Below are positions 1 to 56,051 of a DNA stretch of 56,051 bases, one piece after another. Source of the stretch: a virus (lineage: Duplodnaviria > Caudoviricetes). The DNA lies in the IMG/VR virus record IMGVR_UViG_3300025000_000126, positions 1-56,051 of that record, one strand, 5' to 3'. Within the stretch, counting starts at the first letter, position 1; every line of letters starts with the position of its first letter. The notes below the pieces were generated by a model that did no database searches, was not told where the DNA came from, and worked only from the letters and a program-made list of their open reading frames with translations. The translations under genes and the position numbers were made by a program.

Positions 1-127
1 CAATCATCTTATCAGTGTTGTGTGATTTGTTGCTTTCCACCATCTGCTGTTTCTGTAAAGCTGCAGTCTCTTTAGATACTTGATTCTCTCTTTCGAGTTG
101 CATCTCAATAGCTCTAAGTTGTAACTC
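1..127. repeat. Terminal direct repeat (copy 1), probable assembly overlap of a circular/permuted genome
   Basis: Bases 1-127 are identical to 55925-56051. The repeat lies inside the portal reading frame, and 127 is a common assembler k-mer. Confidence 0.95.
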
Positions 128-3100
128 TTCAGCCTTAGCTTGGGCCTTCTGTTGAAGTTCTGCAGCCTTAAGCTCTTGAGTCTGCTGATGCATAGCCATC
201 TGACCCTCAATCTGAAGTTGAGTAGCTTGCAGACCTGTCTGACTCTTCTGCTGTTCAATCTGCATCTGCTGCTGTGACTGCTGAGCTTGCTGAGCCTTAG
301 ACTCTTCTTGTTTCTTTCTAAGTTCTATTCTACTTGGGATGATATCAGCACCAAGTCCAAGAGTCTTAGCCATCTCTCTGAGGATATCAGCAACCCCTTC
401 CATCCCTACAATACTAAGATAATTAGGATTAGCAAGAATCTGAAGGAACTCATTCCTTCGCATCTCACTAGCACCTTTAAGGGTAAGGATCTCTGAGCCT
501 TTAGGTACTACATTAACGTCTCCAGTAAACTTAATATTATCATTACTAATAACATTCCAGTAGAACTGGTACTCAATTCTAGGTTTAATGAGTCCAAAGT
601 CTATATTCCTTACAGAATCTTTTATCCCTTTAGCTGCTGAGTCAAGTAACATAGATAACCCAGAAGCTGTCTGAGTTGCGCCCCCTGTGTTATGTGTAGG
701 TATGAAGTTGCCACACAAGAACAAATGATCTTTAGAGTCTACCTTTATACAAGTTGCAGTATGAGAACCAACATATTCAACTCCAGTTATGTAAGTGTTT
801 ACATACCTAGTTCTTGCTATACGTCTATTCTCTTTTCTTTTTATCTTAAATATTGGAACTGTAAGATCATTATACTGGAATGTAACCTTATAAGAGGGTT
901 TGTATCCAGCCTTTTTATTAACTGAAAATCCCTGAGTTATACCACCAAGAGACTTCACAAGTTGAATAAAATTGTCTCTAAGTTTCTTTGATGATGTAGT
1001 GAATATTAATCTTCCATTTTCTCCACAACACCCATCAGTATCCATAAGTCCACGTAGAACTTCTAGTCTAGTCCTCTCAGAGTTATACAGGTAATGTATT
1101 GGAATGAACTTATCAAAAGATCCTTTATCCCATACATCTGTTTTCTTGAGATCTGTTATCAGCCCTCTGCAATTATGATGAACACCATCAGGACCAAATG
1201 TAGTTTCATAAGGGATGTGGTCAAAGATTTCTAAATCTATACCTGAGATTTTTCCAGTCCCTTTACACCCATCCCCGAGCCACACTCCCATAGTATATGG
1301 ATCTACAGGAACATACCAGTTTATGTAGACTACACTTTTGATATTTGGTATCTTAAATTTTGGTCTATACTTATCTCCATCTTTCCTATAGATACCTTCA
1401 TCAAGTATTTGCTCTAAGCTCTTAGTCGTGAAGATGTCGTTGGTAGCTACATCCCATAGATGATCCATAGTGCAATCAACATGAGTGTTGTTAGAAAAAC
1501 GTACTCTAAAGATATCGCAAGTTCCTTGTGGATATACTCCCTTTACTTGGGAGATACCCCCGTAAGTATTGCATACTTCCATCCCAACTTCGAGGTTGCT
1601 TATCTTTACATGGCCGAACGGAGTGACGACAGTCTCGTAGTCAGCCAAACTTCTCTCATTGCCGTAAGCATATCGAGGAATACCAGTAGCATCATCTGCT
1701 CTGATCTCAAACTCCTTATAGACTGCTAGCAACTCTTGTGCATTACTTGTAGGTTGCCAGAAAGTTATAGCTCTGCCACCAGCCCCTGAAGGGTCTGATG
1801 TAAGTTGCCAAACATGAAAAGGAGTTATATCATCTATCTCAGAGTCATCTGCAAGTCTATCTACATACACCTCTATCTGAGGCCCTGAAGCAACTGCCAT
1901 ATTATTAGCAAGTGCTCTAGCAGTAGCATTACACATCCTCTGAATATCTCTCATAAGCTCTGGCAGGGATCTTCCCCAAAAAGAACCGGGGATGTTCTGC
2001 CAGGATGCTTTATAATAAGGTCTCCTCAAGAGCGGATCAGCATTAAGTACACACTTAATAACTTCACCACCTGCAAGAATAGCCTCTACTTCAAACTCTC
2101 TATCCTCATCAATACCTATTTTATCTTCTTCAAATCCCCAATCAGAGAGTAACTTCCACCCTATAGACCCATGGAAGTGTACACCATGGATGATATTCTT
2201 TGAGGCTCTGAAGGTATCTCCACGATACTCCTCAATTACCTTTTCTGATTCTATAGATGAGTCAAGTTCTTCTCCTGTATATCCACTCTTAAAGTCTTCT
2301 AAGATCTTTCTAATGTTTTCTTCTTTATAATTAGGAACCCCTATAAGGTTGTACAAAGATTTTCTATCAAATCTGACATGCTCACAAAGATCTCCTTCTT
2401 GAATACTAGTTGCATTAGCACTAGGATAGATATCAAGTGGAGATACTCTCTTATTTAAGAAAACAAAATCTTCAATCTCTTCTACTTCACCATCTTTATA
2501 AGTAAGTCTCTTCTTCTTCGAGATTACAGGAGCCTTCATTATAGCTACCTGGAATACACAAAAGTCTTCAATAAACTCAGAGAATGCTTTCTCCCATTCC
2601 CCCTCTTGAAGTTGATCAGCTACAATCTTCTCATACTTCTTAACTTCAGTAAGAGCTACCTTATATATCTCATCTGCTATAGCTTCTTCAATATCTCTTT
2701 TAAGTTGATTAACTTCCTGCATCTTCTGTGCAGCATTCATAACAGCAGGTTGATTTGGTTGCTGCTGTTGTTCTCCTTCTACAGGTGCAGGTGTCTCTAC
2801 AAGCTTATTGATTTGATCTTCTATCTGTGCTCTAATCTCTACAGGTAACTCAGGAACATCTGTAGGGTAGAGACCCCATGCATATTCCTTAGCTGGCATC
2901 ATAATATCTCTGAGCCATGACATAGCTGCCCTACACTTTGTAGGTGTAAGGTTCATGTAGATCTCAGAGCCACCAGTTTCTTGTATCCTAGCAAGATCTT
3001 CAGGATCGTAGTGCCCATTATAAGCTCTGAGAGACTGAAGCATCTTCTCTTCAATACCAGAAGATCTACGAGTATCTTGATTCTCTCTGAAGACTTCCAT

Positions 3101-3247
3101 GATATAAGAAGCTAAAGATGAATACTCTTCTTTCTCTTCTAGATAATCATCAGGATCTTCAATAGCTTTAGCATATAAATCTTCTATTTCTTGCACCTTA
3201 TCTGCTGGTGCTATAAATACTCCAGGTCTGTCATGGTAACTATCCAT
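1..3247 (-). CDS. Portal protein, intein-containing; continues across the junction to a stop at 55884 (about 1095 aa precursor, about 774 aa spliced)
   Basis: Manual translation from ATG 3247 (MDSYHDRPG...) is open to base 1 and on to TGA at 55886-55884. Portal-like motifs include PGSFWGRSLPELMRDIQRMCNATARALANN and DDATGIP...TASGLSML, with a Gln-rich C-terminal coil. It directly follows the terminase and precedes scaffold and capsid. Confidence 0.88.
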   Translation of the reverse strand, partial: MDSYHDRPGVFIAPADKVQEIEDLYAKAIEDPDDYLEEKEEYSSLASYIMEVFRENQDTRRSSGIEEKMLQSLRAYNGHYDPEDLARIQETGGSEIYMNLTPTKCRAAMSWLRDIMMPAKEYAWGLYPTDVPELPVEIRAQIEDQINKLVETPAPVEGEQQQQPNQPAVMNAAQKMQEVNQLKRDIEEAIADEIYKVALTEVKKYEKIVADQLQEGEWEKAFSEFIEDFCVFQVAIMKAPVISKKKRLTYKDGEVEEIEDFVFLNKRVSPLDIYPSANATSIQEGDLCEHVRFDRKSLYNLIGVPNYKEENIRKILEDFKSGYTGEELDSSIESEKVIEEYRGDTFRASKNIIHGVHFHGSIGWKLLSDWGFEEDKIGIDEDREFEVEAILAGGEVIKCVLNADPLLRRPYYKASWQNIPGSFWGRSLPELMRDIQRMCNATARALANNMAVASGPQIEVYVDRLADDSEIDDITPFHVWQLTSDPSGAGGRAITFWQPTSNAQELLAVYKEFEIRADDATGIPRYAYGNERSLADYETVVTPFGHVKISNLEVGMEVCNTYGGISQVKGVYPQGTCDIFRVRFSNNTHVDCTMDHLWDVATNDIFTTKSLEQILDEGIYRKDGDKYRPKFKIPNIKSVVYINWYVPVDPYTMGVWLGDGCKGTGKISGIDLEIFDHIPYETTFGPDGVHHNCRGLITDLKKTDVWDKGSFDKFIPIHYLYNSERTRLEVLRGLMDTDGCCGENGRLIFTTSSKKLRDNFIQLVKSLGGITQGFSVNKKAGYKPSYKVTFQYNDLTVPIFKIKRKENRRIARTRYVNTYITGVEYVGSHTATCIKVDSKDHLFLCGNFIPTHNTGGATQTASGLSMLLDSAAKGIKDSVRNIDFGLIKPRIEYQFYWNVISNDNIKFTGDVNVVPKGSEILTLKGASEMRRNEFLQILANPNYLSIVGMEGVADILREMAKTLGLGADIIPSRIELRKKQEESKAQQAQQSQQQMQIEQQKSQTGLQATQLQIEGQMAMHQQTQELKAAELQQKAQAKAEELQLRAIEMQLERENQVSKETAALQKQQMVESNKSHNTDKMI
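689..1651 (-). mobile_element. Intein with LAGLIDADG homing endonuclease in the portal (321 aa)
   Basis: Starts SLADYETVVTPFG after ...AYGNER. It contains block B (VDCTMDHLW), LAGLIDADG blocks PYTMGVWLGDG and VLRGLMDTDG, and block F (ATCIKVDSKDHLF). It ends IPTHN followed by Thr+1 (TGGATQTASG). Confidence 0.92.
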
Positions 3248-3248
3248 C

Positions 3249-4658
3249 TTATACCCATAAGGTTCTAGTGCGTTTTATAGGTCTTTTAAATGCCCTCTTA
3301 TGCTTTACATCTCTGATAGATTCAAAGAAGGTGAATGCAAGGGAATCTGCTAGATCAGGTGAAGGGTATCCAAGCCTCTTTAAATCTTTCTTAGATAAGA
3401 GTTGGATCTGCATTTTATTGTTGTAACCATACTCCATTGATGTAAGTTGAGATGGTAAGTTAATATCTTTCTCCCGAGTCTCTGCTGGGAGATCTGCACC
3501 ATTCTCTAACCACTCTCTCATCTTACCCCATAACTGGGATCTAAGATTAGCATATCTCTCAGGTTCTGTAGATTTATTACTGACTACTACATCCTTTATA
3601 GGTAACTTAAGATCCCTACACCTGTCAGCAGTTCCAGCCCCTACCCCTATAGAGTCTATATAGATACCAGCACAATTATGGATTGAGTTAAACTCTGCTA
3701 CCTTAGTAGCAACCTCCATGGTATCAAGACCTTTGTAAAGTTTATAGTCTAACATCTTAGGACCTTGGCGAACTACTAGGGCTGTAAGGTCATCACCAAA
3801 TCTAGCTACATCTACTCCCATCACTTTAGGGAACTGATGGTAACTTCTATAATCTAGTTTGTTTCTTAATGCTTCCTCTACCGTGTCTGCTGAGATAAAC
3901 TGAGATACACCAACTCTAGGGAACTGACCAAGAACTCGCATTCTATATAGGTCACTGTCTACCCCGTAGGTATCTTCCATCTCCTTGATCCAATCTTCAT
4001 TAACATTCGGTGAGTCAAAAGCACTAAAGTAAAGCTTCTTCCAAGAACCTAGTTCCCTATTAAAGATCTCAAAGAACCTACCAGAAGACCTGACAGGGTT
4101 AGATACTAAGATAAATCTACCACCCTTACCAGTACTTAAAGTACCTAGTAAGATATCAAAAGCATCTTCAGGGATACCAGAACTTTCATCTCCTATGATG
4201 ATATAGTTACTAGCATGTCCACCTGCAAGACTCTCTTTATTCTCTGCAGATGCTGTAACTAATGAAGCAAATTGAACATATGTCTTAGCTTTATATTCAA
4301 CTTTCCTTAATGTAAGTTCAAAGAGATCTTGGAACTGCTTGGGCATTCTACGATACCACTTCTCTAGTTCATTTCTAAAGACACGCTCTAAGTGATTCGA
4401 TGTAGGTGCTGTTATAAGTATACGACAATCTGGAAGAGTTATAAGATACAATAAAGTCATCATACAAAGTACTGCAGTCTTACCACTACCAGTGCAAGAA
4501 GATACAGCTACACGAGCTGCTTGATCCATAGAGAGTCTTACTAGCTCCTGTTGCTGACCAGTAAGAGTTATATCAAATAAGCTTTCTATTCCTAGAACAT
4601 TATCTTTACTCCACAGGTCTACTAGGTCCTCGAACTGCTCTTGAGTTAATAAAGACAT
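3249..4658 (-). CDS. terL: Terminase large subunit
   Basis: Walker A-like SCTGSGKT, Walker B IIIGDES, SNP coupling motif, and RNase H-like nuclease motifs GVDVARFGDD and SPDLADSLA. Confidence 0.95.
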   Translation of the reverse strand: MSLLTQEQFEDLVDLWSKDNVLGIESLFDITLTGQQQELVRLSMDQAARVAVSSCTGSGKTAVLCMMTLLYLITLPDCRILITAPTSNHLERVFRNELEKWYRRMPKQFQDLFELTLRKVEYKAKTYVQFASLVTASAENKESLAGGHASNYIIIGDESSGIPEDAFDILLGTLSTGKGGRFILVSNPVRSSGRFFEIFNRELGSWKKLYFSAFDSPNVNEDWIKEMEDTYGVDSDLYRMRVLGQFPRVGVSQFISADTVEEALRNKLDYRSYHQFPKVMGVDVARFGDDLTALVVRQGPKMLDYKLYKGLDTMEVATKVAEFNSIHNCAGIYIDSIGVGAGTADRCRDLKLPIKDVVVSNKSTEPERYANLRSQLWGKMREWLENGADLPAETREKDINLPSQLTSMEYGYNNKMQIQLLSKKDLKRLGYPSPDLADSLAFTFFESIRDVKHKRAFKRPIKRTRTLWV

Positions 4659-4661
4659 AAG

Positions 4662-5438
4662 TTACATACTATCCTCTTGTTCTATTAGAGTACCTTTAGC
4701 CTCTTTAGCTCTCTTCAAGATCTTATCAATAGCACTATCACCATCAAGACCTTCTATTGATATATTATCTTGAAAGGCAGCAAAGGTTCTTCCTAATTCT
4801 GAGATAGCTTTAAGTTGTGTCATAGCAGCTCTCTCACCTTCAAGGTTCTTAACCTTCTCCATGACTGCAAGGAGTTGAGACTGAATGAACCCTTTACCAT
4901 CTACTATAGTCTTTAACTTATCTTGTTGTATCTTCTGCAAGTATGCAGCTACATTAGGTTTCCTTTTGAGATAAAAGGCTCTAAGGTGCATAGCTTGCTT
5001 ATATTGCTCTCTATCCTTCTGATCTTTAGTCCTTTTAAGTCCTGCATCAAGCTTAGATTCTATTATAGCTTTGATGTCATCTCCATCATAGTTCATCAAC
5101 TCACAGAAGATAACCTCATTATCAGAGAGGACAAGGCTATCAGGTTCAGAAAGAAGAGATAAGAACTCTTTATTGATCTTCTCAGGGTCTAGAACATCCA
5201 TCTTAAAGGACTGATAGAGGGTAGGTTGCTGTGAGAGAAGGACTCTAGTCTCTCTTACATTGGATAAAGCCTTATGATGTCTAGTGATTATTAACTCTAT
5301 GTTATTTGTAGTGGTCTTATACTTGTCTGCAAGGGCCTGTGTAGTCATACCAGAGTAGATATAGTCATCTATAATGTCATATTTACTTTCTTTAGTGATA
5401 TTATCTACTTGCTTGCGTATAATGGTTTTAGTTTCCAT
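4662..5438 (-). CDS. Putative terminase small subunit
   Basis: Immediately upstream of terL, with an N-terminal HTH-like segment (GMTTQALADKYKTT) and a helical body. The call is mainly positional. Confidence 0.55.
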   Translation of the reverse strand: METKTIIRKQVDNITKESKYDIIDDYIYSGMTTQALADKYKTTTNNIELIITRHHKALSNVRETRVLLSQQPTLYQSFKMDVLDPEKINKEFLSLLSEPDSLVLSDNEVIFCELMNYDGDDIKAIIESKLDAGLKRTKDQKDREQYKQAMHLRAFYLKRKPNVAAYLQKIQQDKLKTIVDGKGFIQSQLLAVMEKVKNLEGERAAMTQLKAISELGRTFAAFQDNISIEGLDGDSAIDKILKRAKEAKGTLIEQEDSM

Positions 5439-5589
5439 AGGAGACCCCAGTGATTTATTGTGTAACTTAATGAATTTGTAGTATATATACCCCTTGTAGT
5501 GTTCTTTTAGACCCTATATGGGCAGGATTGTTGAGATTTTGGCAAGGATCTTAAAGGAGTCTGAAGGGGAAGGATTTTAGGGGCTTGTA

Positions 5590-6125
5590 GCGACTGAGAG
5601 ACCATCCCCTGAGCGCAGCGAGGGGGCTTCGATCCCCTTCAAGGGTGCTGCCCCCTCTGTAAGGGAAACTCCCCACCCCTGGCAAAGTGCTCCAAAATCT
5701 ATAAGGGGCAAGGGATTCGGCCTCTCAGACTCCCCAAGATGCTGGTTAGCATCGCTGTCAACCTTCCATGGTGGCTAGCGTCTCGCAAGAGGTCCCCTAG
5801 CCGTGAAGGTGAGTATCCGAGCCTGTAACCTGATACCGCAACAGGGACGCAGAACGGCCTAAAGGCAACGGATAGCAGATAAACGAGTATCTTCTAGACT
5901 CCTTCAGGAAACCGGGAAACCGCTGTTGAATCCTGATCATAGTAAGAAAATGAAAGACAAGCTGTATCGCCATGAGAAATCAGAAAGATATACCACGTTG
6001 ACTGGCGTGACATGGGATACAGTAGATTTACTAGTAGCTTGCAAGGTTCTGGCTTGTGTTAGTAGAACCTTGTGACGTAGTAGTAAATCAGTAAGATCAA
6101 CCTTAAACCGGAGGTTTTACCTCCT
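5590..6125 (+). ncRNA. Candidate structured non-coding RNA or structured leader of the early transcript
   Basis: ORF-free, GC-richer stretch with many nested helices and GNRA-capped hairpins (see findings). No known family recognised. Confidence 0.4.
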
Positions 6126-6143
6126 ACAGGAGCCTAGAAAACC

Positions 6144-6821
6144 ATGAGTATCCCATTTGAAGGATTAGTTAGATTTCAGTTAACCAACGACAACGAGTAT
6201 TGGTCACAGCTTCAAGAAGCTACAAGGCTTCACCTTACAGCCCGTGATAGGTACGAGGACCTGTTAGCTTTTTGCAAAAAGAAAGGTGTCAAGTTCGTTG
6301 ATATTAAGAGACACCTTCTCAACGAAGCAAAGAAATGCGGATTGTATACCAGGAGCATGTGGAGCGATAAAGAAAAAGCTATGGTCTTCAGGACATGGAG
6401 TGATCTTCTCCAATGTAAGTATTCTTGGGTAATCAGCCTTAATAACTTTATAACCTATATTAAGAAATATAAGGATTATGATGTAAGGGCTGGTAGAGTA
6501 GCTAAAAAGAACCCTGTAGCCAGTAAGACTACAACGATTCGTAGAACCACTGATCAGGCTGGTAACAAGTCTGAAGTCAAAACAGAAACCATTGAGACAG
6601 TAGAGCCTGTAAAGAACCTTTCCCCTTCAGCACCTACTAGTATTCCAACAGGTTCTATTGTGGCTCCTGTCAGCCAGGATCTAACAGAGCTTCAACGTGT
6701 AACCTTGATCCTTCAGAACCTTGATCTCCTAGGTAAGGTCTGTCAAGAGAAGGGAGCCGTAAAGGAATTCAACACCTTAATGGCAGCTCTCGGATCGGTT
6801 GAGTTTATTATTGAAGCTTAA
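6144..6821 (+). CDS. Hypothetical protein, first gene of the early arm
   Basis: 225-aa ORF with an AGGAG RBS; no family recognised. Confidence 0.8.
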   Translation: MSIPFEGLVRFQLTNDNEYWSQLQEATRLHLTARDRYEDLLAFCKKKGVKFVDIKRHLLNEAKKCGLYTRSMWSDKEKAMVFRTWSDLLQCKYSWVISLNNFITYIKKYKDYDVRAGRVAKKNPVASKTTTIRRTTDQAGNKSEVKTETIETVEPVKNLSPSAPTSIPTGSIVAPVSQDLTELQRVTLILQNLDLLGKVCQEKGAVKEFNTLMAALGSVEFIIEA

Positions 6822-6831
6822 TACCGTCTTT

Positions 6832-6867
6832 TAGCCTTGTAGAGTTCTTGAAGGATTCTACAAGGCT
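6832..6867 (+). promoter_or_regulatory. Long hairpin (RNA processing or termination site candidate)
   Basis: AGCCTTGTAGA...TCTACAAGGCT inverted repeat just after the 6144 gene, without a clear U-tract. Confidence 0.45.
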
Positions 6868-6908
6868 TGAAGATGTTATTAACCCTTTCACTTAATGGAG
6901 ATAATCAA

Positions 6909-7064
6909 ATGAAAGTAATAAGAATCTCAAAAGATGCTAAGATTGTAAGACGGTTAGAAAGGTATGAGAAATCAATTAAAGCTGATCAGTATCTTTCAGC
7001 CTTGCAGCTTCCTTCAGTCTCTCTTCGAAGAGAGATGACCAGGAAGTCTAACTTAATCTTATAA
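6909..7064 (+). CDS. Small hypothetical protein
   Basis: ATG at 6909 with a GGAG RBS (MKVIRISKD...); same frame as track ORF 6867. Confidence 0.6.
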   Translation: MKVIRISKDAKIVRRLERYEKSIKADQYLSALQLPSVSLRREMTRKSNLIL

Positions 7065-7080
7065 CCTATAAGGTAATCCA

Positions 7081-7305
7081 GTGATAAAAGAACTCTGTTG
7101 TGGCTTTATATTTGCTTTAATAGCTACAAGTCTTATATTATCCTTTATCTTCTTTTTAGGAGTTACAATGGATAAAACATCCTGTAGCTCCTATGGGGAA
7201 GTTACAAACACTAAAACCCATTATGATATCTTCAGTGGCTGTTATATCAAGAAAGGATATGATTGGTATCTTTTAGACTCTTTTAGGGTGGAGGAACCAA
7301 AATGA
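7081..7305 (+). CDS. Small membrane protein
   Basis: N-terminal hydrophobic helix; stop overlaps the next ATG. Confidence 0.7.
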   Translation: MIKELCCGFIFALIATSLILSFIFFLGVTMDKTSCSSYGEVTNTKTHYDIFSGCYIKKGYDWYLLDSFRVEEPK

Positions 7306-7469
7306 ACTTTATAGAGATAGATGAAAACATTAAGGTTAATGTAAGATCTGTAGAGTCTTTAACCCTTATAGACAACATAGTAGTCATTCAGTTTACTGAT
7401 AAGTCTATAAGGAAAAGAGAGTTCTATGATGTACAAGAAGCTAGATATTACTTTAACTCTATTCAGTAA
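7302..7469 (+). CDS. Small hypothetical protein (55 aa, not in track)
   Basis: GGAGG RBS; MNFIEIDENIKVNVRSVES...; ATGA overlap with the upstream gene. Confidence 0.65.
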   Translation: MNFIEIDENIKVNVRSVESLTLIDNIVVIQFTDKSIRKREFYDVQEARYYFNSIQ

Positions 7470-7505
7470 CCTGAAGGAGTTACACAATTAAAAGGAGATA
7501 ATAAC

Positions 7506-7652
7506 ATGGAAAGTAAATGTAAGGTAATAGGAGCTGTAGCCTTTCCCCTTAAAGAATCCTTCAAGGTGGTTAAGAGTTATAAGAAATCATTAAAAACTAA
7601 ATTAGGTCCTTTACTCTTTAAGGCTTATGTTGCTAAGAGTATTCAAAAGTAA
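7506..7652 (+). CDS. Small basic hypothetical protein (48 aa)
   Basis: AAGGAG RBS; MESKCKVIGAV... Confidence 0.5.
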   Translation: MESKCKVIGAVAFPLKESFKVVKSYKKSLKTKLGPLLFKAYVAKSIQK

Positions 7653-7817
7653 TATAAAACGCTATCTTACAGCACCTACCATGATCATATAATTATACAG
7701 TTGTGTAACTTTCTTTTACTTCTGTATAAGCTATATAGATCTGGTAGGTCCTGTAAGCCACTTAGATTCTAATACATCTTATAGACTCTATAGGATATAT
7801 TAGCACCTAATTGGTTT

Positions 7818-7989
7818 CTATCAGGTGTATAAGGATTCTTTAAGGTACTTCACATTCTTATATCACCTGATAGGTGCTATTAGCCCTTATAGTATCCTTT
7901 CTTAATGGATGAAAAGGGTTATCCTTTATACATCTAATAGTAGCCTATCAGGTGTATAAGAGTTCTTTAAGGTACTTCACATTCTTATA
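7818..7989. repeat. 45-bp direct repeat pair (7818-7862, 7945-7989) within hairpins
   Basis: CTATCAGGTGTATAAG(GA/AG)TTCTTTAAGGTACTTCACATTCTTATA occurs twice, 43/45 identical, in an AT-rich intergenic region. Confidence 0.9.
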
Positions 7990-8112
7990 GAACTCTGATA
8001 GCATCTTATTAGAACCTATAGTCCTTATAGTACTATTAGACCCTAAAAGGATAAACTGTAGTTTATATACCATTCACTGTGCTTAACTCAAGGAGGTTTA
8101 GCTAAATAGCTT

Positions 8113-8337
8113 ATGCTAGATTTCTACGTAAGTGAGAACGCTGTAGGATGTGAACCTCCTTGGAATTGTGAAGAATCTGTATTAGCTTCAAGATACTTCT
8201 GGAGCAGAATGATTTATTGCTCTGAAGAGTCTACATTTGGTAATAAATACTCATTGTATCAAAGGTTAGGATTTGCTACGGGTGGATTAATACATGAAAG
8301 TAATCTAATTAAGTTATTAGTAAAAAGGAGACTGTAA
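8113..8337 (+). CDS. KVKRRL-family microprotein 1
   Basis: MLDFYV...FWSRMIY...SLYQRLG...KLLVKRRL; clearly paralogous to 16031, 16240 and 16467. Confidence 0.8.
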   Translation: MLDFYVSENAVGCEPPWNCEESVLASRYFWSRMIYCSEESTFGNKYSLYQRLGFATGGLIHESNLIKLLVKRRL

Positions 8338-8558
8338 TGAACAGTACTAAAAAAGAGGTTATATCAAAAGAGAAAGAAATAGAATATCCAGTCTTAATGA
8401 AATCAAAATACTCAGATTTTGTTATATTACTTGTAACTCCTAAAGTCGGAACTGTAGTATGGTCAAATGACTATTCATATGAAGTAGGGTATTGGTCATC
8501 CTCTTGGATTAAAGATTCCTTTGATTATTATGATGGAAAGATACTCTTAGAGAACTAA
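8337..8558 (+). CDS. Hypothetical protein
   Basis: Translationally coupled 73-aa ORF. Confidence 0.75.
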   Translation: MNSTKKEVISKEKEIEYPVLMKSKYSDFVILLVTPKVGTVVWSNDYSYEVGYWSSSWIKDSFDYYDGKILLEN

Positions 8559-8723
8559 ATGAAAACATTTATTAAAAATAACTGGCATTGGTTGTGGAGA
8601 ATACCTGTAAACTTTTTTACTATTTTATCTGGGAGAATTCCAATATGGCTATTAGTAGCTTGTATCTTTATTTTTATGATTGATTTAATTATTCTAGGAA
8701 TAAGACTTCAAGAGGAGTTTTAA
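8559..8723 (+). CDS. Small hydrophobic/membrane protein (54 aa, not in track)
   Basis: MKTFIKNNWHWLWRIP...WLLVACIFIFMIDLIILG; fills the gap between its neighbours. Confidence 0.6.
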   Translation: MKTFIKNNWHWLWRIPVNFFTILSGRIPIWLLVACIFIFMIDLIILGIRLQEEF

Positions 8724-8724
8724 T

Positions 8725-8916
8725 ATGTGCACCTGTAAGAGTGGTTCGATGTGTTCTCGAAAGCATACCATCCTAATCAATGGTATTCCTCAAGTAATCT
8801 TCAAGAGTAAGAAGGAGGCTATTGAGTTCTGTAAATCAGTCAAGAAAGATCCTAAGACTCCTGAAGAGTGGATCTTTGAAATCTCATGTAGCTGTGGAAC
8901 CATTAAGATTGAATAA
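8725..8916 (+). CDS. Small Cys-containing hypothetical protein
   Basis: GAGGAG RBS; CxC motifs at both ends. Confidence 0.65.
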   Translation: MCTCKSGSMCSRKHTILINGIPQVIFKSKKEAIEFCKSVKKDPKTPEEWIFEISCSCGTIKIE

Positions 8917-9206
8917 TGGCTATAGTAATCTTTAAGGATGTAGAAAGAATCATTCAGGAGGATGGAGACCAAATACGTCTATTTCCTAATGGTGGTTTTT
9001 TTGATTCTAGAGTTCAGGATATTTTAACTTCTGAAATGAAAAGGCTTCTAACCAATAATAGAAGAAGATTCTCTAAATATAAAAGAACTAGTGATAACTT
9101 TAATCCACCTAAGAAATTCTGTATTAATAATGAAGATTGGGACTGGTATGGTCTTTGGGTGAAGATGTACATACCAGATAACTTCAAGGTGAAGAGGATA
9201 CTATAA
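8916..9206 (+). CDS. Hypothetical protein ending in FKVKRIL (possible distant family member)
   Basis: Shares only the C-terminal motif with the microprotein family. Confidence 0.7.
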   Translation: MAIVIFKDVERIIQEDGDQIRLFPNGGFFDSRVQDILTSEMKRLLTNNRRRFSKYKRTSDNFNPPKKFCINNEDWDWYGLWVKMYIPDNFKVKRIL

Positions 9207-9658
9207 TGAGAAAAGGAGAACTGTTAGAAGAAGTATTAAGAGCCTCTGGTGCTACTTTCATCGAACGTGGCTCTGGATATAATGAATACAGATTAGGTTC
9301 TAATATTGTCTTCTGGAATGAATTTCCAGAACTCTTCATAGGATTTAGATTAAACGGTAAAGAGATAAATGAACTTGACCTTATAGATTTTATAAGATCT
9401 TATAAGGTCAATAGAAGGTTTGTAAAAGATAATAACGACACCCTTGTAGAGGTTCCTGAAGGACTACCACTCTGTAAGAACTGTAAGTTCTATAATTCAG
9501 TAGGCTTTACTACGTTTTGTAGTTCTGATACGTACAATACAGTAATTGATCCTGTCAATGGAACTAATCAGACCTTTAAGGCTAATTGTTTAGCTTGTAG
9601 GCTTGATATCAATATTAACGGTTGTGGTATCTTCGGGGATAGATATGAGAAAGGTTAA
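9206..9658 (+). CDS. Hypothetical protein with Cys-rich C-terminus
   Basis: 150-aa coupled ORF with CKNCKF...C...C motifs. Confidence 0.75.
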   Translation: MRKGELLEEVLRASGATFIERGSGYNEYRLGSNIVFWNEFPELFIGFRLNGKEINELDLIDFIRSYKVNRRFVKDNNDTLVEVPEGLPLCKNCKFYNSVGFTTFCSSDTYNTVIDPVNGTNQTFKANCLACRLDININGCGIFGDRYEKG

Positions 9659-9683
9659 ATATAGTGGAAGAAGAGTGGTTTGA

Positions 9684-9803
9684 ATGAAGTATTGGATAAA
9701 GCAGTTCTCGACTTTATCTATTTATAAGTCAAGAAGTATAGCGTTTAGTAGGCTTAATTTCTTTGAGCCATTTATCCAACTATCTATTAAAAGGAGATTG
9801 TAA
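9684..9803 (+). CDS. KVKRRL-family microprotein (39 aa, not in track)
   Basis: MKYWIKQFSTLSIYKSRSIAFSRLNFFEPFIQLSIKRRL; paralog of 11035. Confidence 0.7.
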   Translation: MKYWIKQFSTLSIYKSRSIAFSRLNFFEPFIQLSIKRRL

Positions 9804-9845
9804 TGACTATTAAGGGACAAGATAAACTAGAACGATAATATAGGG

Positions 9846-9930
9846 TCTACAATCCATTTTCATAAGAAAACAAGTTACCCTACAGGCTATCTACAGAAAA
9901 TCAAATGTAGGTGCCTTGTAGGGTCTAGAA
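9846..9930. repeat. Palindromic intergenic element, copy 1
   Basis: TCTACAATCCATTTT...AGTTACCCTACA...TAGGTGCCTTGTAG; homologous to 10907-10990. Confidence 0.75.
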
Positions 9931-9943
9931 GGGGGTATTTATA

Positions 9944-10723
9944 ATGAAACCTATAAGAATCTTACGGTATGGCCCTTCAGACAGCCTTAATAGACTTGTA
10001 GATTCTCTCAGAGAGTCTGAAGTTGATGTTAAGAAACTAAAGATGATCAACAGCTCTTACAGGGGATCTATTGATCATTTCATATTTAATTGGGGATCTT
10101 CAAGCTATAGAAATATAGCTAGTTGTAATATCTTCAATAGACCATCTGCTGTTGCTATTGCAGCTAACAAGCTGGATACATACTATACCTTGGAAAGAGC
10201 TGGACTTAATAATGTCCTTCCAGTGTGGTTTACTGATCCTGATTTAGCTAAGCATTACACTAAGAATGGATGTAAGGTATACTGTCGTACTACTCTTACT
10301 GGGTCTCAAGGGGAAGGGATTATAGTATCTACTGAACCTTCTGAAGTGGTTCATGCTTCTCTCTACACCCTTCAGGCCCCTGTATGTAGGGAAGTGAGAG
10401 TACATGTGTTTGCTGATGAAGTTATCTATTGTACAGAGAAACGTAAGATGAACTCTGAAAGGCTGGAAGAGGAATCTATTGAGTTCTCAAGGGATGTTCG
10501 TAACCTTGAGAATGGATGGGTATTCTGCCAAACAGAAGTACCTGAATCAGTGCAAAGTGTTGCAATTGATGTAGTAGAAAGGCTTGGTTTAGACTTCGGT
10601 GCTGTAGATATTGGTCTCTCTCACAGGAATGAACCTTTCATCTTTGAGGTTAATACAGCACCTGGATTGGAAGGAACTACACTGACTGCTTACAGGGATG
10701 CTATCATTGCACAACTATGTTAG
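9944..10723 (+). CDS. ATP-grasp ligase (RimK-like phage type)
   Basis: Motifs FNRPSAVAIAANKL, GSQGEGI, EVRVHVF and LGLDFGAVDI...FEVNTAPGL. Confidence 0.92.
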   Translation: MKPIRILRYGPSDSLNRLVDSLRESEVDVKKLKMINSSYRGSIDHFIFNWGSSSYRNIASCNIFNRPSAVAIAANKLDTYYTLERAGLNNVLPVWFTDPDLAKHYTKNGCKVYCRTTLTGSQGEGIIVSTEPSEVVHASLYTLQAPVCREVRVHVFADEVIYCTEKRKMNSERLEEESIEFSRDVRNLENGWVFCQTEVPESVQSVAIDVVERLGLDFGAVDIGLSHRNEPFIFEVNTAPGLEGTTLTAYRDAIIAQLC

Positions 10724-10902
10724 AGTTCCTTTTAGGTACAGAGATTAATTACGCCTGGAGAAGAGGAATCTTATGGTATTCTCCAACCACAAATATGTAT
10801 GGGTGTTATTCCTTTAATCACCCAAAGCGTTATGTAAGGGAAATGTTTAATGGTGACTACCCACGTGGGAGAACTCTATTAAAGGTGAAGAGGAGACTAT
10901 AA
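10717..10902 (+). CDS. KVKRRL-family microprotein
   Basis: MLEFLL...RRGILW...TLLKVKRRL. Confidence 0.75.
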   Translation: MLEFLLGTEINYAWRRGILWYSPTTNMYGCYSFNHPKRYVREMFNGDYPRGRTLLKVKRRL

Positions 10903-10906
10903 GGTA

Positions 10907-10990
10907 TCTACAATCCATTTTCCATTAAAGATGAGTTACCCTACACACCTATACCTAAAGATTAAACCTAGGGGCCTTCTAGCCCCTTCT
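10907..10990. repeat. Palindromic intergenic element, copy 2
   Basis: TCTACAATCCATTTT...AGTTACCCTACA...TAGGGGCCTTCTAG. Confidence 0.75.
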
Positions 10991-11034
10991 AAAGCGAAAT
11001 AAAGTGGAGCTTTTACTTCTAGGAGGTATTTCAT

Positions 11035-11160
11035 GTGACATATTGGATACAAGTATGGTCTAGTAGAGATTATCTAGGAGATTCAAGAAGTATTGTAGTC
11101 TCTTATAGAGGTATGTATTTTCCTCCTTTCATACAACTGAAGGTTAAAAGGAGACTGTAA
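11035..11160 (+). CDS. KVKRRL-family microprotein (41 aa, GTG start, not in track)
   Basis: AGGAGG RBS at 11021; MTYWIQVWSSRDYLGDSRSIVVSYRGMYFPPFIQLKVKRRL. Confidence 0.7.
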   Translation: MTYWIQVWSSRDYLGDSRSIVVSYRGMYFPPFIQLKVKRRL

Positions 11161-11161
11161 G

Positions 11162-11341
11162 GTGGTAGAGTTCTCCTTAACCTATAAGGATGATGATGGT
11201 TGGTTTCAATTTGTAAGGAGTATAAACTATACTAAAGAAGATATATTTTACTATTTCTATAAGGATGGAGGTCGTATAAGAAGTATACATGATTATAATT
11301 ATTATGATTTAGAAAAACCACTAACTAAAAGGAACCTAACT
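11162..11341 (+). CDS. KVKRRL-family unit lacking a stop codon, read in frame into the amidoligase
   Basis: MVEFSL...VRSINY...KPLTKRNL-T-MPTQ; an internal AAGGA RBS precedes ATG 11342. Confidence 0.6.
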
Positions 11342-12997
11342 ATGCCTACTCAAACTGAGTGTTTGTGTGTTAACTGTCATGAGAATATTACTGATCCTGA
11401 TTTCAGAGTGGTACTCTACCAGGAAGAGTATCCTGAGATTGAGATTGGTCCTTACTGTGAACAATGCCTTGCAAGAGTTAAGATCTGTAGTGGGTGTCAG
11501 AAACCTGCTATGATAGATACTGTAACTCATGTAGGTAGTGGGTTGCATTACTGTTCTGAGTGTGTAAAAAACCTTGAGATCTGTAGTCACTGTGGATCTC
11601 AGGTAAGTGGTGGTACTACTGTTATAAATGGAAAGAAGGTATGTAACTCCTGTAGGGAGTCTTACTATTTCTTGTGTAAGAGTTGTAATACCTATCACCA
11701 CCAGTATGGCTCAGTATCTCATAATTCCTTTGAGGGTCTTCAAAGAGCTGGTATGTTCAAGAAGTATGGGAATCTTGTATGTAAAGAGTGCTTTGAAAGA
11801 CGTAAGCCATTCTACAAGAAATATGAAGTATCTACCTGTAGTCACTGTGAAAGATACTTTACTATCACTGACCCCTCCCAGACAGAGTTCTGTCAGAGCT
11901 GTTATGATGGTTTTGATACTTGCAGTATCTGTGGTGATAAAAATCCACATGTTCATGCAGCAAGGGTTGAAGGTGAAGGACTTTTTATCTGCAAGAGTTG
12001 TATTAAGAAGTATAACAAATGCGATCACTGTAATCGCTTGACAAAAGATAAACTTCATGTTATAAAAGGTAGAACAAATACCTATACTGTATGCTCTGAG
12101 TGCCACTCTTTTTATCGTATCTGTAAGGTTTGTGGATCATTTACAAGTAATGAAAGTTGTGTCTGTAATACTTGTGATAATACCTACGTAAATAATATCT
12201 GTGAGGTTTGTGGGAGAATTAAGGACGGTTCAGGAAACTGTAGGGTCTGTCATGAATCCTTCATCTACAGGTACTCTGAGAAACCTCCATTGTTCTTCAA
12301 TGTATCAAAAAAGGATAAGACCAAGGATATCTTCTTTGGCTTCGAGAATGAAACTACCTATGGAGACTCTTACACTGATAAGAATATTGCCCTTAAAGAA
12401 ATCTATAAGGTGTATGATCCTACCATCCTCCTGTGTAAGAGTGATGGGTCTATCAGGGGTGAAGGGTTTGAGATAGTTACACAACCAATGACCTATCAGT
12501 TCTTTAATGATACTTCATGGGCTGGTCTCTTCCAGGATGGTATTAAGAAGAGTAAGTCATGTGGACTTCATGTTCATGTAGAACGTCATGCATTCTTATC
12601 TGATATACATCTCTATAAGGTGTGTAATTTTATCTATGAAAATAAACTGTTTATCAAATATATAGTAGGTCGTGATAGTAATGAATACTGTAAGGACTTT
12701 AGGTATAAAGTATCTACAGAGATTAAAAATGCTAAGATGAAGAGAACTGAAAGGCATCAAGCAGTTAACTTCAATAACAGTAATACTATTGAATTCCGCA
12801 TGTTTGCTGGATGTACTACAGAGAAGGAACTTAGATATAAGATTGAGTTTCTTCATGCTCTTGTAACCTACCAGAAGACTACACCTATCAGTACCTGCAA
12901 GGATCTTCTTCTCTTCAAGGAATATGTCAGAGAGAATGAGAAGACTTATTCTAACCTGTTTGTAAAGGTGAAGAGGTATGCCTTGCCGAGGATGTAA
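11342..12997 (+). CDS. Putative amidoligase (COOH-NH2 ligase type 2) with a long Cys-rich N-terminal region
   Basis: Catalytic motifs FFGFENE, KSDGSI..EGFEIVTQP, SCGLHVHV and TIEFRMF, with 18 CxxC motifs upstream. Confidence 0.85.
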   Translation: MPTQTECLCVNCHENITDPDFRVVLYQEEYPEIEIGPYCEQCLARVKICSGCQKPAMIDTVTHVGSGLHYCSECVKNLEICSHCGSQVSGGTTVINGKKVCNSCRESYYFLCKSCNTYHHQYGSVSHNSFEGLQRAGMFKKYGNLVCKECFERRKPFYKKYEVSTCSHCERYFTITDPSQTEFCQSCYDGFDTCSICGDKNPHVHAARVEGEGLFICKSCIKKYNKCDHCNRLTKDKLHVIKGRTNTYTVCSECHSFYRICKVCGSFTSNESCVCNTCDNTYVNNICEVCGRIKDGSGNCRVCHESFIYRYSEKPPLFFNVSKKDKTKDIFFGFENETTYGDSYTDKNIALKEIYKVYDPTILLCKSDGSIRGEGFEIVTQPMTYQFFNDTSWAGLFQDGIKKSKSCGLHVHVERHAFLSDIHLYKVCNFIYENKLFIKYIVGRDSNEYCKDFRYKVSTEIKNAKMKRTERHQAVNFNNSNTIEFRMFAGCTTEKELRYKIEFLHALVTYQKTTPISTCKDLLLFKEYVRENEKTYSNLFVKVKRYALPRM

Positions 12998-13172
12998 CCA
13001 ATCAGGAACTAGTATTTCTGATTATAATAGTGAAGTAGAGACCTATGGAATCATTTTGTATAATCACTTTAAAGAGATACGGAATGATATCTATTTATCC
13101 TGTCAGCAGTGTTATGAAGATGACCTCCCAAGTAAAACAACTCTTGGTCTATTAATCAAAAGGAGACTTTAA
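12978..13172 (+). CDS. KVKRRL-family microprotein with two CxxC motifs
   Basis: MPCRGC...YGIILY...CQQC...LGLLIKRRL. Confidence 0.7.
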   Translation: MPCRGCNQSGTSISDYNSEVETYGIILYNHFKEIRNDIYLSCQQCYEDDLPSKTTLGLLIKRRL

Positions 13173-13175
13173 TAT

Positions 13176-14060
13176 ATGTGCATAGCTATTTATAAGCCTG
13201 TAGGAAAAGAACTCTCTGAGGCTGTACTTAAAACCTGCTTCAATAATAATAATGATGGAGCAGGGTTCGCTTATATTTCAACGGATTATCACGGTGTTAA
13301 GAGGGTAAAGTTAAAGAAGTTTATGAAGTTTGATCAGTTCTATACAGCCTATAAGAGGGCTACTGATACAGCCCCTGACAGCCCCTTCATTATTCACTTT
13401 AGAATTGGTACACATGGTGAGAAGACAGTATACAACTGTCATCCTTTCTATGTGGATAAGAACCTTGTATTCATCCATAATGGTATCATCTCAGGTGTTG
13501 GTACCGACGTTAAGAAGTCAGATACACAACTCTTTAATGATAAGATCTTGAAGAAGCTACCAAAAGGATGGGAATCTAATGAAGCTATCCAAGAGTTGAT
13601 AGCTGATTATATTGGTTACTCTAAGCTCATCTTCCTAAATGTATTAGGTGAAGTGTATATTGTAAATGAGAAGAAAGGTAACTGGAATGATGGTATTTGG
13701 TTTAGTAATGAGTCCTACAAGGAGAGGACATATACACCACATACTACTTATAGCTCTGGAAGATATCCAGTAACTACATACAGAAATAAATGGTGGGAAG
13801 TTTCCTTCCACACGGTAGAGACCTGTGATTTCTGTAATGGTGCTAAACCTCTCAGGTCTCTCACAGTCTATAAGGATATAGATAATCCTCTTGATGTTAT
13901 CTTCATATGCAATCAGTGTCATAAAGAAGTAACTGATAATTGTATTCTTAGTGCTAATGAAATGATTCCTTTGTATAAGTACATAGAGGAAGAGAATAAG
14001 CGTCTTGCAATTGTGCATGACAAAAGTATCTTTACAGATGAACAAACCTATATGATGTAA
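13176..14060 (+). CDS. Class II (Ntn) glutamine amidotransferase
   Basis: N-terminal MC nucleophile, NNDGAG, IHFRIGTHG, NCHPF, HNGII and SDT motifs, plus a C-terminal CxxC pair. Confidence 0.92.
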   Translation: MCIAIYKPVGKELSEAVLKTCFNNNNDGAGFAYISTDYHGVKRVKLKKFMKFDQFYTAYKRATDTAPDSPFIIHFRIGTHGEKTVYNCHPFYVDKNLVFIHNGIISGVGTDVKKSDTQLFNDKILKKLPKGWESNEAIQELIADYIGYSKLIFLNVLGEVYIVNEKKGNWNDGIWFSNESYKERTYTPHTTYSSGRYPVTTYRNKWWEVSFHTVETCDFCNGAKPLRSLTVYKDIDNPLDVIFICNQCHKEVTDNCILSANEMIPLYKYIEEENKRLAIVHDKSIFTDEQTYMM

Positions 14061-14065
14061 CCTCT

Positions 14066-14248
14066 ATGAGAATCTTTGCTATTAGAGTTCCTCATAGTTG
14101 CCTAGAAGAGATATATGAAAACTATAGAAGTATATACATAAGTAGACCAAATAATAATTCTAACTATGTATGGCATGGTAGCTTTAGGTCCTGTTGTCAG
14201 ACAAGAAAAACAAAAAGACTATTAGTTAGAAGGTTATATAATGAATAG
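14066..14248 (+). CDS. KVKRRL-family microprotein
   Basis: MRIFAIRV...YRSIY...HGSF...RLLVRRL; paralog of 14241. Confidence 0.72.
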   Translation: MRIFAIRVPHSCLEEIYENYRSIYISRPNNNSNYVWHGSFRSCCQTRKTKRLLVRRLYNE

Positions 14249-14417
14249 AGAATTCTATATTCGAGTAAGAGGTTCAGACGAATATTACCCTGGAAGAGTG
14301 CGGAGTATATACTGTACAGGGAGAGACGGTCTTAATAGAAATAGTGTAGAGAATATATATCATGGTTCTTTTTGTTCTATTAGTGGTAAACTTATCAAGA
14401 AACTAAAGGTGAAATGA
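14241..14417 (+). CDS. KVKRRL-family microprotein (58 aa, not in track)
   Basis: MNREFYIRV...VRSIY...YHGSF...IKKLKVK; stop overlaps the primase ATG. Confidence 0.75.
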   Translation: MNREFYIRVRGSDEYYPGRVRSIYCTGRDGLNRNSVENIYHGSFCSISGKLIKKLKVK

Positions 14418-16030
14418 ATAATAGAGAGTGTCCTAAGTGCAGGGATGTTGGTAGAGATAAGACAGGTGATCACTTATGGCTCATGCGTGACGGAAAGACA
14501 TGGTGCTGTCTGAAACCCTACCATCCTCCCTACTACGAAAGAGATAACGAGGAATGTGAGGCTCCTGAAGAAATGCAAATACAACTAGAAGATGTAAAAA
14601 CTTTACCATGCTACGGAAACATAGATCGAAAGATCAGTAAGGAAACTCATCAGCACTTTAAGGTAAGGACAGAACTTAACGAGACCAACAGAACCCCCTC
14701 AGTTATATACTATCCAGAGACTTCAAGGGGAAAATTCATTGGTTATAAGCAGAGAATATTACCTAAGAGATTTGTTTCCTTACTAAAACCTGAGAGCAAG
14801 GGTTTAGTTCCTGATTTCTTTGGTCAACCTGTATGTCCTCAGACAGGGAAGAGACTTCTCATATGTGCAGGGGAGGAAGATACACTAGCTGCCTATGAGA
14901 TGTTAAAGAGTAAATACCCAGAAGTTGAACCATGTGTTGTAGGATTACCAAGGGGTGAGAGTGGTACTACTACAATCTCTGAGAACCTAGAGTTCCTGAA
15001 AGGGTTTGAAGAGGTTATAATAGGTACTGATATGGATGAAGCTGGCAGGAAAGCAGTCTCCTGCATAGCTCCTATTATTGGAGAGAGGGCTAGAGTTCTT
15101 GTCCTGTCAGAGAAAGATATCTCTGACATGAGGGTTAAGGGGAAAGATAAAGAGTTCATCAATGCTTTCTTCAATGCTAGAGAATATCGTCCAGTTAATG
15201 TGGTATCTGTATCTGATATCCTTGATAGAGCTATTACCCCTAGGCCTTGGGGTTTATCTTATCCCTTTCAGAAACTTACTCAGATGTCTTACGGGTTGAA
15301 GGAAGGTGGTGAGACCATCTCTATTGGTGCTGGTCCAGGGTGTGGAAAGACCACTCTAATGTATCAGATACAGCAACACTTAATGTTTGAACATAAAGAA
15401 CGTATAGCTATCTTCAACCTTGAAGAGAAGGCTGAAGGTGCCTTGAATCATCTCATAGGTACTATGATGAATAAGCCTATTCATAGACCTGATTGTGTAT
15501 ATGATCTTGAGGAAGCTAGAAGGGCTGGTGAATTGCTTGAGGGTAAAGCAGAGTTCTATGATGGTTTCTCTGAGGATTGGAATGAAGTTGAATCTCAAGT
15601 GAGATACTTTGCTAGTAAGGGTATAAGGTTTTACTTTATTGATCCTGTATCTGCATTGGTAGAACACCTCTCCCCTTCAGATGCTAACACAGAGCTTGGT
15701 AGAATCTACAGATCTATTAGAAAGTTTAGGATGGAGCAGGGTCTTACATTCTTTATTGTCAACCACCTTAATAATCCTCAAAGTGGTAAGGATCATGGTG
15801 CTGGAGGGGATGTATATGGGTCACAGTTCTCTGGTAGTAGAGCACAATGGAAGTACTCAACAGCACTGTGGGGTCTGGTAAGGGATCAATTAGCTGATGA
15901 TCCAGATGAGCGTAACAAGGTTAAGCTGTCAGTAATTAAAGACAGATTAGGTGGTAATACTGGGTATGTATACTTGAAGTATAACACAGCAACTGGTAAG
16001 CTGGAGGAAGAGTTCAATGAGGAATTTTAA
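14414..16030 (+). CDS. DNA primase-helicase (T7 gp4-like)
   Basis: N-terminal Zn-binding CPKC, TOPRIM motifs AGEED, DMDEAG and KDISD, and a DnaB-type helicase with GPGCGKT, FIDP and KDR. Confidence 0.95.
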   Translation: MNNRECPKCRDVGRDKTGDHLWLMRDGKTWCCLKPYHPPYYERDNEECEAPEEMQIQLEDVKTLPCYGNIDRKISKETHQHFKVRTELNETNRTPSVIYYPETSRGKFIGYKQRILPKRFVSLLKPESKGLVPDFFGQPVCPQTGKRLLICAGEEDTLAAYEMLKSKYPEVEPCVVGLPRGESGTTTISENLEFLKGFEEVIIGTDMDEAGRKAVSCIAPIIGERARVLVLSEKDISDMRVKGKDKEFINAFFNAREYRPVNVVSVSDILDRAITPRPWGLSYPFQKLTQMSYGLKEGGETISIGAGPGCGKTTLMYQIQQHLMFEHKERIAIFNLEEKAEGALNHLIGTMMNKPIHRPDCVYDLEEARRAGELLEGKAEFYDGFSEDWNEVESQVRYFASKGIRFYFIDPVSALVEHLSPSDANTELGRIYRSIRKFRMEQGLTFFIVNHLNNPQSGKDHGAGGDVYGSQFSGSRAQWKYSTALWGLVRDQLADDPDERNKVKLSVIKDRLGGNTGYVYLKYNTATGKLEEEFNEEF

Positions 16031-16243
16031 ATGAACTTCTATGTGTGTAGAGATTATAAAGGCTGTGTACCTAATAGGTTAGATGGAAGACCTTTCTCTA
16101 AAGCCTTCTGGTCAGGTCTTATATACACTGATAGGGGTGTTATTGATAATTATGTATCTATACTTCAGAAGCTAGGACTTTGTAGAGGGGGTATAGTGAG
16201 AGGTCACCAAATTAAACCATTAATAATTAAAAGAGTTCTATGA
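16031..16243 (+). CDS. KVKRRL-family microprotein
   Basis: MNFYVC...FWSGLIY...SILQKLG...GHQIKPLIIKRVL. Confidence 0.8.
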   Translation: MNFYVCRDYKGCVPNRLDGRPFSKAFWSGLIYTDRGVIDNYVSILQKLGLCRGGIVRGHQIKPLIIKRVL

Positions 16244-16470
16244 ACTTCTATGTGTGTATAAACTCTTATGAGTGTGTAGATCCAGAGATATATGATGATG
16301 GACTTGATGCAGATACTACAGACCCTGATAGGTTCTGGTTTGAAAGACTTATCTATACAGAAACAGTAGATGAAATGTACCTCTCTATAGCTCAAAAGTT
16401 AGATAAGGTATGGGGAGGATTTGTATATGGTCATCAAGTGAGACCTCTATTAGTTAAGAGAAGGCTATGA
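16240..16470 (+). CDS. KVKRRL-family microprotein
   Basis: MNFYVC...FWFERLIY...SIAQKLD...GHQVRPLLVKRRL. Confidence 0.8.
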   Translation: MNFYVCINSYECVDPEIYDDGLDADTTDPDRFWFERLIYTETVDEMYLSIAQKLDKVWGGFVYGHQVRPLLVKRRL

Positions 16471-16676
16471 GATTCTTTATATGTATAAGTGGGAAAGGAT
16501 GTTGCAGTAGCCATAATAGTGGTCACCATTTCTTCAACAGATTAATCTACATAGAAACTCCAGATGGTGTTGACTATATATCTTTACTTCAACGTATAGA
16601 TTACCATGCAGTAAGAGGTAGTGGATATGTAAGTGACTCTCAGGTGAAAGAACTAAAGGTTAAACGTGAAATCTAA
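16467..16676 (+). CDS. KVKRRL-family microprotein
   Basis: MRFFIC...FFNRLIY...SLLQRID...SQVKELKVKREI. Confidence 0.8.
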   Translation: MRFFICISGKGCCSSHNSGHHFFNRLIYIETPDGVDYISLLQRIDYHAVRGSGYVSDSQVKELKVKREI

Positions 16677-17373
16677 AATCATCTTTGACATAGAAGGTAA
16701 CAATCTACTATATGGTATCTCTAAAATATGGTGTATCTGCACCTATAATATAACCACTAGAGAAAGTCTACAGTTCTATGAAGATACCCTAGTAGATGGT
16801 CTTAAGTTGCTGCAAGATTCTGACTTGATCATTGGTCATAACATAACAGGGTTCGATCTGCCTGCTATAAAGAAACTATATCCTTGGTGGACATACAAAG
16901 ATATAAGAGATACTTATGTGATGTCTAAGTTGTTTAATCCTGATAGAGCACAAGGTCATTCATTAGAATCTTATGGTGAGCAATTCAGTAGGGCAAAACC
17001 AAAGCATGAGGACTGGACTCAGTTCTCTCCAGAGATGTTATATAGGTGCTCTGAAGATGTAGAAATCAATAAGTTGACATATGAATTTCTAGTACAAAGA
17101 TACTGCCAGGATTGGTCGTGGATAGAAGCTCTCAAATTAGAGCAGCAGTTCGCTATCTACCAGGCTTACCAAGAACTGGCAGGGGTTGATTTTGATGTAC
17201 AAAAAGCTAAGGATCTTCTAGTCCTTATAGACTCTGAAGTTGACAAGTTAGATAAAGAGTTGTATAATAGGATACCTAAGAGGGTAAAACAAGTAGGAGC
17301 TACAGTGACTAAACCATTTAAGAAGAATGGAGAGTATACAGTACAGGTGGAGAGGTGGATACATGGAGATTGA
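16666..17373 (+). CDS. DNA polymerase family A, N-terminal part (3'-5' exonuclease plus start of thumb)
   Basis: ExoI FDIE, ExoII GHNITGFD, HSLESYG and ExoIII YRCSEDV motifs, then GVDFD and KPFKKNG. Confidence 0.9.
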   Translation: MKSKIIFDIEGNNLLYGISKIWCICTYNITTRESLQFYEDTLVDGLKLLQDSDLIIGHNITGFDLPAIKKLYPWWTYKDIRDTYVMSKLFNPDRAQGHSLESYGEQFSRAKPKHEDWTQFSPEMLYRCSEDVEINKLTYEFLVQRYCQDWSWIEALKLEQQFAIYQAYQELAGVDFDVQKAKDLLVLIDSEVDKLDKELYNRIPKRVKQVGATVTKPFKKNGEYTVQVERWIHGD

Positions 17374-17539
17374 GTTCTGGTTAGGGTATGATTTTAAGAA
17401 TATATGTAATAAAAAGCTAATAAGATCTATAGGAACAAGTAGGTATTCTGACGGGGTAGTTTTTATTTATTACAGTAGCATAGACATGGTTTGTCACAGG
17501 TGTAAGCAACTAAAGGTGAAGAGATGCTATTCTATTTGA
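17363..17539 (+). CDS. KVKRRL-family microprotein between the polymerase halves
   Basis: ATG 17363 with a GAGG RBS; MEIEFWL...IRSIG...KQLKVKRCYSI. Confidence 0.72.
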   Translation: MEIEFWLGYDFKNICNKKLIRSIGTSRYSDGVVFIYYSSIDMVCHRCKQLKVKRCYSI

Positions 17540-17694
17540 GGAAGAATCCTACAGCTAGTAATCATTTTCGATGTAGAACTATTTATAAAGGTAAGGGGGG
17601 TTTATGGTTAAAAGGTGGTGATGGAAACTTATGGGATCTTATGTCTCCACCCTTTAAGATTATGTATCAACTTAAAATCAAGAGGGTTCTGTAA
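17524..17694 (+). CDS. KVKRRL-family microprotein between the polymerase halves (56 aa, not in track)
   Basis: MLFYLRKN...CRTIY...MYQLKIKRVL. Confidence 0.75.
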   Translation: MLFYLRKNPTASNHFRCRTIYKGKGGLWLKGGDGNLWDLMSPPFKIMYQLKIKRVL

Positions 17695-17695
17695 G

Positions 17696-17881
17696 ATGAT
17701 AGAATTTTATATACAGAAAGTATACTTTGATAGTATTAGAACTAATGAACACACTACAAGGGGTATATTTCATACTCACTTTGGTGATCATAAAACTTTA
17801 GGTAGCCTAGGTAAATACTATTGGAACTTAAACGCTCAACCTTATAATGTTATGTATAAGTTAAAGGTTAAACCAATGTGA
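17696..17881 (+). CDS. KVKRRL-family microprotein between the polymerase halves
   Basis: ATG 17696; MIEFYIQ...TRGIF...MYKLKVKPM; same frame as track ORF 17615. Confidence 0.75.
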   Translation: MIEFYIQKVYFDSIRTNEHTTRGIFHTHFGDHKTLGSLGKYYWNLNAQPYNVMYKLKVKPM

Positions 17882-19315
17882 ACATACAAGGCCCTTTCAC
17901 CCGTATAGAATACCGAGAAATCAACTTAGACTCCTCCCAGCAGGTTAAGGATTATCTGCTTAGTGTTGGGTGGATACCTACACAGTATAATATTAATAAG
18001 GAGACTAGAGAACCTACAAGCCCTAAACTGACAGAAGATTCCTTCAGTAGTATTAAGGATGATACAGGAATCTTACTCGCTAAGAGGGCTATCTTAGTAC
18101 ATAGACGTAGACAGATAGAGAATTACAAAGACCCAGAGAATAAGGGTCTGTTAGCTTACGTAAGGGATGATGGTAGGATACCTGCTGCTGGTATTACATG
18201 TGCTACTCCAACCGGAAGAACAACTCACAGAATTTGTGTGAACATTCCGAAGGCAGACCCTAAGATCCTACTAGGGAAAGAGATGAGGGAGTTGTTCATC
18301 TGCCTCCCCCCTTACAAGATGGTTGGGTGTGATTTAGCTGCTATAGAGAATAGATTACTTGGACACTTCGTATCACAGTTTGATGGTGGTGCCTACTGGA
18401 ATCATATGAACTCTGTAGAGGACCCGCACCAGTATAATGCAGATCTGTTAGGGTGTTCAAGAAACACTGCGAAGACATGGATCTATGCGTTAAAACACAA
18501 GCGCATATAAAACTCATTGAACTCAGGAAACATCTAAGATCTTATTGACTGTAGGAGTTGTGACCTTTGGTACAGATTATGACGATCCTGATCGAAGCTT
18601 TAATTCTTATTGGTTGTGCTTTAAGAGTTGAAGAACGAGCAACGACTATCCCGTAAGGGAGTACACTCAAGCGAGTGGAAGCGGTGAGATCCAAAAAGCA
18701 TGAATAAACATGCTCGAAAGAATCTACGGTGGTAGATTTAAGTAGTGGACTAATGTCCTATGGATATGATATAGTCTGATCTATATGGAAACATATAGCT
18801 GTCTTTGGACGGGTAGTAATTAGCGACTACTACTGAACACTAATGTTATGTTTGGAGCCTCTGCCAGGAAGCTTGCCAGTATCCTTGGTTGTTCTCTAGA
18901 AGAATCAGAAGAGAAGATGGCAGTATTCTGGGCAGCAAACCCTGGCCTTAAAGGTCTAATAGATTCCTTAGAGAAATACTACAGAAAGAACAAGTGTCTT
19001 GTAGGTCTTGATGGTAGGAGGTTGTCTGTAAGGGGAAGACATAAGTTACTCAACACTCTTATCCAATCCTCTGCTGCTATTATCTTTAAAAGATGGAACC
19101 TTATAGCTAATGCAAGGATCTTGCAGGTTGGTCTAGATGCAACACAGATTATTGCTATGCACGATGAGTATCAATATAGGGTATTAGATGTAGACGTTGA
19201 AGATACTTGCAAAGTATTAGTAGAATCTGCAAGAGATGCTGGGTCTTATTATTCATTAAGAGTTCCTATCGAAGCTGAGTGCAAATACGGAGAAAACTGG
19301 TACGAAACACACTAA
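17878..19315 (+). CDS. DNA polymerase family A, polymerase part; exons 17878-18490 and 18846-19315 (about 360 aa spliced)
   Basis: TPTGR, motif A GCDLAAIENR, motif B RNTAKTWIYA|FMFGA restored by splicing, NTLIQSSAA, and motif C MHDE. Confidence 0.92.
18491..18845 (+). mobile_element. Group I intron without an ORF (355 nt) in polymerase motif B
   Basis: P1 TATGCGT/GCGCATA places a U-G pair at the 5' splice site. Core elements include R (GCAACGACTA) and S (GATATAGTCT), which form P7. The terminal G is at 18845, and splicing restores the frame. Confidence 0.92.
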
Positions 19316-19356
19316 TATTAAAGGAGAGTTTATTCTCTTTGGTTCTACTTTAAGGA

Positions 19357-19560
19357 GTGGAAATGAATCTTAAAAGATATAACCTATTTATAGGTGACGA
19401 GTATATAGATTTTGAAGTAAATAAAGAAGAAAGTTCTGAAGGAGAGTGGGTATATTACCCAGACCTTTCAGAACTCTTCACCAGAATTGAATGGCTTGAG
19501 AAAGAACTTACTAACACTAACGCAAAGATCATTAAGGCGAGGGAATGTCTGACAAAATAA
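19357..19560 (+). CDS. Hypothetical protein
   Basis: AAGGAG RBS; GEWVYY..L motif with a coiled C-terminus. The start may be the downstream ATG. Confidence 0.7.
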   Translation: MEMNLKRYNLFIGDEYIDFEVNKEESSEGEWVYYPDLSELFTRIEWLEKELTNTNAKIIKARECLTK

Positions 19561-20069
19561 AAGAAATGGTAGAGGCTCACTGGTCTCTGATAGGTGTAGT
19601 AGTACGGTCATTCCTGAAGCAAAGGAAGTACTCTAGGTTTGAACAACATAAAGAAGACCTAATGGGTGTAGCTTCTATAGCCCTTGTAGAAGCAGCAGAA
19701 CGCTATGATCCTAATAGGTTAGTACTCTTCAGGACATATGCATCTGCAAGGATGAGAGGGAAGATGCAGAAGGAGATAGCTAAGATAGTAGAGAAGGAGC
19801 ACAACGAAGTATATATAGCAGATTGTGGGGAGAGAGACCGTGAAGAGTTCTCTACTCCTGATTTCACTAAACTACTTATTGATGGAGATGAGAATGACAC
19901 AGGACTCATAGAGAGGTTAGAGCCTAAAGATCCCTTTGAGAAAGAGGTGTACTGGAGGTGCATCATTGGTAATGAGGGAGTGAGGTCTGCAGGGAAAGCT
20001 CTTCGTTCAGGACATAAGAAAGTAACTGATACTAAACAAGCACTTTTAAAACGATTTAAAGGAGAATAA
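19545..20069 (+). CDS. Sigma-70 family RNA polymerase sigma factor
   Basis: Region 2 motif EDLMGVASIALVEAAERYDPNRLVLFRTYASARMRG, and a degenerate region-4-like HTH at the C-terminus. Confidence 0.85.
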   Translation: MSDKIKEMVEAHWSLIGVVVRSFLKQRKYSRFEQHKEDLMGVASIALVEAAERYDPNRLVLFRTYASARMRGKMQKEIAKIVEKEHNEVYIADCGERDREEFSTPDFTKLLIDGDENDTGLIERLEPKDPFEKEVYWRCIIGNEGVRSAGKALRSGHKKVTDTKQALLKRFKGE

Positions 20070-20150
20070 CATCAGTCTTTATATCTAGAAACAATATTAG
20101 AACGCAAATATAAAATAGAAAAATACTTAAAACAATAGGAGAATATAACT

Positions 20151-20624
20151 ATGCCTTTATGCCGTGGTCGTGCTTTTTGGTCGTTCACTCAGAAACCTGA
20201 TGTTAAATTTGAACCTGTCTATCGTATCACTATCCAGATGGAAGATGATGAAGCAGCTAAGTTGAAAGCTGTAGGGCTTAAAGTACGAAGAAATGATGAT
20301 GGTATCTTCGAGTATAAGTTCAAACGTAACGTAACTAACAAGAAGACAGGAGAACCTAACCCTGCACCTAAGCAGGTAGATGCAAACAGAGAACCTATGA
20401 CAGCAATCATAGGTAATGGGTCTGATGTAGTAGTACAGTACGCTACATATAACTGGGAGTACAAAGGTAAGAAAGGAACTAACGCTGACTTCCAAGCAGT
20501 ACAGGTAATTAACCTTGTGCCTTATGGTGATGGTAAGACAAGTGAAAGGTTGCCTGACGGGGAAGAGTTCGGTCAGGTTGCTGAGCCTGGAGGAATTACT
20601 CCTACTACGGTAGATGAATACTAA
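20151..20624 (+). CDS. Single-stranded DNA-binding protein (T7 gp2.5-like)
   Basis: IGNGSDV, FQAVQVINLVPY, and an acidic C-terminus ending in an aromatic residue. Confidence 0.85.
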   Translation: MPLCRGRAFWSFTQKPDVKFEPVYRITIQMEDDEAAKLKAVGLKVRRNDDGIFEYKFKRNVTNKKTGEPNPAPKQVDANREPMTAIIGNGSDVVVQYATYNWEYKGKKGTNADFQAVQVINLVPYGDGKTSERLPDGEEFGQVAEPGGITPTTVDEY

Positions 20625-20889
20625 TCCTTCAAAAGGTGTGAGGTCTCGATTGTCTCACACCTTTAACTGGTGGTTTAAAGAAGAGCCTAGTGAGGTAAAG
20701 ATGATAGATGTAGATGAACTGAAAGGATTTGAATCTACATATATGAGGTGCTTTAACTATATAAAATGTAGAGGGTGGTATAGAGAGAAAGGAAACTGGT
20801 GCAGTCCTGATGGAAAGTATAGGTTCAATAAGATCGAGGCTGCCTTTAGGTGCTGTAAATTCTATGAGGAAATAGTAAAGCCAACATGA
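20614..20889 (+). CDS. Hypothetical protein
   Basis: ORF overlapping both neighbours; start uncertain. Confidence 0.55.
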   Translation: MNTNPSKGVRSRLSHTFNWWFKEEPSEVKMIDVDELKGFESTYMRCFNYIKCRGWYREKGNWCSPDGKYRFNKIEAAFRCCKFYEEIVKPT

Positions 20890-21692
20890 TAGGGCACATA
20901 GATGGAGACATCATTGTCTATGCAGTAGCGGGTGTCTGTGAGGGTAACAAGTGGGTCTATAAGGGAGAGACATTTGACTCTAAGCTCTTACTGAATCAAG
21001 TCCTTAAAGATGATGGAGTAGATGATAGTTGTATTACACACTACAAGGAACCAGAACCCTGGGAGAAGTGTAGAGACTCTATCATCTCATACCTAGAAGA
21101 AATCATTGAGCATCTTGATTGTGACTACAAGGTGTACCTCTCAGGGAAGGGTAACTTCAGGTATGAGAAGGCTACTATCCAACCTTATAAGGGTAATCGA
21201 GTATCTTTAAGTAAGCCTTTCCACTACGATAGTGCTAGACAACTTCTTGTAGATGTCTACAATGCAGAGGTATCTTCAGGGATAGAGGCTGATGATCTTA
21301 TAGGACTAAGTCATGATCCTGAGAAGGATTGTATAGTTACATTAGATAAGGATCTTAATTGTATTCCTGGTCTTCATTATAACTGGAAGAATAAGCAATG
21401 CTACTGGGTAAAGGAGGTGGATGCTGACAGATCTTTCTACTCACAGGTGCTAACAGGAGATAGTACAGATAATATCTTAGGACTATATGGTGTAGGTGCT
21501 AAGAGTGCTGCGGTTAAACAGGTATCCTCACAGAGTTCTGACAGGGAAATGTTTGACACAGTACGTAAAGAATATCAGTCAAGGTTTGGTTCGTATTGGA
21601 AACAGTTTATGTCAGAGAACTGTGAGCTGTTGTGGATCTTACAGAAGAGAGAACCTTCATGGAGGAAATATATTGAGCAGGAAGAAAATTAA
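20886..21692 (+). CDS. 5'-3' exonuclease (T7 gp6/FEN-like)
   Basis: IDGD, YKGNR, EADD, DKDL and LTGDSTDNILGLYGVG motifs. Confidence 0.93.
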   Translation: MIGHIDGDIIVYAVAGVCEGNKWVYKGETFDSKLLLNQVLKDDGVDDSCITHYKEPEPWEKCRDSIISYLEEIIEHLDCDYKVYLSGKGNFRYEKATIQPYKGNRVSLSKPFHYDSARQLLVDVYNAEVSSGIEADDLIGLSHDPEKDCIVTLDKDLNCIPGLHYNWKNKQCYWVKEVDADRSFYSQVLTGDSTDNILGLYGVGAKSAAVKQVSSQSSDREMFDTVRKEYQSRFGSYWKQFMSENCELLWILQKREPSWRKYIEQEEN

Positions 21693-22131
21693 TCCATTTA
21701 AAAGTACACTAGAACATAAGATTGCTACAAGGGTACTGACAGAATATCTCTATGAACCTAAAGGATCTGGTATAGAATATACAGTACCTCATGTATATAA
21801 CCCTGACTTCATACACCCGCAGCAGCCTGATATTATTATAGAAGTGAAAGGTTACTTCATTAAGGGTCATTCAGATTGCCAGAAATATATTGCAGTAGCT
21901 AGAGATAATCCAGATAAGGAGCTTGTATTTATCTTCAGCGATCCTGATAAGAAGGCTTATGGGCAGTGTCGGGAGAGGAAGGATGGGACCTTTATGACAC
22001 TTGCAGAATGGAGTAGAAAGAATAACTTCCTATATTTCCATGCTGATAAGGTGCCTAGAGATCTCTGTAAGGGGAGATGGAATATAGATCAGGTTAGAGA
22101 ATATAAAAATAAATTCTATGGGAGATCTTAA
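21673..22131 (+). CDS. Endonuclease I-like resolvase (T7 gp3-like)
   Basis: FKSTLE, YNPDF and IIEVKG motifs; probable TTG start at 21673 after GGAGG. Confidence 0.85.
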   Translation: MSRKKINPFKSTLEHKIATRVLTEYLYEPKGSGIEYTVPHVYNPDFIHPQQPDIIIEVKGYFIKGHSDCQKYIAVARDNPDKELVFIFSDPDKKAYGQCRERKDGTFMTLAEWSRKNNFLYFHADKVPRDLCKGRWNIDQVREYKNKFYGRS

Positions 22132-22661
22132 TGGATTATGAAAGATTAAAAGAAGTTTTGGAGTATAATCCAGACACTGGAGTATTCACTTGGATAGTTA
22201 AAAAAACTTATAAACGTGACAAAGGTAGTAAGGCTGGTAAAGTGCATAGTGCGGGTTATATCTCTATAGGAATAGATGGGAAGCAATACCTTGCTCATAG
22301 ATTAGCTTGGCTTTTCTATTATGGTTATCTACCAGAAAATTGTATAGATCATATTAATGGTAGTAAGACAGATAATAGTATACATAATTTAAGAGAGGTA
22401 TCAAAATCTTGTAATGCTTTTAATTCAAAGATAAATGTGCTAAATAAATCAGGAATAAAAGGTATTTCCTTAGATACAGAAAGGAATAAATATGTTGTCA
22501 GGTTTAAAAATAAAAATAGATATCTTTTTATAGGCAGATTTGATGACCTTATTGAAGCTACAGCTCATCGGTTAGCAATAGAACAGTGTACTGGTACAGA
22601 AGTTTGTGAGAGATCTCCAGCTTTTGCATGTATAGAAAATTATAGGAGAAGAAACTATTGA
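22131..22661 (+). CDS. Free-standing HNH homing endonuclease with AP2-like C-terminus
   Basis: YLAHRLAW, IDHINGSKTDNSIHNLRE and NKSGIKGI motifs; AT-rich relative to its neighbours. Confidence 0.92.
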   Translation: MDYERLKEVLEYNPDTGVFTWIVKKTYKRDKGSKAGKVHSAGYISIGIDGKQYLAHRLAWLFYYGYLPENCIDHINGSKTDNSIHNLREVSKSCNAFNSKINVLNKSGIKGISLDTERNKYVVRFKNKNRYLFIGRFDDLIEATAHRLAIEQCTGTEVCERSPAFACIENYRRRNY

Positions 22662-23341
22662 AGGGGTTTGAAAACCGCAGGGTGCTCTTATTTTCAGACA
22701 CACATGCGCCATACCATCATAAAAATACATTAGACTTTCTTACTGAAGTGAAGGAAGAATTTAATCCTGATAGAGTATTCCATCTAGGAGATCTTGGAGA
22801 TATTTATAATGTTTCAGATTATCCTAAGAGTCTTGATCACCCTCATACATGGAAGGACGAGATAAAGCGTTTGAGAAAGTTTACTACAAACCTTGCAAAT
22901 ATTTTTCCTCACATGATTTTATTAGATTCAAACCATGACTCTAGAATTTACAAGAAGTCTAGAGTGTCTGGAATACCTAGAGAAGCTATGCTAAGTTATC
23001 TCGAAGTTATAGGAGCACCTGACACCTGGAAATCAGTAAGGAATGCTAGGTTTAGGGCAGAGAAAAATAAAAAACATTGGCTATTAATGCACACTGTCAG
23101 TGGCGGGTGTGTAACAGCAGCAAAGCAGTTGGCTATCAATGTAGCAGTAGGACACAGCCACACAAAGTTTGGTATGCAAGCATTTGATAACGGAACTAAT
23201 GTTTTTTATGGTGTAGATACTGGTTGTCTAATATCAGACGAAGGTCCATCATTTGCTTACAATAAGACCCAACTTGGAAGACCTATAAGGGGTTGTTGTA
23301 TTATCCTTGATGGTATTCCTAGACTTATACCTATGGATTAA
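22658..23341 (+). CDS. Calcineurin-like metallophosphoesterase
   Basis: SDTH, LGDLGD, SNHD and GHSH motifs. Confidence 0.9.
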   Translation: MKGFENRRVLLFSDTHAPYHHKNTLDFLTEVKEEFNPDRVFHLGDLGDIYNVSDYPKSLDHPHTWKDEIKRLRKFTTNLANIFPHMILLDSNHDSRIYKKSRVSGIPREAMLSYLEVIGAPDTWKSVRNARFRAEKNKKHWLLMHTVSGGCVTAAKQLAINVAVGHSHTKFGMQAFDNGTNVFYGVDTGCLISDEGPSFAYNKTQLGRPIRGCCIILDGIPRLIPMD

Positions 23342-23343
23342 CT

Positions 23344-23505
23344 ATGACTACAGAACAGTACGAGAAGATACTGGAATACATGGACTCTATTGTAGATCTC
23401 TCAGAGGAATACGGATTCAATGGTGGAGACTACTACGATCAGAGGGAAGAAGTAGTGAAAGAATTTCAGAAGTATTTGATGAGTATCGTTAAGGAGACTA
23501 AATGA
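23344..23505 (+). CDS. Small acidic hypothetical protein (53 aa)
   Basis: MTTEQYEKILEYMD...; coupled to the next gene by ATGA. Confidence 0.6.
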   Translation: MTTEQYEKILEYMDSIVDLSEEYGFNGGDYYDQREEVVKEFQKYLMSIVKETK

Positions 23506-23672
23506 ATTTGAGTCCTGATTACTGGTTGATCTGGGTTGAACGAGTACCTAACCGTAAATTCTCTACTAAGTTTAAGTCATTGGAAGATCTTAATGATTTC
23601 CTTAAAGTACTACGAGCAGATAACATAGAATCTGTAGAGGTCATCTCAGGGTTCTGTCTGGAGAAACGATGA
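23502..23672 (+). CDS. Small hypothetical protein (56 aa)
   Basis: AAGGAG RBS; MNLSPDYWLIWVE... Confidence 0.6.
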   Translation: MNLSPDYWLIWVERVPNRKFSTKFKSLEDLNDFLKVLRADNIESVEVISGFCLEKR

Positions 23673-23678
23673 ATCCTT

Positions 23679-23894
23679 ATGGGGTTTAAAGGGTACACAG
23701 GAGTTACAATACATATCATTAAGGATATCCCTATGAGGGTAGACTATTTCGCTCTCTGTCAGAGTGGTAACTCTTTTACTCTATACAAGAAAGACTTTGT
23801 AGATAGTAACCTTGATGGTCTAATGAATCAGATGGAAGAAACTAATAAGTATATTTACTGGTGGAACTCACACCTTCTTGATCAAGGAGATTAA
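23679..23894 (+). CDS. Hypothetical protein
   Basis: 71-aa ORF ending just before thyX. Confidence 0.6.
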   Translation: MGFKGYTGVTIHIIKDIPMRVDYFALCQSGNSFTLYKKDFVDSNLDGLMNQMEETNKYIYWWNSHLLDQGD

Positions 23895-24422
23895 ATGGAA
23901 GTAAGGATTCTAAAAGAGTCAGGATTTGAAGAGGCAATGCTTGGTCTCTCACTAAGTTATAATAAACCTGTAGACCTTATGCCTACAGTCGCTGAGAAGT
24001 TAGCACCTATAGGGGTAGGACATAATAAGTTCCTTGAGAGTATGTGTGTGTGGATAGATATCAGAGCACCTTTGGATTTTTGGATTCAGTACGATACCTA
24101 CAGGATCTCTATGTCTAAGCAATCAGAGAGTACTATGCACACCTTGAAGAGGCGTAGACTGAAGCAGGAAGACTTCGAGGATGGTATCGATGTAGCTTAC
24201 TTAGCACATCTTAATAGTTGTATTGATGGTAATATCCCTATAGATGTCTTGAAGAAGAAGCTTCCTTGTGGATTCTTACAACGAAGAATAGTATGCACTA
24301 ACTATAAAACCTTGCAGAATATTATCAGACAAAGAAGTAAGCATAAGCTACCACAATGGCAAGTGTTCTGTGAGGCTATGAAGTCCTTAGAACACTACAG
24401 TATGATTAGTGTAGATGAGTGA
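23895..24422 (+). CDS. FAD-dependent thymidylate synthase (ThyX)-like protein
   Basis: GHNKFLES, FWIQYDTYR, SESTMH, NYKTL and QRSKHKLPQWQVFC motifs typical of short phage Thy1-like proteins. Confidence 0.75.
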   Translation: MEVRILKESGFEEAMLGLSLSYNKPVDLMPTVAEKLAPIGVGHNKFLESMCVWIDIRAPLDFWIQYDTYRISMSKQSESTMHTLKRRRLKQEDFEDGIDVAYLAHLNSCIDGNIPIDVLKKKLPCGFLQRRIVCTNYKTLQNIIRQRSKHKLPQWQVFCEAMKSLEHYSMISVDE

Positions 24423-24669
24423 TATCTTCACTACCCTTTCAGCATCTTGCCCACTCTGTGATGGGCCTGTAGGGATCATATCAGATCAAGGAGATGGTAA
24501 GGAATATAGGATTGATCAGAGACCACTACCTCCTATGCTAGCTTTATCCTTACATGGTATCTTCATACAGTGTAAGGGTTGTGGTGTTATCCTTAAGTAC
24601 CAAGCAGACTTCCTTGGTGGTCTATGTCTTATTAACTCAGATGATGGAGTAGATAGTGATAAACATTAA
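24415..24669 (+). CDS. Zinc-ribbon hypothetical protein
   Basis: CPLC...CKGC. Confidence 0.7.
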   Translation: MSDIFTTLSASCPLCDGPVGIISDQGDGKEYRIDQRPLPPMLALSLHGIFIQCKGCGVILKYQADFLGGLCLINSDDGVDSDKH

Positions 24670-25078
24670 GTTGCTTAATGAAGATGCTAAGATTCCTACA
24701 AGGGCTACTAATGGATCTGCTGCCTTTGACTTGTACTCAACTGAGGATATCTTGATTATTCCAGAGACCAGTGAGATTGTAAGTACTGGTATAGCACTTG
24801 AGATTCCTCAAGGGTGGTTTGGTTTACTGTCTCACAGATCCTCACTGGCTTTTAAGTTGGACTGTGTAGCATCTCTCGGATTCATTGATGCAGACTATAG
24901 AGGGGAGGTGAAGATCAAGTTATTCAACCATGGGTATGAAGGAGTACAGATAAAGAAGGGAGATAGAGTAGCTCAGATAGCTTTTATTCAGAGCTATCAG
25001 GGTTCTGATATCCATGTAGTATCAGAGCTTACAGATACTCACAGGGGGGAAGGAGGGTTTGGAAGTACAGGAGATTAA
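24656..25078 (+). CDS. dut: dUTPase (trimeric type)
   Basis: GSAAFDL, RSSLA, GFIDADYRGE, GDRVAQ and RGEGGFGSTG motifs. Confidence 0.97.
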   Translation: MINIKLLNEDAKIPTRATNGSAAFDLYSTEDILIIPETSEIVSTGIALEIPQGWFGLLSHRSSLAFKLDCVASLGFIDADYRGEVKIKLFNHGYEGVQIKKGDRVAQIAFIQSYQGSDIHVVSELTDTHRGEGGFGSTGD

Positions 25079-25259
25079 GAAATATAACTTCTGCTCTGCG
25101 TTTGACTGCCTAGTGCGTACATGCTCAAGACACTGTTGTCATTACAGGAAGAGGTGGTTGTATGATACGCACTGGCAGAATCACTCAGAGACCTGTGGGA
25201 TGTACAGATCCTTTAAGAAGTGGGAAACAATATATGAACCATATAGTGAGGAACCTTAA
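25059..25259 (+). CDS. Small Cys/His-rich hypothetical protein
   Basis: ORF bridging dut and the next gene. Confidence 0.5.
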   Translation: MEVQEIKKYNFCSAFDCLVRTCSRHCCHYRKRWLYDTHWQNHSETCGMYRSFKKWETIYEPYSEEP

Positions 25260-25423
25260 TGGATTCAACAGGCGTCTTAATAAGTAAAGAAGAATATCAA
25301 GACTTATTGGAATGTAAGTTGTGGGTAGAGGCACTCTCGGCAACTGGTGTTGATAGTTGGGAAGGGTATGAAGAAGCGTGTAAACTTCTTCAAGAAATGA
25401 TTAAGGAAGGGGTGGATGCATGA
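25259..25423 (+). CDS. Small phage hypothetical protein (54 aa)
   Basis: ISKEEYQDL...ALSATGVDSWEGY, a motif type common in phage small proteins. Confidence 0.7.
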   Translation: MDSTGVLISKEEYQDLLECKLWVEALSATGVDSWEGYEEACKLLQEMIKEGVDA

Positions 25424-25547
25424 AAGATAAGACACTAATCAATATGCTGGAGAGAGAGCTTGCAAAGATCTATGATAAGATAGAGTTTCTCTTATCTAAG
25501 ATTGAGGTGCATGGAGAAGAACCTGATGAGGATGATGAGGAAGACTG

Positions 25548-25787
25548 ATGCCACTGTATGAATATTTTTGCAAGGTGTGCTCTAAGACATGGGAAGAAAA
25601 CCAACCAGTTGATCTAAGAGATCTTCCAACTACCCTACCTTGTCCATCTTGTAGTAAATACGAGATATCCAGAATGGTTGGCTGTGCAGGGTTTAGGCTG
25701 AAAGGGTTCTGCTGGAGTAGGGATAACTATAGTAGACTTCTAGGGGATGATCCAAGGGGAGTCTTTGCACAACAGAAGGATGAATAA
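25548..25787 (+). CDS. FmdB-family zinc-ribbon protein
   Basis: MPLYEYFCKVC...CPSC...GFRLKGFCW. Confidence 0.85.
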   Translation: MPLYEYFCKVCSKTWEENQPVDLRDLPTTLPCPSCSKYEISRMVGCAGFRLKGFCWSRDNYSRLLGDDPRGVFAQQKDE

Positions 25788-25792
25788 ATAAG

Positions 25793-26038
25793 ATGCCAAC
25801 CTTTAGAAGATGTACTGAGTCAGATAGAGGAGGATGGGTTGAAGAAGCTATTAGGATATCTAGAAATCTATACCATACATATGAAGTAAGTACAGAACCG
25901 TTTATTATTCACACAAATCCTCACACTCATTCTAGAGTAAGTAGGGTGCTTCGAGAGATGGAAGTAGTAGTTGATAAAAGAATATCTAACCTCTACATGC
26001 TTGCAGCAAAGGAGAAAGAGATCCGTGACAAGTCCTAA
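25793..26038 (+). CDS. Hypothetical protein
   Basis: 81-aa ORF within the operon. Confidence 0.6.
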   Translation: MPTFRRCTESDRGGWVEEAIRISRNLYHTYEVSTEPFIIHTNPHTHSRVSRVLREMEVVVDKRISNLYMLAAKEKEIRDKS

Positions 26039-26363
26039 ATGGTGGAGAAATGTGTTGAATAATAAAATTACATGGAAGCAGTTAGAAGATCCTAGAGTCT
26101 TTGAGGTTCCTAAAGCGGAACAAAGTGAAGCTTTTATTCCTGGTGGTAGTACCCCCTCACAGTATGCACTACCAGAGGGTGCTAAGGAGCTTCAAGATCT
26201 TATAGAGTATCGTAACTTTAACTTTGCACTTGGTAATATCTTTAAGGCTTGTTATAGGTTAGGCCACTGTAAACACTCTGATAGGAGAAGGGATCTTCGC
26301 AAGATTATCTGGTTTGCTAACAGGGAACTGAATAGGTTAGAGAATGAAAATACCGTTGGCTAA
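25971..26363 (+). CDS. DUF3310-like phage protein
   Basis: QY...ELQDLIE...FALGNIFKACYRLG...DLRKIIWF; the true start is probably further downstream. Confidence 0.7.
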   Translation: MIKEYLTSTCLQQRRKRSVTSPKWWRNVLNNKITWKQLEDPRVFEVPKAEQSEAFIPGGSTPSQYALPEGAKELQDLIEYRNFNFALGNIFKACYRLGHCKHSDRRRDLRKIIWFANRELNRLENENTVG

Positions 26364-26739
26364 AGATATGTTAGCAGTCAGTAAGAAAGCTAATGAGGAA
26401 ATTCTTAAAAATAGGTGTAAGATGAGAGAGCTAGAACTTCAGAAAATTAATGATATGGTATCTTCCGAAGCTTCTAAAATAGTAGAAATTATTTCTAATA
26501 AACTAACTGAAGATGTAAATAAAAAATCGAAGAAAGGCTATACTGAAGTTGTATATAGCTTTCCTTGGGCACATAAGTACACTTTGCATAATAAAATAGT
26601 TGAAGATTTTCTTCAAGATTTAAGAAAATCTGGCTATAAAACTAAAGTGTCTGTTTATGATAATGATTTAGGAAAAATAGATATTGATTATTGGGGGTGT
26701 ATAGATCATATTAGAGATGTTTTTATAATGTGGGAATAA
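26344..26739 (+). CDS. Hypothetical protein
   Basis: 131-aa AT-rich ORF. Confidence 0.7.
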   Translation: MKIPLAKDMLAVSKKANEEILKNRCKMRELELQKINDMVSSEASKIVEIISNKLTEDVNKKSKKGYTEVVYSFPWAHKYTLHNKIVEDFLQDLRKSGYKTKVSVYDNDLGKIDIDYWGCIDHIRDVFIMWE

Positions 26740-26936
26740 AAATGGGGCAGAAGAAGGAAGAGTTCCTAAAGAAGCTTGAAGAGTTCTGTGAGGCTGAAGG
26801 GTTCTACTTCCAATGTTCTAATGTAGACTACCCTCTTATTATATTTCATAAGAAGTTTAAAGTAGAAGGAGAACATTATAGTTTCTATGATCTCTCTAAA
26901 AGTGATGAGTTCGATTTAATAATAAGGAAACCATGA
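26730..26936 (+). CDS. Hypothetical protein
   Basis: Overlaps the RNR start (ATGA). Confidence 0.65.
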   Translation: MGIKMGQKKEEFLKKLEEFCEAEGFYFQCSNVDYPLIIFHKKFKVEGEHYSFYDLSKSDEFDLIIRKP

Positions 26937-29662
26937 ACGATTATATGCGCTACATCCATCTTTCTAAGTATGCCAGATATAGTGATACTCAAGGACGGAG
27001 GGAGACTTGGCCAGAGACTGTGAGAAGGTATTGTACCTTTCTTGAAGAGAGGGTCTCACAGGTTGCTGGGTTAGATGACTACCTCCTTAATGATCTCTGC
27101 AAGGTAGAGGATGCTATACTGAACCTCCGGGTCATGCCATCTATGAGGGCTATGATGACTGCAGGGAGAGCATTAAGGAGGGATCATCTAGCTGCTTACA
27201 ACTGTGCTGCTATTGCAGTTAATAATCCTAGAGTATTTGATGAAGTATTCTTTATCCTAATGAATGGAGGTGGTGTAGGGTTCTCTGTAGAGAGGCAGTT
27301 CATCAATCAGTTACCTGAAGTTGCTGAGCATCTCTATGATTCTGAAACCACTGTTGTAGTACATGACAGTAAGGGCGGATGGAGCAAGGCACTTAAGGAA
27401 CTTATAGCCCTACTGTATAATGGAGATATACCTAAGTGGGATATGAGTTCTGTAAGACCTGCAGGGGAGCGCTTGAAGACCTTTGGGGGTAGGGCTTGCC
27501 TCACTGGAGATACTATCCTATACAAAGATAGGAAAAAAACTAGAGGGTACAACGAAATAACTATAAAGCAGCTCTTTGATATGGAGAGGAGTCAGGGTTT
27601 TTGGGAGAACAAAGCAAACCATTTTAAGGATGTTAAACTTAGATCTCTAGATGAAAAATCTGGGATGTTTTTTAGGAACAAAGTGATTTCTGTGGTGGAT
27701 AACGGGACTGCTCCTGTATATGAAGTTCTTACAGAAAACGGATATCGAATTAAGGCTACAGGAAATCATCGTTTTATGAATGAGTCTGGTGAGTATGAGT
27801 ATCTTGACAACTTCTCAGTAGGAGATTTAATAGCTGTTAATGGTTCTGTTGAGAAAAAGACTGGTGTGTGTATAGACTGCGGCTGCCCTACCTCTAGACG
27901 ATCGCTTAGGTGTAAATCTTGTTTTGATCTTAAACAGATACGACACGACGCTCTTGGCACAACAGCAAGGCAGAGGAAAGAGAAGCTGGATTATGTCTCT
28001 GACACTTGTGAACGGTGCGGTGCAACAGGTAGAATAGAAGTACACCATATTGACGAGAACCCTCACAACAATAACCATCAAAATTTAGAATGTCTTTGCC
28101 CAAAATGTCATCAGAATCATCATGCTCGTGTAAGAACTTTTGGAGATCCTTACTCGCATAAGTATCTATCGTATGATACAATCATCTCAATTGAGTATGC
28201 TGGAGAAGAGCAGGTGTATGACCTCCAGATGGGGGGTCCAAACCACAACTTTGTGGCTAACGGATTTGTGTCTCACAATTCAGGTCCTGAACCTTTAGAT
28301 CTGCTGTTCAGGAAGACAGTAGCACTCTTTAAGAAAGCTGCAGGAAGAAAGCTGAACTCCCTAGAATGTCATGACCTTCTCTGTCAGATAGCAGATACAG
28401 TTATAGTAGGTGGAGTCAGAAGGTCTGCTATGATCTCCTTATCAAATCTCACAGATGATCGTATGAGACGTGCTAAGACCGGAGAGTTTGGCCTTACAGA
28501 TCCTCAAAGATATCTTGCTAACAACTCTGTAATGTATACAGAGAAGCCTGACCTTGACTCTTTCCTTGGAGAATTTAGAAGTATGTACAAGAGTCGGGCA
28601 GGTGAGAGAGGGATGGTAAACCAAAAGGCTCTGAAGGAGAAGGCTGTAAGTTGTGGTAGAGATCCTGAACAATATTACTTACTTAACCCGTGCGGGGAGG
28701 CAATCCTTCGCAGCACTGGAGGGCTGTGTAATCTCTCTAGTGTAGTCATTAGACCAGAAGATACCTTAGTTTCTTTGAAAGAGAAAGTAAGGCTTGCAGC
28801 TATTGTAGGAACTATACAGGCTACCCTTACTGACTTCAAGTATCTTAGAAAGATTTGGAAGGATAATGCAGAGGAAGAGAGGTTGCTTGGTATCTCACTT
28901 ACCGGGATCATGGATCATCCAGTTATGAGTAGCCTAGATTCAGGTAAACTTACAGATAGTTGTATAGAGTCTTTTGATGCTGAATCGAAACTGTTTGGAA
29001 AGTTTTCTCTTAAAGCTGTTCTTAATGAGTTAAGAACCACTGCTATAGAAGTAAACAATAAATGGGCAGACCTTTTAGGAATCAATAGATCCAAGCAGCT
29101 TACCCTAATAAAACCTGAAGGTACAGTATCTCAATTAGTAAACTGTAGTTCTGGTATCCACCCAAGATACTCTAAGTACTATATCAGGAAGGTGACTCAA
29201 GACAATAAAGATCCACTGACAAAGATGATGATAGATCAAAACATTCCTCATCAAGTAAAAGGAGACAAGACTTACTTTAGTTTCCCTATAGAAGCTCCAG
29301 ATACTGCAGTCCTACAGAAAGACATTAGCCCCATAGAGCAGCTAGAACTCTGGAAGATCTATCAGGAATATTGGTGCGATGGTAATCCTAGTCAGACTAT
29401 CTACTATACTGATGAGAACTTTCCAGAGGTTCAAGCATGGGTATGGAAGCATTGGGACTATATAGGGGGCTTAAGCTTCTTCCCTGTAGATGATAATGTC
29501 TATGAGATTAATCCTTACAATCCATGTACTAAGGAGGAATATCAAGAGGCTGTAAGTAATTTTCCAGTTATAGATTGGAGTATGCTTACAGCGTATGAGT
29601 CTTCTGATATGACTACAGGATCTCAGGAACTTAACTGTGCTGGAGGGGCTTGTGAGTTATGA
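26933..29662 (+). CDS. nrdJ: Class II (B12-dependent) ribonucleotide reductase with intein
   Basis: RRETW, MPSMR, AYNC, GGVRRSA, NPCGE, CNL and IKPEGT motifs, and C-terminal CAGGAC. No beta-subunit gene is present. Confidence 0.93.
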   Translation: MNDYMRYIHLSKYARYSDTQGRRETWPETVRRYCTFLEERVSQVAGLDDYLLNDLCKVEDAILNLRVMPSMRAMMTAGRALRRDHLAAYNCAAIAVNNPRVFDEVFFILMNGGGVGFSVERQFINQLPEVAEHLYDSETTVVVHDSKGGWSKALKELIALLYNGDIPKWDMSSVRPAGERLKTFGGRACLTGDTILYKDRKKTRGYNEITIKQLFDMERSQGFWENKANHFKDVKLRSLDEKSGMFFRNKVISVVDNGTAPVYEVLTENGYRIKATGNHRFMNESGEYEYLDNFSVGDLIAVNGSVEKKTGVCIDCGCPTSRRSLRCKSCFDLKQIRHDALGTTARQRKEKLDYVSDTCERCGATGRIEVHHIDENPHNNNHQNLECLCPKCHQNHHARVRTFGDPYSHKYLSYDTIISIEYAGEEQVYDLQMGGPNHNFVANGFVSHNSGPEPLDLLFRKTVALFKKAAGRKLNSLECHDLLCQIADTVIVGGVRRSAMISLSNLTDDRMRRAKTGEFGLTDPQRYLANNSVMYTEKPDLDSFLGEFRSMYKSRAGERGMVNQKALKEKAVSCGRDPEQYYLLNPCGEAILRSTGGLCNLSSVVIRPEDTLVSLKEKVRLAAIVGTIQATLTDFKYLRKIWKDNAEEERLLGISLTGIMDHPVMSSLDSGKLTDSCIESFDAESKLFGKFSLKAVLNELRTTAIEVNNKWADLLGINRSKQLTLIKPEGTVSQLVNCSSGIHPRYSKYYIRKVTQDNKDPLTKMMIDQNIPHQVKGDKTYFSFPIEAPDTAVLQKDISPIEQLELWKIYQEYWCDGNPSQTIYYTDENFPEVQAWVWKHWDYIGGLSFFPVDDNVYEINPYNPCTKEEYQEAVSNFPVIDWSMLTAYESSDMTTGSQELNCAGGACEL
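27497..28279 (+). mobile_element. Intein with HNH endonuclease in the RNR (261 aa)
   Basis: FGGRA|CLTGDT start, ATGNHRF block B, HHIDENPHNNNHQNLECLCPKCH, VYDLQM block F, and VSHN|SGPEPL end. Confidence 0.95.
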
Positions 29663-30030
29663 CAGACATCCTTTTAGTCCTTGGAGTATCTTCAATCTAT
29701 TTACTACTTCTATACATAGTTTTAACTCTTGGGTTGAATAAAGAAATGAATTTTATTTCTAAATTTCTACAGAAAAGAAAAGAAAGAATTGATAAAGAAA
29801 ATCAAGAGTATTGGGAAGCTCATAAATTATCTAAAAGTTTAGCAGAAAAGGAACTCCACAAACTACAGGACAGAATGCTAAGAAAACTTTGTGCTATAAA
29901 TAAAGCACCATACTGTAGTAAGGATTGTATTCATTACTACAGTGGTAGTATACTTGATTTTTCATCCCCAGATGAAATGTATCCAGTCCATAAAGTTTTT
30001 CCACCTTCTTGTAAACTATGGAAGAGTTGA
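29659..30030 (+). CDS. Membrane-anchored hypothetical protein
   Basis: N-terminal hydrophobic helix and Cys-containing C-terminus. Confidence 0.7.
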   Translation: MTDILLVLGVSSIYLLLLYIVLTLGLNKEMNFISKFLQKRKERIDKENQEYWEAHKLSKSLAEKELHKLQDRMLRKLCAINKAPYCSKDCIHYYSGSILDFSSPDEMYPVHKVFPPSCKLWKS

Positions 30031-30033
30031 AAG

Positions 30034-30549
30034 ATGATCACAAAGATAACTGAAGGACTCTTCGTAGGTGCTCAGTATGATTACGAGAACATGGACCCTA
30101 GAGGATGGTATATAGTTCATGCCTGTAAGGAACCGTACCATCGAGAACTATTAGGGTACAAGACAGCTTCAGCCCCTAAAGACAGTAAAGAATACTTATG
30201 GGCTAGAAGAGATGATGTACTCTACATGAACCTTGTAGACCCTAGAGAAGCTAAGTGGATACCACCAACACTGATAGAGAAATCTCTAAGCTTCATACAA
30301 GAAGCTATGGATAAAGGTAAGCCTACTTTAGTCCACTGCAATCTTGGTAACTCTAGAGCGCCTTCTATCTGTCTGATGTACCTAATAAGAAACAATCAGT
30401 ACTCCAGTCTTAAAGAAGCAGTAGATACTTTTAAGAAGATATATAAATACTATAGACCCTCTGAAGGGTTTAAGGAGTTCATTAAGAAATTCTATGAGGA
30501 AGAGGAAGATAATCGTAGATCCAGAGTGGGTCTGCCTGGAGTGCGGTAG
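30034..30549 (+). CDS. Dual-specificity protein phosphatase
   Basis: Active-site LVHCNLGNSRA (HCx5R), plus KITEGLFVG and RPSEGF. Confidence 0.9.
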   Translation: MITKITEGLFVGAQYDYENMDPRGWYIVHACKEPYHRELLGYKTASAPKDSKEYLWARRDDVLYMNLVDPREAKWIPPTLIEKSLSFIQEAMDKGKPTLVHCNLGNSRAPSICLMYLIRNNQYSSLKEAVDTFKKIYKYYRPSEGFKEFIKKFYEEEEDNRRSRVGLPGVR

Positions 30550-30724
30550 GAGGTACGGAAGGAAACCTGTAGGGATAGCTACATGGCATGAAGATATGTG
30601 TGATATTTGTGGGGAGATAACATCAGTAACAGAACCTAGAGACTTTGGTTATCTTGATGATTCTTATCTGGGTGTGGAGTATCTTGTAGTCAAGAGGAAG
30701 AAAGTGAGGGAGGAACTTTATTGA
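30494..30724 (+). CDS. Zinc-finger hypothetical protein
   Basis: CLECG...CDICG...TEPRDFG. Confidence 0.75.
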   Translation: MRKRKIIVDPEWVCLECGRRYGRKPVGIATWHEDMCDICGEITSVTEPRDFGYLDDSYLGVEYLVVKRKKVREELY

Positions 30725-30802
30725 TATGGGATGGCCTGATGCTTTCTGTATAGTTGGTGTAGTAGTAGCTCTTGTATATTTGTTAACAAAGCTTTAAAAA
30801 CA

Positions 30803-30852
30803 AGAAAGGGCTATAGATTCCGAGAGGTTTCTATAGCCCTTTTTTATTTATT
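30803..30852. terminator. Bidirectional rho-independent terminator where the two genome arms converge
   Basis: AAAGGGCTATAGA-loop-TCTATAGCCCTTTTTT with A- and T-tracts on the two sides. Confidence 0.85.
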
Positions 30853-31335
30853 TTCTAAATACCTTATAGCATTATGCAAGAGATTTATATCATCCTTTAA
30901 AAACCCTATACCACAGTTACAACTACTACACAACAAGCCTCTCACAATTCCTGTAGTATGGTCATGATCTATACAATAATTTTTATTAGAGTCTGGATTA
31001 ACTAAACTACATCCACAGATTGAACAACAACCCCCTTGCTCATCCATTAGATCCCTAATAAACTCCTCACTAACTTTATATTTATTGTGTACTTTAGCTC
31101 TATCAGTGTAGATGAAAGCTTCTTTATACTTCTCCCTATGCCGCTTAGCGTACTCCTTACTCTTCTCTGGGTTATAAACGTATACTCTATTCTTTTGCCT
31201 TTTAGCGTTTATCTTAGCTCTGTTATTCTTTTGATACATTGATGCGCGAGCCTTAACACAATCCTTACAACTGTTTCTCTTATTATAGAAGTCTTCTATG
31301 TCTTTCTCTTCTCCGCAACTTTTACATATTTTCAT
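30844..31335 (-). CDS. Endonuclease VII-like (His-Me) homing endonuclease
   Basis: N-terminal CKSC/CKDC, QGGCCSIC and IDHDHTTGIVRGLLCSSCNCGIG. Confidence 0.9.
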   Translation of the reverse strand: MKICKSCGEEKDIEDFYNKRNSCKDCVKARASMYQKNNRAKINAKRQKNRVYVYNPEKSKEYAKRHREKYKEAFIYTDRAKVHNKYKVSEEFIRDLMDEQGGCCSICGCSLVNPDSNKNYCIDHDHTTGIVRGLLCSSCNCGIGFLKDDINLLHNAIRYLENK

Positions 31336-31337
31336 TT

Positions 31338-31417
31338 ACTATCTCCCAGATAGTCCCATATAAAACCCTAGAGAAGAGTCGGGTAACTCTTGTCGGATGG
31401 CCATCCTATCTCTAGGG
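31338..31417 (-). promoter_or_regulatory. Structured leader of the endonuclease gene with an RBS-sequestering hairpin
   Basis: ACTATCT-GGG-AGATAGT hairpin covers the GGAG RBS 2 nt before the ATG, with a branched stem upstream (CCCTAGAGA...TCTCTAGGG). Confidence 0.65.
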
Positions 31418-31444
31418 CCATTTGTCGTTTAAGCTACAGAGATA

Positions 31445-32227
31445 TTAATAACCCCATAGTTGGATCAAGAACTTCCCGGCTGAATAGGTTCCAGCAGTAG
31501 CTACACCAGAAGTCAGATAGAGATAATGATTAGCTGCTGGGATACCAGTCAATACTTTCTCAAGTCCGATAGTCCAGTTACCACCAGCAGTTACGAGAGC
31601 AGTCTCTGTAAGGTCAGTAACCAACCCATCATAAGCACCAGTAGCTTCAACAGCAGAGTAGAGGTCAATATCTACAGCACCCCCTGCAGGTACTTCAAGG
31701 CAAGTCATCTTACCCATGAGGATAGTGCCGTGCATAGCTGCAGTGATCTGCCCAATGTAAGATACACCAGAGACACCAATGATATCAAGATCTGTAGCCA
31801 CTGATTTAGCATCTGTAAGGTCAAGGAGAATCTCAGTCTTCCTCATACCACCAGTCCTTCTAACACCCATCCTAACAATAGTACCTGCACCCTGGAAGCC
31901 AGCAGCAGCAGCAGTAGCCTGAAGGGTATAGTCACACTGCTGATTTACATACTCAAGCGTAGCTGAAAGAAGGGTATCATCTGCATCCTTAAGCTGAAAG
32001 TACTGAATGACACTATTAGTTGGAGCTACCCAGTCAGAGTTGGCATCGAGCACTACAGCTTTACTAGGCGCTCCAAGACCAAGGGTAGTGATATCAAGGT
32101 AGTTCAACTCAGCAGCAGTAGCTGTAGTTGTAACTCCTGCACTTCCATATACCTCTGTAAAGTTATCATTGATCATATCACGTGCATCATCAGAAATACT
32201 TACAGAGGTCACAGTTTGTTTAGCCAT
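31445..32227 (-). CDS. Probable virion structural protein (fibre/decoration-like)
   Basis: TATAAELNYLD motif, Ala/Gly/Thr-rich, strong RBS, in the late arm. Confidence 0.6.
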   Translation of the reverse strand: MAKQTVTSVSISDDARDMINDNFTEVYGSAGVTTTATAAELNYLDITTLGLGAPSKAVVLDANSDWVAPTNSVIQYFQLKDADDTLLSATLEYVNQQCDYTLQATAAAAGFQGAGTIVRMGVRRTGGMRKTEILLDLTDAKSVATDLDIIGVSGVSYIGQITAAMHGTILMGKMTCLEVPAGGAVDIDLYSAVEATGAYDGLVTDLTETALVTAGGNWTIGLEKVLTGIPAANHYLYLTSGVATAGTYSAGKFLIQLWGY

Positions 32228-32334
32228 ACTTTTACTTCTCCTTTACTTTGTAGTTGCTGTTCGAGACCCTAATGTCTCTGATTGGTAGTGGATGTCAAAC
32301 TCTTTAACTAAGACATCCCCTGTCAAAATCTATT

Positions 32335-32823
32335 TTAGTCTGAGTCTTGTGCTCCATAAAGGAGATTAGCAGCTATCCTATTCATCCACCCTTTACTGAA
32401 CTTATCCCAAGTTCTCAAGCCTATGAGATACTTAATCCTAGCTGAGAGGATAAGCATAATGGCATCAGACTCACTGAGCTGATTCATCTTAGTTATAGTT
32501 TGGAGTCCAATAATACCATCCTCTTTAAGACCAAGTGCATCCTGAATATGCATGATAGCATTCTTAACTCCAGAGTTTACAGCAAAGTCAAACAACTGGA
32601 AGGCTATCCCATCAGGAAGTCTATCAAACTTCAATGGCCTCAAGAAGTCACGTAGATATATCTCTACTGCATCTTCAATAGTTAGTGATGCAATATCTAG
32701 GTTAGGATAAGAACGCTTACTGATACCCCATTTAGTCTCTCCACCAGGGTCATTAGGGTCATTAACATATCCACCTTCATGACCAAGTATCCTAATCAAC
32801 CACTTCTGTACGTTTCTGTTCAT
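32335..32823 (-). CDS. Endolysin, glycosyl hydrolase family 108
   Basis: HEGGYVNDPNDPGGETKWGIS, FDFAVNSG, DGIIG and FSKGWMNR motifs. Confidence 0.95.
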   Translation of the reverse strand: MNRNVQKWLIRILGHEGGYVNDPNDPGGETKWGISKRSYPNLDIASLTIEDAVEIYLRDFLRPLKFDRLPDGIAFQLFDFAVNSGVKNAIMHIQDALGLKEDGIIGLQTITKMNQLSESDAIMLILSARIKYLIGLRTWDKFSKGWMNRIAANLLYGAQDSD

Positions 32824-33227
32824 GGTGCTCTCAATACAGGTTTCTCTTTAGAAGGATAGAGACTATCAGCACCCCTCCACTTAACTCCTAGATACCACCA
32901 GTTGGCTCTAAGAGTACACATCCCATCTTCTATAAGTATTCTTCTAAGAAGTTTATCAGCATACGCTTTCCACTCTATACCTATATGACCGTTACGAATT
33001 AAGTAGTACAAAGCATCATGTACAAAAGCACCCCTTATAGAATTCTTTGTATCAAAGGTAGGACCACTAGCGCCATCAGTTGCATAACCATTCTTAAGCT
33101 TTAGAGTGCCATCTCTAGTAAGTTGTATATAGGCTGTATTAATGTCATAACCTAATGTATCAATCTTAACGGTATAGCTTTTAGCTAACTGGTATTTAAA
33201 ACCATCTCGATATTCTATGTACTCCAT
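32820..33227 (-). CDS. DUF1353-like protein
   Basis: GYATDGASGP, GAFVHDALY, AD..L and WYLGV motifs. Confidence 0.8.
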   Translation of the reverse strand: MEYIEYRDGFKYQLAKSYTVKIDTLGYDINTAYIQLTRDGTLKLKNGYATDGASGPTFDTKNSIRGAFVHDALYYLIRNGHIGIEWKAYADKLLRRILIEDGMCTLRANWWYLGVKWRGADSLYPSKEKPVLRAP

Positions 33228-33228
33228 A

Positions 33229-33891
33229 TTAGTACCTTACAGTCACACTTGCAATATGAACATTACGAGGACCAAGGACTACAGCCTTGCCATTACTATC
33301 TGAAACAGGTTTCCAGAGGGTACCATCTGGCCATTCTTTCCTAGTAGCGCCGTTAGGTACAACTACCTTATGTCCATTAGAGAACTCAAGAGTAATATTA
33401 GAACCATAAGATGATCCACTCTTAGACAGCCTGAAGTGGTCTCTGTTCCCATTAGCCCATGCAGAAGTCTTTGAGGTCTCTACGTTCTTACCAGACCCTG
33501 AAGTAGTAGTTGCACTACCAGTAGTAGCTGTATATACAGTTCCATCTAATGCAGTAATGACAATCTTAAGTGGACGAGCATAGGCACTTCCTTCCTTAGT
33601 AAACCTAAAGACTGGTATACCCTTGTATGGTACATCTATAAAAGCTTGTTCACCATTAAGGGTGAGTGACTTAACTTTAGATAACCAACTAGCAGGGAGA
33701 AGTATTACAGCCTTGCCAGCATACTGTCCAGTAGCTACATCACTAGAAGCTTCAAATGTAATCTGATCAGGAAACACTTTAGTTCCTGCAGGAATCTCTG
33801 GAGTAGTAGGAGTTGAAGATAACTTCTTACACTCTGTTACAGTAGCTACCCCTGTAGCATCATCGAGTTTTATCTGTATTGACCATTGCAT
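33229..33891 (-). CDS. Hypothetical two-domain beta-rich protein
   Basis: Two related halves (FRFTKEGSAY / FRLSKSGSSY) joined by a Thr/Ser linker. Confidence 0.7.
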   Translation of the reverse strand: MQWSIQIKLDDATGVATVTECKKLSSTPTTPEIPAGTKVFPDQITFEASSDVATGQYAGKAVILLPASWLSKVKSLTLNGEQAFIDVPYKGIPVFRFTKEGSAYARPLKIVITALDGTVYTATTGSATTTSGSGKNVETSKTSAWANGNRDHFRLSKSGSSYGSNITLEFSNGHKVVVPNGATRKEWPDGTLWKPVSDSNGKAVVLGPRNVHIASVTVRY

Positions 33892-34160
33892 TATTCTACC
33901 TCTACGATATCACCACCTTCAATGGTCTCAGTGATCTGATCAATAATACTAGTAGTCTTACCGGAGATGACAGACTTTGCAGCTTCTAACAGGGGTGTAA
34001 GATCTGCTTGAGCTGCCTGTCCAGTGTCGGTAGTGTTACTAGCACCTGAAGCATCTACTGTAGTATCTCTACCACTATAGAAGGTGATCTCAGTATTACG
34101 ATAATTAGTTGTGCAAGAACTCAGTAAGAGTACTGCAAGGACTAAGAGAATCTTTTTCAT
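33891..34160 (-). CDS. Lipoprotein (possible spanin-like or accessory lysis protein)
   Basis: MKKILLVLAVLLLSSC lipobox; start at ATG 34160; near the endolysin. Confidence 0.7.
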   Translation of the reverse strand: MKKILLVLAVLLLSSCTTNYRNTEITFYSGRDTTVDASGASNTTDTGQAAQADLTPLLEAAKSVISGKTTSIIDQITETIEGGDIVEVE

Positions 34161-34164
34161 ATTA

Positions 34165-34506
34165 TCACCAGTTAATAATGAACCGTATAATTTTAGGTTT
34201 AGGACCCCAATCATTTACTACATATGCTTCAGAGTGTGGAGACTCTTCTCCATTCTGAAATACTGCAGTCATAGTAAATGGTGTGGATCTTTTAGAAAGG
34301 ACTACTCCACAAGAAGCAGTTCTAGCTTCTGTCCCTGGAAGGTCACATGCAACAATACCTTCCTGATAAAGCTTGAACCCTATAAGGACAAGGTCTGTAG
34401 GGGGTTCGTATCCCCATTCAACTGTAATGTCTCTATTCCATCCAGGTGCAGCCATCGCCGCTACAGGACACAGGCACAGCAGCAGTGTGATCAATAATTT
34501 CTTCAT
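34165..34506 (-). CDS. Secreted FN3-like small protein
   Basis: Signal peptide MKKLLITLLLCLCPVAAMA; W...GFKLY...FTMTAV...ESPHS pattern; GGAG RBS. Confidence 0.65.
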   Translation of the reverse strand: MKKLLITLLLCLCPVAAMAAPGWNRDITVEWGYEPPTDLVLIGFKLYQEGIVACDLPGTEARTASCGVVLSKRSTPFTMTAVFQNGEESPHSEAYVVNDWGPKPKIIRFIINW

Positions 34507-34609
34507 ATGTCTCTCCAATATGCCAAAGGTTGCAGCAATCCATAGTTCAGGGCGTAGTAGATCAGCGCCCACATTGCCAGGGTTGTCAGGGCTGAGATGA
34601 TGATAGTCT

Positions 34610-34879
34610 TCACACGACCCCCAAATACCGATCAATAGCGGCAATCTCCGCAGCAGTCCGCTCCGAGCCGTAGATCATCATCCCTCGCGGGCCGACGCGG
34701 GTATAGTTGCTGCCAGCGAACGTGCTCAGGTCAACCTCCGCGCCTCCGGTCCACTCGGCAATCTCCTGAAACTCCGGGCCGAGGGGGGCCTTGATCGTGA
34801 TACCCGGGTAGGTGGTGCCTGCTGTGATGGTGGCTGAGACGTTGAGGGGGCCGGGTGTGATTATTGGTGATCGTATCAT
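34610..34879 (-). CDS. Hypothetical protein (tail-associated)
   Basis: GAGGAGG RBS; in the GC-rich segment. Confidence 0.7.
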   Translation of the reverse strand: MIRSPIITPGPLNVSATITAGTTYPGITIKAPLGPEFQEIAEWTGGAEVDLSTFAGSNYTRVGPRGMMIYGSERTAAEIAAIDRYLGVV

Positions 34880-34893
34880 ATTGTCCTCCTCTA

Positions 34894-37614
34894 TTAATCA
34901 AAATCTATTCCAGCGCGGCTAATCTCTGATGCTGCCAAAACCCGCTTCCACAATCCAGCTCCACTTACCCCGCCTATTAGCTGACTGCCATCTGCCAGAG
35001 AAACCATAGCGGCAAGCGCGAGGGCTTGAGTGGCAAACTCTTTACCCGTTCCATCAGCGTTATAGACAGCGTTATCAACTCCGGTAACCTCTATTATATC
35101 CAGCACAGACGGCCATTGCGGAGGATCAAGAAGGGAGTATTTCACCCGCCCTGAGTCTAAAATTAACTCATTGTTTGTATCGACCGCCCCCCTTGGAGAG
35201 GGTAATGCTTGCTCAAATAAATTGGCGATATACATAGCCCCTGCCATAGACGGGTGTATCGTGTCGCCGCTGTCATAGGCAGGTAATAAATATTGAGGGT
35301 TGCTCGGGTCTTCGAGGGCATCATACATATCAACCACTGCAACCGACGGATTTGCATCATAGGTTGTATGAATCCACTGGTTATGGGCTTCCAAGTCTAT
35401 CTGTCTCTGTTCAGTCCAAAGAGCATGACCTTTGAACGGCGTGATAGTGCCGATGACAAATAAAGCCCCGGTAGCCAGAGTCGTATCAATTATCTCTTCG
35501 ATATTATCTCTAACCCTGCTGTATTCCCTGTCGTTTTTCACATCGTTGATGCCTACTATCATCGTCACGACAGATGGGCTAAAACTCAGAACGTCAGGCT
35601 GTAGCCGCTCCAATACAAGATCAGTTGTATTCCCTCCAATTCCTGCATTGACCACATTTGACGCTGAAGGCAGAAGCCCCCATAAATAGCCAGGATATCC
35701 GACCCCCCCATAGACCGTTATCGAATCTCCCACGCAAACAATGACCCCTGTCCCGGTGTGCCTTGTTGCAATTCGTTTCGGCGCACGTTCTTTTTTGACC
35801 GGAAATCCTGTGGTCCTGACATAATTTCCGCCATTTACAGTCAGATGCCAGTTGGTAAATTCTGCTGGCATATCTCGCATGTCCACATAACGGAAAAAGC
35901 CATACCCAGACCCAACAACTCCAGTTGCCGTAACTGTTTTTGACAGTCGATACCACCCATCACCAAGCGATGTTATCGAATCAACAGTTAGTAATGACAC
36001 TCCATCAACGCGTAGTTTTAGGTCCACGTTGGCATCATAACTATCTCCGACGACAGGTTCTCTGTGGTCCGCACATCTCATGTCGAGGGTAAAGGTTACT
36101 TCCTGCCCTGAGAGATTATCAAGCGTGTAGATGTAGCAAAAATTAGTCAATCCACCATCTACAGAAACTATCCCGTTAGACACACTGTCTATGTTGCTGT
36201 ACCCGTTCACCTCAAAGATTGACCGAGGCTCAGATACTGGCAAAAGATTCTCAGCATTGCGCTCGCTGTACCCGTCTTGGTCGAGAGTGTTATTGCCAAA
36301 AAATATGTTAGAACTGATATGGCTTGCTGGTGTCGCGACGGTAGCTATTGCGTCAAGTTGTTTTGTTCCACGGTCATGCCAAACTGCTGATCCAACGTGC
36401 GATAGTGTTGGGAAAGAATAAAAATATTTGTCATTTATATTTACGTCCCAGATATAGCCTTCCGCCCAAAGGTTTGATGACCCAAGCCTTCCGATACTCC
36501 CGGCGATGTTGGTTATTGGATAAGCCGACGCGTAGTTATTTATTACACCGCCGGAATACTCTGTTGTAGACACCGGCTGCCCTAACGCGTCAAATGTCGA
36601 GACTGTAAATGTTACTTGGCCTGTGGCCTTCACAAACTCAACTCGCACATTTACGATATCGTTGGCAGTGTAAATATATGTTGGGCAATAGACAAGATTG
36701 CTGCCTTCTGCCGTAGCTCTGTAGAAGGCCAAAACTCCATTGGTCATTATCCGTAATGACAATGATTGCAATGTCCTAATGCTGACAATAAGTGGTCCGG
36801 TAGAGACGTTGGCAATCTTGAAAGATGCTTGGAGAACAATATCCCCAATAAGTTCGCTTGGCGGTATTGTGAGGGGAACGTGGTCAGATGTGCCGTTGAA
36901 ATAACCACTCTGCAACAACTGTACTGGCCGGCTTGATGCACCTACAGAATCAACCATATTAGACGCAAGCATTGTGTTGAACACTGCGATATCTTCTGAC
37001 CCCAACAGTTCTTCGTCGGTAAATGACCACGAAGCGCATCCTGAACCGTCCGTCAATGCGGGTATTCTCCACCCAGGACCAATTACATCCAAGCTGCCAA
37101 CCTCCAGAGATTGCGACCCATCAGCAACCGTGAAACCCATCTCATTGCACCAGTTCGTTCCGCTACCATCCACCGCCTCGACTATCCCGGTGGTCGTCAG
37201 ATACAAGTGATGGCCCAATCCACTCGCGTCCAACTCAAAAGCACCACCAACATTGATCCCCGGCCAGTACGCCCACAACGTACCTGCCCTGTGCACCTCA
37301 ATATCCCAACAATCAGCGGAGATGGTCAACGTGCCGTCAACGGTGCAGGTCGGAGTAGTGCCGCTGGATGTTATGGTGTCCGTGGTCAACAGGCCCGTAG
37401 ATGCACCAGTTCCGGCACCTGTGAAGGCTGAACCCTTGACTTGCGGAGTGGCTGAATAACTAATAGGGTAAGAACAAACTAAATTAGTTCCCTGAATGTT
37501 TCCCCTATAGTATGCAATAAGATCTTCCTGAAAAGGAAGACCCCCTTGCCTATTACTTCCTGATCCCCATAATGCTGGAGATGCTTTATCATAAGTTTTA
37601 TTATAGGTTCCCAT
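34894..37614 (-). CDS. Tail spike/receptor-binding protein with lectin-like domains and an SGNH/GDSL esterase
   Basis: GDSIT, NAGIGG, GIND and DTIHP SGNH blocks, preceded by beta-sandwich/LamG-like regions. Confidence 0.8.
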   Translation of the reverse strand: MGTYNKTYDKASPALWGSGSNRQGGLPFQEDLIAYYRGNIQGTNLVCSYPISYSATPQVKGSAFTGAGTGASTGLLTTDTITSSGTTPTCTVDGTLTISADCWDIEVHRAGTLWAYWPGINVGGAFELDASGLGHHLYLTTTGIVEAVDGSGTNWCNEMGFTVADGSQSLEVGSLDVIGPGWRIPALTDGSGCASWSFTDEELLGSEDIAVFNTMLASNMVDSVGASSRPVQLLQSGYFNGTSDHVPLTIPPSELIGDIVLQASFKIANVSTGPLIVSIRTLQSLSLRIMTNGVLAFYRATAEGSNLVYCPTYIYTANDIVNVRVEFVKATGQVTFTVSTFDALGQPVSTTEYSGGVINNYASAYPITNIAGSIGRLGSSNLWAEGYIWDVNINDKYFYSFPTLSHVGSAVWHDRGTKQLDAIATVATPASHISSNIFFGNNTLDQDGYSERNAENLLPVSEPRSIFEVNGYSNIDSVSNGIVSVDGGLTNFCYIYTLDNLSGQEVTFTLDMRCADHREPVVGDSYDANVDLKLRVDGVSLLTVDSITSLGDGWYRLSKTVTATGVVGSGYGFFRYVDMRDMPAEFTNWHLTVNGGNYVRTTGFPVKKERAPKRIATRHTGTGVIVCVGDSITVYGGVGYPGYLWGLLPSASNVVNAGIGGNTTDLVLERLQPDVLSFSPSVVTMIVGINDVKNDREYSRVRDNIEEIIDTTLATGALFVIGTITPFKGHALWTEQRQIDLEAHNQWIHTTYDANPSVAVVDMYDALEDPSNPQYLLPAYDSGDTIHPSMAGAMYIANLFEQALPSPRGAVDTNNELILDSGRVKYSLLDPPQWPSVLDIIEVTGVDNAVYNADGTGKEFATQALALAAMVSLADGSQLIGGVSGAGLWKRVLAASEISRAGIDFD

Positions 37615-37621
37615 CAGGGTC

Positions 37622-37918
37622 TCACTTATTCAAGTAGCGTCCAAGTCGGACATACACAGCAGCATTGTTAGCTACACCTGTAAGCCTCAATTCTACACCA
37701 TGCTCTGAGATGAATACAGTTTTATATACATCTGCAGTGTAACTCTCATCAGGGAAATCTGTCCAAGAAGGTACAGCCTTTAATGTACTCGGTGGTAATT
37801 TATATTGAAGTTTAACAGCCCCTGCAGTCAACCCTTCTACTAAGATATCACATTGGCCTACAATAAGAAATCCGGGACTTGATTCTCCAACACCAATACT
37901 AGCTTCTACCATGTGCAT
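37622..37918 (-). CDS. Hypothetical virion-associated protein
   Basis: AGGAG RBS; beta-rich 98 aa upstream of the spike gene. Confidence 0.7.
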   Translation of the reverse strand: MHMVEASIGVGESSPGFLIVGQCDILVEGLTAGAVKLQYKLPPSTLKAVPSWTDFPDESYTADVYKTVFISEHGVELRLTGVANNAAVYVRLGRYLNK

Positions 37919-37932
37919 AATCTTCTCCTATC

Positions 37933-38268
37933 CTAACTCTTTAGTATAATCCCTAATATGAATAAACATATAGGGACTAGAAATGTAAGAGCACTTAAGA
38001 CTCCTACAGCCTTATTCATAAAGGCACTTTGCTCAGCTATCTTCTTATCTTGTTCTTCATCTTTCTCTTTCTGCTGCTCAAAGATCTTATCAATTCTTAT
38101 ATTGGTTCTTTGTAATTCAGCAAAATTCTCTACTAGCTTTACTGAGACTTTAGATAACTCTTGGTGGCTCTCGGTTAATCTCTCATTCATATCTTTAAGC
38201 TCACGCATAGTATCCATCATATATGCATGAGCCTCACAGTCCTCAGCCCTACATCTCCCGTCAGCCAT
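37933..38268 (-). CDS. Coiled-coil protein with C-terminal TM helix (holin-like/membrane)
   Basis: Heptad coil followed by VLSALTFLVPICLFILGIIL. Confidence 0.6.
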   Translation of the reverse strand: MADGRCRAEDCEAHAYMMDTMRELKDMNERLTESHQELSKVSVKLVENFAELQRTNIRIDKIFEQQKEKDEEQDKKIAEQSAFMNKAVGVLSALTFLVPICLFILGIILKS

Positions 38269-38294
38269 TTACATATCCTTATCTTTCTTTATAT

Positions 38295-38330
38295 AAAAAC
38301 CTATAGGGTTCTTAAAGACACCCTATAGGC
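38295..38330 (-). terminator. Rho-independent terminator after the 2004-aa gene
   Basis: CCTATAGGGT...ACCCTATAGG stem followed by a T-tract on the minus strand. Confidence 0.75.
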
Positions 38331-38360
38331 CCAGAAGATCTTATACTTCGTATATACTCC

Positions 38361-41300
38361 TTATTGTGCTTTCTTAGTTCTCCGAAGAGTGCTAAATGTA
38401 ATTAATGGTTCATCTACATTCCTAGCCCAAGCGTTATACTTGTTTATCTTCCTTCTAAGTTGACCGTAAGAAGACCCGTCCTTATAGTCCTCAAGGATCT
38501 TACTCTTGATCATACTATATTCAGATTTCTCTGCAGTATCTGTAATCCAACTATAAGCAAGCTTACCAGCACCTGGAATATTCCTTAAGGTATAGAAGGA
38601 AGCTTCTTTCTCAGGATCTATTAAGTTACGAAGATCCTTAATAGGATCATCAGCCAACTGTAGGGGTGGTATAAGATTACCAGATACAAAGCTCTTAAAG
38701 AAACCATCCCTTTCAGCCTTCTGTAAGGAGAACTTACTGACCATCACCATCTTGAGTAAGTTATCAATCACCCTATCGGAGTAAGATTGAGAATCTACTT
38801 TACCTAAGATAAAGTCTTTCAACTCATCTGCAGTAGCCCCTGCAAGAATTACTAGGGTTAAAAGCTTACTAGCATCTCTAAGGGACTTAATTCTTTCTTT
38901 AGGGGTCTTTGCTTCCTGTACGTTGTATACAAACCTTTTATAAAGGTTGTTCAGTAACTTAATATTATAACTCTTCAGAGCATAGAAGAATCTACCATTA
39001 CCTGCAGTGAGATACTTCATAGGCATCTCAGATAAAGATACAGGCTGTACTTCTGACAGTGCATTAAATGCAAAGAACTTTACAAGGTTAGTATCTTTAC
39101 CATCCTTTATATCATTATAGGTCTGTTCAGTATCTTTCTCAAGGTACTTACCCCATTCAGATCTGAATTGATCTAAAGAGGATTTCTTAGCTTTATTGAT
39201 TACTGCATTCATGTAAAGTTCTTTACCGAACTTATCCATTGCAGTCATACCAAATCTTCTAAGAGACCAGTCCAACCATGCAGCAGTCTTACCAGTCTGA
39301 AACTCTCTAAGAGAATGTGCTAGATCTAAGTCTCTTGCAGATACTACCTTTTTACCAAAGGCAGCCTGAAGAGAGTTCTGCAGTCCAGCATCACTAAGAG
39401 AGAAAGACGTATCACCTAACTGAGTAACAGCAGATAAAGGATTACCAAGTACAGACATAAGACTTAAGTTACGTAAAGCAGCCCAAGTTCCTGTCATACC
39501 TGTCTGAGTTAATCTACCTCTTAGTAGTTTAATAAGGTCTGACTGGTCTTTAGGGGAAAGATCAACACCCTCTACATCCTTGTTGATTGGATTAGCAAAG
39601 ATCCATTTCTGTATCTTATTCCTATTCCTTATAGCAAGTGCATAAGCTGCTGTACCAACCTTCAAGGTCTTCAAGTCTTCTTCAATGTTAGCTAGTTCTT
39701 TAAGTTTCCTATTATGCTCTACATTGGTTAGACTCTTCTCTAAGAACTCAGAGATACCTTCTTGGTATTCCTTGTCAGATATACTATCTAACCAAGCTTC
39801 AAGCTCTACGATCTTCTTAGTTGTTCTATTGTATCCTTTAGATTCTGGTCTCTTACTCTCAAGAGTCTTATACAACCTATCACGTAACTCTGCATTCTGT
39901 TTTCTCTTAGTACTACCGAACATTGCTCTAGACTCTATAGCTTCATTATTCTCATAGATGTGATGAACTAGAGCCTCAGAGGTATTCATATAATGGTGCT
40001 TCCAAGTTGCAGGTACTACATGAATCTGTCGTTCCTTTGCAGATGATGGGGTCTTAAAGGCAAGCTTTGGCATCCTCCCTGTATTTACAAGAGAAGTGAT
40101 AGCAGCCTCCCTGTCAGTCGCATTAAGACCTTCACGGTCTATCTGAGCCTCTATAACACCATAAGAACCATCATCCTTCATGGATTGTCTAAGAGCATTA
40201 ATATCTTTTACTACACGTGGCCAGTAATCTTCTACCTCGTTAGTCTTATTAAGACCTACAACCTTTCTTCGCTTGTAGATGTCTGCAAGTACTTTCTTAA
40301 CCTTTGCATACTCATCAAGCATCTTATTGTCTTTTAGGATCTGATCTCGTCTTGCAGAATACTCATTAGTTCCATCAGCATTCATAAGATAAAGATCTAA
40401 GAGAAGCCTATCCTTTTGAGATAACTTATCGTACTTGTCAATAAAAGGTTTAACTTCCTTAGAGTACTCCTGATTCTTAATGGAGATATTAAACTCCATG
40501 TTTCTCAAGTGATTAGCTATAGGCTGAGAGATCTGAGCTAACCTTTCAGTTGTACTCTGTGCATAATCCTTAATTGTATCTTTAATATCTGATACTTGTT
40601 TCTTTAACCATGCTGTAGGAGAATCTTTTAATGAGACTTCCAATTCCTTCATGGTCTGAAAGTGCTTCTCTGCAGAGGTGGTAGCCTTGTCAGATTCAAG
40701 TACATCTATACCATACGTTTTGGTTCCTGCAGTCCACATAGTTGTATCCTGCCCTGCCAGTTCTGTGTAGAGTTCTAACATCCTCTTCATAGCACTATCA
40801 GAAACAGATACACCAGTACGAGAAAACATCTTAGCTAAGATACCAACTATAGCATCATAGATGTTCTTTACTGCACTCCTTAATGTAGAAGGAGTCTTTT
40901 TAAAAGTAGAGGGTAACTCTACAGTTGTAAGGAACTGAGAGAATCCTTTATTGTTAAAAGGCTGAGCCATGAACTCAAACTCATTCGTTAATGCATAAAG
41001 GATAGCTCTTTCTGTAGTCTCTATCTCTCTATCATTAGTGAATGCTTTCTTGAATTCCTGACCTGTTCTCTTCTGAAGAGCTTTTACTTTATCAAGATTC
41101 TCCTGAGATATAAGACCCCTAGCTACAGCTTCCTGCCCTACAAGATCCATCAGGTCTATTACTTCCTGTCTTACCTTATCGTTACTATACAGTTCCCTTA
41201 CAGTAATAGCATGAGCAATCTCATGTAATGGTGTAGGGTCTACTGTGTTGATCCCTGTAAGAACCACTGTATGGGTGTTAGGGTCATAATGGGCTGAAGG

Positions 41301-44300
41301 AGCTTCAGGGTCCTTTCTGATTCTTAAGGAGTTAAGCTTATTGTTGTTATCACTAAGTAATCTTTTCAAGAACCCAGCAAGGTTCTTATACTCTTTAGGT
41401 ACCTCAGTGCCTCTAATATATCTATCAAGAATACTAGTTGCTGTATTCTGAGTTAAGTTGTCAATCTCAGTTACTACCTTATCCCTTGCAGCCTTGTCAG
41501 GGATAGTATCCTTAGCGAACATCATTGCATCAATCTTGTTCCAACCTAAGCGATCTAAGATGCTTGTAGCTGTTTTAGTGACTTCAGCTTTTCTAGCATC
41601 TACCTGAGCTTTAGGTCTACGAATAGTATCAACCCATAGAGGTTCTACTGCATTTTTAACTTCCTCTGCAGGTTTCTTACTTGATAGTTCTTTATCTACA
41701 GACTCTATAGTCTTCTTCCCGTCAGCAACATCTAAGAAATACTTCCCTCTAGACTCTGCAGGAACCTTATGTTTATCTAAGACTTCCTTCAAGGATTTAG
41801 CAGGAGGTGCTTCTACCTTCTCTTCCTTCTCTACATTAAGAGGGACTGCAGCAGCCACATCTCCTTTAGTAGCAGAAGCAATGGTTCCTTCCTTCTCAGA
41901 ACCCTCATCAACTTCAGTAGAGGATTCCTGTCTTTCCATCTTATCTATCTCTGCTCTCTTCTTCCCGTAGTCTAAGACAGCACCCTTAGCTTTACTAATA
42001 GCCCAAGACTTAAAGGATGCCCCTTTCTCAGGATTGAAAGTAGTAGCAGCCTTAGTGATAGCCTCTAAAGCTACGCCAGAAGCTTCAGGATCATCTCTGA
42101 GATAACTTTTAGCTAGTACCTTACCTACCACCTCTTCAGGGTTAATAGTCTCTACAAGGGCCTTCTGAGGCTCTGTAAGCTTAATGACTTCTTTTACCTT
42201 CTCTTCCTTGGTTATTGGAAGCTTTCCTTCTGACAGAGACTGTATAGCTTCCTTTTGTCCAGTAAAGAAACCATGAGAGATCCTTTCCCCTTCAGTCCCT
42301 TTCTGAATAAACTCCCACTTCCTTGTACCCCTTTTAACTAAGATACCATTACCGTTAGTAAGAACTCCTGTCATCCCAACTCTAGTCCACTCTGTAGGAG
42401 TGTAACTAACAGAAGTCTTTGCACCAGTTCTATCTACACCAGTAATCTCACCTTTAGGTACTACAGTGTCATCACGTTTTATAAGCTTATCTTGGAGTTT
42501 TTCTATCTTATTTTCAGTAGATACTACCTCTTCTTCAGATACATCAGGACCCTTGATAGATTCTTTTAGTTGTGTTATCTCACTACTTATAGCCTCTGCC
42601 TTCTTAGCAGATACTTGAGCAATAGGTTGTACAGTAACCTGTGGAGTTCCTTTAGCTTTCTCCTTGGTTACTATAACTCCTGTAGCTTCCTGCAACTTTT
42701 TAAGTTCATTCTTTTCTTTTAGTGTAAGCTTAGTCTTTGCAGATAGTTCAGTAACTCTAGTAACACTAGCTTCTTTGGCTTGCTTCTCTACTATTGCTTG
42801 CTGTTGTTCTACAGTAAGAGTATTAGAATCCTCTGGAAGCTCAGCCATAGCCTCTGCAATCTTTGTAGGATTGTCATAGATAGGCTTCTTCCACTGTGCT
42901 GTAAGATTTGTAGCTTTCCTTTCAGGTTCTGCTACTGCTTTTACTTTCCCTTTAGTTGGTACTTCAGCTATCTTAGAGGGTGGAAGCTCACCACCTTTTT
43001 GATATTCTTCTACCTGCTTATCCATTAAGGTATTAGTTTCCTTTTTAGATAATGGTAGATCTTTCTTCCATTGAGGTTCTGTACCTGATTTATTATAAAG
43101 TTCTCTAGGCTCTACTGTAGGTGTAGTTATATCTCTTGAAACACCTGGAGGGGCTATACCTTCCCCATAAGGAGATATTACTTTCTTTACTGTTTCAGGA
43201 GTACCTGTAGGGATACCAGACTCTTGAAGAACTTCTTCAGGAGCTTTAGTGATTTTATTTATAATACCTTTTTCTTCAAGTTTCTGAATATTAAGATCAG
43301 AAGAAGCTCTCTGAAGAACAGGGTTAGTGAGAGAGAGAGGACCTTTCTCTAAATTAAGTTCTACATAGTCGGACCAAAGTTTAGCAGCCTCTGGAGAAGC
43401 TACTTTCATCTTATCATAAATCTGACCTGCAGAGATTCTTCTTTGTTCTACGTCCTCAGAACTGAGACCTTTCTCAAGATTGCTTCTAATCTTTTGCTGA
43501 CTTCTATTCTCTACATAAGATGCAGCAGTTGCTATAGGGGCTTCAGCTACAAGACCAATCATAAAGGTCTTGAAGTAGTCTGGAGCTTCTCTATAGATAT
43601 CATAGCTCTTATCTACTTCATACTGTAGTTTCTCTGCTGCAACTTCCGATAGACCACCAACAGATCCAGCCCCTGCAGCCTTTGCAAGAAGTGTTGGAAC
43701 TCCTACAGTCTTTGCAGCTATTCCAAGATAATCATCTACCTTCAGGAGATCATGAGTAAAAGCTGCTTTCAGTGCATTCTTAGTTAAACCACCACCAAGT
43801 TTTGCAGTAAATAGATCAACACCAGTAGATGCTAACTCAGTGATTACCTCTATACCAGTTTGCTTGAAGGCATAGCTATCAGCTTCCTCTGGAGAAGCAT
43901 CTGGCTTCTGCTTAAAGAACTCTTCAAGATTCTGATCATAAAGGCCCCTAGCCAAGATAGTAGCAGCACCACTAGCACCAAGAGTTGCACCAGCAGCAGA
44001 AGCCCCAGGTACTGGAACTAAAGCACCAGCAGCACTACCAGCAAGTCCACCAGCCATGATGGGTGCTGATACTGGTATAGATTGTGCAGCACCTGTAAGG
44101 GTTCCAGATACAATACCTTCTTTACCAAAATACTCTTCAACATCTGGTTTAGCAAAAGAGGTCTCGTTAATCCAGTCACCAATATCTGCCATCCACTCCT
44201 GACCAGAACCAGTACCATAAAGCTTTAATGCTTCTCCAGATCCAGACCAAAGTCCATGAAGAACATCAGCAAATGTGTTTCTACTCTCTGTGTAGAGTGG

Positions 44301-44375
44301 TACATCAGAGGCAGGAATCGTAGTATATATGCCATCTGGATCAACAGATTCCCAGAAACTATCAAACATTGCCAT
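38361..44375 (-). CDS. Large internal virion/ejection protein (2004 aa), multidomain
   Basis: Last gene of the ejection cluster. It has a Gly/Ala-rich hydrophobic N-terminus, a zincin-like HEIAH motif and an internal sigma-region-2-like segment. Confidence 0.8.
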   Translation of the reverse strand: MAMFDSFWESVDPDGIYTTIPASDVPLYTESRNTFADVLHGLWSGSGEALKLYGTGSGQEWMADIGDWINETSFAKPDVEEYFGKEGIVSGTLTGAAQSIPVSAPIMAGGLAGSAAGALVPVPGASAAGATLGASGAATILARGLYDQNLEEFFKQKPDASPEEADSYAFKQTGIEVITELASTGVDLFTAKLGGGLTKNALKAAFTHDLLKVDDYLGIAAKTVGVPTLLAKAAGAGSVGGLSEVAAEKLQYEVDKSYDIYREAPDYFKTFMIGLVAEAPIATAASYVENRSQQKIRSNLEKGLSSEDVEQRRISAGQIYDKMKVASPEAAKLWSDYVELNLEKGPLSLTNPVLQRASSDLNIQKLEEKGIINKITKAPEEVLQESGIPTGTPETVKKVISPYGEGIAPPGVSRDITTPTVEPRELYNKSGTEPQWKKDLPLSKKETNTLMDKQVEEYQKGGELPPSKIAEVPTKGKVKAVAEPERKATNLTAQWKKPIYDNPTKIAEAMAELPEDSNTLTVEQQQAIVEKQAKEASVTRVTELSAKTKLTLKEKNELKKLQEATGVIVTKEKAKGTPQVTVQPIAQVSAKKAEAISSEITQLKESIKGPDVSEEEVVSTENKIEKLQDKLIKRDDTVVPKGEITGVDRTGAKTSVSYTPTEWTRVGMTGVLTNGNGILVKRGTRKWEFIQKGTEGERISHGFFTGQKEAIQSLSEGKLPITKEEKVKEVIKLTEPQKALVETINPEEVVGKVLAKSYLRDDPEASGVALEAITKAATTFNPEKGASFKSWAISKAKGAVLDYGKKRAEIDKMERQESSTEVDEGSEKEGTIASATKGDVAAAVPLNVEKEEKVEAPPAKSLKEVLDKHKVPAESRGKYFLDVADGKKTIESVDKELSSKKPAEEVKNAVEPLWVDTIRRPKAQVDARKAEVTKTATSILDRLGWNKIDAMMFAKDTIPDKAARDKVVTEIDNLTQNTATSILDRYIRGTEVPKEYKNLAGFLKRLLSDNNNKLNSLRIRKDPEAPSAHYDPNTHTVVLTGINTVDPTPLHEIAHAITVRELYSNDKVRQEVIDLMDLVGQEAVARGLISQENLDKVKALQKRTGQEFKKAFTNDREIETTERAILYALTNEFEFMAQPFNNKGFSQFLTTVELPSTFKKTPSTLRSAVKNIYDAIVGILAKMFSRTGVSVSDSAMKRMLELYTELAGQDTTMWTAGTKTYGIDVLESDKATTSAEKHFQTMKELEVSLKDSPTAWLKKQVSDIKDTIKDYAQSTTERLAQISQPIANHLRNMEFNISIKNQEYSKEVKPFIDKYDKLSQKDRLLLDLYLMNADGTNEYSARRDQILKDNKMLDEYAKVKKVLADIYKRRKVVGLNKTNEVEDYWPRVVKDINALRQSMKDDGSYGVIEAQIDREGLNATDREAAITSLVNTGRMPKLAFKTPSSAKERQIHVVPATWKHHYMNTSEALVHHIYENNEAIESRAMFGSTKRKQNAELRDRLYKTLESKRPESKGYNRTTKKIVELEAWLDSISDKEYQEGISEFLEKSLTNVEHNRKLKELANIEEDLKTLKVGTAAYALAIRNRNKIQKWIFANPINKDVEGVDLSPKDQSDLIKLLRGRLTQTGMTGTWAALRNLSLMSVLGNPLSAVTQLGDTSFSLSDAGLQNSLQAAFGKKVVSARDLDLAHSLREFQTGKTAAWLDWSLRRFGMTAMDKFGKELYMNAVINKAKKSSLDQFRSEWGKYLEKDTEQTYNDIKDGKDTNLVKFFAFNALSEVQPVSLSEMPMKYLTAGNGRFFYALKSYNIKLLNNLYKRFVYNVQEAKTPKERIKSLRDASKLLTLVILAGATADELKDFILGKVDSQSYSDRVIDNLLKMVMVSKFSLQKAERDGFFKSFVSGNLIPPLQLADDPIKDLRNLIDPEKEASFYTLRNIPGAGKLAYSWITDTAEKSEYSMIKSKILEDYKDGSSYGQLRRKINKYNAWARNVDEPLITFSTLRRTKKAQ

Positions 44376-44390
44376 AGTCGTTTATCCTTT

Positions 44391-45419
44391 CTACTTTATA
44401 TACTGAGTCTTACCGGCGTTAAGCCATCTTTGTATTGCAGATTTACCGTATGCCTGTTCAATTGCTGCTTTCTCTTCTTGAGACCCTTTACTATAAGCCT
44501 CTCCTTTCATAGCATCTGTCATGTTCAGGAGACTAGGAGGCTCTTCTGGATTATAAGAAGAACCAAAAGCTTTTATAGCATTCTCAGGATTTCTTTCAAC
44601 TTTAGTAGGAACCCTATTAGTGGTTTCTGTAGAGGAAGTTTTACCACCTAATACATCAAACAACATATTATCCCCGTCAGGATTCTTATCAAGATCATAT
44701 CCGAAACTCTTGAGATAAGTTTTTGTTTGTTCCACTGACCAGTAGGATCTTGCTTCCTCTTTAGAAATCTTTTCTCCTGTCTGATTGAAATAGTTTACTT
44801 GTATCTTTTTAATTGTAGAGTTTGGTAATTTCTCTGCGGCTTTAGCTGTCTTCTCGTCAGCAAATTGTATAAGTTCTGCAGGTGGTTTTCTTTCTTCTTC
44901 TCTCTTATTTAATCCAGTAGCAGTAGCAACAACAAGAGTGTCTTTAATCTTCTGAGCCTTGTCCTTATCTCCACCAGCTTTATCTAAAGCCCATCTGTCA
45001 AGAGCTTCCTGATTCTTCTCAAACATTTGCATCTGATCAGACTTCTTATTTGCAGCTTGTTTTTGTAACTCAAAGGAGCTACTCCTATAAGCAGCATTAG
45101 CCGCTCTTTCAGCAGCATTAGCTTTAGCTTCTTGTTCTGCTATACCAACCCTCCTACCTTCAAACTCAGAGGTAGTTTTGAATTGGTCCGCTTGTTGCTT
45201 TCTAGTAGCTGCACCTTCCTCTTTAGTTGCATCGATCTGCATCCCTGCAAGATCCTTCTGGTTCTGCATCTGTAATTTAGCAAGGTTCTCAGCCCTAAGC
45301 TCTCTAAGTCTTGATTGTTCAGACTCCCAGTTTCTTTTCTCATTTTCCTTTAAGATCTCTCCGTACCCTACCATCCCAGCACCGAGACCTCTCATCATAC
45401 CACCGAAGTTAAATGCCAT
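44391..45419 (-). CDS. Probable ejection/internal virion protein
   Basis: GGMMRGLGAGMVG N-terminus followed by a charged coiled coil; positional call. Confidence 0.65.
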   Translation of the reverse strand: MAFNFGGMMRGLGAGMVGYGEILKENEKRNWESEQSRLRELRAENLAKLQMQNQKDLAGMQIDATKEEGAATRKQQADQFKTTSEFEGRRVGIAEQEAKANAAERAANAAYRSSSFELQKQAANKKSDQMQMFEKNQEALDRWALDKAGGDKDKAQKIKDTLVVATATGLNKREEERKPPAELIQFADEKTAKAAEKLPNSTIKKIQVNYFNQTGEKISKEEARSYWSVEQTKTYLKSFGYDLDKNPDGDNMLFDVLGGKTSSTETTNRVPTKVERNPENAIKAFGSSYNPEEPPSLLNMTDAMKGEAYSKGSQEEKAAIEQAYGKSAIQRWLNAGKTQYIK

Positions 45420-46075
45420 TATCTGCCTCCTGGTGCTGGTTGCTGCAACATACCTTCTCGGTACTTCTTCTGACCAAAAGCTTCCATAGCTACATTCTCA
45501 TCTGCTTGCATTGAGAGACCTTCTTTCTTAGCATATGCAAGACCTTCCTCTCTATCACTATCCTGAAGGAGTGGTTCTGTAATGGCTTGAAGTTCTACAG
45601 GATCTATAGATCCATCCTTCAGTCCTCTTTCTACATAAGTCTGAATAGTTGTCTGAAGGATCTCTTTAACTTGATCTTCATCAGTTACTTCAAAGAATCC
45701 TCCAGCATTACCAATTTCTATAAGATCAGATACAACATAAACTCCACCAAGAAAAGTAGTCTCCAGATCTGCAGGTTGACCTCCTTTCCTAGCAATAGTC
45801 TGCTGCATCATATCATTAACTTCCATAGTAATACGGGGAATGGTCTGCTCTGGGGGGCCAGCTTTGAGCATCTCCTGTACCATTGGAGTAGTCTGTTTAT
45901 CATGAAGAACACGCATAAGAGCACCAACATACGCTTCCTGCTGCTTGTTCATCTTCTGCTCTGGATCTCCACTAAGAATCCCTGAAGCTACCTTTGGTTC
46001 TTCTTGCGGAGTTGCTTGCTCCTGCTCAGTGGCATTGGTTTGGAGAGCAGCCTCCGCATTATAAGTTTTCTCCAT
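45419..46075 (-). CDS. Hypothetical acidic virion-cluster protein
   Basis: Coupled 218-aa ORF. Confidence 0.7.
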   Translation of the reverse strand: MEKTYNAEAALQTNATEQEQATPQEEPKVASGILSGDPEQKMNKQQEAYVGALMRVLHDKQTTPMVQEMLKAGPPEQTIPRITMEVNDMMQQTIARKGGQPADLETTFLGGVYVVSDLIEIGNAGGFFEVTDEDQVKEILQTTIQTYVERGLKDGSIDPVELQAITEPLLQDSDREEGLAYAKKEGLSMQADENVAMEAFGQKKYREGMLQQPAPGGR

Positions 46076-46076
46076 A

Positions 46077-46928
46077 CTATGCCTCTTTTACTGTAGTATT
46101 AGATAAGATTGATTTAATAGTTTCTTTCTTCTTCTGATAGTCATTACGAAGCTTTTCCCAACCCATAGCTCTCTGATTCTTTGCTGAATCTAGTGTGATC
46201 TGAGATTGTCCAAGACTACCTGCAGCCGTAGCATACTGTTCATTAAGTTGAGTATTAGCACCTGCAAGAACTCCTTTACCTTCTTGAACTTGAGACATTA
46301 CTAATGGAGCTGTCTGAGTGTACCATTGCTGATAGATATCCTTCTCACCTTGAGAGAATCCTTCATGTAACTCTTCGCCTATGTATCTACCACCTTCTGC
46401 AGTTTTTACATCTACATAAAAGTTACCTTTATCATCCCAGTTAGTTGCTACACCTTTCTCTTTTGCAAGATCTTCTGCAACAGCCCTAGGAAGATGATAA
46501 GTTCCCTCTGTGATATAACCACCCTTACCATCTTGCTTTACCACATTAATATTAATGAAGTCACTTGAAGTATCTTTCCACAAGTTATCAAGAATCTTTA
46601 CAGGATCAAGAGAGGAATAGGCTTCATCAATCTTTCCCAATCCTGTTTGATATTTAGTATTTAGATCTGAGGTCTGTGTATCTAGCTGCTTCTGATAGTC
46701 TACAGCACTACTCTGAAAGTTAGCCTCTTCTTGCTTTAAGATATCGGCTTGTTCCTGAGTTGTACTAAAACCAAGATCATCATAATAGTTAATGTAATCT
46801 CCACGAGTTACATGAGCAACCCTATTAGGATCTCCAGCTACACGATGATCTTGTCCCTTTATTCCTGTAGTCTGTCTTTCCTGTCGCATTACTCCGCGAT
46901 AGGCATCTTTATTTGTATTATCTGCCAT
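46077..46928 (-). CDS. Probable internal virion protein
   Basis: Gln-rich helical ORF in the ejection cluster. Confidence 0.6.
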   Translation of the reverse strand: MADNTNKDAYRGVMRQERQTTGIKGQDHRVAGDPNRVAHVTRGDYINYYDDLGFSTTQEQADILKQEEANFQSSAVDYQKQLDTQTSDLNTKYQTGLGKIDEAYSSLDPVKILDNLWKDTSSDFININVVKQDGKGGYITEGTYHLPRAVAEDLAKEKGVATNWDDKGNFYVDVKTAEGGRYIGEELHEGFSQGEKDIYQQWYTQTAPLVMSQVQEGKGVLAGANTQLNEQYATAAGSLGQSQITLDSAKNQRAMGWEKLRNDYQKKKETIKSILSNTTVKEA

Positions 46929-47761
46929 TACTTATTACCGAAAAGAAGTCCAGTAGATTCTGCAGGATTCTGCTCTTCACCATACATAGCCTTGCTTTCA
47001 TCATAGACTTGCTGCTGTACACTAGGAGTAGCTGTATTCCCACTAGGGGCATTAGCTACCTTCAGACCTGTAAGTGCTCCCCTTCTTCTAGCCCTCTGCT
47101 CATCAATAAGACTAAACTCTTTCTGCTTAAGTTTCCAATCAGCTTGTCTCTGTTCCCTTGCATTAAGTAACTGAAGATCTGCTGAGTACTTAGCAGCATC
47201 ACTAGAGCTTCCTCCTCCGCCCTTGCTCATTCTCTCAGAGGCTTCTAGTTGTGCATAGAACTGTTCATTCTGTTGCTTCATCTTATCTCTCTCAAGGGCT
47301 TCAGCCTTCTCTGCAGAGTCATCAAAGGCACCCATAAGCATTTGGCCCCCTGTAGATACTAGGGCAGCTCCTGTACCTTCTCCTAGAGATCCAAGTATAC
47401 CGGCTCCCCCTCCTGCTCCCCCTGCAGTACCTGCAGTTGATCCAAGAGCTACTCCTGAATTAGCTGATGCTTCCATAAGGGCAGGAGATGCAATCTGAGA
47501 AGTAGAAGTACCTGCAGCAGTACCAGCACTAGTTGCAGTAGATCCCCAGCTAGCGTAGGCTGAGAAACCACCCATTACAGCACCACCTATAGCTCCATAC
47601 AAAATACCTTTCCCTATATCACCTCCCATTACTGCAGCACCAAGTCCACCAATTACTGCTCCAGCTACTGCATAAGTTACTACAGTTGCTATAGCTGTTG
47701 ACACAGCAGCACTAAAACCTATTGTACCAAGAACACCTGCTATTGCTGGGATTGCTGGCAT
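46928..47761 (-). CDS. Probable DNA ejection/pilot protein
   Basis: Long Gly/Ala hydrophobic N-terminus and coiled C-terminus. Confidence 0.7.
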   Translation of the reverse strand: MPAIPAIAGVLGTIGFSAAVSTAIATVVTYAVAGAVIGGLGAAVMGGDIGKGILYGAIGGAVMGGFSAYASWGSTATSAGTAAGTSTSQIASPALMEASANSGVALGSTAGTAGGAGGGAGILGSLGEGTGAALVSTGGQMLMGAFDDSAEKAEALERDKMKQQNEQFYAQLEASERMSKGGGGSSSDAAKYSADLQLLNAREQRQADWKLKQKEFSLIDEQRARRRGALTGLKVANAPSGNTATPSVQQQVYDESKAMYGEEQNPAESTGLLFGNK

Positions 47762-48201
47762 GTTGACCTCCTACCTTCTAGTTCCTTTCTATTTCTTATA
47801 GAATAAATATACATAATCTCATCCTCCTTACCACCAGCATCTTCTAAGATACCAACTCTTTTACCACCTGTAAGCCCTATAAACCTTTGCATTCTTTTAT
47901 TACTTGCTCCAGCAAAAGCTATAAGACATGTACAAGAAGTATTATCAAACATCCAAGATCCTACATCGATTGTAAAATCTCTATAGCCCTTTACATCTCT
48001 TGTACTTCCTATAGTATGAATAGAAAATTTATACTCCCCTATAGGTTCTACAAGGACTAGAAGATCCTCACTAAATCCAAACAATTTTACCATAGGATTA
48101 AATAGCATTTGTCTAGCCCAGTTAATAGCATCATACCCAAAATGCTTTGTTCCTATATTAGCTACTTCTATTATATCTTTATATGTATAAGGCTTAATCA
48201 T
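47740..48201 (-). CDS. GNAT-like protein of the virion cluster
   Basis: NKRMQRFIGLTGGKRVG resembles the GNAT motif; position is typical for podoviruses. Confidence 0.55.
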   Translation of the reverse strand: MIKPYTYKDIIEVANIGTKHFGYDAINWARQMLFNPMVKLFGFSEDLLVLVEPIGEYKFSIHTIGSTRDVKGYRDFTIDVGSWMFDNTSCTCLIAFAGASNKRMQRFIGLTGGKRVGILEDAGGKEDEIMYIYSIRNRKELEGRRSTCQQSQQ

Positions 48202-49292
48202 GTTGCACTAGTAGTTGTAGTAGTCGTAGTAGTTGCTGGAGGCTCTGTGAGGGCAGCTTGGTTAACTGTAGGAGCGATAATATAAGTATCAATAAGCTTA
48301 CCAAAATCTTTCAGCCCTGCAGCAGCCCCAATAAACTTCAAGTTATTTTTAGCTATAGTAGTCTCTAATGCTATAGCAGCCTGTACAGCATCTCCACCAA
48401 GATCTAAGATATCGGGATCAGTTAAAATGTTTTCAATAGCAATATTGTAATCGCCAATAATCTTTGAGGTCTGAGCCTTTACATCTTTAGCTACATCAGC
48501 TTGTACGGCAAACTGTTGCAACTGAAGATTCTGTTCCCCTACAAGCTCTTGATTAGTCTTCTGCCACTGGCCTTGAAGCTCTTGAAGATATACCTTACTC
48601 TGTTCATTTGCTCCTGCAAGCTTAGCATTAAAAGCATTCTGAATATTCTGAGTAAGTTGCTGATTAGTTGCTTGCTGGTTAGTAATCTGCTCAGAAATAA
48701 TACCTTCAGCCAAATTAGTTGCTGTAAGATTCTCAGCCTGTTGCTGTTGCAACCCGAACTTACTATAGGTTTCTGCATCCTGTTGAGCTATAGGAAGTGC
48801 AGATTCTATAGCTGCTCTCTGTCCTGCCCCTGCAGCCATAGAAGAATTAAGAAGACCTCTACCTGCAGCTTGTTCCTTAGCTTTAGTTTGTGCTAACTGG
48901 ATGTAAGGGCTATCACTCTTCAAGAGAGTATTAAGTTGACCGGCTACAGTGTTAGTAGCGTTATCAATATAGCTTGATCCTGTCTTAGGGGTAGCTGTAT
49001 CCTGAACCTTTTGAGAAGCTGTAGCTGCATCAAAGGTTCCCCATGTAGGAACTCCAGTGTCTGTAGCATCCTTAGCTATACCCTCATATGCAACTCCCTG
49101 AGCCTTAGAGATATCTTGAGCATTCTTTGAAATACCAGATAATACTCCAGTAGAGGGAGTGGTAGGTGCAGTAGGGGCCTTCTGGGTTGTAGGAGTAGTT
49201 ATTTTAGGTGCAACTAATGGATTTACTACAGTAGTAGGAAGGGGGGTATTAGTTGTAGTACTTGTAGGGTCAAATGGAATTGTTAAAGCCAT
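48198..49292 (-). CDS. Probable internal virion/tail protein
   Basis: SPYIQLAQ...AAGRGLLNSSMAAGAG...ALPIAQQDA; Gln/Thr-rich. Confidence 0.7.
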   Translation of the reverse strand: MALTIPFDPTSTTTNTPLPTTVVNPLVAPKITTPTTQKAPTAPTTPSTGVLSGISKNAQDISKAQGVAYEGIAKDATDTGVPTWGTFDAATASQKVQDTATPKTGSSYIDNATNTVAGQLNTLLKSDSPYIQLAQTKAKEQAAGRGLLNSSMAAGAGQRAAIESALPIAQQDAETYSKFGLQQQQAENLTATNLAEGIISEQITNQQATNQQLTQNIQNAFNAKLAGANEQSKVYLQELQGQWQKTNQELVGEQNLQLQQFAVQADVAKDVKAQTSKIIGDYNIAIENILTDPDILDLGGDAVQAAIALETTIAKNNLKFIGAAAGLKDFGKLIDTYIIAPTVNQAALTEPPATTTTTTTTSAT

Positions 49293-49606
49293 AATGTCTC
49301 CTTACTCGTTATGGCCTTTGGCCATCCTACAAGGTAGTTATATTCATCTAATTCTAAGATGGATTCTTTCTCAAGTACTGCTTGTAAGATCCTCAAGGCC
49401 AAGGAGTCTGAAAGGATAATATTTTCTTTATCCATAGTTCTCCAAGTCATACTAGACCTTGTCTGAACTACTATAAGATAAACTATTTTAGATTGAAGAT
49501 CAGTTTGGAACCATCTCTTAGTTCCTGAATCATCTGCTACATATACTCCTGTAGGAGGTACAACATTAATTGTCTGTACCTCCACAAGATTCGTTTGTAC
49601 TATCAT
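49283..49606 (-). CDS. Putative tail fibre assembly protein (DUF4376-like)
   Basis: WFQTDLQS...WRTMD...GWP; directly downstream of the fibre gene. Confidence 0.55.
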   Translation of the reverse strand: MIVQTNLVEVQTINVVPPTGVYVADDSGTKRWFQTDLQSKIVYLIVVQTRSSMTWRTMDKENIILSDSLALRILQAVLEKESILELDEYNYLVGWPKAITSKETLWL

Positions 49607-49638
49607 ACTATTTTATCTCCATTCAAACCTGAAGAGAT

Positions 49639-51030
49639 CTAATAAAATTCTGCATCTGCAACCCAATCAAAAGTGCTCTTTCCAGCTTGTCCTTGTGTAC
49701 CACTTGTCCAATTATAATATGGAGCAAAGTCTTCTATAGTTGCTGCTGTTCCAGAAAGAGTCCCGATTGTACCACTCATACCTTGTGTAGTTACATTACT
49801 TAGTGTGATAGTTGGGACTATACGTTTAGTAACTTTATACCAAGCTGTTGGAAGTTGTACCGCTGCAACATTATAACATGCACAAACTCCTCTTAAACTT
49901 CCAGTCTCATAATATCGTTGACATAACGCAAGCTCTACACTATATGGTCTTTGTTCAAAAGCTGCAGCTTCAGTTCCATCCTCAAGTTGTATTGTACTAA
50001 AATCAAAAATAACTCCTGACTGATGTCCTAATGAGTCTGTTCTTGTATTAAATGAAGACCCAGCATCAACCCAAATATTTAAAGCTAAAAAACTATTATT
50101 GTCTGTTCCGAGGGTTTTACCAGAAATAGATGGTAAAGTAACAGTTAATGTTATTTTGTCCCAAGCTGCAGATGGGTTGACTTTTCCACCCAAAGTATAG
50201 ACCTGACTACTTGGGCTTCCACCAGTTCCAAAATCTTGCACAAACTCTATAGAAATATACCCAGCAACATAGCGTTTTGCATAAAAAGACAGTGTAACAC
50301 TTTTCCCTTGATATCTTGTAACATCTTCAAACTTATGTTGAAGTAATGCATAATCACTCGCACCAGACGAGGGAGTGCATGTAACCTGAAGAAAATGTTT
50401 CGGAGCCTGAACCGATCCAGTAAAAAATGTTCCTATTGGAAAGTCTTGTCTCGAATAACCTATTGAAGAGTTGACAGAGACAGCAGCCCATCTATCAGCC
50501 ATAAAGCGGGTTCCAGTTCCACCTAATAGGCTTGTTCCTCGCTGCCATATATCAAAGTTACCATTGATAACTTTATTCCTAAAACTTTGATTAGGTAGAT
50601 TATCAACAATTCCTTCTATTGCAACCTTATCGGCTGCAGTAGCTATTACATCTAATCCCGTCTGTACCCTATCGGCTGCTGTAGCTACTTTATCTAATCC
50701 TGTTTGTACCCTATCGGCTGCTGTAGCTACTTTATCTAACCCTGTCTGAACTCTATCAGCGGATGTAGCTACTGCATTATCCTCTGCTTTAGCAGACCAG
50801 TGAAGTGCTGAATAACTTCCTGGTTCTACTTCAGAGTCTTCAGGATTAATTGCCCATGCCTCAGCAAGATCTGAATAGTAGGACTGATTGGCACTAACAG
50901 CATTAATAGCAACTTCTACTTGCTGAAAGGCTGAATCGACTGCATTATTAATATCATTTATATCTGCAGCGTAAGCAATATCTCCAGCTACTACAGACTT
51001 TCCTGCGCTATCATAATATGTACTTGCCAT
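49639..51030 (-). CDS. Tail fibre protein
   Basis: YSALHWSAKA, 14-aa repeats, RNKVINGNFDIWQRG and ELALCQRYYE carbohydrate-binding-type domain. Confidence 0.85.
   Translation of the reverse strand: MASTYYDSAGKSVVAGDIAYAADINDINNAVDSAFQQVEVAINAVSANQSYYSDLAEAWAINPEDSEVEPGSYSALHWSAKAEDNAVATSADRVQTGLDKVATAADRVQTGLDKVATAADRVQTGLDVIATAADKVAIEGIVDNLPNQSFRNKVINGNFDIWQRGTSLLGGTGTRFMADRWAAVSVNSSIGYSRQDFPIGTFFTGSVQAPKHFLQVTCTPSSGASDYALLQHKFEDVTRYQGKSVTLSFYAKRYVAGYISIEFVQDFGTGGSPSSQVYTLGGKVNPSAAWDKITLTVTLPSISGKTLGTDNNSFLALNIWVDAGSSFNTRTDSLGHQSGVIFDFSTIQLEDGTEAAAFEQRPYSVELALCQRYYETGSLRGVCACYNVAAVQLPTAWYKVTKRIVPTITLSNVTTQGMSGTIGTLSGTAATIEDFAPYYNWTSGTQGQAGKSTFDWVADAEFY
50624..50770 (-). repeat. 42-bp tandem coding repeat (ATAADRVQTGLDKV x about 3.5)
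   Basis: Seen directly in the DNA and the protein. Confidence 0.9.
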
Positions 51031-52679
51031 TACATTTGTCTCCCCATCACTGTAAAGTCTACAATCATATCTTGGAAGGTGTGCTGCCTTGTATACTTAG
51101 AAGAGTATCTAAATGCTACATTCATATTACTTCCAATACCAAGCATATCATAAAAGAGCCTGTTAGTAACAGCACTACCTACCCATATCATCTGATCCCA
51201 TAATCCCTGATCCCACTGATCTCCAGCTCCTGTAACCCCTAAAGTATTCTCTACAGAGTTAGCATAATAGTCACCAGAATAATCAAACGAAGGTTTAATA
51301 TAAAATGTAAGTTCATCAACAGAGTCAACCTCTAAAGTAATTCTAAAGAACCTCTTCCAGTTTCTAGGAGAACTATAATGGAAATAACTAGTAGCAAAGT
51401 TATAGTCTATTACAGTACCATCAAAAGATGTACCAACATCTGATTGATAAGCATATCCAGAATTAGATGAGAAGAAACTTACTAGATCCCCTGAAGAATC
51501 CATACCTTCAGTTATAAATAAGACAGGAGCAGTATACCTTAAGAAAGTTGCACCCCTAAGTTTCTTATTATAAAAAGAAAATACTATACACCTCCCATCA
51601 CTAAAGTAGAGTCTATATTGATTTAACTTCTTTAATGTAATAGCACATGTTATTAGATTCTTATATTTAAATAGAGTTCTCTTTACTCTTTCAGAGATAG
51701 TATTAGTAGAGAAGTCACCAAACTCTTGAGCTGCTGCAAGGGTAGTTACACCCATGTCACTCATAAAGATTATAGTATCAAATAGTTTATCTACAGTATG
51801 AGGATAGGCTCCTAGAGAATCTGAGAAGGTCTTTAAGACTCCTTCCTCTATAGAAGGGCCTTCAAATACTTTTATAAAATCTCTTCCAAAGATAATTAAG
51901 GTACTTCCTACAGAACTTCTGAGTGCTGTTATTTCTCCACCAATCCCTATCTCCCCTGCACCATTAACAGAAGACCAATCATTAGCTTCTCCATCAACTC
52001 CATTGTTGTCGAAGTCCATACCAACTACAGAGTATTGAAGAGATCCACCAGGATAAGATAACCAAAGTCTATCTATATGAGCTGCAATGTATGTAGGTTT
52101 ATCATTAGGGTCCATTCCTACATTATCCATAACTCTTACAGTAGTACCATCAAACGATCTAGCCTTATCAACTCCATTACACCAGTACATTCTCTCGCCT
52201 GTAGAGGTAGCAAAGAAGTTATGAGTAATGAAAGAATAAGAACCTCCAGGTAAGAGGGGGGCTACTGATGTGTCTACTTCTACCCATCCTGCAGCAGTTG
52301 CTTTATACATACCTGCTGCTGCTCCACCTACCTTATCCCTGAAGGCATATACCTCATCCTGAAAGACATATACACCCCTTACAGGTCCTGTACCATTTAT
52401 ACCACCTACAACCCCTATGGCAGTTCTTGCAGCTTCTCTAGCTACATCATCAAGAGGAGTAGCTAGTACGCTTGAAGGTGCCGTCTGCCCATCGTATCTC
52501 TCATAGCCAGCTACAGATACATAACCCCCTGCTGAGCCTTCAGTAATATAATAGTTCTTACAGGTTAATAGGTCGCTTGGCTTCATCTCAATAGATGAGA
52601 CTGCCTCATTAACACCAGTATCGAAAATGATACTCTGTGTATTTACTGGCATTATATTAATTTGTCTAGGAGTAGTCAT
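51030..52679 (-). CDS. Tail nozzle/DNA stabilisation protein (beta-propeller type)
   Basis: AAHIDRLWL, LQYS and NQYRLYF; lies between the adaptor and the fibre. Confidence 0.7.
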   Translation of the reverse strand: MTTPRQINIMPVNTQSIIFDTGVNEAVSSIEMKPSDLLTCKNYYITEGSAGGYVSVAGYERYDGQTAPSSVLATPLDDVAREAARTAIGVVGGINGTGPVRGVYVFQDEVYAFRDKVGGAAAGMYKATAAGWVEVDTSVAPLLPGGSYSFITHNFFATSTGERMYWCNGVDKARSFDGTTVRVMDNVGMDPNDKPTYIAAHIDRLWLSYPGGSLQYSVVGMDFDNNGVDGEANDWSSVNGAGEIGIGGEITALRSSVGSTLIIFGRDFIKVFEGPSIEEGVLKTFSDSLGAYPHTVDKLFDTIIFMSDMGVTTLAAAQEFGDFSTNTISERVKRTLFKYKNLITCAITLKKLNQYRLYFSDGRCIVFSFYNKKLRGATFLRYTAPVLFITEGMDSSGDLVSFFSSNSGYAYQSDVGTSFDGTVIDYNFATSYFHYSSPRNWKRFFRITLEVDSVDELTFYIKPSFDYSGDYYANSVENTLGVTGAGDQWDQGLWDQMIWVGSAVTNRLFYDMLGIGSNMNVAFRYSSKYTRQHTFQDMIVDFTVMGRQM

Positions 52680-53338
52680 ACTATCCCTCTGACCTTGAAG
52701 AACTCTTTAGGGTTAAGCTCTCTTAAGATATTACCAAGAGCTTCTGAAGCTTTCAAAGCATACTGCTGATAGATGTGACTAAGTCCTATAGATAACGCAT
52801 AACGTGCTGTAGCTTCATATACAATGTAGTTATGGTAGTCCACAGGCATTTCAGGTTCTGTCGTACTAAGAGACAGTTCTTGATTATTCTTATAATAGTC
52901 TGCATAGATCCAATAGGCTCCATCAGGTTTATTAATAATCACTGCATAATCTTGTGGCCTTATAGTAAATTCAGTAACTTTACTACTGTTAGTATTATCT
53001 CTATACTTATAAACAAAGTAATCATATTCTAAATACCTCAACAGAGTCTTCTTTGTATTATCTAAAACATAGAAGGCTTCTGGATACCATCTTTTAAATC
53101 TATTAGTGGGGCCAAAGATTGTAGCAGGTGTATAAGTTGTAGTTCCAGATACTGTAGCAAATGATTTAGTATCTCTCATCCACTTCCAGTTCTTTCTATA
53201 GTTCTGCAAGTCAGTCCAAGCATCTCTTACCATATGAAGCATTTGGCCTTCAGCGCCTATAGCATCTATGGAAGATGGCCCTGTACCTTGTAGACCTATA
53301 TGCTCTCTGACTGCTTGAGCCATCTTAAGATATTGCAT
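52676..53338 (-). CDS. Head-tail adaptor (tail tubular protein A-like)
   Basis: AWTDLQ...WKWM and PEMPVDYHNYIVY; downstream of the capsid gene. Confidence 0.7.
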   Translation of the reverse strand: MQYLKMAQAVREHIGLQGTGPSSIDAIGAEGQMLHMVRDAWTDLQNYRKNWKWMRDTKSFATVSGTTTYTPATIFGPTNRFKRWYPEAFYVLDNTKKTLLRYLEYDYFVYKYRDNTNSSKVTEFTIRPQDYAVIINKPDGAYWIYADYYKNNQELSLSTTEPEMPVDYHNYIVYEATARYALSIGLSHIYQQYALKASEALGNILRELNPKEFFKVRGIV

Positions 53339-53341
53339 GGA

Positions 53342-53527
53342 TTACTCCTTAGTTTTCTTATTAGTCCTTGTAAGCTTATCAACACTGGGAGAGTCTGAAG
53401 GGGTAGGGTCTTCTACTTTAGTGGGTTTTACAAGAAAGTATCTTTCCTTATAGTTCTCATAGTGCTCTTTATTCACACAAAATTTTACTCCGTCTTCTTT
53501 CCTAATTACATATACCGATTCTTTCAT
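53342..53527 (-). CDS. Small hypothetical protein
   Basis: GGAG RBS; follows the capsid terminator. Confidence 0.65.
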   Translation of the reverse strand: MKESVYVIRKEDGVKFCVNKEHYENYKERYFLVKPTKVEDPTPSDSPSVDKLTRTNKKTKE

Positions 53528-53543
53528 TAGATCTCCAGATAAT

Positions 53544-53584
53544 AAAAAACCCCCATAGATCCTACTATGGTCCTATGGGGGTTC
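53544..53584 (-). terminator. Rho-independent terminator after the major capsid gene
   Basis: CCCCCATAG...CTATGGGGG stem plus TTTTTT on the minus strand. Confidence 0.85.
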
Positions 53585-53645
53585 TTGTAGTAACCCTCTG
53601 AGGTGCACAGATCCTACGAGATGTGTAGAGGGTATTGTTTAATTA

Positions 53646-54584
53646 TTATGCCTTGTAAGCGTAAAGAGCTACAAGAGCTTTAGGCTGTACAACAGCACGA
53701 CCGTAGACTGCAAGGCCCCTCATGTATGTTCCGAAGCTAGATTCGATCTGAAGGGACTCAGTCTTCACCAACTGATTGGCAAAGGTTACAGCCTCTTTAG
53801 TACCTGCCATACAGTAGAAGCACTCATTAGCACCATCAGTCGTATGCTTCAGGAGATTAGACTGGATGATTTTGGTACGATCAACCATACCTACAACTCC
53901 TGACCGAATAACACCAGTGGTATCCCCAGAGATATCTGCAGACTTAAGATCACCCTTCTTCAGAAGAGCAACAAACCATGCAGGAAGAACAACCCAGCGA
54001 TTCTCTGAGGGGATCGATTGCTCATCAAGGACAGTATTAATATCTACAATAAGGTCAGTAGCATTAGTACTGGAAACAGCGACACCAGCACCGGCTCCAC
54101 CCATATCAATATTAGCACTAATAGCTCCAGCAGTTGCACCAATATTATCTGCATGTGCAAGAGTAGAGATATAATCAAAGCAATCAGTATCAATAGCAAT
54201 CTTCAGACGCTCACCAGCATCTGCAGCAAACTTGTTCATAAGATCCAGATCACTCTGGACAGCATCAATATCGTCAATTCTGAAACTCCAACTCTTTGCC
54301 TTATCAATATTCAGTTCCGTGTTTGCAATCTCAGGAACCTGATAAGTAAGAGTACCACCAACCGTGTAGTCACTAACAGTGATTACCGGAGTATGCCGGA
54401 TAATAACTTTATCACCAGCACTTTTAATCTCGCCCATATAATCAGTATTAGCAATCTCATTAAATGCAGTCACTTCATAGAAGTTCCTAAGCATCTTGCG
54501 GCTGAACATCAACTGTATAAATTTAGAAGTACTGTCAGAAGCATAGGTTGCATATCCAGCAGCACGAGCGGGTCCATTAGCCAT
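53646..54584 (-). CDS. Major capsid protein
   Basis: NTDYMGEIKSAGDKVII, LDEQSIPSENRWVV and RGLAVYG motifs; follows the scaffold and precedes a terminator. Confidence 0.9.
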   Translation of the reverse strand: MANGPARAAGYATYASDSTSKFIQLMFSRKMLRNFYEVTAFNEIANTDYMGEIKSAGDKVIIRHTPVITVSDYTVGGTLTYQVPEIANTELNIDKAKSWSFRIDDIDAVQSDLDLMNKFAADAGERLKIAIDTDCFDYISTLAHADNIGATAGAISANIDMGGAGAGVAVSSTNATDLIVDINTVLDEQSIPSENRWVVLPAWFVALLKKGDLKSADISGDTTGVIRSGVVGMVDRTKIIQSNLLKHTTDGANECFYCMAGTKEAVTFANQLVKTESLQIESSFGTYMRGLAVYGRAVVQPKALVALYAYKA

Positions 54585-54624
54585 TTTGTTTCTCCATTAA
54601 ATTATAAATGGCTAGATATACTTG

Positions 54625-55611
54625 TTATCGGATTCTTCCTTCCACATAAGCTTTAGTAATTCTAGCCTCAATTTCGTTAGCTTCTTTTTGTCTATTTTTA
54701 TACACACCTCTGGCTATATCATTAAAGAAATCCTCTACCTGTCTCGCTGTGAAAGTTTCTTCAGCCTTGACAGTATTCGTATTACTTGCTGATGCAGATC
54801 CTGTAGGTGTAATATTTTCCTCTAGCCTTTCTTTTTTACTTCGTGGTAATGCCCTCTTGAATTCTATGAAGAAGTCTGCAACCCTTTCAGCATCAAGAAA
54901 TTCTTCAGCTCTCCTAAAGACATCTACTTTCTTCTCTCCTGTATACTCGTCATAGCCTTCCATAAACTGAGCAAACTTAGGGTCCTTATCAATACTCTGA
55001 TAGTCAGGAACAAACTTACTTAAGTCCATAAGAAAACTATTATAAGCTGAAGCCCTTCTAGCTTCTGCAAGCCTTCGTTGCTCAGCTACTTTATCTGCTT
55101 TAAGACGATTGATCTCTTCTTTAAGCGGAGTAACAGATGCCTCTACAGCTTTCTGTGAGGCTCTCTTAACAATATCTACTGCTTCCTCCCCGATAGAATC
55201 TGTATCTTCTTCAGTAATAATTCCCTGAAAGATATCAGTATTACTATTCATAAGGTTAGATAGCTTAACTGAGAGATCATCAATCTTCTCTTCAGACTCT
55301 CGAAGTCTAGTAAAGAGATTTACATTTTCTTTCCTCAGTGTAGATATAGTCTTATCGGTAGATGCTTTATAACTCTTGAAGCGTTGCTTCCAAGATACAC
55401 GCTGCTTCTCTGGTTCTTTCTCTTGTTCTTCCTGCTGGATTACCGTAGTAGCATCAGGAAAATCTATAGACCCTGTAGTCTCATCTTCTTCTACAAAACT
55501 ATCATCAGGGTCAAGATTAAGATTACTAGTGGACTCTTCCGAGGATTCACTAGGACCAAACATTTCTTTCTCAAGTTCTGCTTCTTCTTGCAACAGTTTT
55601 TCAAGTGACAT
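54625..55611 (-). CDS. Capsid scaffolding protein
   Basis: Acidic N-terminus, WKQRFKSY, coiled coil and C-terminal EGRIR; upstream of the capsid gene. Confidence 0.8.
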   Translation of the reverse strand: MSLEKLLQEEAELEKEMFGPSESSEESTSNLNLDPDDSFVEEDETTGSIDFPDATTVIQQEEQEKEPEKQRVSWKQRFKSYKASTDKTISTLRKENVNLFTRLRESEEKIDDLSVKLSNLMNSNTDIFQGIITEEDTDSIGEEAVDIVKRASQKAVEASVTPLKEEINRLKADKVAEQRRLAEARRASAYNSFLMDLSKFVPDYQSIDKDPKFAQFMEGYDEYTGEKKVDVFRRAEEFLDAERVADFFIEFKRALPRSKKERLEENITPTGSASASNTNTVKAEETFTARQVEDFFNDIARGVYKNRQKEANEIEARITKAYVEGRIR

Positions 55612-55695
55612 TGTGTTCTCCAGTACTCTTTCAGCAGGGGCACTACAGACCTGTGATGGCGATTGCGTGGTTGCTTACTTAAGTAGATTGAAGGT

Positions 55696-55887
55696 TTATG
55701 CTAGGAGTTCTAGCAGTTCTTTAATAAAACTTCCTTTTCCTTTCAGTACATTGTCATACTCAGGACCATCCCTTCTATATGACAAGAGTTGGTTCTTTAT
55801 TTCTTCAAGCTCAGTGGAGAGTACCTTCTTCAAAAAAGGTACATCTCCAGAGCTAATACGTCTCTTTTCTTCTTGATTGAGTTTCAT
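55696..55887 (-). CDS. Small protein between portal and scaffold
   Basis: ATGA overlap with the portal stop; LKGKGSFIKELLELL C-terminus. Confidence 0.7.
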   Translation of the reverse strand: MKLNQEEKRRISSGDVPFLKKVLSTELEEIKNQLLSYRRDGPEYDNVLKGKGSFIKELLELLA

Positions 55888-55924
55888 TGCTGATTAACTT
55901 TATCTCCGGTCTGGATACTAAGAG

Positions 55925-56051
55925 CAATCATCTTATCAGTGTTGTGTGATTTGTTGCTTTCCACCATCTGCTGTTTCTGTAAAGCTGCAGTCTCTTTAGA
56001 TACTTGATTCTCTCTTTCGAGTTGCATCTCAATAGCTCTAAGTTGTAACTC
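55925..56051. repeat. Terminal direct repeat (copy 2)
   Basis: Identical to 1-127. Confidence 0.95.

What the first reader, a model, noticed from the sequence alone, without database searches (positions are those of the whole stretch)
8113..17881. Dispersed family of about 14-15 hypervariable 'KVKRRL' microgenes threaded between core early and replication genes
Seen: ORFs at 8113, 9684, 10717, 11035, 11162, 12978, 14066, 14241, 16031, 16240, 16467, 17363, 17524 and 17696 (39-76 aa), and possibly 8916. Four of them are below the ORF-track cutoff. Most share three anchors: a start M-x0-3-(E)F(Y/W/L), a central R-(S/T/G/L/M)-I-(Y/F), and an end L-(K/L/I/S)-(V/I)-K-R-R-L (LLVKRRL, LSIKRRL, LKVKRRL, LLIKRRL, LIIKRVL, LKVKREI, LKIKRVL, LKVK). 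The sequence between anchors is highly divergent. Subfamilies are visible: 8113/16031/16240/16467, 9684/11035, 14066/14241 and 17524/17696. All are co-oriented, occur singly or in runs of 2-3, and most are translationally coupled to neighbours. Inference: an expanded, diversifying small-domain family with a constant frame and variable loops. It could be anti-defence or host-binding effectors, substrates for the neighbouring ligases, or a mobile mini-cassette. I do not recognise it as a described family.
Basis: partly seen in the sequence, partly recalled or inferred. Interest (0 to 1): 0.92.

Follow-up and report, generated by a model that had tools for sequence, protein, structure and literature searches.

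The report
Fast-evolving phage microprotein gene family
An uncultured phage carries about a dozen copies of one tiny, fast-changing, previously undescribed protein gene slotted between its DNA-replication genes, each copy ending in a stretch that also serves as the ribosome landing site for the next gene.

Summary
The window is a complete 56-kb phage genome. All listed ORFs exist, and the tail occurs only on the + strand between 8110 and 17881.

- **Family membership.** Twelve ORFs form one family: 8113, 9684, 10717, 11035, 14066, 14241, 16031, 16240, 16467, 17363, 17524, 17696. An HMM trained only on other phages ranks exactly these 12 first among 644 window ORFs.
- **Non-members.** 12978 (Cys4 protein) and 8916 share only the tail. 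The N-terminus of the 11162 ORF is a doubtful fused copy.
- **Signal without the tail.** 15 of 31 sequence clusters still match the rest of the family.
- **The tail is dual-coded.** The hydrophobic-x-hydrophobic-K part behaves as protein. The K-R-R-L codons carry the Shine-Dalgarno and the stop/start overlap of the next gene.
- **Evolution.** Copies change far faster than their neighbours (dN/dS 0.33-0.78 against 0.04-0.19). Number and position differ between relatives.
- **Known families.** No Pfam, PHROG, PDB or BFVD match. The family was found only in loci whose helicase is at least 64% identical.

Function is unknown. A link to the neighbouring ligases is disfavoured. The scan has not noted this family on other DNA.

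The parts
8113..8337 (+). Microgene, 74 aa, subfamily A (with 16031/16240/16467)
   Evidence: ORF. z 4.8-16 to the other A members with the tail removed. Outside-trained HMM E 0.029. Relatives in 4 of 4 runs laid lack 8086-8748.
9684..9803 (+). Microgene, 39 aa, subfamily B. Followed by a ~140-nt intergenic element, not by a coupled gene.
   Evidence: z 7.7 to 11035. Outside-trained HMM E 0.002.
10717..10902 (+). Microgene, 61 aa. Overlaps the ATP-grasp stop by 7 nt and is followed by a 132-nt conserved intergenic element.
   Evidence: Orthologues in L002 and L003. HMM E 1.3e-4. dN/dS 0.34.
11035..11160 (+). Microgene, 41 aa, subfamily B, GTG start
   Evidence: Best window hit of the outside-trained HMM, E 4e-8. 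Closest relative L006_6111 lies in a different slot, before the polymerase (z 7.4). Truncated in L002.
11162..11341 (+). Doubtful microgene-like N-terminal extension, read in frame into the amidoligase with no stop. The conserved amidoligase start is probably the ATG at 11342.
   Evidence: Alignment with L002 and L003. Leave-one-out p 0.05. Outside-trained HMM only E 4.8.
12962..12976 (+). V-K-V-K-R codons at the amidoligase C-terminus, lying directly upstream of the ATG of 12978 (Shine-Dalgarno-like AAGGTGAAGAGG)
   Evidence: The L003 and L011 amidoligases end differently.
12978..13172 (+). 64-aa CxxC...CxxC small protein. Shares only the tail and is not a family member.
   Evidence: No N motif. 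hhalign against the family P 0.41. HMM E 1.4. Orthologues in L002, L003 and L006. Its body is 'same length, diverged' in 3 of 4 runs.
8916..9206 (+). 96-aa protein ending FKVKRIL. Shares only the tail and is not a family member.
   Evidence: No HMM hit at E <= 10.
14066..14248 (+). Microgene, 60 aa, subfamily C. Present here but absent from close relatives.
   Evidence: About 180 bp absent in L002 and L003 and in contigs of 4 of 4 runs. z 4.3 to 14241. Leave-one-out z 4.9. Outside-trained HMM only E 0.31.
14241..14417 (+). Microgene, 58 aa, subfamily C. Tail cut to LKVK by the ATGA overlap with the primase-helicase start.
   Evidence: Orthologues in L002, L004 and L003, the last with a full LVIKRVL tail. 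HMM E 2.4e-4. dN/dS 0.78.
16031..16243 (+). Microgene, 70 aa, subfamily A, first of a tandem trio
   Evidence: AlphaFold2 pLDDT 86, pTM 0.71. dN/dS 0.49.
16240..16470 (+). Microgene, 76 aa, subfamily A, ATGA overlaps on both sides
   Evidence: First 39 nt are 79% identical to the start of 16031. dN/dS 0.73.
16467..16676 (+). Microgene, 69 aa, subfamily A. Its tail LKVKREI overlaps the GTG start of the PolA exonuclease gene by 11 nt.
   Evidence: HMM E 1e-5. dN/dS 0.33.
17363..17539 (+). Microgene, 58 aa, first of three between the exonuclease and polymerase genes
   Evidence: Orthologue L003_6846. HMM E 2.3e-5.
17524..17694 (+). Microgene, 56 aa, subfamily D
   Evidence: Leave-one-out z 5.0. 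Relatives of this type lie in other slots in L003 and L006.
17696..17881 (+). Microgene, 61 aa, subfamily D. Its tail LKVKPM overlaps the GTG start of the PolA polymerase gene.
   Evidence: Orthologue L003_7688. AlphaFold2 pLDDT 66.8, all-beta.

Best explanation
This is a genuine, clade-restricted multigene family of very small (39-76 aa) early proteins. The window has twelve solid copies and one doubtful fused copy.

Shown:
- The ORFs stay open in relatives whose helicase is 64-98% identical.
- They share three features in a fixed order: a first strand that begins at the initiator Met (M-x-F/Y-Y/W-hydrophobic), a central (S/T)-R-x-I-Y strand, and a last strand of hydrophobic-x-hydrophobic-K.
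- These anchors are under stronger amino-acid constraint than the middle.
- The last codons (AAR AGR AGR CTN followed by TAA/TGA overlapping ATG) hold the Shine-Dalgarno and the start of the next cistron.
- Copies differ in number and position between relatives.

Inferred:
- Each microgene is a translationally coupled plug-in unit. The upstream gene's ribosome site serves the microgene, and the microgene's own tail serves the gene behind it. Copies can therefore be duplicated, inserted or lost at gene junctions, even between essential replication genes, without polar effects.
- The proteins fold into a tiny SH3-like beta domain with variable loops.
- They most likely act as dispensable binders of host or defence proteins during early infection. 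This last step is the least certain, at roughly one chance in three.
For: Existence and restriction:
- The tail occurs only at 8110-17881 on the + strand.

Family beyond the tail:
- N motif in 0 of 200 control ORFs against 8 of 10 subfamilies.
- Leave-one-cluster-out HMM with the tail removed: 15 of 31 clusters at p <= 0.05 and 13 at p <= 0.01 against their own shuffles.
- An HMM trained on 51 sequences from L003, L006, L011 and L015 only puts the 12 microgenes at ranks 1-12 of 644 window ORFs. Eight have E < 0.005. The first non-member has E 0.63. L003 orthologues of five window genes were in that training set.

Coding and constraint:
- dN/dS is 0.33-0.78 for the microgenes against 0.04-0.19 for neighbours, compared with L002/L004.
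- pN/pS is 0.26 (first 6 codons), 0.27 (last 7) and 0.64 (middle). Tail pS is 0.25, close to 0.31 in the middle.

Dual coding:
- Tails read AAR-AGR-AGR-CTN plus a stop that overlaps ATG.
- AGG makes up 47-67% of tail Arg codons against 35-41% in large genes. CTA makes up 37-49% of tail Leu codons against 12-27%.
- Sister phages have L-K-E-K or L-K-R-K-E at the same place.

Fold:
- AlphaFold2 pLDDT 86 for 16031 and 66.8 for 17696, the latter from an alignment without subfamily A.
- Both models give the same kind of non-significant top hits, namely SH3 domains.

Flux:
- 14066 is absent in L002 and L003 and in 4 of 4 runs.
- 8086-8748 is absent in 4 of 4 runs.
- L002 has a 256-bp gap running from inside 11035 to inside the 11162 extension.
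- L006 has 17 copies in 8 kb.
- Closest relatives of 11035, 17363 and 17524 sit in other slots in L006 (z 5.2-7.4).

Restriction to the clade:
- 13 hits among 1.84 billion representatives, all from this clade.
- 60 HMM hits among 3730 ORFs of 71 loci, all on the + strand, in 5 loci whose helicase is 64-83% identical to the window's. L015 (9 hits) and L016 (10 hits) were not in the training set.
Against: - Cross-subfamily similarity rests on short motifs. 16 of 31 clusters do not reach p <= 0.05 without the tail, including most of subfamily A, 10717 and 9684.
- hhalign of subfamily A against the rest gives only P 0.0044 over 5-12 columns, against 0.08-0.10 for reversed controls.
- The anchor motifs were defined after looking at the data.
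- The dN/dS counts in the anchors are small (tail: 7.7 synonymous and 6.3 non-synonymous differences).
- High dN/dS and dispensability also fit weakly constrained or near-neutral ORFs.
- The observed indel boundaries do not fall on tail-to-tail junctions, so the duplication mechanism is not shown.
- The fold matches are not significant (E >= 0.74, TM 0.3-0.57). The second model has only moderate confidence.
- There is no evidence of expression and none of any binding partner.
Confidence: 0.62

Rival explanations
1. Active or semi-active mobile mini-cassette. The microgenes spread within and between phage genomes by recombination at their conserved ends, as promoter-stem-loop cassettes do in T4-type phages, and their protein product is secondary.
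For: - Precise presence/absence of 14066 and of the block 8086-8748 among close relatives.
- Homologues sit in different slots in different phages.
- There are tandem runs with 75-92% identical 24-nt ends and a 79% identical 39-nt start.
- The genome and its relatives are rich in selfish elements: a group I intron, intein-like inserts and HNH-type ORFs splitting the L011 helicase.
- PeSL-mediated shuffling is a precedent (PMC2839356, abstract read).
Against: - No nuclease or recombinase is encoded in the units.
- No inverted repeats bracket them.
- The indel boundaries seen do not lie at tail-to-tail junctions.
- The conserved ends show more synonymous than non-synonymous change, which points to peptide constraint rather than a DNA site.
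- Promoter-like sites are not above chance (40 found against 46 +/- 6 expected).
Confidence: 0.13
2. No real family. Unrelated small ORFs look alike only because each must encode the Shine-Dalgarno and start of the next gene in its last codons.
For: - The tail sits on non-homologous proteins: 12978, 8916 and the amidoligase C-terminus.
- One structural gene ends FFKVRGIV over an SD-like AAGGTCAGAGGG.
- The charged part of the tail changes with lineage.
- AGG and CTA are enriched in tails.
- Pairwise similarity across subfamilies is not significant without the tail.
Against: - There is signal with the tail removed.
- About 65 other genes of the genome have ribosome sites without this tail.
- 9684 and 10717 keep full tails although no coupled gene follows.
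- The orthologues of 10717 keep basic residues while the SD-like run weakens (KVKKVL, IIKKSL).
- The V/I position uses ATT/ATC as well as GTN.
Confidence: 0.08
3. The microproteins are substrates, carriers or specificity subunits of the neighbouring ATP-grasp / Amidoligase_2 / class-II glutamine amidotransferase enzymes, forming a phage peptide-tagging or peptide-modification system.
For: - Seven tail-bearing ORFs (9684-14241) are interleaved with the three enzymes.
- One microgene-like segment is fused in frame to the amidoligase.
- Enzymes of this fold class ligate peptides. This is recalled from Iyer et al. 2009, which is cited in PMC10580990 (passages read). The paper itself is not held.
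Against: - The same enzyme triad with the same synteny occurs in Pseudomonas phage UFV-P2. There the family HMM finds nothing (0 hits in L013) and the small ORFs are unrelated.
- In L006, 17 copies flank the helicase, exonuclease and polymerase.
- The last residue varies (L, I, K, M, E, V, P) because it is set by the next start codon. No conserved terminal acceptor or donor residue exists.
Confidence: 0.06
4. Translated spacers. The ORFs exist to keep ribosomes on the polycistronic mRNA and deliver them to the next start, and the peptide itself has no function.
For: - 12 of 14 downstream junctions are overlaps or gaps of 3 nt or less.
- dN/dS is high at 0.33-0.78.
- Copies are dispensable.
Against: - Conserved N-terminal and central motifs lie far from any junction.
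- pN/pS is 0.26 in the first six codons.
- The fold prediction for 16031 is confident.
- Direct juxtaposition of the core genes would serve coupling equally well, as in relatives that lack a given copy.
Confidence: 0.08

Closest known systems
Small accessory early genes of LUZ24-like / UFV-P2-like podophages (slots between primase-helicase, DNA polymerase part I and part II)
   Same: - The genome backbone matches: an amidoligase, GATase and ATP-grasp module, then a T7-type primase-helicase (34% identity), then a family A polymerase split into exonuclease and polymerase genes.
- Many small ORFs lie between those genes.
   Different: - In UFV-P2 the 14 small ORFs I translated are heterogeneous. 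They share no termini and none matches the family HMM.
- Here the slots are filled by paralogues of one family.
PeSL regulatory cassettes and hyperplastic regions of T4-type phages (Arbiol et al. 2010, PMC2839356; Comeau et al. 2014, PMC4122927)
   Same: - Small non-essential genes with short conserved boundary sequences differ in presence and position between close relatives.
- The boundary sequence also has an expression function.
   Different: - PeSLs are non-coding promoter plus terminator units between genes, and recombination between them was shown experimentally (abstract of PMC2839356 read; PMC4122927 seen only as a search listing).
- Here the shared boundary is coding (a C-terminal strand plus SD) and acts at the level of translation.
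- The genes it bounds are homologous to each other.
- Recombination at the boundary is not shown.
Morons (independent promoter-gene-terminator insertions between phage genes)
   Same: Extra genes inserted at junctions of conserved genes without disturbing them.
   Different: - Morons bring their own transcription signals and are usually unrelated to each other. This is recalled, not checked in a paper here.
- These units bring a ribosome site only, and sigma-70-like sites are not enriched.
SH3-like small beta-barrel domains
   Same: - The size is 40-76 aa and the domains are mostly beta.
- Both AlphaFold2 models have SH3 domains, and lentiviral integrase C-terminal domains, as top Foldseek hits.
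   Different: - No hit is significant (E >= 0.95, TM 0.35-0.57).
- There is no sequence relation to any PDB chain (0 hits at E <= 1).
- Subfamily A has two extra short helices.

Membership tests
Any Pfam-A / PHROG family | Significant profile match | tested here: not met
   Pfam on 32 members: 7 families, each hit by a single member, best E 0.018. PHROGs on 10 window members: best E 0.27.
Any protein of solved or predicted viral structure | Sequence-profile or fold match | tested here: not met
   Profile against PDB sequences: 0 hits at E <= 1. Foldseek best E is 0.95 (PDB), 0.74 (BFVD) and 1.5 (PDB, second model).
SH3-like beta-barrel fold | Five-stranded partly open barrel, recognisable by structure comparison | tested here: inconclusive
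   Top hits of both models are SH3 domains, but with TM 0.35-0.57 and non-significant E. The second model has pLDDT 66.8.
PeSL-type mobile regulatory cassette | Strong sigma-70-like promoter plus stem-loop terminator at the unit boundary | tested here: not met
   40 promoter-like sites against 46 +/- 6 in shuffles. The 12 terminator-like sites do not lie at unit boundaries. The boundaries are coding.
PeSL-type mobile regulatory cassette | Indels between close relatives bounded by the repeated element | tested here: not met
   The boundaries of the 180-, 256- and 663-bp differences are not tail-to-tail.
Pup / ubiquitin-like ligatable modifier | Invariant C-terminal residue(s) used for ligation (GG, or Gln/Glu) | tested here: not met
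   The last residue is L, I, K, M, E, V or P depending on the next start codon.
Pup / ubiquitin-like ligatable modifier | Obligate co-occurrence with its ligase | tested here: not met
   The ligase triad is present in UFV-P2 without the family.
Transposon-like mini-element (for example a mycobacteriophage MPME-type element; recalled) | Terminal inverted repeats and/or target duplication bracketing the unit | tested here: not met
   No bracketing inverted repeats around 14061-14240, 8086-8748 or the 16031-16676 trio.
Homing-endonuclease gene | Encoded nuclease domain | tested here: not met
   The units are 39-76 aa with no Pfam nuclease match.

The most novel reading that the evidence does not exclude
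The family is a phage-encoded binder library. One minimal beta scaffold with fixed terminal strands has loops that are re-diversified by duplication and rapid divergence. Each genome thus carries 12-20 different small inhibitors aimed at host defence or takeover targets. The scaffold's dual-coded tail makes every new copy expression-neutral, so the array can grow inside the essential replication operon.
Probability: 0.2. Interest if true: 0.85.

Novelty: new variant of a known kind. Interest (0 to 1): 0.6.

Why it matters
Phage genomes are full of small orphan early genes whose origin and turnover are poorly understood. This clade offers an unusually clean case.

- A single recognisable microprotein scaffold has been multiplied 12-20 times per genome.
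- The copies are threaded between essential replication genes.
- Each unit carries the ribosome site of the gene behind it.

If the plug-in model is right, it gives a simple rule for how new small genes can be added to a tightly coupled operon without cost. If the proteins prove to be binders of host or defence factors, the family would be a natural library of very small inhibitors (40-76 aa). It would also be a source of a new minimal protein scaffold.

It is also a warning for annotation. Only 13 matching sequences exist among 1.84 billion representatives. Yet relatives clearly carry dozens more copies that six-frame scanning finds. Their absence from the protein libraries may be because short ORFs go uncalled, which I did not test.

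Tried and rejected
- **Nearby phage records.** A megablast of 8000-18000 against 50,697 phage records found nothing.
- **RNA elements.** No tRNA was found. Rfam gave only the polymerase intron, so the 17373-17878 gap between the polymerase halves is not a recognised intron at gathering threshold. I did not run the more permissive Rfam mode on it.
- **First leave-one-out test.** With only window, L002, L003 and P sequences it was weak. It was superseded.
- **ESM Atlas.** No usable hit, and the Atlas holds no model of this protein.
- **Complex prediction.** A homodimer of 16031 gave 'no answer' (score 0.02 against a mark of 0.42). This is not evidence either way.
- **Sequencing runs.** No RNA holder was listed, so expression could not be examined. 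The runs with small word shares were used only as contigs of relatives.
- **The genome search.** The family alignment on whole relatives' records found 11 places in the window's genome and 2 in one relative. The tool's first-look filter passed few candidates, so this says little about copies outside the replication module.
- **Promoter and terminator scan.** It did not exceed chance for promoters.
- **CsrA-like or Sm-like reading.** I considered it from recall of their N-terminal strands and dropped it, because Pfam shows no such match.
- **Literature.** (six terms on paralogous small translationally coupled phage early genes) returned nothing relevant. Searches gave context only. I found no description of this family in these three searches, which do not cover subscription journals. 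I did not ask for supplementary files.

Full report
**What the window is.** The 56,051-bp window is a complete virus record with direct terminal repeats.
- The + strand from about 6 to 30.5 kb carries early and replication genes. The rest carries structural genes on the - strand.
- Large genes around the finding:
  - an ATP-grasp enzyme (9944-10723)
  - an Amidoligase_2 protein (ORF 11162-12997)
  - a class-II glutamine amidotransferase (13176-14060)
  - a T7-type primase-helicase (14414-16030)
  - a family A DNA polymerase in separate exonuclease (16666-17373) and polymerase (17878-18510, 18848-19315) pieces
- The last two polymerase pieces are separated by a group I intron (Rfam RF00028, 75.7 bits).
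- The nearest cultured phages are LUZ24-like/UFV-P2-like Pseudomonas podophages, at only 34% helicase identity. They share the ligase module and the split polymerase.

**Check of the observation.**
- A loose tail pattern matched 17 frames in the whole genome. Thirteen are the + strand ORFs between 8110 and 17881 and four are weak look-alikes elsewhere. 14066 and 14241 have modified tails.
  - A: 8113/16031/16240/16467, z 4.8-18.6
  - B: 9684/11035, z 7.7
  - C: 14066/14241, z 4.3
  - D: 17524/17696, z 2.9
- Pairs from different subfamilies are not significant pairwise.
- Twelve of 14 downstream junctions are overlaps or gaps of 3 nt or less. 9684 and 10717 are followed by a 132-140-nt element that is repeated (39 nt at 79%) and conserved in L002 and L003.

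- *Relatives.* I fetched relatives through the helicase: L002/L004 (95-98% identity), L003 (83%), and L006, L011, L015, L016 (64-67%). All carry the same kind of ORFs in the same module. L006 has 17 in 8 kb.
- *Clustering.* With 69 sequences, blastp at E < 1e-3 without the tail gives 31 clusters.
- *Leave-one-out.* I left each cluster out, built an HMM from the rest with tails removed, and scored against 100 shuffles of each test sequence.
  - 15 of 31 clusters reach p <= 0.05 and 13 reach p <= 0.01, where about 1.5 and 0.3 are expected.
  - The clusters that fail include most of subfamily A, 10717, 9684 and 12978.
- *Profile comparison.* hhalign of subfamily A against all the others gives P 0.0044 over the N-terminal or R-x-I-Y columns. 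Reversed controls give 0.08-0.10.
- *N-terminal motif.* It is in 0 of 200 control ORFs.
- *Outside-trained HMM.* An HMM trained on 51 sequences from L003, L006, L011 and L015 only, tail included, was run on all 644 window ORFs of 20 aa or more in six frames.
  - It places the twelve microgenes at ranks 1-12: eight at E < 0.005, three at 0.025-0.04, and 14066 at 0.31.
  - The first non-member has E 0.63.
  - L003 orthologues of five window genes were in the training set, so independence is partial.
- *Non-members.* 12978 (E 1.4), the N-terminus of the 11162 ORF (E 4.8) and 8916 (no hit) are not recovered. 12978 and its orthologues form a separate CxxC...CxxC small protein (hhalign P 0.41).

I conclude that there is one family of twelve window genes, plus unrelated proteins that share the tail.

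**What the tail is.**
- *DNA.* The tail reads CTN-AAR-GTN/ATH-AAR-AGR-AGR-CTN followed by TAA or TGA overlapping the next ATG. The K-R-R codons are the purine run (AAGGAG- or AAGAGG-like) 5-10 nt upstream of the next start. The final CTA supplies the A of an ATGA overlap.
- *Codon usage agrees.* AGG is 47-67% of tail Arg codons against 35-41% in large genes. CTA is 37-49% of tail Leu codons against 12-27%.
- *The same run appears on other proteins.* The amidoligase C-terminus has V-K-V-K-R right before the ATG of 12978, whereas its L003 and L011 orthologues end differently.
- *Sister phages differ.* Where the helicase is 58-69% identical, look-alike small genes end L-K-E-K, L-K-R-K-E or L-K-R-R-L. 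The charged end therefore tracks lineage, not protein family.
- *Evidence for peptide constraint.*
  - About 65 other genes of this genome have ribosome sites without this tail.
  - 9684 and 10717 keep it with no coupled gene behind them.
  - The V/I position uses ATT/ATC as freely as GTN.
  - In orthologue pairs the last seven codons have pS 0.25 (middle 0.31) but pN 0.067 (middle 0.196).
- *My reading.* The hydrophobic-x-hydrophobic-K part is the last beta strand of the protein. The R-R-L end is mainly dual coding for the next cistron.

**Evolution.**
- Against L002/L004, microgene dN/dS is 0.33-0.78 and that of neighbours is 0.04-0.19. Against L003, protein identity is 30-51% where the helicase keeps 83%. 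No value exceeds 1, so positive selection is not shown.
- Copy number and position vary.
  - 14066 is an exact ~180-bp extra relative to L002 and L003 and to contigs of 4 of 4 runs from three studies.
  - The block 8086-8748 (8113 plus two other small genes) is missing in 4 of 4 runs.
  - L002 and 3 of 4 runs have a 256-bp gap from inside 11035 to inside the 11162 extension, leaving a chimeric leader.
  - The body of 12978 is 'same length, diverged' in 3 of 4 runs.
  - The closest L006/L011 relatives of 11035, 17363 and 17524/17696 lie in other slots (z 5.2-7.4; best of 35 comparisons each).
- None of the observed boundaries is a tail-to-tail junction, and no inverted repeats bracket the units.

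**Structure and known families.**
- AlphaFold2 on 16031 with a 32-row family alignment gives pLDDT 86 and pTM 0.71. The model has six short strands and two short helices.
- 17696 with an 18-row alignment that excludes subfamily A gives pLDDT 66.8 and five strands.
- In both models the N-terminal motif, the R-x-I-Y motif and the tail are strands.
- Foldseek finds nothing significant in the PDB or BFVD. The top hits of both models are SH3 domains.
- Pfam, PHROGs and PDB sequence profiles give nothing.
- The family profile finds 13 proteins among 1.84 billion representatives, all from this clade. The word-index search finds 9 of 46 candidates, also from this clade.
- Against 3730 six-frame ORFs of 71 fetched loci the family HMM gives 60 hits.
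  - All are on the + strand, in five loci whose helicase is 64-83% identical to the window's.
  - Three of these loci duplicate training contigs. L015 (9 hits) and L016 (10 hits) are new.
  - There are no hits in the other 66 loci, UFV-P2 included.

**Function.** Nothing here measures function.
- The ligase-substrate idea is weakened by three points. The ligase triad occurs without the family in UFV-P2. Most copies in L006 surround the helicase and polymerase. The C-terminal residue is not conserved.
- The most economical model is a translationally coupled plug-in microgene. Its product is a tiny beta domain with conserved end strands and fast-changing loops, used as a dispensable early accessory protein.
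- A role as a binder of host or defence factors is an inference from size, early position, dispensability and evolutionary rate. I give it about one chance in three.

**Comparison with what is known.** The closest analogues are these:
- the heterogeneous small ORFs in the same slots of LUZ24-like phages
- the PeSL cassettes of T4-type hyperplastic regions (PMC2839356, abstract read)
- morons (recalled)

The family differs from all three. The units are paralogues of one protein, their shared boundary is coding, and that boundary acts in translation. I rate it a new variant of a known kind, with interest 0.6.

Noticed in passing
window 18437-18798 (+): Group I intron (Rfam RF00028, 75.7 bits, E 1.7e-17) between the two polymerase-domain ORFs 17878-18510 and 18848-19315. 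In L003 the corresponding gap holds a 299-aa ORF (8502-9401).
   Followed up: partly
window 2-3247 (-) and 26933-29662 (+): The portal-like protein has an insert at residues ~523-860 that matches PHROGs of terminase, primase and helicase-loader families, a pattern typical of inteins. The 909-aa ribonucleotide reductase has an HNH-endonuclease-like insert at residues ~306-407.
   Followed up: no
window 9846-9884 and 10907-10945, extending to ~11034: A repeated intergenic element (39 nt at 79% identity) follows microgenes 9684 and 10717. The second copy is conserved in L002 and L003. Both copies end in a similar GGTATTT-ATA/CAT-start context. It may be a transcription signal.
   Followed up: partly
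window 7804-7862 and 7931-7989: Two 59-nt direct repeats (86% identity, 127 nt apart) in the AT-rich region just upstream of the first microgene.
   Followed up: no
window 17240-17268 (+): A perfect TTGACA-17-TATAAT match lies inside the exonuclease gene, about 95 nt upstream of the 17363 microgene trio. It is the only 12-of-12 site in 5400-19500.
   Followed up: no
window 8089-8098 and 8153-8162: A 10-nt perfect inverted repeat pairs the Shine-Dalgarno of 8113 (CAAGGAGGTT) with a segment 54 nt downstream inside the ORF. It may sequester the ribosome site.
   Followed up: no
window 11342: The ATG conserved in L002 and L003 as the amidoligase start lies 60 codons inside the annotated 611-aa ORF. 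The upstream 60 codons are variable or partly deleted in relatives.
   Followed up: partly
window 12978-13172; L003 2913-3116; L006 164-331; L010 460-877: A separate family of ~55-72-aa CxxC...CxxC (zinc-ribbon-like) proteins is kept between the amidoligase and the amidotransferase across the wider clade.
   Followed up: partly
L003 7019-7330; L011 5373-6020, 7086-7619, 10419-10979: L003 has a 103-aa cytidine/dCMP-deaminase-like ORF among its microgenes (a motif read by eye, not searched). In L011 the helicase is in two pieces, with additional 177-215-aa ORFs in and around it.
   Followed up: no
window 16004-16030: The primase-helicase ends in an acidic tail with a terminal Phe (EEEFNEEF). This is reminiscent, from recall, of the polymerase-binding C-terminal tail of T7 gp4.
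   Followed up: no
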